Position numbers and translations under genes: made by a program
DNA from: an uncultured Gammaproteobacteria bacterium
Lineage (GTDB): Bacteria; Patescibacteriota; Microgenomatia; UBA8517
Assembly (NCBI GenBank): GCA_964610395.1
Contig: CAZSXP010000001.1
Location: 63,342-127,341 of the forward strand
Direction: 5' to 3'
Length of the DNA stretch: 64,000 nt
In this document: positions 1 to 64,000 of the stretch, piece by piece
Layout of the letters: the number at the start of each line of letters is the position of its first letter
Position numbering within the stretch: position 1 is the first letter of the stretch
The notes under the pieces: generated by a model
Seen by the model: the letters and a program-made list of their open reading frames with translations, nothing else
What the model was told of the DNA's origin: nothing
Databases searched by the model: none

Positions 1-146
1 CAAAAGTTATGAAAACTTAGCCAAATTTTTGTCAGATAGGGGCAGAATTCTCTCAAGAGAGAGAAGTGGAATTTGTGCTAAACATCAAAGAAAAATGGCA
101 GTTGAAATACAAAGAGCAAGGTTTTTAGCACTTCTACCTTTCTAAT

Positions 147-1373
147 ATGAAGTTCCCTGCCGTAAGGAAAGTAATTTTATCTTCTGTAGTAATAGGTTTA
201 ATTTTTGTTTCTGGCTATACCTTAGGAACTAATGGTTTTAAATTAGAAACAGCTTCATTTCCAAAAGTAAAAATATCAAGAGAAATTCCAGATGACAAAA
301 GAGATATTGATTTTGCTCTTTTTTGGAGAGTTTGGGATACTCTAAATAGTTCATATTATGACAAATCAAAGATAAGTCCTCAAAAAATGGTATATGGAGC
401 AATTTCTGGGATGGTTGCTTCTCTTAGTGACCCTTACACCGCTTTTCTTCCACCTGAAGAAAATAAAGTGGTTGAAGAAGATCTTTCTGGTTCATTTGAA
501 GGAGTTGGAATTCAAATTGGATTTAAGGGTAAAAACTTAGCTGTAGTTGCACCATTACCCGGATCTCCTGCTGAAAGAGAAGGGGTAAAGGCTGGAGATT
601 TTATAGTTGGAATTAGTGATCCTATTAAAGGAGTTGATATAGGAACATTTGGAATTACACTTTCAGACGCTGTGAAACTAATTAGAGGAAAGGCTGGAAC
701 TAAAGTTACACTTTTGCTTATTCGTGATGAAAAAGATGAACCAATAAAGGTAGAAATTACAAGAGAAAATTTAGATGTGCCCTCAGTAATTATGTCTTTT
801 GTTGAAAATGAAACAATAGCTCATATTAAATTACTTAAATTTGGTGCAGACACAGATTCTGAATGGGCTAAGGCTGTTTCTGAGGTTACAGCGAAAAGCG
901 GACAGCTGACAGGCATAATATTGGATTTACGTAACAATCCAGGTGGTTATTTACAAGGTGCTGTTGATATTGCAGCTGAATTTGTAAAAAAAGATTCAAT
1001 CATAGTAATTGAGGACCGAGGGCAAACAAAGAATAATTTTGCAACAAATAGGATCGGAAAATTTCAAAATATGAAAGTTGTAATTTTGATTAATGGTGGA
1101 AGTGCATCAGCCTCTGAAATATTAGCAGGAGCACTATCAGAAATTAAAGGTTATAGATTAGTAGGGGAAAAGACATTTGGAAAAGGAACAATACAAGAAC
1201 CATTGCAACTTGAAAAAGGATCATCTTTGCATATTACAATTGCAAAATGGTTAACACCAAAAGGAACATGGGTAAATGAAAAAGGAATCGACCCTGATGT
1301 TGTTGTTTCTGACAAAGATGATACAACTGAAGACGAACAACTTCTTGAAGCTATTAAAGAATTAAAAAACTAA
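147..1373 (+). CDS. ctpA: Carboxyl-terminal processing protease (peptidase S41, PDZ domain), N-terminal TM anchor
   Basis: 408-aa ORF; PDZ-like 'GDFIVGI' region plus S41 catalytic region ('NNPGGYLQGAVDIAAEF', 'LINGGSASASEILAGAL'); N-terminal hydrophobic segment. Confidence 0.85.
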   Translation: MKFPAVRKVILSSVVIGLIFVSGYTLGTNGFKLETASFPKVKISREIPDDKRDIDFALFWRVWDTLNSSYYDKSKISPQKMVYGAISGMVASLSDPYTAFLPPEENKVVEEDLSGSFEGVGIQIGFKGKNLAVVAPLPGSPAEREGVKAGDFIVGISDPIKGVDIGTFGITLSDAVKLIRGKAGTKVTLLLIRDEKDEPIKVEITRENLDVPSVIMSFVENETIAHIKLLKFGADTDSEWAKAVSEVTAKSGQLTGIILDLRNNPGGYLQGAVDIAAEFVKKDSIIVIEDRGQTKNNFATNRIGKFQNMKVVILINGGSASASEILAGALSEIKGYRLVGEKTFGKGTIQEPLQLEKGSSLHITIAKWLTPKGTWVNEKGIDPDVVVSDKDDTTEDEQLLEAIKELKN

Positions 1374-1380
1374 CATGTAT

Positions 1381-1417
1381 GGTACAGAGATTTTTTTATT
1401 TTTATTTTCTCTGTACC
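1381..1417 (+). terminator. Hairpin downstream of ctpA (10-bp stem GGTACAGAGA/TCTCTGTACC, T-rich loop); atypical intrinsic terminator
   Basis: Perfect inverted repeat seen directly; starts 8 nt after the ctpA stop. Confidence 0.4.
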
Positions 1418-1437
1418 ACACATTTGTGATTGTTTGA

Positions 1438-1551
1438 CTAAAATAGCCCTGCAAAAAAATCAGGGCCATAAGCCAAAAACCACCATAATATAAAAGCTAA
1501 CACAAACATTAACAACATAAAACTTACCCAAGACAATATTTCCTTCTTCAT
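1438..1551 (-). CDS. Possible 37-aa hydrophobic micro-protein (MKKEILSWVSFMLLMFVLAFILWWFLAYGPDFFAGLF)
   Basis: ATG preceded by GGAG-type SD; single TM-like segment; not in ORF track because shorter than 60 aa. Confidence 0.3.
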   Translation of the reverse strand: MKKEILSWVSFMLLMFVLAFILWWFLAYGPDFFAGLF

Positions 1552-1643
1552 GTTAATGCTCCTTTTTATAGGTCTAATTAAAGGCCTATAATTAAATAAA
1601 TTTGGACATGCAATTATTCCAATTTATATCCTATAATAATACT

Positions 1644-2339
1644 TTATATTATTGTTTTTGTCAAATCTATTACCTTTTCTAAATTTCCACCAAGAATTAC
1701 TTCTAAATTTCCCCATGACTTTTTAAGTCTGTGATCAGTTATTCTGTCTTGTGGGTAATTATAAGTACGTATTTTTTCGCTTCTTTTACCACTTCCAATA
1801 ACAGATCGATATCCTGCAACGGTTTTTAATTTTTCCTCTTCTTGTTTTTCAAATAGTTTTGTTCGAAGTAGTGCAAGAGCTATTATTCTATTTTGTTCCT
1901 GAAACCTCTCTTCTCTTGCTTGAACCACAATTCCTGATGGTACATGCCGTAGTCTGACAGCTGTAGACACTTTGTTTACATTTTGTCCACCATGTCCACC
2001 AGCAGTTGTAAACTGCCACTCAAGGTCCTGTGGGTTAATATGAACTTCGTTCTCGGCAACTTCTGGGAGTACTACTACTGTTGCAGTAGATGTGTGGATT
2101 CGGCCTCTTTTTTCTGTTGCGGGTACCCGCTGAACTCTATGTACTCCTGATTCGTTTTTTAGTTCGTCAAAAACATCTTGGCCTGTTATTTTTAGAGTTA
2201 AATCATCAATTTGTGATTGTTTCCAGTTTTTCTTTGTAGCAAATCTAGAATACATACGAAGAAGGTCTTGTCCCCAGAGTTTGGCTTCGTCGCCTCCTGT
2301 AGCTCCACGAATTTCTATATATGCAATTTGGTTAAGCAT
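1644..2339 (-). CDS. Class-I peptide chain release factor, RF1-type (PAT motif, GGQ motif), lacking N-terminal domain 1
   Basis: 'GATGGDEAKLWGQDLLRMYSRF', 'SGVHRVQRVPATEKRGRIHTSTATVVVLP', 'GGHGGQNVNKVSTAVRLRHVPSGIVV'; only 231 aa; start overlaps the L31 stop. Confidence 0.75.
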   Translation of the reverse strand: MLNQIAYIEIRGATGGDEAKLWGQDLLRMYSRFATKKNWKQSQIDDLTLKITGQDVFDELKNESGVHRVQRVPATEKRGRIHTSTATVVVLPEVAENEVHINPQDLEWQFTTAGGHGGQNVNKVSTAVRLRHVPSGIVVQAREERFQEQNRIIALALLRTKLFEKQEEEKLKTVAGYRSVIGSGKRSEKIRTYNYPQDRITDHRLKKSWGNLEVILGGNLEKVIDLTKTII

Positions 2340-2661
2340 TTCTTAGTGCGGATAAAGTATCTGGTCTATCCATCTCTTCTTTAATTCTTTTTTCTTGTTT
2401 TATTTTTCTTTTTTCAGATTTTGAAATAACCTTTTTTGAAGCGTGTGACAATTTTTGTTTAAAGCTTTCAACTCTTCCTGCAGCATCTAAATATTTCATT
2501 TGACCTGTATAAAACGGATGACAGACAGAACAAACTTCAACGTTAATCTCAGGAGTTGTTGCACCAACTGTGAATGTGTTACCACAAGCACAACTTACTT
2601 TTGCCGTCTTAAACCATTTTGGGTGAAGCGGTATACCGCTGTTATTTATTGTTGCCTTCAT
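2332..2661 (-). CDS. rpmE: 50S ribosomal protein L31 with a ~38-aa Lys-rich C-terminal extension
   Basis: 'CACGNTFTVGATTPEINVEVCSVCHPFYTGQ...GRVESF' matches the L31 CxxC...CxxC fold; ORF runs 109 aa. Confidence 0.8.
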   Translation of the reverse strand: MKATINNSGIPLHPKWFKTAKVSCACGNTFTVGATTPEINVEVCSVCHPFYTGQMKYLDAAGRVESFKQKLSHASKKVISKSEKRKIKQEKRIKEEMDRPDTLSALRNA

Positions 2662-2663
2662 AG

Positions 2664-3551
2664 TTATGTATTATATCTTTTTTTCTTGATCTCGGCAATG
2701 GCTACTCCAATTGCAATTATGACTGCTCCAATTATAAACATGGGTGTGATTTTTTCTCCAAGCCATAAAACAGCGATGGGTAATGAAAAAATTGGATATA
2801 AATAAGAAAATAAACTAGCCTCACCTATCTCAATTGATTTTTGTGCTTTCGTATTTAAGTAAAAGGCGAGTGTTCCAGAAATAATGGCCATGTATAAGAC
2901 ACCAATGTGATATGAAATTGGTGTCGAAATAAGAATTAATAATGAAGAATTAAGAGTTGAAGAAAATAAAACATAAGCACCAAAACAGATAAAGCCTATT
3001 ATGAAAGATATATTGGTCATGGTCATTGGATTAACATCTTTTTTAAGTAAATTTTTAGCTAAAAGAGTTGTAATAACGGTCGAAATTACGTAACCTAAAA
3101 CCAAAAGATTACCAGAAAAATTTAAGGGACCAGTTATTGTTAATGCAGTTCCAAAGATTGCAATTCCCATTCCAATTTTTTCCCTTTTAGTAACATGTTC
3201 ATGCAAGAAGTAAACTCCTACAGTTGAAATAATTAAAGGGCTTGCAAGTGTAATTAATCCAGTTTCTAAAACTGTTGTATTTTCCATACCGAAAAATAAA
3301 AGTCCTAAAGATACCACGGAATTTAAAAAACCATATAAAAGTAAAGTTAAAAATACTCCTATATTTTTAGGAATATGCATACCGTAAGTTGCAAAAATAA
3401 TCACTGCAATTATTGTAGAAATCCCAAATCTATACGTAAGGAATATAGTAGGGGAAAATCCTGCTAATGTGTATTTAATTACAGGCGACGCCACTCCCCA
3501 AATAACACCAACCACAATAAGCATTAAATAGGCGCGAATTCTTGGTGTCAT
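2664..3551 (-). CDS. EamA/DMT-family membrane transporter (10 TM)
   Basis: 295-aa polytopic hydrophobic protein with duplicated 5-TM halves typical of the EamA family. Confidence 0.65.
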   Translation of the reverse strand: MTPRIRAYLMLIVVGVIWGVASPVIKYTLAGFSPTIFLTYRFGISTIIAVIIFATYGMHIPKNIGVFLTLLLYGFLNSVVSLGLLFFGMENTTVLETGLITLASPLIISTVGVYFLHEHVTKREKIGMGIAIFGTALTITGPLNFSGNLLVLGYVISTVITTLLAKNLLKKDVNPMTMTNISFIIGFICFGAYVLFSSTLNSSLLILISTPISYHIGVLYMAIISGTLAFYLNTKAQKSIEIGEASLFSYLYPIFSLPIAVLWLGEKITPMFIIGAVIIAIGVAIAEIKKKRYNT

Positions 3552-4417
3552 ATAAGCTCAATGATACGATCGATTCCAAAAGAAAAACCAACTGCAGGAA
3601 TTTGACGTCCAGCAAACATGCCAATTAAATTATCATATCTTCCGCCACCACCAACTGACAAGTCTTGCGGCATTCCATTTAATTTCATTTCAAAAACGGT
3701 CGAAGTATAATAATCAAGGCCTCTTGCTAAAGTTGGATCAAAAAAGAAATCAACATCTTTTTTTAACTTATAATCGCTTTCTAAAATTTTAAATATTTCC
3801 AATAATCTTGGAGTGGGTGTAGATTTAGCAATAAAGTCTAAAAGACTTTGCGGCATATTTTCTTTGCCAATTTTATACATTTTGTCTATTAATCTTATTT
3901 CATCAATTGAAAGATCTTTAAAATTTTCTCTGTCATTTATAGCAAGGCGTGCCTTGTTGAAGTTCATTGCACGCATACCTTCAATACTTGCTGCAATTAC
4001 TTTTGCGTCGTCGTTTACACTTTCACTTCCAACAATGTCACAATCAAATTGTGTGAATTCTCTCGATCTTCCTTTTTGAGGCTTTTCTCCTCTAAAGACT
4101 TGGCCGATTTGGTATCTTGCAAATGTTGGATTTAATAATCCTAAGTTGTTAGAAACAAATCTTGCCAAGGGAACGGTTAAATCATAACGAAGAGCAAGTT
4201 TTCTTCCACCTCTATCTTCAAAGGTGTAAATTAACTTTTCATCTTCACCATATTTACCAAGTAAAGTTTCTGCAAATTCAATTGTTGGAGTTTCAAGAGG
4301 AGTAAAGTCAAATTTTTCAAGAACAACAGCAATCTTATTAACAAACATCCGGCGTTTTGAAGCCACATCTGGCATCATATCTTGAAAACCTTTAGGTGTT
4401 ACTGGCCCTTTTTGCAT
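3548..4417 (-). CDS. Histidyl-tRNA synthetase-like class II catalytic core (HisZ/HisRS-like), no anticodon-binding domain
   Basis: Motif 2-like 'YQIGQVFRGEKPQKGRSREFTQFDCDIVG', motif 3 'GGGRYDNLIGMFAG...PAVGFSFGIDRI'; ends right after the core at 289 aa. Confidence 0.7.
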   Translation of the reverse strand: MQKGPVTPKGFQDMMPDVASKRRMFVNKIAVVLEKFDFTPLETPTIEFAETLLGKYGEDEKLIYTFEDRGGRKLALRYDLTVPLARFVSNNLGLLNPTFARYQIGQVFRGEKPQKGRSREFTQFDCDIVGSESVNDDAKVIAASIEGMRAMNFNKARLAINDRENFKDLSIDEIRLIDKMYKIGKENMPQSLLDFIAKSTPTPRLLEIFKILESDYKLKKDVDFFFDPTLARGLDYYTSTVFEMKLNGMPQDLSVGGGGRYDNLIGMFAGRQIPAVGFSFGIDRIIELI

Positions 4418-4445
4418 ATATAATTATAATATCATATATTGAATC

Positions 4446-5330
4446 TCATTCTACAGGAGTTAAGATACTTCGTAAAGAAAAGACACCATTTTCATTTGTT
4501 CCAACTATATATATTTCTTGTCCAACTTCTAATTCTTTAATATTTGGACCCTTCCATTTCTTTGGTAATTTAATTTCGTTGATATAACTTTTTGATAATT
4601 TAACAATTTCAATTTTTTCTATCTTTACATTGTTTTCAACTAAAGGGTTTGCAATTAATATTCTTTTAGCAAGTAATACTTTGTTTCCATTAACAAATCC
4701 CATTGCTACAATGTAGTCACCAATTGCAATATCTGTAGATTTAACTTCAGCATTCTTTTTCAAGGTGTTAATATAACTTGTTTCCTCTGCAGTTGACATT
4801 TGTGCAATGTCACCTTTAGCTGTTTTTATTTGAATTGTATTAGAAGAAATATCTGTAACTGTACCAACATATGATGTTGTTTTTAATTTTTCATCTGTTT
4901 TAATGTATTTTCCAAATTCAGTTGAATATACAAGTATTATTTTTTCGACTGCATTGTTAACTGGATCATTTATACTAACTTCAGAAATTCCAGCAGGTAA
5001 ATTTACTTCCATTTCAAATGATCCATCATCATTTGATTTGCCAAAAAAGTCTTCATCGGAAGTGGAGATAATAAGATCGGTGCGTGGTTTTGTTAATCCA
5101 GCAATTTTAACTTGTAGACTAGATATAATATCATAGTCATATAGATTACTAATTGTTAATGAAACTTGATTTTTAGGGGGTGTATCTTTTTTAATATCAA
5201 TAACCTCAGCGTTTTTTTGAATTGCTTTAGTAACTCTCCAAGCTCCAAAAGCAACAATAAGACCAATTGATATACCTGCAATTATTGCAAAGATTATTTC
5301 TTTTCTCATGCAGTGGCTATTAAACCTCAA
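4446..5330 (-). CDS. Hypothetical membrane-anchored, probably extracytoplasmic, protein
   Basis: N-terminal TM ('IIFAIIAGISIGLIVAFGAW'); no recognisable motifs. Confidence 0.45.
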   Translation of the reverse strand: MRFNSHCMRKEIIFAIIAGISIGLIVAFGAWRVTKAIQKNAEVIDIKKDTPPKNQVSLTISNLYDYDIISSLQVKIAGLTKPRTDLIISTSDEDFFGKSNDDGSFEMEVNLPAGISEVSINDPVNNAVEKIILVYSTEFGKYIKTDEKLKTTSYVGTVTDISSNTIQIKTAKGDIAQMSTAEETSYINTLKKNAEVKSTDIAIGDYIVAMGFVNGNKVLLAKRILIANPLVENNVKIEKIEIVKLSKSYINEIKLPKKWKGPNIKELEVGQEIYIVGTNENGVFSLRSILTPVE

Positions 5331-5379
5331 AAACTACCATCTTGTCAAGTAAGACTTAAATAGTTAGAATGACAATACT

Positions 5380-5874
5380 ATGGAAATAGTATATAAAGAT
5401 AATCAATTTAAAATCAAAGGTAAGACAGGAATTCTTTATTCCAAAGCAAATGGAGTATTGATAGAGTCACCAGATGGCAATACTTCAAAGGAATTAAAAG
5501 GAGCTGGGGAATATGAAGTAAGTGGAATCTCAGTTATTGGTGTAAAAACTGAAGAGGGGACAATCTTCGTCTATGAAGTTGATGGATTTAGAATTTGTAA
5601 TTTAGATGGTATAACAAAAAAATTAATAGATAGTAAGTTGTCTCAGATTGGAGATGTTGATATCTTATTAGTTCCTGTTACTTCTGAATCAATTGAAATG
5701 ACCCAACAGCTTGAGAGCTATTACATTATTCCCCTCGGATACAAAAATGAAGAAGAACTTGATAAATTCTTAAAAGAAAGTGGATTAGTTGTTGAAAGAT
5801 TAAGTAAGTTTAGTATCAAAAAAGAAGAACTAATAGAGGACTCAACTGCCCAAATAATAGTACTAAATACTTAA
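5380..5874 (+). CDS. Hypothetical protein, stop/start coupled with dnaB
   Basis: 164-aa ORF ending TAAAATG into dnaB; no family recognised. Confidence 0.4.
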   Translation: MEIVYKDNQFKIKGKTGILYSKANGVLIESPDGNTSKELKGAGEYEVSGISVIGVKTEEGTIFVYEVDGFRICNLDGITKKLIDSKLSQIGDVDILLVPVTSESIEMTQQLESYYIIPLGYKNEEELDKFLKESGLVVERLSKFSIKKEELIEDSTAQIIVLNT

Positions 5875-5875
5875 A

Positions 5876-7198
5876 ATGGCAGATACAAATCAGGTTAGAG
5901 TACCACCACATTCGGTAGAAGCAGAGGAAAGTGTCCTTGGAGCTCTTTTGTTGGATAAAGATGCAGTAATAGCAGTTGCTGAATTTTTATCTCCAGAGGA
6001 TTTCTATGATGAACGCCACAAAGAAATTTATGAAGCAATATTATCTCTTTATGAAGAAAGAACTCCAGTTGATGTATTAACCGTCGCTACGCGCCTAAAA
6101 AAAACAAAAGCGTTAAAAAGAGTAGGTGGTGCGTCATACCTCACAGATATTGCAAATAAAGTCCCAACAGCAGCCCATGTTGAGCATTATGGGAAAATAG
6201 TTAAAGATCAATCAGTTAAAAGATCTTTAATGAAAGCTGCAACAAGATTAGTTGAATTTTCACTTGACGAAGGAATGTCATCAGCTGATTTATTAGATAA
6301 AGCTGAGTCAGAGGTTTTTTCACTTTCACAAAAGAATGTCAAAAAAGAATTTACTTCAGTTAGGGATACCTTAGCAGAAAGTTTTGACAGGCTTGATGAA
6401 CTTCATAAACAAGGAGAGGGTCTAAGAGGAATTGCCACAGGTTTTATTGATCTTGACAGTGCTACCGCAGGATTACAAAAGAGTAATTTAATAATACTTG
6501 CAGGAAGACCTGGTACAGGTAAATCAGCACTTGCAATGAATATTGCTCAATATGCTTCGGTTAAAAACAAAAAGAATGTTGGATATTTCTCACTTGAGAT
6601 GAGTAAGGAGGAATTAGTTGATAGACTTCTTGTTGATGTTGCTGACATAGACGCATGGAGACTTAAAACTGGAAAACTTGATGAAAATGATTTTACAAAA
6701 CTTAGCAAGGCGATGGGGATCTTGGCAGAAGCTTCGCTTTATATTGATGACACACCTGCACTATCAATTTTAGAAATGAGAACAAAAGCAAGAAGACTTC
6801 AAATTGAACATGGATTAGATTTATTAGTTGTTGATTATTTACAACTAGCAAGAAGTAGAAACCTAGAAAATAGAGTACAAGAAGTGGGAGAAATATCACA
6901 AGGCCTTAAAAATCTTGCTAGAGAACTGAAAGTTCCAGTTTTAGCACTTTCTCAGTTGTCAAGAGGTGTAGAGTCAAGAACTATCAAGAGACCTCAACTT
7001 TCTGACCTTCGTGAATCTGGGAGCATCGAACAGGATAGTGACGTTGTTATGTTTATTTGGCGCGAAGAAGATGATAATGTGGAAAATGTAATGCTTGATA
7101 TTGCAAAACATAGAAATGGACCACTTGCCTCTGTTCCATTATTCTTCAAAGGGGATAGAATTAAATTCTTCTCAAGAGACTCAAAACACAAAAAATAA
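5876..7198 (+). CDS. dnaB: Replicative DNA helicase DnaB
   Basis: Walker A 'GRPGTGKSALAMNIA', 'FSLEMS', 'ALSQLSR', N-terminal 'VPPHSVEAEESVLGALL'. Confidence 0.95.
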   Translation: MADTNQVRVPPHSVEAEESVLGALLLDKDAVIAVAEFLSPEDFYDERHKEIYEAILSLYEERTPVDVLTVATRLKKTKALKRVGGASYLTDIANKVPTAAHVEHYGKIVKDQSVKRSLMKAATRLVEFSLDEGMSSADLLDKAESEVFSLSQKNVKKEFTSVRDTLAESFDRLDELHKQGEGLRGIATGFIDLDSATAGLQKSNLIILAGRPGTGKSALAMNIAQYASVKNKKNVGYFSLEMSKEELVDRLLVDVADIDAWRLKTGKLDENDFTKLSKAMGILAEASLYIDDTPALSILEMRTKARRLQIEHGLDLLVVDYLQLARSRNLENRVQEVGEISQGLKNLARELKVPVLALSQLSRGVESRTIKRPQLSDLRESGSIEQDSDVVMFIWREEDDNVENVMLDIAKHRNGPLASVPLFFKGDRIKFFSRDSKHKK

Positions 7199-7204
7199 TT
7201 TTTG

Positions 7205-7288
7205 TGCCGGAGAGAAGATTCGGACTTCCATGACTTTTTAGGTCACACGATTTTGAGTCGTGCGTGTATACCATTCCACCACTCCGGC
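7205..7288 (-). tRNA. tRNA-Leu (anticodon CAA), type II with long variable arm
   Basis: Manual fold: acceptor GCCGGAG/CTCCGGC, D-stem GTG/CAC, anticodon stem CACGA/TCGTG with loop CTCAAAA, variable arm TGAC...GTCA, T-arm GGAAG-TCCGAAT-CTTCT, discriminator A; CCA not encoded. Confidence 0.75.
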
Positions 7289-7331
7289 AATTCTAGTATT
7301 ATACTATTTTTTAAGTTACAATAGCCACAGT

Positions 7332-7904
7332 ATGGCAAATGTTAATGCAACAGAATTAAGAAGTGGGACATCCTTTTTGTATGAAGGTAAACCATTTAAA
7401 GTTACAAAATATCAACTAATTAAAATGGGTAGGGGTGGTGCAACTGTACGTGTAAATTGTGTAAATCTTGAGACGTTTGCCAATGTCGAACATGCTTTTT
7501 CAAGTAATCTTTCTTTTGATTTAATTACTTTAAACAAAAAGAAATTTCAGTATCTATACAAAGATGCTAAAGTTGCCTATTTTATGAATACTGATACTTA
7601 TGAACAAATTGAAGTTCCACTAGCAATTTTAGGAAGCGATGTAAATTATATTAAAGAGGGAGGGGAATGCGATATCTTGTTTTGGGGAGAACGTGCCATG
7701 TCTGTTGATTTGCCTCCGAAGATAACATTAAAAGTAGTTGAATGTGACCCTGGTGTTAAAGGAAATACTGCTAGTAACTATTTAAAATCTGCCACAATGG
7801 AAAATGGACTAACTGTTAAAGTTCCACTTTTTATTAAAGTAGGAGAAATGATAAGAGTAGATACAAGATCAGGTGATTATGTAGAGCGCGCCAAGAATGA
7901 CTAA
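7332..7904 (+). CDS. efp: Elongation factor P
   Basis: 'LRSGTSFLYEGKPFKVTKYQLIKMGRGGATVRV...' aligns to EF-P over its full length; true ATG at 7332, the track ORF starts upstream in the tRNA region. Confidence 0.9.
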   Translation: MANVNATELRSGTSFLYEGKPFKVTKYQLIKMGRGGATVRVNCVNLETFANVEHAFSSNLSFDLITLNKKKFQYLYKDAKVAYFMNTDTYEQIEVPLAILGSDVNYIKEGGECDILFWGERAMSVDLPPKITLKVVECDPGVKGNTASNYLKSATMENGLTVKVPLFIKVGEMIRVDTRSGDYVERAKND

Positions 7905-8306
7905 TATTTGTGTTAAAAGTCCCCAATAAATGTTTGCATCGGATTGAATTGATTTTTGAAAACTAATCCATTTTTTGACAAATTCATTTTTCCACCCAAG
8001 CAAAAAATATGGACCCTCAACAATATCGGGTAAAATAGATGCAAAGGAAGCCAGAAGTATGTTTATATTGCCTTTTGATACAAAAGCAGTTAATACTGCT
8101 GCACAGGCTAGGTCTAATCCGATAATTAATAAAGTTTTGTTTGTTAAATATCCATATTTTTTTGTTTCAGTATTTAGATGGGGATTCCAATGAGGGGTCA
8201 TGTCAAGAACAAAATGACTAGCAAAAGCTAGTGGAATTGAGATAAGAGGATTGGGGACTGCAACGGCAATTGCAATACCTAAGGCTACGTGTGGAGTTTC
8301 TAACAT
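7869..8306 (-). CDS. Membrane protein, possibly DUF457/YdjM-like metal-dependent hydrolase
   Basis: Small polytopic protein with His-containing motifs ('SHFVLDMTPHWNPH'). Confidence 0.4.
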   Translation of the reverse strand: MLETPHVALGIAIAVAVPNPLISIPLAFASHFVLDMTPHWNPHLNTETKKYGYLTNKTLLIIGLDLACAAVLTAFVSKGNINILLASFASILPDIVEGPYFLLGWKNEFVKKWISFQKSIQSDANIYWGLLTQILVILGALYIIT

Positions 8307-8329
8307 TAGATTATGATATTATATAGCTT

Positions 8330-8899
8330 ATGCTAATTGCAAATCTACTGGGCATTTTTGTATTCCTCTTTTCTTTATGGAAGAGATTAAAAGATGATTA
8401 TCATTATGAAAAAGTATTTAATTTAGCTGTATTTATTTTAATTGGATTATCACTTGGTTTTTTTACTAGTTTAAAAATTTTTAATAGTTATTGGTTTTGG
8501 TTAGAAATAATAGGTATTGCCTTAGGTTTTGCAATTGCTATAAAAAGTCAAAAAATTAAATTTATCGAATCATTTGAAGGATTAGTCATTGGTCTTTTAC
8601 CTTGGTTGGGATTTTATCATTTAGCAAATGCTATTTTAACTCATAATTTAATTTCATTTTTATATTTTTGGTTGACTGCAGTTTCTGTCTTTTTATTTTT
8701 CTTTTTGGATGCACAATACAAAAAATTTACATGGTATAAGTCAGGTAGAGTAGGGTTTTCAGGTATAGTAACACTTGCTATCTTTTTTGTGTTAAGAGCA
8801 GGGCTTTTTTATGCAAATATATTTGAAGTAGTTTTATCGTTAACTACATCTTTACTGCTTATTATATTGCTGTATAATCTATCAAGAAATAATGACTAA
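8330..8899 (+). CDS. Hypothetical integral membrane protein
   Basis: 189 aa, multiple TM segments. Confidence 0.4.
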   Translation: MLIANLLGIFVFLFSLWKRLKDDYHYEKVFNLAVFILIGLSLGFFTSLKIFNSYWFWLEIIGIALGFAIAIKSQKIKFIESFEGLVIGLLPWLGFYHLANAILTHNLISFLYFWLTAVSVFLFFFLDAQYKKFTWYKSGRVGFSGIVTLAIFFVLRAGLFYANIFEVVLSLTTSLLLIILLYNLSRNND

Positions 8900-9260
8900 A
8901 ATTTTATTCCCAAAAGACCTTCTTAAACCTGTTGGAGATTTCTTAATGTCTAGCTTAAAAGCATTAAAAATTAGTAAAAAAAATATTTCCTCAGAAGATC
9001 CATTTAATGACAAATCAAGAGATTTAAAATATGCTTCTCCTGATACTGAAGCAGAGGAACAATTTGGGCATGCTAGAGTATCTGCAATCAAAGAAGAATT
9101 AAATCAAAAATCAAAACAAATTAAAAAAGCATTAGAAAGAGTTAGAATTGGTAAATATGGTATTTGTGAGGAATGTGGAAAAATGATTAATACAGATAGA
9201 CTTGCAGTTTTCCCCGAAGCTACAAAATGTATTAAATGTGAGAAAAAGAGAGAGAAATGA
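8892..9260 (+). CDS. DksA/TraR-family C4 zinc-finger protein
   Basis: C-terminal 'CEECGKMINTDRLAVFPEATKCIKCE' zinc finger. Confidence 0.75.
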   Translation: MTKILFPKDLLKPVGDFLMSSLKALKISKKNISSEDPFNDKSRDLKYASPDTEAEEQFGHARVSAIKEELNQKSKQIKKALERVRIGKYGICEECGKMINTDRLAVFPEATKCIKCEKKREK

Positions 9261-32211: not shown

Positions 32212-32388
32212 TTGAAATTAATAAACAAAAATAGAGATTTGAGAGACGCAAAACCAATGATGGAAACCAAAAGTATCAAAATGGAAACATCAGATTGCGA
32301 TACTGCATGTACAAGCGATTGTGCACAAAGTTGTGGATGTGAATCAGATTGTGCAGCAAGCTGTGGTTGCGAAGGGTCAAACGAATAA
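32212..32388 (+). CDS. Cys-rich RiPP precursor peptide (MKLINKNRDLRDAKPMMETKSIKME | TSDCDTACTSDCAQSCGCESDCAASCGCEGSNE)
   Basis: Strong SD AAGGAGGTGA 8 nt before TTG; leader plus core with 8 Cys in repeated SDC/SCGCE motifs; immediately upstream of YcaO. Confidence 0.6.
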   Translation: MKLINKNRDLRDAKPMMETKSIKMETSDCDTACTSDCAQSCGCESDCAASCGCEGSNE

Positions 32389-32396
32389 TACAAAAA

Positions 32397-33743
32397 GTGA
32401 AACTAAATCTATATAGCGAAAGCGAACAAGATATAGATAAGACTTTGTTGTCTTTGTCTTTGCTTGTTAATAAAGACTACGGATTAATTAAGAAAATTAA
32501 ACGTGTACGTCAGTATTATGATGAACCTAAGTTTTGGTATTATTCTGCTGATGTAAACGACTCATATTTAAAGAATGACGGTAGACACTTTCATTCAAAA
32601 TCTTCAGGTGCTTCACTCTATTCGCAAAAGGAAGCCTTATTAAAGTGTTTGTGTGAATTAATGGAGAGATACTGCAATTTCTATTTTAAAAAAGAATCAA
32701 TTGTTACGACTAAATCAATTGATAATATGACTAATAAATTTATTGATCCTAGATCTATGTCAGCTTTTTCCAAGACTCAACTTGAAAAAAATGAATTTAA
32801 AAAATTTAGAATTAACAATAATTCAGTTTTTAGATGGACAAATTGCATTTCACTTTTAGATAATAATGAAGAATATCTAATACCTTCACAATCTATATAT
32901 CTTTCATATCCATATTTAAAAGCTGAACCATCTATTTATTCAGCAATTAGTACTGGTGTAGCAGGTGGAGCAAATCTCTCGGCTGCTATTGTTCGAGGAA
33001 TTTGTGAAGTAATCGAGCGTGATGCATTCATGATTTTTTATCTTAATAAACTTACAGCCTCAAGAATTGATCTTAAGAATATTAATAATCCGGATATTAA
33101 AAATACAATGTCAATTTTAGATAGATATAAATTTGAAGTAGTTGTTCTTGATATTACAACCGATGTTAATGTCCCTACTGTTGCATCGATTATTGTAAAT
33201 CGATCTGGAATCGGTAAAGCTGTATCTGTGGGGTTAAAATGTGACTTTGATATAATCAAAGCAATTACAGGTTCTATTGAAGAAGCACTCCATACTCGGT
33301 CATGGCTTAGATCAAGTTTTGAAGATGAGCCAATTAAAGTTAATCCTCAGGACTTGCAGAAAAGTTCAGATATTAAATTAAGGGGTTTTTTGTGGTACGA
33401 AGCAGAAGCAATTAAAAATATTGATTATTGGATTAAAAATGCAAAGATAAAAGACATTAATTATTCTAGTAAACCGATGAAATCTGGTGAAAAGTTAAAA
33501 AGACTAACTAAAATATTTAGCGATAAAAATTATGAACTATACTATAAAGACATAACCATAAGCGAATTTAAAAAACTTAATTACTATATCGTAAAAGTAA
33601 TTATTCCAAAGATGCAACCAATTTATCTTAATGAAAAATATCCACTATTAGGAAGCGATAGACTGTATAGTGTTCCTGCTAAATTAGGATTTAAAAATAA
33701 ATTAGAGGATGATTTAAATAAATACCCACATCCATTTTTATAG
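32397..33743 (+). CDS. YcaO-domain cyclodehydratase (TOMM 'D' protein)
   Basis: 'HSKSSGASLYSQKEALLKCLCELMERYC' (GxGxT...A..SA..E..ER signature); C-terminal Pro-rich 'KYPHPFL'; start uncertain (GTG 32397; the track ORF begins at TTG 32349 inside the precursor). Confidence 0.8.
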   Translation: MKLNLYSESEQDIDKTLLSLSLLVNKDYGLIKKIKRVRQYYDEPKFWYYSADVNDSYLKNDGRHFHSKSSGASLYSQKEALLKCLCELMERYCNFYFKKESIVTTKSIDNMTNKFIDPRSMSAFSKTQLEKNEFKKFRINNNSVFRWTNCISLLDNNEEYLIPSQSIYLSYPYLKAEPSIYSAISTGVAGGANLSAAIVRGICEVIERDAFMIFYLNKLTASRIDLKNINNPDIKNTMSILDRYKFEVVVLDITTDVNVPTVASIIVNRSGIGKAVSVGLKCDFDIIKAITGSIEEALHTRSWLRSSFEDEPIKVNPQDLQKSSDIKLRGFLWYEAEAIKNIDYWIKNAKIKDINYSSKPMKSGEKLKRLTKIFSDKNYELYYKDITISEFKKLNYYIVKVIIPKMQPIYLNEKYPLLGSDRLYSVPAKLGFKNKLEDDLNKYPHPFL

Positions 33744-33746
33744 AAC

Positions 33747-34523
33747 ATGATAAAAATAAACAATAAAATTGAAAATTTAATTGAATCTGTTGATGAGTTA
33801 TCTAATTCACGAAAATTTCATATATCTACAAATATTGATGATTTTAGAGCGTTTAAGAAAACTCCTCGAGGGTCATGGCCATTAGAATGGAAAAAAGTGT
33901 ATCACAAAGCATATCCTAGGTTTGATCAATTGATTCTACCTACCCCAACAGCAATTAAAATAGATCTTGAAAAAACAATTTTGGAAAGAGAATCATTCAG
34001 AAATTTTACAAACAATAACATAAATCTTAATAAGTTTTCTGATCTTATTTATTATTCTGCTGGGATAAAAGACTCTAATAAAGGTGGTGAAAAAAGAAAT
34101 TATCCATCAGGCGGAGCTAGATATCCATTAGAAGTATATCCAATAGTTTTCAATGTAGATAAAATAAAAAAGGGTATATATCATTATCATGTTAAAACTC
34201 ATTCACTTGAGTGTATATTAGAAAATATTTCAAAAGAAGAAGTTATAAGTCAATTTGATCAACTTTGGATTAAAAAGTCAGCATTGTTATTTATTATTAC
34301 AGCTGTATTTGACAGAACTGAAGTTAAGTATAAAGACAGAGGTTATAGACATATTTTGACAGAGTATGGACATGTAGCTCAAAATCTATATTTAATGGGG
34401 ACTGGATTAGGACTTGGGGTTTGCTCGATTGGTGGATTTAATGACAAAGGAATTAACAAACTACTTGATATCGATGGTCTTGATGAATCTGTCGTGGGAG
34501 TGGTGGCAGTTGGTACAAAATGA
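33747..34523 (+). CDS. SagB-type FMN-dependent dehydrogenase (TOMM 'B' protein, nitroreductase fold)
   Basis: Hallmark 'NYPSGGARYPLEVYPIV'; C-terminal nitroreductase-like region. Confidence 0.8.
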   Translation: MIKINNKIENLIESVDELSNSRKFHISTNIDDFRAFKKTPRGSWPLEWKKVYHKAYPRFDQLILPTPTAIKIDLEKTILERESFRNFTNNNINLNKFSDLIYYSAGIKDSNKGGEKRNYPSGGARYPLEVYPIVFNVDKIKKGIYHYHVKTHSLECILENISKEEVISQFDQLWIKKSALLFIITAVFDRTEVKYKDRGYRHILTEYGHVAQNLYLMGTGLGLGVCSIGGFNDKGINKLLDIDGLDESVVGVVAVGTK

Positions 34524-34546
34524 AAATAGGATGATATACTTCTAAT

Positions 34547-35200
34547 ATGTTTATATTTTTAATTAGACACGCAGAAGGATCAGGTTCAAGAGAAAAATGG
34601 CAAACTCCAGATACTCCACTTAGTGATACAGGGGCAAAACAATCTGAAAACTTAACCACTCTGTCTCGGTTCAAAAAAGTGGATTTAATTCTATCTAGTA
34701 AATGGAAAAGAGCTTTAGAAACGGCAAAAATAGTTTCAAAATTACTTGATAAAAAACTTCTAGAAACTGACGGAATTCAAGAACGTGAGCAACATTCGGA
34801 AATTTATGGTGCTGATAGGCAAAGTGATATAAGTAAGCGCTATAACGATGAGAATATTAAAAATTACAATGATCTTGACTGGAAATTTGAAAATAAGGAA
34901 GAATCAATAAGAGAAGTTTCAGAACGTGCATTTAATTTCAAAAACAGTTTAACATCTAACTATCTAAATAAAAGTATCGTAGTTGTGTCTCATGAAATGT
35001 TTATTAGATGTTTTATTACAAATATTCTATTAGGCGAGAATTATGAAGACAAAGTTTTTAATAAAATTTATAGATCGTTACAACTTATGAATACTGGAGT
35101 GTCGCTGTTGGAGTTTAATGAAAATAGAAAAACTTGGAAAGTATGGTATATAAATGACTTCGCACATTTGGGAAGAATAAAAACGAAAATAAGCAAGTAA
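34547..35200 (+). CDS. Histidine phosphatase superfamily (PGM-like branch) protein
   Basis: N-terminal 'FIFLIRHAEGSG' RHG catalytic motif, 'VVVSHEMFIR'. Confidence 0.65.
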   Translation: MFIFLIRHAEGSGSREKWQTPDTPLSDTGAKQSENLTTLSRFKKVDLILSSKWKRALETAKIVSKLLDKKLLETDGIQEREQHSEIYGADRQSDISKRYNDENIKNYNDLDWKFENKEESIREVSERAFNFKNSLTSNYLNKSIVVVSHEMFIRCFITNILLGENYEDKVFNKIYRSLQLMNTGVSLLEFNENRKTWKVWYINDFAHLGRIKTKISK

Positions 35201-35201
35201 A

Positions 35202-36125
35202 TTAATAATCTTTCCATAACCTTTCACTGTTTATAAATCTCAATACTTTTTTATGAGTTTCTCTGGCTCTTTCAAGGTATCTGGATTTTATGTTTTGTAG
35301 ATAGTCAATTGCCCGAGTAGAAATAAACAATATATAAAATGTCATAACTGATTTTTCAGTATCAGTTAGATCATTTGAATCTAAGTAACCATTAAGAAAT
35401 GCATCAAAATTTTTATTAACTCGATCTGATTTTATTAGATGATACAGATAGTAAGAAACATCGTTTAGTTGAGTCTCTTCCTTCCAATTCCCAAAATCTA
35501 ATAATTTCAATCTATTATCTGTTTTTACGATAGCTTGTCCGTCGTGTATATCATTATGGTTAAAAACTGGAATAGCATTTCCACAATAATTAAGCATCGT
35601 ATCTGAAAGTTTGTTAAGGATAACTTGAGTTTCACTATTTGATTGAAGTTCATTTAATGGGCTACCTAAATATTTACGTAATAATTCTGAATAATATGAA
35701 AAATCAGTTTTACCACTTGAGCTCCATCCAGTTCCTGAAACTGGTACTTTGTCGTGCATGTCTCTAGTTATTTTACCTAAGTCAATTCTTAATCTTGCAT
35801 TGTTACTGGTATATAGTAATTCCCCTTCAATCTTTTCAGAAATAAGCAACTTTTCACCATCTTTATTTTTGGCTAAAGCGTAAGGCTTAGGTACAGATAG
35901 TCCTGCTCCGTATGTCATATTTAATCCCTTCCATTCTCGTTGGGTGCTACCGCTATTAGTAGAAATTTTAATTGCCACTTCAGTTCTAGATTCAGATGTT
36001 GCGTAAAGGATAGAGTTGCCAGTGAATGGTGCAATTTCTTTTTTATGAACATTTAATATGACTTGAGGCACAGAAAACTCTGTATTCCTACTTTCAATTG
36101 GAAAATATGTAATTCTTTCTGACAT
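35202..36125 (-). CDS. APH/choline-kinase-like phosphotransferase
   Basis: Catalytic loop 'HNDIHDGQAIV' (HxDxxxxN) and 'LLDFGNW' (DFG-like); likely start MSERITYF (36125), since the track ORF start falls inside direct repeat 2. Confidence 0.6.
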   Translation of the reverse strand: MSERITYFPIESRNTEFSVPQVILNVHKKEIAPFTGNSILYATSESRTEVAIKISTNSGSTQREWKGLNMTYGAGLSVPKPYALAKNKDGEKLLISEKIEGELLYTSNNARLRIDLGKITRDMHDKVPVSGTGWSSSGKTDFSYYSELLRKYLGSPLNELQSNSETQVILNKLSDTMLNYCGNAIPVFNHNDIHDGQAIVKTDNRLKLLDFGNWKEETQLNDVSYYLYHLIKSDRVNKNFDAFLNGYLDSNDLTDTEKSVMTFYILFISTRAIDYLQNIKSRYLERARETHKKVLRFINSERLWKDY

Positions 36126-36172
36126 CTTATAAATTATGCGTATTGTACGCTTAAACAAGCTATTTTTACAAA

Positions 36173-36404
36173 TTTTATTCTTTCTCAAATGATTGCTGTT
36201 GGTGAAGAAACTGGAAAAATGGAAGAGGTTCTAAAAAAAGTAAGTCATGTTTTTGAAGTTGAGTCAGACCAAAAAGTTAAAACATTAACTGCAGCAATTG
36301 AACCAATTGTCATGGTTCTTTTGGGGTTAGGAGTTGGATTTTTAGTAATTGCAATTATCCTGCCTATTTACAACTTGACGAGTCAATTTTAAGTACTTGA
36401 CAAG
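36173..36404. repeat. 232-bp direct repeat, copy 2 (includes the 67-aa pilC 3'-fragment ORF 36189..36392); right boundary of the island
   Basis: The ORF-track protein at 36189..36392 is identical to the PilC C-terminus; the TTGACA at its end serves as the -35 for pilA. Confidence 0.9.
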
Positions 36405-36437
36405 GGTTTTTTAGTAGCATATTGTTATATATAGAGT

Positions 36438-37037
36438 ATGAAATTTAATAAAGGTTTTACATTAGTTGAGTTATTAATAGTTATTGGTCTTCTTGGCGCT
36501 ATCGCCTTAATAGTCATCTCAGCAATTAATCCTATCGAGCAAAGTAACCGTGCAAGAGACACTAAATATAAAGCTGATGCAGGTCAACTTATTGGAGCAA
36601 TAGATAGGTACTTTGTAACTCAAGATGAATTTCCTTGGACTACTTTTGATTCAGTCACTTATCCATCGGCTGACACTGCAATTTCATTTGGTTCTGCTAC
36701 TCTTGAAATGTATGGGCTATGTGGTGCCACTTGCACAGTTGATGGTTTGTTAATTGGTAATAATGAGTTAAAAACTGAATTTAGATCACGAGACTTTGTT
36801 AAAGGTACACCAACTGTTCCAAATCAAATTTGGATTGGTAAAGAACTTGGCTCTTCTGAATCAACTTATGCCTGTTTTGTTCCTCTATCTAAATCAATTA
36901 GAGATAAAGCTTGTAATGATGGAAAGGTCTATACATTATCTGGAAGTACTAGAACAGTTGTCAGTGGAGCCACTTGTTTAGGTACAGCAGCAGGCTGGTC
37001 TGCTTCTCCTTACATGTATGTATGTCTACCTGAGTAG
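36438..37037 (+). CDS. pilA: Type IV pilin (major pilin candidate)
   Basis: Prepilin N-terminus 'MKFNKGFTLVELLIVIGLLGAIA' (G/FTLxE), paired Cys near the C-terminus. Confidence 0.8.
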   Translation: MKFNKGFTLVELLIVIGLLGAIALIVISAINPIEQSNRARDTKYKADAGQLIGAIDRYFVTQDEFPWTTFDSVTYPSADTAISFGSATLEMYGLCGATCTVDGLLIGNNELKTEFRSRDFVKGTPTVPNQIWIGKELGSSESTYACFVPLSKSIRDKACNDGKVYTLSGSTRTVVSGATCLGTAAGWSASPYMYVCLPE

Positions 37038-37710
37038 TATATTTCTTCTTGGTTTAATAATCGGTTCATTTATTTCTGCTATAACTTATAGAATTCCTCG
37101 CGAACTTCAGTTCGTAAAAGGCAGGTCCTTTTGTGATTCATGTAAAAAAGAGTTAACTTGGTATGACAATATTCCCTTATTTTCATTTTTGTACTACAAA
37201 GGAAAATCAAGATGTTGTAATCAAAAAATATCTATTCGCTATCTTTTAATAGAATTATCTTCAGCTTTAGGTGCCGTTTTGTTGTTTGTTTTACTTCCAT
37301 CTACATTTCTTATTTCTTATTTCTTATTTCTTATTTGCCTTGCTATTTTTGTCATAGATTTAGAACATCAAATTATACCCGACGAATTATCATGGTTTAT
37401 ATTGTTATTAGGATTAATTAATTTTAGTTTTGTGAATATATTTGCAGGGTTTTTCTTTTCTTTATTACTTTTGACCTTATATCTTATAACTGGTGGTCGT
37501 GGAATGGGTCTAGGAGACGTTAAACTGGCAATTCCCCTCGGTCTATGGCTTGGGTTAGAGAAAGGCGTTGTTTGGTTAACAACGTCTTTCATAATAGGTG
37601 GAATAGTCGCTTCCATACTGCTATTATTAAAAAGAGCTAAGTTAAAAACAAAAATTGCCTTCGGACCATTTTTAATTTTTGCTTTTTGGGTAGTGCTTTT
37701 AACAATATGA
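37018..37710 (+). CDS. pilD: Prepilin peptidase PilD (A24 family)
   Basis: N-terminal zinc tetracysteine 'CDSCKKELTWYDNIPLFSF...CCNQKIS', about 6 TM. Confidence 0.8.
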   Translation: MYVYLSSIFLLGLIIGSFISAITYRIPRELQFVKGRSFCDSCKKELTWYDNIPLFSFLYYKGKSRCCNQKISIRYLLIELSSALGAVLLFVLLPSTFLISYFLFLICLAIFVIDLEHQIIPDELSWFILLLGLINFSFVNIFAGFFFSLLLLTLYLITGGRGMGLGDVKLAIPLGLWLGLEKGVVWLTTSFIIGGIVASILLLLKRAKLKTKIAFGPFLIFAFWVVLLTI

Positions 37711-38315
37711 AGTTTAAAAATACAAATAAGGGATTAACTTTAACAGAGTTATTAATAGTAATTAGTATAATTGCATTTTTAGCTATTCTGATAGTTGCCT
37801 ATCTTAGAAGTCAGGTTTTTAAGGGTAATGATGCAAGACGTAAAGCAGATTTAAAAAGAATAGGGATTGCAGCTGAGGAATATGAAAAAGATAAAAATTG
37901 CTATCCCCTACCTAGTTTATTAAGTTGTAATCCCGGTAAAGGGCTTCTACCCTATCTAAGTAAAATTCCTTGTGATCCTGTTACTGATGCTACTTATTTA
38001 TATGATTATGAAGATTCAGTTTGTCCAAAGTGGTATAGGATATATGGAAAGTTAGAAAATGAAAAAGATCCAGACAGTATTTTAGGTATTGGTCCAAATA
38101 GTGTTTTTAATTTTGAATATTCAAGTCCAAATGCTCCAGAAATTGTTTCTAGTGGAGGTACTCTTGACAATTTTTATGGTTGTAAAAGCGGTGTTTGTGT
38201 TCCAATTACTTGGGATCCAGCCAGACCTGGACCGATTTGTGATCCTAATTTTCAAAACTCTACTTGTTATGGACAATGTGCAAATCTTGATTTTGAATGT
38301 AAATCATGGAAATAA
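37686..38315 (+). CDS. Pilin-like protein (prepilin-type N-terminal cleavage/methylation domain)
   Basis: 'NKGLTLTELLIVISIIAFLAIL', Cys-rich C-terminal region. Confidence 0.65.
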   Translation: MGSAFNNMKFKNTNKGLTLTELLIVISIIAFLAILIVAYLRSQVFKGNDARRKADLKRIGIAAEEYEKDKNCYPLPSLLSCNPGKGLLPYLSKIPCDPVTDATYLYDYEDSVCPKWYRIYGKLENEKDPDSILGIGPNSVFNFEYSSPNAPEIVSSGGTLDNFYGCKSGVCVPITWDPARPGPICDPNFQNSTCYGQCANLDFECKSWK

Positions 38316-38334
38316 GCGAAGCTTGTTTCCAATC

Positions 38335-38832
38335 ATGGAAATAATGAAACCTTTTTCAAAAACAGAAACGAAAACAATTGCTATTATATTGTTAGTTCTT
38401 TTTGCGGTGATTTATTTTAATATGGCAATTTCTTTGAGAAAAGGAAGGGATTCGGTTCGTAAAAATGATATTTCAGCGATTGAAAATGCACTTGATACAT
38501 ATTATCAAAAATATAGAATTTACCCTGCATCAACTAAAAAAGGAGAAATAGTTGGTTGTTTTGATGGTGGTGTTGTACGCGACCCTATATCTGGTTACCC
38601 ACTAAATGCTATCCCCTGCCTTTGGGGAGAATCTCATTTTGAAAATGATAATTTTATGCCACAAGATCCGTCAAACAAAAAAGGACTAAGTTATTATTAT
38701 GAATCAACGGGGCAAAAATATAAATTCTACATCTCTCTTGAAGGAAAAAATGAAGCTGAGTATACACCTGCTATCGCAGCAAAAAATTTGCAATGTGGCA
38801 TTAAAATATGTAATTATGGAAGAGGGAATTGA
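38335..38832 (+). CDS. Pseudopilin-like protein with non-canonical N-terminus
   Basis: N-terminal TM 'TIAIILLVLFAVIYF' but no G-F-T-L-x-E; start reassigned to the internal ATG (MEIMKPF). Confidence 0.4.
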   Translation: MEIMKPFSKTETKTIAIILLVLFAVIYFNMAISLRKGRDSVRKNDISAIENALDTYYQKYRIYPASTKKGEIVGCFDGGVVRDPISGYPLNAIPCLWGESHFENDNFMPQDPSNKKGLSYYYESTGQKYKFYISLEGKNEAEYTPAIAAKNLQCGIKICNYGRGN

Positions 38833-38833
38833 G

Positions 38834-39298
38834 ATGCAACTACGTTATAAAATACAAAAAGCATTTACCCCGATTAAATCGGGGTTTACACTTGTTGAAT
38901 TATTAGTAGTCATGTCAATTATTGGCGTTTTAGCTGCTATTGGTTTGACAAGTTTTACTACTGCCCAAATGAGAGGTAGAGATGTGCAAAGAAAATCAGA
39001 TTTAAAGCAAACTGCAAATGCACTAGAGCTTTACTATGCAGATTATGGTAGTTATCCTGACAATATTACTTTTGGAACTCAATTTACGGATGGTAAAACA
39101 ATTTATTTTAAAACATTACCAATTGATCCAAATAGTGACAGAACATATACATATAGAATTGTTCCAGCCTCTTCAAATCAAAAGTTTCAGCTTTTTGCTA
39201 GACTTGAGAATAGTCAAGATCAAGATTGTATAGACGCAAATTGTGCACTAAATCCTAATTTTGCAATAACTAGTGCAAACACTAACGCTAGCGAGTAA
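38834..39298 (+). CDS. Type IV pilin paralog
   Basis: 'KSGFTLVELLVVMSIIGVLAAIGL'; start at internal ATG (MQLRYKIQ). Confidence 0.7.
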   Translation: MQLRYKIQKAFTPIKSGFTLVELLVVMSIIGVLAAIGLTSFTTAQMRGRDVQRKSDLKQTANALELYYADYGSYPDNITFGTQFTDGKTIYFKTLPIDPNSDRTYTYRIVPASSNQKFQLFARLENSQDQDCIDANCALNPNFAITSANTNASE

Positions 39299-39307
39299 AC
39301 TTTATAT

Positions 39308-39706
39308 ATGAAAAAAAATGGCTTTACATTAATTGAATTATTGGTAGTAATTTCATTGATTGGTGTCTTGGCAACTTTAGTTATTGCCAATATGAATTCT
39401 GCAAGAGAACGTGCAAGAGATGCCACACGAAAATCTGATCTTCGAAATATTCAAACCGCATTAAGACTTTATTATAATGATAATGGAGAATACCCTATTG
39501 CCTCAGTCCTACCTGAATGGGGAACTGCTTGGACTCCGTACATGAATATTCTTCCCGCAGATCCTCTTGTTAGCCAATCATACGTCTATGTATACACTGA
39601 TTCTGATGACTATACCCTTAAAGCTTGTTTAGAGAACCCTAGTGATGATAAAGGAGTTGCTGACGCAACATGTACTAGTGGATATAAATATGAAGTCAAA
39701 CCATAA
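39308..39706 (+). CDS. Type IV pilin paralog
   Basis: 'MKKNGFTLIELLVVISLIGVLATL'. Confidence 0.75.
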   Translation: MKKNGFTLIELLVVISLIGVLATLVIANMNSARERARDATRKSDLRNIQTALRLYYNDNGEYPIASVLPEWGTAWTPYMNILPADPLVSQSYVYVYTDSDDYTLKACLENPSDDKGVADATCTSGYKYEVKP

Positions 39707-40139
39707 CGGATTTACATTAATTGAGATGTTAGTAGTTATTTCTTTAATCGGAATTCTTGCTACTTTGGCTTTAGTTTCATTTGGTGTTTCTCAAAAACAG
39801 GCTAGGGACTCTGCAAGAAGGTCTGATTTAAAACAATATCAAACTTCTGTTGAAAACTATGCAAATATAAATAATGGTATTTATCCAATTTATGCAACAG
39901 TTACAACAATCCCATCATCTGGTGGTTTTTGTACGGATTTAAATATTGGTACATGTCCACTTGATGTTAAAAATATTTCTCCATACCTTTACAAGTACGT
40001 AAGTGATGCTACAGGTACAAATTATGTATTTTGGGCTGGGCTTGAAGCTAAAACACCTACAGAATATTTTATAATTTGTTCAAATGGTAAATCAGGACAA
40101 AGTACAACAGCACCAAGTTCAGCAACATGCCCGATATGA
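39690..40139 (+). CDS. Type IV pilin paralog
   Basis: 'NGFTLIEMLVVISLIGILATL'; start at internal ATG (MKSNHNGF). Confidence 0.7.
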   Translation: MKSNHNGFTLIEMLVVISLIGILATLALVSFGVSQKQARDSARRSDLKQYQTSVENYANINNGIYPIYATVTTIPSSGGFCTDLNIGTCPLDVKNISPYLYKYVSDATGTNYVFWAGLEAKTPTEYFIICSNGKSGQSTTAPSSATCPI

Positions 40140-40555
40140 AAAAAGGTTTTACATTGATTGAATTGTTAGTAGTAATTTCCATAATTGGAATTTTAATTGC
40201 TGTCTCAATTTTTGGTCTTTCAGGTGCTCGAGAAGCAGCTCGTGACGCTAGGCGTAAATCTGACTTACAACTTATCCAATCAGGTTTAGAAATATATAAA
40301 GCAGATTGTAATACATATCCTGCAAGTTTAGGCACTTCCTTGGTTGGTTCAGGAACACCCTCAACTTGTGCTGTGGCTAATACTTATATATCTTCTATAC
40401 CCTTAGATCCAATCACTACAAATTTATATCGTTATGCAACAACTGCCTCAGGTTATGAAATTTGCGCTAGTTTAGAGCAAGGCACAGGGACTGTTACTTG
40501 TGGGGGGTCTTCAAACTGTGGCACTACATGTAATTATAAAGTAACAAATCCATGA
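40136..40555 (+). CDS. Type IV pilin paralog
   Basis: 'MKKGFTLIELLVVISIIGILIAV'. Confidence 0.7.
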   Translation: MKKGFTLIELLVVISIIGILIAVSIFGLSGAREAARDARRKSDLQLIQSGLEIYKADCNTYPASLGTSLVGSGTPSTCAVANTYISSIPLDPITTNLYRYATTASGYEICASLEQGTGTVTCGGSSNCGTTCNYKVTNP

Positions 40556-40851
40556 GATTCAACTACGTTATGAAAAATAATTTTGAATTTATGATTTTTT
40601 TGCCTCTGCCCTAATTTTTTCTTCAATTTCACCTAACTCTTTTGCGTTGTTGTTCATGTCTCTCGAATATTTTAAAATTTCTGGTAGTATTCTAGAATAT
40701 TCAACCACCGCATCGTCAGGTGAATAGTCATTAGGTAAAAAAGAACGAGACTGCCATTTTTAGGTATTTCTGTCATCGAGGTATTTTATCACTGCTTTAT
40801 TGACTAGTAAATACGCCAAAAGAAGGCTGTTTGTGCTATAATCATTGTTTA

Positions 40852-60211: not shown

Positions 60212-61306
60212 ATGACAAAATTGTATTTTTACAACAATAATTGGGAGTTTTTTGAAAAGAATAACAAATATTATTTTTTTGACGTAGTTACAACAAAACT
60301 TCTCGAACTTGTAATAAAGGAGAAAGAGGAAAAAGTAGCTCTTTTATTTCTTATAAGGGAAGCTTCAAAGCCATCTGAAAAAGAAAACTTAATTTTTAAG
60401 CTCCATAAGAATTTCCCAAAAATAAATATAGATTGGATAAACACTACGTTCAATAATTTATCGAAGGTAGGAGTTCTTAAGGTTGCACTCTCGACTCCAC
60501 AAGAGTTCAAAGGTAGGTATGTTTTGGGTCTTGAGCGTCAATTAGAATTTCTCAATGAAGTTTTTCCAGAACAAGGCAAGTTTAAAATGCAAAAAAAACT
60601 TAAGGATGCAAAAATAACAGTTATTGGGCTGGGTATAGTAGGCCAATCAGTTCTTGTTCCTCTTCTTGCTTCAGGAATAGGCAATTTAACATGCATTGAC
60701 TTTGACACAGTTGAAGAAAGAAACATAGGTAGACAAATTCTCTTTCGCAGAGGTGATAACGGAAAACCAAAAACAGAAGTAATTAAACGATTTATTGTTG
60801 AGAATTATTCGGCAGTTAAGATTAAGACAATAAATAAAAAACTAGACAATGTAAGAAGTATCAAAGCCGCCATAAATGGATCTGATATTGTCATACAATG
60901 TTGTGATTTCCCTCGATATATTATTCACAGACTTATTAACAAAGCGTGTCTTGATCTGAAAATACCCAATCTTCTTCTTGGGTCCTACAGGGCAGGACCT
61001 TTTTGTTTGCCTCACAAAACAGCTTGTTATGGTTGTCTTGAAACTTTACTTAGAGAAAATATGCCTATTTACGATGAAGTTGTTGAAAGGATTTTCAGTC
61101 AAGGAACAAGAAGATTTCCACAACTTATTATAACATCACTTCTTACTGGTGCGCTTGGAGCTAAGGAAATTATAACTTTCTTACTTGACTTACCCACCCA
61201 GACAATCGACGGGTGTCTTCATTTCAATCCTAGAACATTGGAGGTAACCAGAGAACCAATACCAAGACAAAAGAATTGTTATGCTTGTTCCTCTAATGCA
61301 AAATAA
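60212..61306 (+). CDS. E1-like (ThiF/MoeB/MccB-like) enzyme with ~130-aa N-terminal putative peptide-binding domain
   Basis: 'VIGLGIVGQSV' GxGxxG, 'DFDTVEERNIGRQ', C-terminal CxxC...CxxC ('CYGC','CYAC'); start at internal ATG (MTKLYF). Confidence 0.75.
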   Translation: MTKLYFYNNNWEFFEKNNKYYFFDVVTTKLLELVIKEKEEKVALLFLIREASKPSEKENLIFKLHKNFPKINIDWINTTFNNLSKVGVLKVALSTPQEFKGRYVLGLERQLEFLNEVFPEQGKFKMQKKLKDAKITVIGLGIVGQSVLVPLLASGIGNLTCIDFDTVEERNIGRQILFRRGDNGKPKTEVIKRFIVENYSAVKIKTINKKLDNVRSIKAAINGSDIVIQCCDFPRYIIHRLINKACLDLKIPNLLLGSYRAGPFCLPHKTACYGCLETLLRENMPIYDEVVERIFSQGTRRFPQLIITSLLTGALGAKEIITFLLDLPTQTIDGCLHFNPRTLEVTREPIPRQKNCYACSSNAK

Positions 61307-62522
61307 TCAAAAGATTCGGCTTATCGTACAACCCAGAGAAAACAACAGAAGCTATCTGTACGATTATCATTCACACATTGAAATTAATGAAAAAGAACAT
61401 CCGTTCGGGAAAGGCGGAGGAATAGACTTGGATCTTAAAATAGCAAAACTAAAAGCGACCTGTGAAGCTATCGAAAGATATGCAGGAAGTGTGATCCCAG
61501 ATCAGACATATATAAAAAGTTCATACAACGAAATTAAAAGCGAGGCAATCAATCCAAAAAGACTAATCGATTTTGATTCTTTGCAATATACAGAAGCTTT
61601 TCCATTCTCTAGATTTCGGCCAAATACCAAAATTGATTGGGTAAAGGCGTTTTCGGTAACGAAAAATAGGAATGTGTTAATTCCTGCTTCTGCAATTTTT
61701 CTCGGATATAATGCAATAATACCTAAAAAATTACGGTTATTTCCAACAACATCAAACGGTCTTGCTTTGGGGACTTCTGGAAAAGATGCTTTTAGAAGAG
61801 GTTTGTATGAATTAATTGAAAGGGATGCCGCTTTGACACTTTGGTATACACAGAGAATTCCCATTCGCGTTAATCTTGATTCGTTATCTAATTCAGACTT
61901 TCATTTTATTAAAAATAAAATCATAGATGAAGGTTTGATTCTCGAAGTTTGTATTTCCACTTTCGACATTCCAATCCCTTCCACAATCGCAATAATTAGA
62001 GATATAAAAGGATATCCTGCTTTTAGTGTTGGATTGGGATGTGATAATAATTTAGAGAAGGCTGTTTTTAAAGCAACAATGGAAGCTTTAATGGTAAGAA
62101 ATACACTTGAATTATTACCTAAAGATATGCGGGTAAATATTAAAATTAAAAGAAGAAGTGTAAAGAATTTTATGGATCATGCTCTGTATTATTCCACTCT
62201 GTCAAAAGAGAAAGTAATAAGAAAACTTTACTCTGGGAAAAAATTGACCATAGCTAAAATTAATTCCAAATTCGGGTTAAGTGAAAAGTATTCTGATTTA
62301 GATACCCTGATTGCTTTGTTCACCAGAAAGAACATGGAGATAATAAAATATGATTTAACCACCCCAATAATAAGTGATATGGGTTATTCGGTAGTAAAAA
62401 CAATAGTTCCTGAATTGCAACAAATGGATATTAGCTACGAAGCAAGATTCCTGAGAAGTAATAGGTTAACTGGTTTAGTTTCTTCTAAAAAAATAAATCC
62501 ATACCCACACCCGTTCGGGTGA
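61296..62522 (+). CDS. YcaO-domain protein (second copy)
   Basis: 'FGKGGGIDLDLKIAKLKATCEAIERYAG' signature; C-terminal 'NPYPHPFG' PxPxP motif. Confidence 0.8.
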   Translation: MQNNQKIRLIVQPRENNRSYLYDYHSHIEINEKEHPFGKGGGIDLDLKIAKLKATCEAIERYAGSVIPDQTYIKSSYNEIKSEAINPKRLIDFDSLQYTEAFPFSRFRPNTKIDWVKAFSVTKNRNVLIPASAIFLGYNAIIPKKLRLFPTTSNGLALGTSGKDAFRRGLYELIERDAALTLWYTQRIPIRVNLDSLSNSDFHFIKNKIIDEGLILEVCISTFDIPIPSTIAIIRDIKGYPAFSVGLGCDNNLEKAVFKATMEALMVRNTLELLPKDMRVNIKIKRRSVKNFMDHALYYSTLSKEKVIRKLYSGKKLTIAKINSKFGLSEKYSDLDTLIALFTRKNMEIIKYDLTTPIISDMGYSVVKTIVPELQQMDISYEARFLRSNRLTGLVSSKKINPYPHPFG

Positions 62523-62548
62523 ACATCAATTTCAGTAGTAAGATAAAT

Positions 62549-62758
62549 TTAATTTCCAAATCGTCCCCTAACAGCTCTACCTTCTGTCTTGGTAACAATA
62601 TTTGTTTTTGTTAGATCTACTTCATCTAACAAATTTTCTGGTTTTTCAGCTTGAGAATCGAGAATAAAATTAGTGACACCAGTTGCTTCACAAGCAGATA
62701 ATCCTGCAGCAACACCTAAAGCTGTTGAAACTAAAACTTTATATGCTTCTTTTCTCAT
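62549..62758 (-). CDS. Small lipoprotein (69 aa)
   Basis: 'MRKEAYKVLVSTALGVAAGLSAC' signal with lipobox; shares promoter and N-terminal similarity with 50944..52458. Confidence 0.5.
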   Translation of the reverse strand: MRKEAYKVLVSTALGVAAGLSACEATGVTNFILDSQAEKPENLLDEVDLTKTNIVTKTEGRAVRGRFGN

Positions 62759-62779
62759 ATTATGTTTATCCTCTAATGT

Positions 62780-62826
62780 TACAGGATACTTCCCTGTTTG
62801 TCAACTATAGGCCACTATAGTCATTG
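62780..62826 (-). promoter_or_regulatory. Conserved promoter module, copy B
   Basis: TTGACA-17 nt-TAACAT then AGAGGA SD before the ATG at 62758; identical core to copy A. Confidence 0.55.
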
Positions 62827-62827
62827 T

Positions 62828-64000
62828 TTAGATTAAATCTCCAGTAATAATAGTTATTGGAGAAATTGAAACTATTTCGTCAATCATCTTATTTAAATCA
62901 TCTGAGGATACAGATAGCATTTCTTCTCTTATTTTATCTGCATCAATAATCTCACCATACATTTTTAATCCATGAGTGACCCAATCAAGTCTATCTTGAA
63001 CACTAAAAGGGGTAGCCAATTGTCTTTTATGCTCAAGCTCAACTGCATTTTTGGTAATTGTTTTAATTGAACTCAAAATTTCAGTAATTCCAGAATCCAA
63101 ATTCTTATTGTTATCTTTTTTAACATCAACTCTTAAATTAAGTATGGCTATGTTATCCGTTGGTCTTGCTATACCCACCTCTGTAAAATAACCCCAACCA
63201 TTTTTTCTCGAATAATTAAAAAGCTCTGTGGATATTATGTTTTTTAAGTATTTAAGTGAGAAATATTTTTTTGATCCAAATTTGTGTTTAAATAACCAGT
63301 TGAACTGATTAGTAATTATTCCATTCTTTATATTGGTATCAAACTTGTAATTATTTTCAACTTCTAATTCTGGATTTGTTTTCTCTAATAATTCAGTATC
63401 AATAATATTTTTTGGTTTATCAATCCTTGGAAAATCTAAATATTGATCTTTTAGTTTATCAATTAAATTTTTAAGTATTGAACGATCCCCTTCTGTGTAT
63501 ACACTTATTAAAAGATTTTTTGGTATTAAAATATTCTCTTGTATCTTTTTTAATTGGCTTATTGTAATTTTGTCTAAATCTTCTACTGATCCAGCAGTTG
63601 TTGATATGTCAGAAAATGGGTTTTTAGTATCGTAAATAGTTTTGCAGAAATTATTATCGATGTGATAATTATGATTTGTTGATCGACCTTGAATTTCTGA
63701 CTTAATGATATTTCTTTCGGTTTCAATATCCTTCACAACATCATCCAAATTGTTAAGTGGTGCCTCAAGTGACTTTCTTATTCCATCTAAAACTACCCAT
63801 AGTCCATAATCTACTACATTTGGATTTGCGATTCCTGAGATAGTTTCACGAGTTTCTTGTTTATTAGTTTGAGCAATTAATTTAAGTGAATTACGCTCAG
63901 CTAATAATCTTATCCTTTTATTGAAAAAATGTTCTAAAAAATGCACAGAGCCAGCAGGATTTCCATACGCACCTTCAGAAAATTCCCAATAAATTCTTGC
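62828..64000 (-). CDS. M16-family zinc peptidase, 5'-truncated by the window edge (GTG at 63946 is not the true start)
   Basis: 'GSVHFLEHFF' inverted zincin HxxEH; the reading frame stays open to the window end. Confidence 0.7.
   Translation of the reverse strand, partial: ARIYWEFSEGAYGNPAGSVHFLEHFFNKRIRLLAERNSLKLIAQTNKQETRETISGIANPNVVDYGLWVVLDGIRKSLEAPLNNLDDVVKDIETERNIIKSEIQGRSTNHNYHIDNNFCKTIYDTKNPFSDISTTAGSVEDLDKITISQLKKIQENILIPKNLLISVYTEGDRSILKNLIDKLKDQYLDFPRIDKPKNIIDTELLEKTNPELEVENNYKFDTNIKNGIITNQFNWLFKHKFGSKKYFSLKYLKNIISTELFNYSRKNGWGYFTEVGIARPTDNIAILNLRVDVKKDNNKNLDSGITEILSSIKTITKNAVELEHKRQLATPFSVQDRLDWVTHGLKMYGEIIDADKIREEMLSVSSDDLNKMIDEIVSISPITIITGDLI

Follow-up and report, generated by a model that had tools for sequence, protein, structure and literature searches.

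Release factors of class I raise a plain question wherever one is found in shortened form, namely whether the gene encodes the housekeeping factor of its genome, an accessory paralogue, one part of a split or fused protein, or an error of assembly or gene calling. To our knowledge, practically all RF1s and RF2s that have been described contain domain 1, and its dispensability is so far known from laboratory deletions in E. coli. The locus examined here, part of a 64-kb stretch of DNA that was analysed as a whole (the window), brings this question to a natural genome. A first-pass annotation had described an RF1-type open reading frame (ORF) of 231 aa that begins at the equivalent of E. coli RF1 residue ~105, retains the PAT and GGQ motifs, lacks domain 1, and overlaps the last codons of an rpmE gene whose L31 product carries a C-terminal extension; it offered two readings, a lineage-specific minimal RF1, or a fusion or frameshift coupling between the two genes. 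From the comparisons given below, the protein seems to be the ordinary RF1 of a Woesebacteria-like bacterium of the Candidate Phyla Radiation (CPR), in a natural minimal form that is apparently undescribed, and the literature searched yielded no description of a CPR RF1 or RF2 without domain 1. The features of the locus and their coordinates are collected in Table 1.

Table 1. Coordinates and properties of the features at the rpmE-prfA locus, numbered along the window
Feature	Position	Strand	Remarks
prfA orthologue, RF1 with domains 2-3-4 only	1644..2339	minus	231 aa, stop TAA; Met1 aligns near residue 106 of E. coli RF1
rpmE, ribosomal protein bL31	2332..2661	minus	109 aa, stop TAA; directly 5' of prfA
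Lys-rich C-terminal tail of L31	2335..2433	minus	residues 77-109; ends RPDTLSALRNA
8-nt overlap ATGCTTAA of RF1 start and L31 stop	2332..2339	minus	RF ATG 2337-2339 within ..AATGCTTAA
P-A-T tripeptide, RF1 stop-codon 'anticodon' motif	2115..2123	minus	residues 73-75, inside GVHRVQRVPATEKRGRIHTSTATV; read from DNA
GGQ catalytic motif	1983..1991	minus	residues 117-119; read from DNA; G117, G118 and Q119 invariant
10-aa deletion in domain 2	~2199..2213	minus	after WKQSQID; gap when aligned with the RF1 of T. maritima or of S. mutans
Sigma-70-like promoter TTGCCG-17-TATAAT	2670..2698	minus	just 5' of the rpmE start; candidate operon promoter, consensus match only
10-bp inverted repeat GGTACAGAGA...TCTCTGTACC	1381..1418		T-rich loop; read from DNA

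The affiliation of the window protein was addressed with curated profiles and with solved structures. Its top NCBIfam model was prfA (PRK00591), matched with 298.8 bits over profile positions 106-337 of 347, and TIGR00019 scored 289.4 bits, compared with 189.4 bits for prfB, 63.7 for prfH and 50.2 for ArfB. Both prfA scores lie under the curated equivalog cut-offs of NCBIfam/TIGRFAM (298.8 < 400; 289.4 < 423.25), and the shortfall at 400 bits arises because the first 105 profile positions are missing, which is the absence of domain 1 that the first-pass annotation had read from the ORF. Pfam gave the same picture, with a PCRF domain reduced to positions 102-194 of 194, i.e., the last 93, and a full RF-1 domain (PF00472, which carries the GGQ; profile positions 2-116 of 116, E = 1.3e-34). 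Structure alignments paired residues 6-225 of the window protein with 111-342 of E. coli RF1, residues 5-228 with 106-340 of T. thermophilus RF1, and residues 6-225 with 88-318 of T. maritima RF1. E-values against solved structures were 1e-53 to 1e-65 for RF1, about 1e-33 for RF2 chains and 1.7e-13 for the PrfH structure 9mor, which aligned over the GGQ domain only. Profiles and structures place the start at about E. coli residue 106, in line with the earlier estimate, and the alignment against RF1, RF2, PrfH and ArfB profiles that had been suggested puts RF1 first by far, in the same ranking in NCBIfam and in the PDB.

Domains 2, 3 and 4 of the window protein are those of a canonical RF1, such as the proteins of E. 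coli, T. thermophilus or T. maritima, and so are the PxT motif, the GGQ, the helix tip GxxGGxEA and RIHTS; its core is 48-50% identical to ordinary RF1s. What it lacks by comparison is domain 1 (~105 aa) and, within domain 2, a hairpin of 10 aa. All the decoding elements (GATGGDEA, HRVQRVPAT and RIHTSTAT) are found in the window protein and align to the RF1 structures, and the reported retention of PAT and GGQ was borne out when both motifs were read directly from the DNA. Across an alignment of 28 relatives, the GGQ, P73 and T75, HRVQRVP and RIHTSTAT are invariant, and most relatives carry PTT at the tripeptide. For the window protein itself, the alignment available to AF2 was shallow and the resulting model poor, with a pLDDT of 54.8; it was set aside.

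These same data bear on a rival reading, in which the ORF would be an accessory or rescue paralogue, like PrfH or ArfB, in a genome with a canonical full-length prfA elsewhere. PrfH (RF-H; TIGR03072; PDB 9mor) is a class-I release factor homologue of ~200-230 aa that likewise lacks domain 1, as stated in PMC1586002, and the NCBI pipeline name of the window protein is just 'peptide chain release factor-like protein'. PrfH has, however, a divergent decoding region and acts as an accessory factor with RtcB as its partner, and the window protein matches it in the GGQ part only (profile positions 98-197, at a score far under the prfH cut-off of 166.65 bits), while its PAT motif and decoding residues are those of a canonical RF1. 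The match to ArfB/ICT1 (PRK09256) is confined to 37 residues (96-132) of the GGQ domain that the two have in common; ArfB lacks the codon-recognition domains 2 and 4 and has a basic C-terminal tail, unlike the window protein, in which part of domain 2 (PCRF) and the C-terminal domain 4 are present. PrfH genes have an RNA ligase of the RtcB family immediately upstream in their operon; RtcB was absent from the Pfam-annotated neighbourhoods, where the gene upstream was rpmE. No second release factor paralogue was found within the window, and in a genome scan, which relied on peptide patterns, each assembly, the complete genome CP011214.1 among them, yielded only one RF1 locus. A grouping with PrfH-type paralogues was therefore rejected in favour of a place among RF1 orthologues, and we regard the paralogue reading as very unlikely.

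The position of the gene in its wider family was followed in a survey of 80 loci fetched from GTDB species representatives, non-CPR loci included, with six-frame analysis. Almost every one of the 80 has the L31 gene immediately 5' of RF1, beside short and full-length RF1 alike, and the window protein branches inside the RF1 orthologues. Measured from the window Met1, the N-terminal extensions of RF1 at the loci adjoining rpmE fall into three classes: about 0 aa; 52-77 aa, as in Amesbacteria, WWE3, Saccharimonadales and others; and the usual 101-125 aa, found in Uhr-, Magasanik- and Falkowbacteria as well as at the non-CPR loci. The nearest cluster representatives at 50% identity show the same three length classes. 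Since rpmE stands 5' of RF1 whatever the length of the extension, the short gene sits at the ancestral prfA locus. In a neighbour-joining tree of the release factor core, the short forms of Woese-, Shapiro- and Blackburnbacteria make up one clade, sister to forms with extensions of 60-67 aa. Other short forms, those of Yanofskybacteria (L041) and of locus L073, fall elsewhere in that tree, a simple distance tree that is indicative only, and their placement suggests independent losses of domain 1.

What the intermediate proteins retain was read with a hidden Markov model (HMM) of domain 1, 111 positions long and built from 90 full-length RF1s, which gave each full-length RF1 of the CPR a score of 77-108 bits. 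Intermediate RF1s keep HMM positions ~52-100 only, or positions 8-51 in the case of two loci, so that sister lineages retain half of domain 1, and the loss was therefore stepwise. The survey of prfA length in related genomes, one of the checks that had been proposed, finds the short form fixed across a large clade of Microgenomates, and with its conserved rpmE-prfA locus and its grouping with RF1, not with PrfH or ArfB, this supports the first of the two original readings, a lineage-specific minimal RF1.

A further feature of the protein, which the first-pass annotation did not contain, is the 10-aa deletion in domain 2. The spacing from R...GGxE to GxHRVQR is 54 aa in the window protein, as it is in 33 of the 35 short forms; every full-length protein (33/33) has 64 aa there. 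The deletion also occurs in the sister forms with extensions of 60-67 aa and is missing in the independent short forms; because it is shared with those sisters and not with full-length proteins, it must have arisen in this lineage before the last of domain 1 was lost.

If domain 1 has left the gene, it might still be supplied in trans, by a split gene whose small helical product, encoded elsewhere, links the factor to RF3 and the stalk again. The domain-1 HMM, run at E<=10, found no match in six-frame ORFs of at least 25 aa across the whole window, nor did a short-form locus (±10 kb) give one in any of its frames, and the earlier remark that no ORF nearby encodes an equivalent of domain 1 holds at this wider range. 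The sister lineages have moreover been shortened progressively in cis, as half-domains, with no split, and on the sequence covered, the 64-kb window and ±10 kb around the related loci, we regard a partner in trans as most improbable. Two other hiding places for the domain were considered and rejected. The release factor frame 5' of the ATG, beneath the L31 tail, reads ..ILYPH*EM.., loosely like LLLPKDP, and the idea of an overprinted relic was dropped because an equally long L31 tail stands beside full-length RF1 and because the HMM is silent there. A circularly permuted domain 1, suspected in short cluster representatives with long C-termini, proved to be a matter of high-GC gene-call artefacts (P0148, P0162, P0198, P0240).

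The second of the original readings, in which L31 and RF1 would form a single polypeptide or be joined by a programmed frameshift at ATGCTTAA, with the L31 tail serving as a linker or a substitute for domain 1, draws on real features of the locus. The ATG of the release factor does overlap the last rpmE codons, by 8 nt, no obvious Shine-Dalgarno sequence precedes it, and the L31 tail is unusual by the standard of model bacteria. The core of L31 comprises residues 12-76 (profile positions 5-70 of 72), with the Lys-rich tail of ~33 aa beyond it, and this tail is absent from the L31 of E. coli and B. subtilis. The extension noted in the first pass is thus real; the proposed tie to RF1 did not hold, since a tail of 20-54 aa is found at nearly all CPR loci, many of them beside full-length RF1, and is therefore unconnected with the truncation of the release factor. 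Uhr-, Magasanik- and Falkowbacteria have tails of similar length beside a full-length RF1, and in Yanofskybacteria L041 the tail is nearly missing, its short RF1 notwithstanding.

The overlap itself is likewise unconserved. In 33 related short-RF1 genomes (L005, L007-L037 and, from outside the clade, L041), the spacing between L31 stop and RF1 start ranges from -14 to +104 nt. Taken with the window, at -8, the values are -14, 1-5, 9-38 or 78-104 nt, and an overlap of 8 nt was seen nowhere but in the window and identical metagenome contigs. In this set no locus has L31 and RF1 in one frame, and no slippery motif is shared; Shine-Dalgarno-like motifs are rare before the short RF1 starts of the relatives as well. 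The ribosomal site of L31 is the bridge between the central protuberance and the 30S head, distant from the factor-binding stalk, which also counts against a role for L31 in place of domain 1. A fusion or frameshift is thus left unsupported, and we consider it far-fetched. For the window genome, the ATGCTTAA overlap is compatible with coupling by termination and reinitiation. The two genes are probably co-transcribed, and the sigma-70-like sequence ahead of rpmE is a candidate for the operon promoter. At the other end, the inverted repeat between a convergent gene for an S41 peptidase and the transcription unit of the release factor and a small ORF may act as a bidirectional terminator; with a loop of more than 8 nt, it escaped the terminator scan.

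Although gene calling was indeed at fault for some 'short' high-GC cluster representatives, as noted above, the notion that the window gene is a pseudogene, or a normal prfA trimmed at its 5' end by faulty assembly or gene calling, has a negligible chance of being right, since the same architecture recurs in independent assemblies from four sources, closed genomes included, conservation is strong and the catalytic residues invariant, and rpmE fills the DNA directly upstream, leaving no space for the ~315 nt of domain 1. At least 120 homologue clusters were listed as best matches in a protein search of NCBI, JGI, ENA and Logan; those listed share 84-100% identity and are all 230-243 aa long, and the named ones among them are called 'peptide chain release factor-like protein' of Woesebacteria, Microgenomates or Patescibacteria. 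Gene order is the same in groundwater metagenome contigs and in a closed genome of 841,695 bp. At the 35 short-form loci that could be assessed for an upstream stop (L005-L037, L041 and L044; clade identity 63-90%), an in-frame stop lies 0-42 codons 5' of the RF1 start without exception (35/35), and a frameshift that would restore an upstream N-terminal domain was looked for and none was found. Relative to the window Met1, the proteins of Woese-, Shapiro- and Blackburnbacteria extend by 0-6 aa, with 13 aa in one locus, and the short RF1s begin alike, with MENQ or MEPQ..YLEIRGATGGDEAKLWG. Judged by this conservation, the short RF1 is a gene under selection and no artefact.

A short RF1 at the ancestral locus leads to the question of its partner, RF2. 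In the window, a crude gene call under code 11, covering 87% of the sequence, gave 60 stop codons, 34 TAA, 19 TGA and 7 TAG; as UGA ends 19 of the 60 genes, it is a stop codon in this genome, and RF2 activity must be encoded elsewhere. No RF2 gene was found in the window or at any of the RF1 loci fetched, and a metagenome scan with an AT-rich DNA pattern for GVHRLVRxSPFD did not recover an RF2 of Woesebacteria. That scan yielded a 242-aa RF2 without domain 1 (L094) from Harrison/Nomurabacteria, and full-length RF2 in Komeili-, Kuenen- and Kerfeldbacteria; a scan of viral contigs for RF2 gave phage-borne genes only. Nearly all relatives of L094 among the at least 120 clusters listed are 239-249 aa long (range 222-306), with names of Harrison-, Nomura- or Parcubacteria. 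The domain-1-less RF2 matches the prfB profile over positions 108-352 of 353 with 323.8 bits, under the cut-off of 370 bits, and its AF2 model (pLDDT 79.9) superposes over its whole length on ribosome-bound RF2 and RF1 (TMq 0.80-0.86). In one contig of 554 kb the gene order is prfB-ftsE-ftsX, and neither ftsE nor ftsX, the neighbours of prfB in Parcubacteria, is present in the window.

The Parcubacteria proteins (L094, P0271-P0390, L234) resemble the window RF1 in their truncation and in the shortening of domain 2, and NCBI likewise labels them 'PCRF domain-containing' or 'release factor-like'; they differ from it in being of RF2 type, with the SPF motif, and in coming from another CPR class and another locus. 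The predicted proteins thus indicate that domain 1 has been lost naturally from RF1 in some CPR lineages and from RF2 in others. Thousands of such domain-1-less sequences stand in the databases under vague names.

Taken together, we think it probable, with good confidence, that the window ORF is the housekeeping prfA of its genome, that it carries a clade-wide deletion of domain 1, and that it works without RF3-assisted recycling. The intact decoding module of domains 2 and 4 (the GxxGGDEA helix tip, Q70, PAT and RIHTST) would read UAA and UAG, and the intact GGQ domain 3 would release the peptide. The N-terminal helical domain 1 was deleted from the gene in the ancestor of Woese-, Shapiro- and Blackburnbacteria and relatives, after an earlier step that left half of it in place and that is still visible in sister lineages. 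Orthology, domain loss, conservation and the stepwise series are thus established by the comparisons above, and activity in termination, independence of RF3 and translational coupling are deduced from them. Because domain 1 is the contact to RF3 and to the L11/L7-L12 stalk, the short factor would be expected to exit spontaneously, without recycling by RF3; we infer that it binds the A site, decodes and hydrolyses normally, and then departs from the ribosome unaided. The ancestral CPR gene order rpmE-prfA has been kept, with translational coupling through the ATGCTTAA overlap a plausible addition in the window genome. Some bacteria that lack RF3 nonetheless retain domain 1, and loss of RF3 alone would therefore be insufficient to explain the deletion.

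Such a mechanism agrees with the existing biochemistry and overturns none of it. In E. coli, domain 1 leaves codon specificity unchanged and is dispensable for peptide release in vitro (Mora et al. 2003, as reported in PMC1586002), and from the same source, RF1 without domain 1 still works in vivo, and domain 1 is required to stimulate nucleotide exchange on RF3 (Mora et al. 2003, via PMC1586002). The engineered RF1 and RF2 of that work (Mora, Zavialov, Ehrenberg & Buckingham 2003) consist of domains 2-4 only, like the window protein; they still release peptides codon-specifically in vitro, work in vivo and fail to stimulate nucleotide exchange on RF3. They differ from it in being laboratory deletions placed in a host that contains RF3, whereas the window RF1 is natural and fixed in its clade, with co-adaptation presumed. 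In a published account, PrfH alone is named as lacking domain 1, in contrast to ArfB.

For the annotation of these organisms, marker-gene pipelines may score RF1 or RF2 as missing in such CPR genomes, because the proteins score under the curated cut-offs for prfA and prfB and bear the annotation 'release factor-like'. If the window gene is the sole RF1 of its genome, the CPR has lost domain 1 repeatedly, and domains 2-4 would suffice in vivo for decoding stop codons and releasing the peptide. A broader proposal, to which we give a little less than an even chance, is that large CPR clades terminate translation wholly without domain 1, and probably without RF3, having lost the domain stepwise from RF1 in Woese-, Shapiro- and Blackburnbacteria, from RF2 in Harrison- and Nomurabacteria and, in some genomes, possibly from both. 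Should domain-1-free termination hold for these clades, the recruitment and recycling of class-I factors at the L11/L7-L12 stalk of their small ribosomes would be altered. The natural series of RF1 forms, graded from ~105 through 50-75 to 0 residues of domain 1, would offer a test of what this domain contributes to RF3 recycling, to docking on L11 and to fidelity.

The conserved end of the L31 tail, RPxxLxELR / SLKEML, is found in Microgenomates, WWE3 and Saccharimonadales, in which domain 1 of RF1 is reduced (half of it kept) or absent. Where RF1 is full-length, as in Uhr-, Magasanik- and Falkowbacteria, the tail is simply Lys/Ala-rich. This pattern of tail motif versus RF1 length is confounded with phylogeny. 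The features discussed here are listed in the table.

Coordinates of features in the window and in fetched loci
Feature	Sequence	Position	Strand	Remark
L31 tail	window	2335-2433	-	compared with the L31 genes of fetched loci L005-L049
RF2 without domain 1	L094	761-1486	-	
RF2 without domain 1	L234	10001-10738		
Hydrophobic ORF, 37 aa, MKKEILSWVSFMLLMFVLAFILWWFLAYGPDFFAGLF	window	1438-1551	-	directly downstream of the RF gene
hisS-like gene, 289 aa	window	3548-4417	-	profile match TIGR00442
DnaB, 440 aa	window	5876-7198	+	
tRNA-Leu(CAA)	window	7204-7288		sole RNA gene in the window
Membrane H+-pyrophosphatase	window	21757-23769	-	
PilB/T2SSE-type secretion ATPase	window	28055-29809	+	
YcaO-domain protein	window	32349-33743	+	

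Absence of domain 1 is also seen in RF2, as proteins of approximately 242 aa that lack it are common in Parcubacteria-type CPR, namely Harrison- and Nomurabacteria (loci L094 and L234, and P0271-P0390, cluster representatives related to the L094 protein). In these bacteria the short RF2 gene is followed by ftsE-ftsX, and its product is annotated at source as a 'PCRF domain-containing' or 'release factor-like' protein. RF2-type genes bearing the motif GVHRLVRxSPFD were detected on 27 IMG/VR viral contigs (L207-L233), several of them within ORFs of only 118-221 aa, and presumably represent phage-borne release factors.

Four of the 50%-identity cluster representatives (P0148, P0162, P0198 and P0240), apparent short RF1s with long C-termini, were rejected as high-GC gene-call artefacts that look short because of an internal start and out-of-frame read-through, and they are a warning for automated surveys of release factor length.

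Among the other genes of the window, the small hydrophobic ORF has also been predicted as a gene on two metagenome contigs of identical sequence, and the H+-pyrophosphatase gene has gyrA and gyrB on its two sides. DnaB differs from that of a close relative (L005/L006, 3738-6326), which is 862 aa long and contains an intein as well as a LAGLIDADG endonuclease.

In a profile search, the hisS-like protein scored 283.1 bits against TIGR00442 (hisS), for which the cut-off is 286.75, and the better of the two matched stretches covers profile positions 2-183 of 406. The protein seems to lack the C-terminal anticodon-binding domain, and the hisS-like proteins of relatives are equally long (289-290 aa). 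This gene may be a further example of a core translation protein that has lost a domain, or else a HisZ-like paralogue.

Follow-up and report, generated by a model that had tools for sequence, protein, structure and literature searches.

The 58-aa open reading frame (ORF) at 32212–32388 on the forward strand of the window (the whole stretch of 64,000 nucleotides analysed here) is probably the precursor (A) gene of a linear azole-containing peptide (LAP/TOMM) that matures by the scheme proposed below. The initial annotation had already read this ORF as a poly-azole precursor, and the reading is supported by the neighbouring genes, which encode a SagD-type YcaO and a SagB-type dehydrogenase, and by a conserved leader that is joined to variable cores in related loci; the chemistry of the product is predicted. 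The precursor, YcaO, and SagB genes are followed by genes for a histidine phosphatase and an APH/CotS-like kinase, and these five genes lie between two direct repeats and behave as one mobile cassette. For the comparisons described here, 79 loci (denoted L with a number) were fetched with a YcaO profile from a dereplicated genome collection, which gave 80 loci together with the window. Of these, 66 (the window and 65 related loci of Patescibacteria/DPANN) are without a C protein and 14 have one.

Sequence and expression signals of the precursor gene

Translation of 32212–32388 (+), with the TTG start codon read as Met, gave LKLINKNRDLRDAKPMMETKSIKMETSDCDTACTSDCAQSCGCESDCAASCGCEGSNE followed by the TAA stop codon (32386–32388), which is identical to the 58-aa peptide proposed earlier. 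Its last 33 residues contain eight Cys at spacings of 4, 4, 4, 2, 4, 4, and 2. Against a Cys background of 0.6%, taken from ten long ORFs of the 33%-GC window, the binomial probability of at least eight Cys in 33 residues is approximately 2e-11. The residues preceding the eight Cys are, in order, D, A, D, S, G, D, S, and G, which bears out the statement that each Cys follows Ser, Asp, Gly, or Ala. The presumed core, TSDCDTACTSDCAQSCGCESDCAASCGCEGSNE, is encoded at 32287–32385 (+) and holds all eight Cys; the boundary between the leader and the core is likewise presumed. The quasi-repeat SDCAQSCGCE/SDCAASCGCE, which had been noticed in the peptide, is also found in the DNA as a tandem unit with a period of 30 nt and 1.9 copies (32317–32373). 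An antisense ORF of 69 aa (32184–32393) is a shadow of the Cys codons of the precursor. The peptide matched no family when compared with Pfam and NCBIfam.

The Shine-Dalgarno (SD) sequence AAGGAGGTGA is located at 32197–32206 (+), and SD sequences of the same type precede the homologous ORFs. The distance to TTG 32212 is 5 nt from the end of the 10-mer and 8 nt from the GGAGG core, the latter being the distance that had been reported. In L012, L017–L021, and L023, the start codon of the homologous precursor ORF is an ATG, placed as far from the same SD as the TTG of the window, L015, and L016. The leader motif RDLRDAKP (residues 8–15; 32233–32256, +), identified by alignment with the relatives and presumed to be the recognition sequence, begins downstream of TTG 32212. 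The start was fixed at TTG 32212 because the ORFs of the family have the same strong SD and leader motif. A mechanically called ORF runs from TTG 32173 and comprises 71 aa, in agreement with the earlier remark that the ORF track extends the gene too far upstream. A promoter-like site at 32140–32167 (+) consists of TTGACT, a 16-nt spacer, and a TG-extended TATAGT, and it matches the consensus at 10 of 12 positions with the TG present; the transcript start predicted from this match is approximately 32175, downstream of TTG 32173. The site is identical in L015, and TTGACA-17-TATAAT-like sites are placed equivalently in L016–L020.

Initiation at ATG 32257 or 32260 (MMETK...) would give a peptide of 42–43 aa with a very short leader. 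A public gene caller picked such a start in the Hainich relative (peptide P0003), and ATG is a better initiation codon than TTG. However, neither ATG is preceded by an SD, and the RDLRDAKP sequence upstream of both aligns with the family-wide leader motif and is kept at the protein level in relatives with a YcaO identity of only 40–50%. Moreover, codons 1–15 differ only synonymously or conservatively among the close relatives. The internal ATGs are thus not taken as the start, since the conserved RDLRDAKP lies upstream of them, and we regard initiation there as very improbable. These results support TTG 32212, with its homologous ATG codons at an equivalent distance from the SD, as the true start that the initial annotation had assigned.

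YcaO and SagB-type enzymes

The gene at 32397–33743 (+) encodes a YcaO cyclodehydratase of 448 aa with a GTG start (PF02624, 1.4e-55). Its score against TIGR03604, the azole-forming SagD subfamily, was 281.4 bits, above the trusted cutoff of 219.25. The AF2 model of the protein (pLDDT 92.9) is a plain YcaO domain, in which neither an extra domain nor a fused RRE was found, and its best match in the PDB, over the whole chain, was the YcaO domain of LynD (4v1v; TM 0.79). The ExxER and ExxERD motifs are invariant across the YcaO family. The C-terminus, ...YPHPFL, contains P444, H445, P446, F447, and L448, which are invariant or nearly so in the family, and reads P-x-P with Leu in the final position. 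A PxPxP motif at the C-terminus, reportedly defined by Dunbar et al. in 2014, is said to be characteristic of azoline-forming YcaOs. A YcaO C-terminus of the PxPxP type is also mentioned in PMC8442711.

The stop codon of the precursor (ending at 32388) and GTG 32397 are separated by 8 nt, and no SD precedes the GTG. L015, L016, and L012 keep the AAAGTGA(A/T)A context of this codon; in L016, an indel of 1 nt shortly before the GTG breaks a longer YcaO frame that begins at TTG 32349; and the 448-aa protein is also what the public gene calls give. These observations support GTG 32397, the start codon that had been suggested as probable. Re-initiation after the precursor stop is plausible, and the tight co-translation that had been suggested is conceivable; the short gap is not a feature of the family, in which the distance between the end of the precursor ORF and the YcaO gene varies from 2 to 84 nt.

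The next gene (33747–34523, +) encodes a SagB-type FMN dehydrogenase of 258 aa, which scored 163.7 bits against TIGR03605 (cutoff, 78.4). Its K194-Y195 align with Lys201-Tyr202 of McbC, which are catalytic in that enzyme (PMC6395948). The N-terminal 70–90 residues or so are matched in length by McbC, and the dehydrogenase domain is a close sequence match to CyaGox (3e-17). The SagB gene adjoins the YcaO gene in 76 of the 80 loci. The YcaO/dehydrogenase pair that had been expected beside the precursor was therefore found and could be specified as SagD-type (TIGR03604) and SagB-type (TIGR03605).

We also considered whether the YcaO might make a thioamide, an amidine, or azolines only, with the nitroreductase-fold protein serving a structural or other role, as has been suggested for AmiE in streptamidine. 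Standalone YcaOs that make amidines and thioamides are known, and a dehydrogenase that is essential yet leaves no net oxidation has been described (PMC8442711). Against such chemistry, the YcaO scores above the trusted cutoff of the SagD azole subfamily, the SagB protein retains the catalytic Lys-Tyr pair, and none of the five cassette proteins matched TfuA in Pfam and NCBIfam. Furthermore, Cys, the nucleophile best suited to azoline formation, prevails in the cores. Chemistry other than azole formation is, in our estimation, improbable.

Conservation of the precursor in related loci

The search for homologous Cys-rich peptides beside YcaO genes, proposed with the initial annotation, was carried out on the collected loci. 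A small Cys-rich ORF was found just upstream of the YcaO gene in approximately 40 of the 66 loci without a C protein, and nearly all of these homologous ORFs have a GGAGGTGA-type SD 5–8 nt ahead of the start. The leaders comprise approximately 25–35 residues and share one conserved motif, which in the alignment reads hxDAKEF in 16 loci and RDLxDAxP (L017–L020) or a close variant in the subclade of the window. The cores are hypervariable and are Cys/Pro-rich (CKPPPC...), Cys/Gly/Ser-rich, or, as in the window, acidic and Cys/Ser-rich. A fixed position beside the enzymes, a conserved leader, and a variable core are together the classic hallmark of RiPP precursors.

The close relatives are L015 (on the same contig from the Hainich aquifer as L009), L016, and the short contigs L012 and L013. 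The YcaO identity to the window is 81–82% in L015 and L016, and the peptide of L012/L013 (P0002) is 68% identical to the precursor of the window. All eight Cys are kept in L015, L016, and L012. Between the window and L015, 14 codons of the precursor differ synonymously and 2 non-synonymously; the precursor ORF is under purifying selection. The small ORF is accordingly kept in close and distant relatives, the opposite of the lack of conservation that the initial annotation had named as evidence against its reading. Genes identical to those of the window are present on groundwater metagenome contigs, and the YcaO proteins most similar to that of the window carry the label Candidatus Woesebacteria or Patescibacteria; the window is therefore assigned to a CPR bacterium.

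A profile of 26 aligned precursors was searched against 5.8 billion proteins and gave 15 matches; the family is unannotated in public databases, since all of these matches are unnamed or labelled "hypothetical protein". Peptide P0004, an apparent frameshift variant, was discarded because it derives from a noisy long-read assembly (L014) in which every gene is fragmented. The N-terminus TREVIK of P0002 was considered as a translated SD and rejected; the DNA has a normal ATG start behind an SD.

Acidic Cys-rich peptides can bind metals, and the product of the ORF has never been observed, so that one might take the ORF for an untranslated chance frame or for an unmodified, metallothionein-like metal-binding peptide rather than a RiPP precursor. 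Such an origin is difficult to reconcile with the strict positional link to YcaO-SagB in approximately 40 loci, with the combination of conserved leaders and variable cores, with the purifying selection on the ORF, and with the inclusion of the ORF, together with the enzyme genes, in the apparently mobile cassette described below. We consider it highly improbable.

Leader-binding partner proteins

Canonical azole synthetases contain a third component, an E1-like C protein or an Ocin-ThiF-like F protein, the RRE of which binds the leader (PMC6395948; PMC4603692). All ORFs of the 80 loci were clustered. A C protein is encoded directly upstream of the YcaO gene in only 14 of the 80 loci; these are the most distant loci of the set (YcaO identity ≤37%) and come from Prevotella, Nostoc, Nitrospinota, and one Aenigmatarchaeota. 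Three representatives were confirmed by NCBIfam as "TOMM precursor leader peptide-binding protein" (TIGR03882). An HMM built from the 14 C proteins, which were validated as TIGR03882/TIGR03603, recovered all 14. Apart from two weak haloarchaeal matches, this HMM gave no match within approximately 6 kb of the YcaO gene in the 66 related loci, and it gave none in the five-gene cassette of the window.

Elsewhere in the window, the HMM matched an E1/ThiF-like protein of 374 aa (60182–61306) with 95.8 bits, and the same protein gave sub-threshold matches to SagC/TIGR03882. Its gene overlaps that of a second SagD-type YcaO (61281–62522; TIGR03604, 249 bits). The genome therefore carries, 28 kb from the cassette, a canonical C-D pair that is separate from it (60182–62522).

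We lean towards the view that the YcaO-SagB pair of the cassette recognises the leader directly, and that it may do so without an E1-like/RRE partner; this is the most likely arrangement because none of the 66 clusters encodes such a partner near the YcaO gene. The same peptide could also be processed with the same chemistry by a three-component BCD complex, in which a C protein from elsewhere (here 60182–61306) serves YcaO 32397 in trans. The score of that E1/ThiF-like protein on the C-protein HMM and its sub-threshold SagC/TIGR03882 matches speak for this arrangement, as does the need of characterised azole-forming YcaOs for such partners (PMC6395948; PMC4603692). On the other hand, the protein at 60182–61306 evidently pairs with its own, overlapping YcaO, and the cassette appears mobile and is self-contained in four genomic contexts. 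In addition, no C gene lies within approximately 6 kb in any of the 66 loci of the clade, whereas the distant relatives keep theirs immediately upstream of the YcaO gene. We therefore rate the supply of a C protein in trans as rather unlikely.

Accessory genes

The fourth gene of the cassette (34547–35200, +) encodes a protein of the histidine phosphatase superfamily with 217 aa (PF00300, 1.5e-27). A histidine phosphatase gene lies beside YcaO-SagB in nine loci, down to a YcaO identity of 35%, and in the window it is inside the repeat-bounded cassette. The fifth gene (35202–36125, −) is convergent with the operon and encodes an APH/CotS-like kinase (PF01636, 26.5 bits), which comprises 307 aa according to public gene calls (L001); the ORF extends to 36188. 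A sequence search of the PDB with the kinase gave nothing significant. The kinase is conserved jointly with the phosphatase, and both are accessory to the enzymes described above.

In 23 related loci, the SagB gene is followed by a gene for an M16 peptidase. In the subclade of the window (the window, L015–L020, L079, and the degraded L057), this slot is occupied by the phosphatase and the APH-like kinase. Genes for a protease, a transporter, or recognisable immunity are absent from the cassette of the window. The window does encode an M16 peptidase with an HFFEH motif (26797–28212, −; Pfam M16), which lies outside the cassette, 4.1 kb upstream and beyond the repeat, and is absent at that position in L009. 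It is 28–30% identical to the M16 genes of the 23 cluster loci, the median pairwise identity of which is 29%. Because this similarity equals that among the cluster M16 genes themselves, it neither ties the M16 peptidase of the window to the cassette nor rules out a tie. It is possible that this peptidase acts on the leader in trans; its link to the cassette is weak.

APH-type kinases occur in other RiPP pathways and in antibiotic self-resistance. Speculatively, phosphorylation and dephosphorylation by these two accessory proteins would serve to tailor the peptide or to protect the producer.

Boundaries and apparent mobility of the cassette

The cassette is bounded by two direct repeats of 241 nt, which are 97% identical and 4291 nt apart and enclose only the five genes. 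The left copy (31882–32122) consists of the 3′ end of pilC and a further 21 nt; the right copy (36173–36413) holds a 67-aa ORF (36189–36392) that is 100% identical to residues 335–401 of PilC. The genes pilB, pilT, and pilC lie upstream of the cassette and pilin genes lie downstream. The GC content is 0.29–0.32 in the cassette vs 0.33–0.35 in the flanks, which is weak evidence for a foreign origin.

The same genes were found in other surroundings. The pilC 3′ end is present in three copies in L009, where it bounds two islands in tandem, this cassette being one of them. In L016, 94-nt repeats of a different locus flank the five genes. On the 810-kb chromosome of L020, the five genes share an island with a tyrosine integrase (PF00589), bounded on one side by tRNA-Val and on the other by an exact 50-nt repeat of the 3′ end of this tRNA gene. 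No recombinase gene was found within the cassette of the window. The five genes behave as one cassette, inserted here at the 3′ end of pilC, and this cassette appears mobile because it is found in other insertion contexts, including the tRNA-Val integrase island. The behaviour of the five genes as one unit is also an argument for counting the kinase and the phosphatase as parts of the system. A scan of viral contigs with the YcaO gave one distant and irrelevant match, and the cassette is thus not typical phage cargo.

Comparison with known systems

A LAP cluster of Microgenomates with a YcaO, a nitroreductase, a peptidase, and an adjacent precursor is described in the parts of Sharrar et al. 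(2020, mBio, PMC7298704) used here, which count 110 such LAP clusters in CPR genomes, 89 of them with the nitroreductase beside the YcaO. According to the same parts, these clusters resemble the window in having the precursor, the YcaO, and the nitroreductase-type dehydrogenase side by side in genomes of Microgenomates and Parcubacteria, and the layout shown in the figure there is matched by the wider family of the window (precursor-YcaO-SagB-M16, 23 loci). They include a peptidase, whereas the subclade of the window has the phosphatase and the APH-like kinase instead. Those parts of the article do not mention the absence of an E1-like partner, a common leader motif, or mobility of the cassette. 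Judged from its genes, and as far as those parts describe the earlier clusters, the cluster is a further member of the CPR LAP kind already reported by bioinformatics and not a new system.

Microcin B17 (McbBCD/McbA) also combines a YcaO (McbD) and a SagB-type dehydrogenase (McbC) in which the catalytic Lys-Tyr pair is conserved. McbA carries a leader, the SC and GC motifs of its core are converted to thiazoles and oxazole-thiazole pairs, and the leader is cut by a protease encoded outside the cluster (PMC6395948); a leader-bearing precursor with SC and GC motifs in the core is likewise found in the window. However, the cassette encodes nothing equivalent to McbB, the E1-like RRE protein by which the leader is clamped, and McbD is only a distant structural match to the YcaO of the window (TM 0.60). 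The core is acidic (D/E-rich) in the window and Gly-rich in microcin B17, the leader motif is DAKP/DAKEF in the family of the window and FxxxL in microcin B17, and the cassette, unlike the microcin B17 cluster, is without export or immunity genes.

TOMM clusters of the streptolysin S type (SagBCD) share with the window a SagD-subfamily YcaO, a SagB-family dehydrogenase, and a core rich in Cys, Ser, and Thr. The classes of TOMM clusters (Cox et al. 2015, PMC4603692) have as their defining feature either a C protein, which may be discrete or fused, or an F protein. Such a protein is absent from the cassette, and the relatives that have one are at most 37% identical in the YcaO. With regard to the features expected of a LAP/TOMM cluster, the window has a SagD-type YcaO, a SagB dehydrogenase, and an adjacent precursor, but no C/F partner.

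The standalone YcaOs of bottromycin act without an E1-like or TfuA partner (PMC8442711; PMC4603692). Their likeness to the YcaO of the window is limited to being standalone; they belong to a different YcaO clade, recognise a follower peptide, make one thiazoline and a macroamidine, and are not accompanied by a SagB-type enzyme. The cyanobactin enzymes LynD/TruD include the best structural match for the YcaO (LynD, with the TM score given above), and the cyanobactin oxidases ThcOx/CyaGox include a close sequence match for the dehydrogenase domain (CyaGox). In LynD and CyaGox, RRE/E1-like domains are fused at the N-terminus, whereas the proteins of the window are catalytic domains only.

Proposed pathway

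In the pathway that we consider probable, the precursor would be transcribed from its own putative promoter, and a near-perfect SD ahead of TTG 32212 would allow efficient translation from this codon. The YcaO, with its GTG start and no SD, would be made at a lower level, probably by re-initiation. The N-terminal 25 residues or so would form the leader, in which RDLRDAKP (hxDAKEF in most relatives) is the candidate recognition element. As suggested by its family membership and conserved catalytic residues, the YcaO would form azolines from the eight Cys by ATP-dependent cyclodehydration and might treat the neighbouring Ser/Thr of the SC pairs in the same way. The SagB-type FMN dehydrogenase, whose family and catalytic residues point to this role, would then oxidise the azolines to thiazoles or oxazoles. 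Finally, the leader would be removed in trans by a protease encoded elsewhere.

Significance

CPR bacteria have tiny genomes, and few natural-product pathways are known from them. To our knowledge, no RiPP from a CPR bacterium has been characterised so far. It is conceivable, although as a whole less likely than not, that the five genes form a self-contained mobile cassette, in which a partner-free azole synthetase may read DAKP/DAKEF directly and the kinase and the phosphatase may provide a phosphorylation step, and which, in these ultra-small bacteria, would move from one gene 3′ end to another (those of pilC and tRNA-Val, among others). If the YcaO and SagB proteins alone install the azoles, they would constitute the smallest known azole synthetase; they would also demonstrate leader recognition without an RRE, which would be useful for peptide engineering. 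Tailoring or self-protection based on phosphorylation by the kinase/phosphatase pair would, if true, be a feature not known for azole peptides.

The cassette comprises approximately 4 kb and has clear boundaries and a defined precursor, start, and leader motif, and it is therefore a practical target for heterologous expression. The hypervariability of the cores, which may be Cys/Pro-rich, Cys/Gly-rich, or acidic and Cys/Ser-rich, points to a large chemical family that is still unexplored. The product might serve the episymbiotic lifestyle of the organism as an antibiotic, a signal, or a metal binder. The value of the finding lies in a compact, well-delimited, and testable RiPP cassette from CPR bacteria, which may work without the usual leader-binding partner.

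Repeats flanking the YcaO cassette and its insertion contexts

The five-gene cassette, which comprises the genes for the 58-aa Cys-rich precursor, YcaO, a SagB-type dehydrogenase, a histidine phosphatase, and an APH-like kinase, was enclosed by a direct repeat of the 3′ end of pilC (31882–32122 and 36173–36413; 241 nt, 97% identity). A fragment of 67 aa encoded within the right copy is 100% identical to residues 335–401 of PilC. Directly 3′ of the pilC stop codon, the pilC end also recurs as a near-copy of 20 nt (ACTTGACAAGCCAATTTTAA).

The contexts of the cassette were compared in related genomes. On a contig of a Hainich aquifer MAG (L009, 4748–14138; the contig is shared with locus L015), the pilC 3′ end occurs three times and bounds two tandem islands, one of which is the YcaO cassette; the other carries NUDIX, GDPD, and choline-kinase-like genes, a gene for a 409-aa unknown protein, and a DIT1_PvcA-family gene. 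These three copies and two tandem islands suggest a hotspot for insertion at the pilC 3′ end. On an 810-kb chromosome (OZ246419.1; L020, 2512–9771), the same five genes lie inside a classical integrative island in the order tRNA-Val, tyrosine integrase (PF00589), a 581-aa protein for which no family was found, the cassette, and a perfect 50-nt repeat of the tRNA-Val 3′ end. The 94-nt repeat flanking the cassette of a further locus, L016, derives from yet another locus.

The related contig L014 (ERZ1286166 contig_3538) belongs to a noisy long-read assembly in which frameshifts break every gene, and the apparently frameshifted precursor homologue P0004, which originates from this contig, was therefore discarded. 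L011, a 2.3-kb contig with a coverage of 2, is probably chimeric or rearranged; here the precursor gene and the initial ~60 YcaO codons precede a gene annotated as fibrillarin-like.

Second YcaO locus

The window contains a second YcaO locus at 60182–62522 on the forward strand. This locus begins with the gene for a 374-aa E1/ThiF-like (C-type) protein, which overlaps by 26 nt the gene for a 413-aa SagD-type YcaO (TIGR03604, 249 bits) ending in PYPHPFG. No SagB adjoins this YcaO, and no obvious Cys-rich precursor was found in the 366-nt gap preceding the locus. The neighboring genes encode a methyltransferase, an LD-carboxypeptidase-like protein, and an S51-like peptidase upstream (57192–59816), and an M16-like protein downstream (62828–63946, reverse strand).

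Wider YcaO-SagB family

Three Nostocales loci (L084, L087, and L093) have the canonical set of C protein (the E1-like leader-binding partner), YcaO (D), and SagB (B). Their precursor genes lie ~1.3 kb upstream of C, D, and B and encode peptides with striking GCGRCF/GCGGC repeat cores, e.g., GNCGRCFGCGRCFGCGRCFGCGRCSGCGRCGRCGGCGKCHGCG. In six DPANN loci (L048, L049, L050, L055, L069, and L078), YcaO-SagB is flanked, on both sides in some loci, by a family of ~160–210-aa proteins with no NCBIfam match, perhaps acting as accessory or partner proteins in these archaea.

An M16 (insulinase-family) peptidase gene, which ranks third in conservation among the YcaO-SagB neighborhood genes, lies directly 3′ of SagB in 23 loci (within L026–L059) and never co-occurred with the C protein in any of the loci sampled. 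The M16 peptidase is likely the leader peptidase of the wider YcaO-SagB family.

Follow-up and report, generated by a model that had tools for sequence, protein, structure and literature searches.

Results

A five-gene insert at pilC

The window, which is the whole 64,000-nucleotide stretch of DNA analyzed, contains a compact insert that lies with sharp boundaries between pilC and the first pilin gene (Table 1). Its five genes, encoding a precursor peptide, YcaO, SagB, a histidine phosphatase (HP) and a kinase, are one physical unit set between two 232-bp copies of the pilC 3' end. These left and right direct repeats have three mismatches (positions 32056, 32089 and 32101), two of which are synonymous, the third being a stop codon change from TAG to TAA. 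The ORF of the right repeat (36189-36392) encodes 67 residues that have 100% amino-acid identity to pilC residues 335-401 and match positions 67-125 of the 125 positions of the T2SSF profile. The GC content of the insert is 30.2% versus 34.5% and 32.6% in the flanks. The first-pass annotation had placed a convergent phosphatase and kinase pair at the end of this island, and both ORFs are present there as the final two genes of the insert with 1 base separating their stop codons. The closest related genome (L014) has the whole cassette, the pair included, at the same pilC-pilin site; in another genome a cassette lies inside a tRNA-Val island that has an integrase.

Table 1 Features of the insert and its borders
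Feature	Position	Strand	Details
pilC	30896-32101		Intact; its 3' end lies in the left direct repeat
Left direct repeat	31882..32113	+	Last 218 bp of intact pilC plus 12 bp downstream
Inserted cassette	32114..36172		4,059 bp of unique sequence; five genes, no integrase
Promoter-like site	32140..32167	+	Precedes the precursor gene; TTGACT-16-TATAGT plus TG extension; agrees with the consensus at 10 of 12 positions and is no more than a consensus match, the regional count of promoter sites not exceeding that of shuffles
Shine-Dalgarno sequence	32197-32206		Strong; AAGGAGGTGA; upstream of the precursor gene
Precursor peptide gene	32212..32388	+	58 aa, TTG start; leader with RDLRDAKP motif
YcaO cyclodehydratase	32397..33743	+	SagD type, 448 aa, GTG start (mechanical ORF from 32349)
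SagB-type FMN dehydrogenase	33747..34523	+	258 aa; TIGR03605 163.7 bits (cut-off 78.4), PF00881 79 bits
Histidine phosphatase	34547..35200	+	Branch 1, 217 aa, intact, cytoplasmic
APH/choline-kinase-fold phosphotransferase	35202..36125	-	307 aa; signature HxD[LIV]H[DEN]xQ
Promoter-like site	36142..36171	-	TTGTAA-18-TACAAT, upstream of the kinase gene and within the insert; 9 of 12 consensus positions, a consensus match only
Right direct repeat	36173..36404	+	Remnant copy of the pilC 3' end

Biosynthetic genes of the cassette

The YcaO protein, whose homologues are 447-451 aa long, scored 281.2 bits against TIGR03604 (cut-off 219.25) and 189 bits against PF02624. The core of the precursor peptide is SDCDTACTSDCAQSCGCESDCAASCGCEGSNE. 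Homologous precursor peptides adjoin YcaO at other loci; in their alignment the leader motif R-[DE]-x-x-[DE]-A-x-P is conserved, and two Ser-Cys dipeptides are nearly invariant. Judged by its enzymes the cassette is predicted to make a thiazole-type modified peptide. It resembles the LAP/TOMM systems of streptolysin S (SagBCD) and microcin B17 (McbBCD) in having a SagD-family YcaO and a SagB that both score above the curated cut-offs together with a short adjoining precursor with a Cys/Ser/Thr-rich core. The differences are that the cassette lacks the E1-like/RRE 'C' protein, protease, transporter and immunity gene of those systems and has a kinase and a phosphatase. Promoter-like sites for both directions of transcription fall within the insert.

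No E1-like or Ocin-ThiF-like 'C' protein with an RRE was found in the insert or in about 30 homologous cassettes, the enzyme ORFs of which all assign to YcaO, nitroreductase, His_Phos_1 or APH. The N-terminal ~75 residues of YcaO or SagB, which are unassigned, may hide a cryptic RRE. We considered the kinase as a stand-in for the missing partner and rejected this because sister cassettes devoid of the kinase equally lack that partner; moreover, the leader motif [DE]-A-[KR] is common to both cassette groups. No immunity gene or transporter was found in the cassettes examined, and the PADLOC defense models gave no match to any of the four cassette enzymes.

The histidine phosphatase

The PGM-branch histidine phosphatase with an RHAEG motif reported by the first-pass annotation was borne out by Pfam (PF00300 His_Phos_1, 96.9 bits, E 1.5e-27), by its fold and by a catalytic set of R7, H8 (of the RHAEG motif), R55, E79 and H149 that is invariant in 9-12 homologues. 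The AF2 model, built on an alignment of database homologues, had a pLDDT of 92.4, and its best Foldseek matches (TM 0.78-0.82) were phosphoserine phosphatases of the HP type and, at the top, an HP of the riboflavin pathway. The protein begins directly at the catalytic strand, with the RH pair at residues 7-8, and has neither a signal peptide nor a hydrophobic or membrane segment.

The metal-independent phosphoserine phosphatases of the HP type (Hydrogenobacter iPSP1/PspA and the Entamoeba PSP) are the best PDB profile matches (E 2e-15), are among the best fold matches (TM ~0.8) and share the catalytic core R-H, R, E, H. However, identity to these enzymes is only 23-26%, the NCBIfam PspA score of 62 bits is far under the cut-off of 350, and CobC, PhoE and the riboflavin-pathway HP match the cassette HP about equally well. 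Moreover, the substrate of iPSP1/PspA and the Entamoeba PSP is free phosphoserine. The riboflavin-pathway match prompted consideration of the pair as an FMN supplier for SagB, a reading that we rejected because the kinase-less sister cassettes carry the same SagB.

The kinase

The kinase gene starts with the ATG at 36125, and a database protein (P0001) of the same 307 aa is 100% identical, homologues being 296-310 aa. The motifs given in the first-pass annotation for an APH/choline-kinase-fold enzyme (HNDIHDGQ and DFGNW) read as stated. The protein scored 26.8 bits against Pfam APH (PF01636; cut-off 23.2) and has the bilobal kinase fold, and K53, E64, H190, D192, Q197 and D210-F211 show no variation across 18 sequences. 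The β3 Lys (K53), αC Glu (E64), HxD catalytic Asp (D192) and DFG-like Asp (D210) are present, with one exception to the catalytic set: where the Mg-binding Asn would stand, five residues after the catalytic Asp (HxDxxxxN), every YcaO-linked kinase has Gln (Q197). Replacement of the metal-binding Asn by Gln could mean altered or reduced catalysis. The net charges of the cassette enzymes are uninformative, most proteins of this AT-rich genome being basic.

The top fold and sequence matches of the kinase are APH(2''), APH(9), homoserine kinase and AmiN, and neither measure places it nearer RiPP kinases than kinases of antibiotics or metabolites. The structural comparison proposed in the first-pass annotation found APH-type relatives but did not separate RiPP kinases from antibiotic kinases.

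Co-occurrence of the pair with YcaO and SagB

Kinase loci were located by use of a degenerate DNA pattern for PxFxHxDxH[DE]GQ. Over all fetched DNA the kinase was adjoined by YcaO/SagB in 27 of 32 distinct loci and by HP in 29. Four of the five loci where YcaO/SagB did not adjoin were truncated contigs and the fifth (L093) was an outlier, in which a kinase with the canonical Asn is paired with an HP and YcaO is absent. When loci having at least 3.5 kb on both sides were considered (n = 12), YcaO was present in 11, L093 being the exception, and HP in all 12. The nine Gln-signature kinase homologues with inspected neighborhoods, which are 30-60% identical to the window kinase, all adjoined YcaO-SagB, each with different flanks. 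All Gln-type kinase loci with adequate flank have YcaO/SagB, and no orphan was found among them.

The cassette gene set recurs at 27 or more other loci that differ in their flanks, and so far it is found essentially only in CPR/Patescibacteria-type genomes. There are at least five cassette architectures, and the association of the kinase with YcaO/SagB is kept through the rearrangements. Architecture A, that of precursor-YcaO-SagB-HP, has a convergent kinase gene, whereas B is YcaO-SagB-precursor-HP-kinase and D is YcaO-SagB-HP-kinase with a convergent precursor gene downstream. The remaining two are C, with a divergent kinase and no HP, and E, which is YcaO-SagB-kinase. The kinase is co-linear with HP in B and D, and the two genes overlap in B.

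The first-pass annotation had proposed a search for co-occurrence with YcaO/SagB in other genomes, which the 27 of 32 loci now provide. It had also allowed that the two genes might be passengers of the pilC-pilA site. No relative was found that has the pair but lacks the YcaO cassette, and the direct-repeat boundary plus the co-occurrence at unrelated sites rules out a passenger. Sequence comparison thus reveals intact catalytic sites and near-obligate co-inheritance with YcaO/SagB across architectures and unrelated sites, and linkage of the pair to the peptide pathway is strongly supported. We regard the pair as an accessory module of a self-contained, horizontally mobile cassette of five genes (precursor, YcaO, SagB, HP and kinase).

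The HPs of architecture A scored 19-54 bits against those of B and D, which is within the range given by unrelated HPs (16-58 bits), whereas the kinases of all architectures are one family (129-178 bits). This suggests that HP was recruited more than once, the phosphatase joining the kinase on more than one occasion. The HP closest in sequence outside the cassettes shares 39% identity and is itself an orphan (L126). Within architecture A, conservation of the HP matches that of the biosynthetic enzymes. Two lineages that bear the kinase (L020 and L097) have no HP, which therefore is not strictly required.

Sister cassettes and core composition

In a genome scan, every locus having a YcaO at least 48% identical over its full length contained both kinase and HP, whereas most loci below 48% identity lacked both. 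In most of the sampled YcaO-SagB sister cassettes devoid of the pair an M16 peptidase directly followed SagB. The kinase-linked cores are acidic (63 D/E versus 2 K/R), contain 27% Ser/Thr and only 3 Pro in 490 core residues, and are rich in Ser-Cys dipeptides, Ser/Thr preceding 45% of the Cys residues. In contrast, the cores of the kinase-less sisters are basic, Pro-rich and 12% Ser/Thr. On the sequences compared the pair is absent from sister cassettes of different predicted peptide chemistry, and core chemistry appears to track kinase presence, a contrast that rests on few lineages rather than on many independent events. A counter-example is L059, which has an acidic, Ser-rich core yet no kinase within 8 kb.

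Discussion

APH-like kinases are already known in RiPP pathways. In class V lanthipeptides the APH-like kinase CaoK phosphorylates precursor Ser/Thr residues (PMC9486802), in a YcaO-containing thioamitide pathway such phosphorylation by TsaC has been proposed (PMC8153245), and in the azole-forming 'dehydrazole' pathways a LanM-like enzyme dehydrates Ser via a proposed phospho-Ser intermediate (PMC10676384). Given the first two papers and the dehydrazole work, the statement of the first-pass annotation that phosphotransfer had not been reported for LAP pathways holds only in the narrow LAP sense. For a histidine phosphatase as the kinase partner we found no precedent: a literature search on YcaO with histidine phosphatase gave nothing relevant, and one on CPR, YcaO and RiPPs gave only general surveys.

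The class V lanthipeptide and thioamitide pairs (CaoK/CaoY, LxmK/LxmY and TsaC/TsaD) likewise have a stand-alone PF01636-type kinase beside a Ser/Thr/Cys-rich precursor, and thioamitide clusters also contain a YcaO. However, by Pfam no cassette contains the HopA1/OspF-type lyase of those pairs, the conserved neighbor of the kinase being instead a PF00300 His_Phos_1 protein. The cassette also lacks a LanC-like cyclase and a cysteine decarboxylase, its kinase has Gln in place of the catalytic-loop Asn, and its hosts are CPR bacteria rather than actinobacteria or cyanobacteria. Dehydrazole pathways (CcaM; PMC10676384) combine YcaO, a dehydrogenase and an azole-dependent LanM-like dehydratase and thus join azoles to an ATP-dependent Ser modification, as we propose here. 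Their target is the Ser directly before the azole, and in the cassette cores nothing is more conserved than the Ser-Cys dipeptides. The differences are the APH fold of the cassette kinase versus the lipid-kinase-like fold of LanM, the lack of an elimination domain and the presence of a phosphatase.

The peptide family probably goes through a phosphorylation step. The explanation we favor, with a confidence that falls a little short of even, is reversible Ser phosphorylation of the cassette's own peptide by the kinase with HP as the eraser; here we infer the peptide as substrate, the modified residues and the purpose of the phosphate. YcaO and SagB would convert Cys residues of the precursor core to thiazol(in)es, and the APH-fold kinase would most likely use ATP to O-phosphorylate Ser/Thr side chains of the peptide, the best candidate sites being the Ser of each of the two nearly invariant Ser-Cys pairs. 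Phospho-Ser on the peptide would most likely be hydrolyzed by HP, which is cytoplasmic. The phosphate would then be transient or edited during maturation, the pair writing and erasing on different maturation states rather than acting as a resistance device. If both enzymes worked on one site within one compartment the cycle would be futile, and thus the model needs a putative separation of the two by maturation state. Favoring reversible phosphorylation are the phosphoserine phosphatases, which are the best solved relatives of HP, and the lack of orphan Gln-type kinases, unlike resistance kinases such as AmiN. The orphan status of the nearest HP relative and the failure of the kinase to fall closer to RiPP kinases argue against it, as do the lack of HP in L020 and L097, the L093 pair that occurs apart from YcaO, the L059 counter-example and the Gln at the metal-binding position.

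Phosphate could instead be a leaving group. In such a pathway the kinase would phosphorylate Ser/Thr beside a thiazol(in)e, and elimination, either spontaneous or aided by the HP active site, would give dehydroalanine and a dehydrazole-like product in the absence of LanM, LanB or HopA1, HP otherwise clearing phosphate from sites that fail to eliminate. The α-proton of a residue attached to thiazoline C2 is acidic, and the abundance of [ST]-Cys in the kinase-linked cores, including the two near-invariant Ser-Cys pairs, would suit this chemistry. The dispensability of HP in lineages that retain the kinase fits an editing role rather than an obligatory one. To our knowledge lyase activity has been described for no histidine phosphatase, and the usual chemistry of such an enzyme would reverse what the kinase does. 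The HP of architecture A is conserved as well as the biosynthetic enzymes, which also speaks against elimination, and none of the ~30 cassettes has a lyase or cyclase gene. All characterized APH-like or Ser/Thr-kinase-like RiPP enzymes phosphorylate and then eliminate (PMC9486802, PMC8153245, PMC10676384) and the dehydrazole enzyme CcaM acts only on Ser preceding an azole (PMC10676384), but in known systems 96% of the APH-like kinases have a HopA1-like partner (PMC8153245). On balance we consider elimination unlikely.

We are similarly doubtful of the other leading rival, phospho-caging, in which the kinase would inactivate a mature toxic peptide within the producer and the phosphatase would re-activate it, as with AmiN/AmiO and the corramycin kinase ComG. 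AmiN/AmiO of amicoumacin biosynthesis is a documented kinase/phosphatase pair encoded within one biosynthetic cluster (PMC6156654, PMC7314540), as in the cassette, and of the solved proteins the self-resistance kinase AmiN matches the cassette kinase best both in sequence and by Foldseek (profile E 5e-5, Foldseek E 2e-10), yet the two are only 16-18% identical. The cassette lacks any other immunity gene or transporter, and the kinase gene of the main architecture runs on the opposite strand and has a promoter-like site of its own. However, the sister cassettes also lack an immunity gene and therefore give no sign that these peptides require one, and architectures B and D place kinase and HP co-linearly, with overlap of the two genes in B. 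AmiO is an alkaline phosphatase and a re-activating phosphatase of this type would be expected to work outside the cytoplasm, whereas the cassette enzyme is a histidine phosphatase lacking a signal peptide or membrane segment and therefore re-activation would occur inside the producer. Moreover, amiN homologues are common as orphans, being almost ubiquitous outside the cluster (PMC6156654), whereas no orphan Gln-type kinases were found. The phosphatase location and the lack of orphans weaken the prodrug idea put forward in the first-pass annotation. Finally, the amicoumacin substrate is an NRPS-PKS product rather than a RiPP.

A small-molecule substrate (a hydroxy-amino acid, sugar or cofactor precursor), with the cassette link due to co-transfer or to a supply role that modifies no peptide, would accord with the usual substrates of most APH-fold enzymes and most small branch-1 HPs, with the riboflavin-pathway fold match and the FMN need of SagB, with the orphan nearest HP and with L093, where an Asn-type kinase and HP exist apart from YcaO and therefore a non-RiPP substrate is possible for the ancestral pair, but we judge it very improbable: hitch-hiking fits poorly with the near-obligate linkage of Gln-type kinase to YcaO-SagB, which holds through five or more gene orders and at many insertion sites; the pair is missing from sisters that share the YcaO-SagB chemistry and need FMN as well; and presence of the pair tracks precursor-core composition.

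Returning to the peptide as substrate, it is conceivable, albeit improbable, that the pair is a previously unrecognized RiPP tailoring module. Its product would be either a phosphorylated azole peptide or one in which phospho-Ser beside a thiazol(in)e self-eliminates, the phosphatase proof-reading this lyase-free route to dehydroalanine. Assembly of the module from unrelated HPs would have happened on two or more occasions, and a minimal cassette of five genes would carry it among CPR episymbionts.

Should the peptide prove to be the substrate of the kinase, APH-type kinases of RiPP pathways would extend beyond the kinase plus lyase logic, and a phosphatase would become a dedicated RiPP partner. 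This would amount either to reversible phospho-marking of an azole peptide or to a new route to dehydroamino acids. The Gln-for-Asn signature HxD[LIV]H[DEN]xQ plus an adjoining YcaO-SagB provides a rule for genome mining. The RiPP chemistry of CPR/Patescibacteria is essentially uncharacterized, and this cassette, being very small and self-contained (~4 kb, five genes), could be directly synthesized and expressed. The insert bounded by direct repeats of the pilC end and the tRNA-Val integrase island indicate that biosynthetic cassettes move among these reduced genomes.

Organization and boundaries of the insert

The histidine phosphatase (HP) and the APH-fold kinase are surrounded by a type IV pilus locus, where the interval between pilC and the first pilin gene holds five genes. 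The first-pass annotation had given coordinates, motifs and a convergent layout for the pair, all of which were correct. The window is AT-rich (33% GC). Where homologues of these genes have a named source, it is Candidatus Woesebacteria or other Patescibacteria MAGs, which makes the organism a CPR bacterium.

Features of the window and of islands in two homologous loci (L-numbers denote homologous loci in other genomes or metagenomes)
Locus	Feature	Coordinates	Strand	Remarks
Window	pilB	28055-29809		type IV pilus locus
Window	pilT	29829-30890		type IV pilus locus
Window	pilC	30896-32101		type IV pilus locus
Window	promoter-like site	32140-32167	+	ahead of precursor, inside insert; consensus match only
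Window	precursor, 58 aa	32212-32388		TTG start, perfect Shine-Dalgarno; core SDCDTACTSDCAQSCGCESDCAASCGCEGSNE
Window	YcaO, SagD-type	32397-33743		TIGR03604, 281 bits (cut-off 219)
Window	SagB dehydrogenase	33747-34523		TIGR03605, 164 bits (cut-off 78)
Window	branch-1 histidine phosphatase (HP)	34547-35200	+	PF00300, 96.9 bits
Window	APH-fold kinase	35202-36125	-	strand opposite to the other four genes; PF01636, 26.8 bits (cut-off 23.2)
Window	promoter-like site	36171-36142	-	ahead of kinase, inside insert; consensus match only
Window	pilin	36438-37037		type IV pilus locus
Window	prepilin peptidase	37018-37710		type IV pilus locus, which also has further pseudopilins
Window	S66 (MccF-like) LD-carboxypeptidase	57904-59052		second YcaO locus
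Window	methyltransferase	59049-59816		second YcaO locus
Window	ThiF/E1-like protein	60182-61306		second YcaO locus; overlaps YcaO
Window	YcaO	61281-62522		second YcaO locus
Window	M16_C-like protein	62828-63946	-	second YcaO locus
L014	second island	2810-7650		at pilC 3' end; NUDIX, GDPD, another APH/choline-kinase-like, 409-aa protein, DIT1_PvcA-like
L019	island	4512-11771		tRNA-Val, tyrosine integrase (PF00589), 581-aa protein without Pfam match, cassette

DNA comparison showed that 31882-32113 is repeated at 36173-36404 (232 bp with 3 mismatches, two of them synonymous and the third turning a TAG stop codon into TAA); the ORF at 36189-36392 (67 aa) is 100% identical to the PilC C-terminus. 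Between the repeats lie 4,059 bp of unique DNA, which comprise exactly the five genes and have a GC content of 30.2% versus 34.5% and 32.6% in the flanks. Given that this insert is bounded by repeats and has internal promoter-like sites, the kinase and HP belong to a single inserted unit. No integrase gene was found in the 4,059 bp. At the left junction (32099-32122) the pilC end, ACTTGACAAGTCAATTTTAG, is followed immediately by a near-copy, GTACTTGACAAGCCAATTTTAA (compare 36390-36404). The boundary between repeat and insert falls inside this pilC-end motif of about 20 bp, which could be a recombination core site.

The cassette is mobile: L019 carries it as the cargo of a classical integrative island that begins at a tRNA-Val gene, the 3' end of which recurs as a perfect 50-bp copy at the far end of the island. 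Direct repeats of 91-97 bp flank the cassette in L008, L018 and L066. L014 carries the cassette at the same pilC-pilin site (pilB, pilT and pilC 95-97% identical to those of the window), preceded by a second island of 4.8 kb; the L014 stretches concerned are 2810-7650 and 11761-11979. This genome has the pilC 3' end in three copies, their similarity being mosaic, and this 3' end looks like a hot spot that accumulates islands. In L005 (2376-7396) and L013 (380-5130) the cassette stands beside a 7TM_transglut protein and three RimK-like ATP-grasp genes, a putative further peptide-modification system.

Co-inheritance of the pair with YcaO and SagB

All eight close kinase homologues (36-60% identity) are found with a short ORF, YcaO, a nitroreductase/SagB and a His_Phos_1 gene, the kinase being convergent, and the flanking genes differ at each of these loci. 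When 185,579 species genomes were searched with the YcaO as query, 79 loci came up. HP and kinase were present in every one of these having a YcaO of 48% or higher identity along the full length, and both were missing from most of those with a YcaO of lower identity. L021, which lies at a contig end and has neither HP nor kinase, encodes a YcaO that is 50% identical over part of the protein only. About a dozen further cassettes came from metagenomes scanned with a DNA pattern. Among 32 distinct kinase loci, YcaO/SagB adjoins the kinase in 27, is missing through contig truncation in four and is truly missing in one (L093, an Asn-type relative); HP is adjacent in 29. In twelve loci the kinase has 3.5 kb or more of sequence on each side, and these contain YcaO in 11 cases and HP in all 12.

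The order of the genes is not fixed. Architecture A, that of the window, is precursor-YcaO-SagB-HP with a convergent kinase, B (L042, L066) is YcaO-SagB-precursor-HP-kinase, and D (L094/L095, 17 contigs) is YcaO-SagB-HP-kinase followed by a convergent precursor gene. Architectures C (divergent kinase) and E (YcaO-SagB-kinase), seen in L020 and L097, keep the kinase and lack HP. Persistence of the gene set through varying gene orders looks like the pattern of a functional module and refutes the view, named as a test in the first-pass annotation, that the pair are unrelated passengers in the RiPP island. The interpretation given by that annotation is supported in part, and the tie to the peptide pathway is strong.

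L093 (5189-8915) holds the nearest kinase relative with the canonical Asn; it is divergent from an HP, with no YcaO nearby, and the pair is accompanied by two proteins of 367 and 342 aa that match no Pfam family. NUDIX and radical-SAM-like genes stand with a second APH gene 5 kb from the pair (11619-14498).

Properties of the kinase and the phosphatase

Alignment of 18 kinase homologues, 34-80% identical to the protein of the window, gave the invariant residues K53, E64, H190, D192, H194, G196, Q197, D210 and F211, which appear to be the full protein-kinase-like catalytic set except that Gln replaces the metal-binding Asn of HxDxxxxN in all 18. The AF2 model (pLDDT 92.7) had amicoumacin kinase AmiN, YtaA/CotI, homoserine kinase and APH(9) as its best Foldseek matches. 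The predicted APH-type fold put forward for 35202-36125 is certain, and does not reveal the substrate class. Relatives formed 20-24 clusters when 5.8 billion proteins were searched by word index, and numbered 58 at E <= 1e-30 when HMMER was run exhaustively on 1.84 billion representatives, with scores from 447 down to about 100 bits, then generic APH proteins near 57 bits. These searches show a small, discrete family, in which members scoring above about 185 bits have the signature HxD[LIV]H[DEN]xQ (Gln-type) and lower-scoring relatives have the ordinary Asn.

HP has invariant R7, H8, R55, E79 and H149 in homologue alignments, and its model (pLDDT 92.4) has HP-type phosphoserine phosphatases, a riboflavin-pathway HP, CobC and PhoE as best solved relatives. 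Identities are 41-48% within architecture A and 38-64% within B and D, and beyond the cassettes the nearest HP, at 39% identity, is that of L126, where it stands as an orphan in unrelated context. The HPs of A match those of B/D at only 19-54 bits versus 16-58 bits for unrelated HPs on the same contigs, whereas the corresponding kinases match at 129-178 bits. The simplest reading of these scores is that a house-keeping HP was recruited beside the kinase more than once, and repeated recruitment argues for a genuine dephosphorylation need. Rapid divergence of the two HP groups may instead account for the scores.

Sister cassettes and precursor peptides

Sister YcaO-SagB cassettes were sampled in CPR bacteria and in some DPANN archaea. 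Most of them lack kinase and HP, and have instead an M16 peptidase after SagB (a DUF2268 protease in one case). No E1-like partner was found in those sampled. The kinase is therefore no stand-in for such a partner, and azole formation would not need it. A second YcaO locus in the window (57904-63946), unrelated to the cassette, differs in that its YcaO has an E1-like partner. In the window an M16 (insulinase-type) peptidase gene (26797-28212, minus strand), 28% identical at the protein level to the post-SagB M16 of kinase-less sisters, lies just upstream of pilB, outside the repeat-bounded insert; it may serve in trans as leader peptidase, or be just a house-keeping enzyme.

The minimal precursor-YcaO-SagB-M16 cassette (L021-L059), which lacks an E1-like partner and is widespread among CPR bacteria and in some DPANN archaea, has leaders with a DAKEF motif and basic, Pro/Cys-rich cores such as PCKPPGPPVPCRPPTCAPQPCKC; Ser/Thr make up 12% of the kinase-less cores, which are basic and rich in Pro. 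Kinase-linked cores are acidic and have 63 D/E versus 2 K/R, 27% Ser/Thr and 3 Pro in 490 core residues, with Ser/Thr preceding 45% of the Cys. Two Ser-Cys dipeptides are nearly invariant in architecture A precursors; the distant architecture D precursor is SEDSSSASASAGTCGTSDSCG. An intact kinase and phosphatase are co-inherited with an acidic precursor rich in Ser and Cys and with the enzyme pair for azole formation, and are missing where precursor chemistry differs. The pair is an accessory module. With few lineages and an exception in L059, the evidence from the cores that it tracks peptide composition is suggestive rather than statistical.

Possible roles of the pair

The kinase would phosphorylate Ser/Thr residues of the cassette's own peptide and HP would take the phosphate off, a tentative write/erase model to which we give a little less than an even chance. 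Neither protein has a signal peptide or membrane segment. As both enzymes are cytoplasmic, they would have to act on different maturation states, otherwise the cycle would be futile.

Phosphorylation of RiPP precursors by APH-like kinases is established, CaoK having been reconstituted in vitro (PMC9486802), and TsaC acts in a YcaO/TfuA-containing thioamitide pathway (PMC8153245). The defining partner of these RiPP kinases is a HopA1-like lyase, which accompanies them in 96% of cases (PMC8153245); unlike these CaoK/TsaC-type systems, the cassette has none. Dehydration without a lyase, phospho-Ser beside a thiazol(in)e serving as leaving group, is a role favored by all known RiPP kinases, and the dehydrazole enzyme modifies only Ser preceding an azole (PMC10676384), but the lack of a lyase in the cassettes and the presence of a phosphatase make it unlikely. 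We are equally doubtful of phospho-caging in the manner of AmiN/AmiO (PMC6156654): AmiN is the best solved match of the kinase, but HP is cytoplasmic and no orphan Gln-type kinase was found among the loci with sufficient flanks. A small molecule as substrate of the pair, for which the Asn-type kinase-HP pair without YcaO in L093 is the best argument, is quite improbable.

Of the parts of a LAP/TOMM cluster, the cassette has YcaO, SagB and a precursor but not the E1-like partner, and it is best described as azole-RiPP type with the APH-type kinase and histidine phosphatase as accessory module. We found no description of these two enzymes in an azole-RiPP cassette in the searchable literature. 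We infer the chemistry, and the cassette is small and directly testable, with an unusual enzyme pairing from an uncultured lineage.
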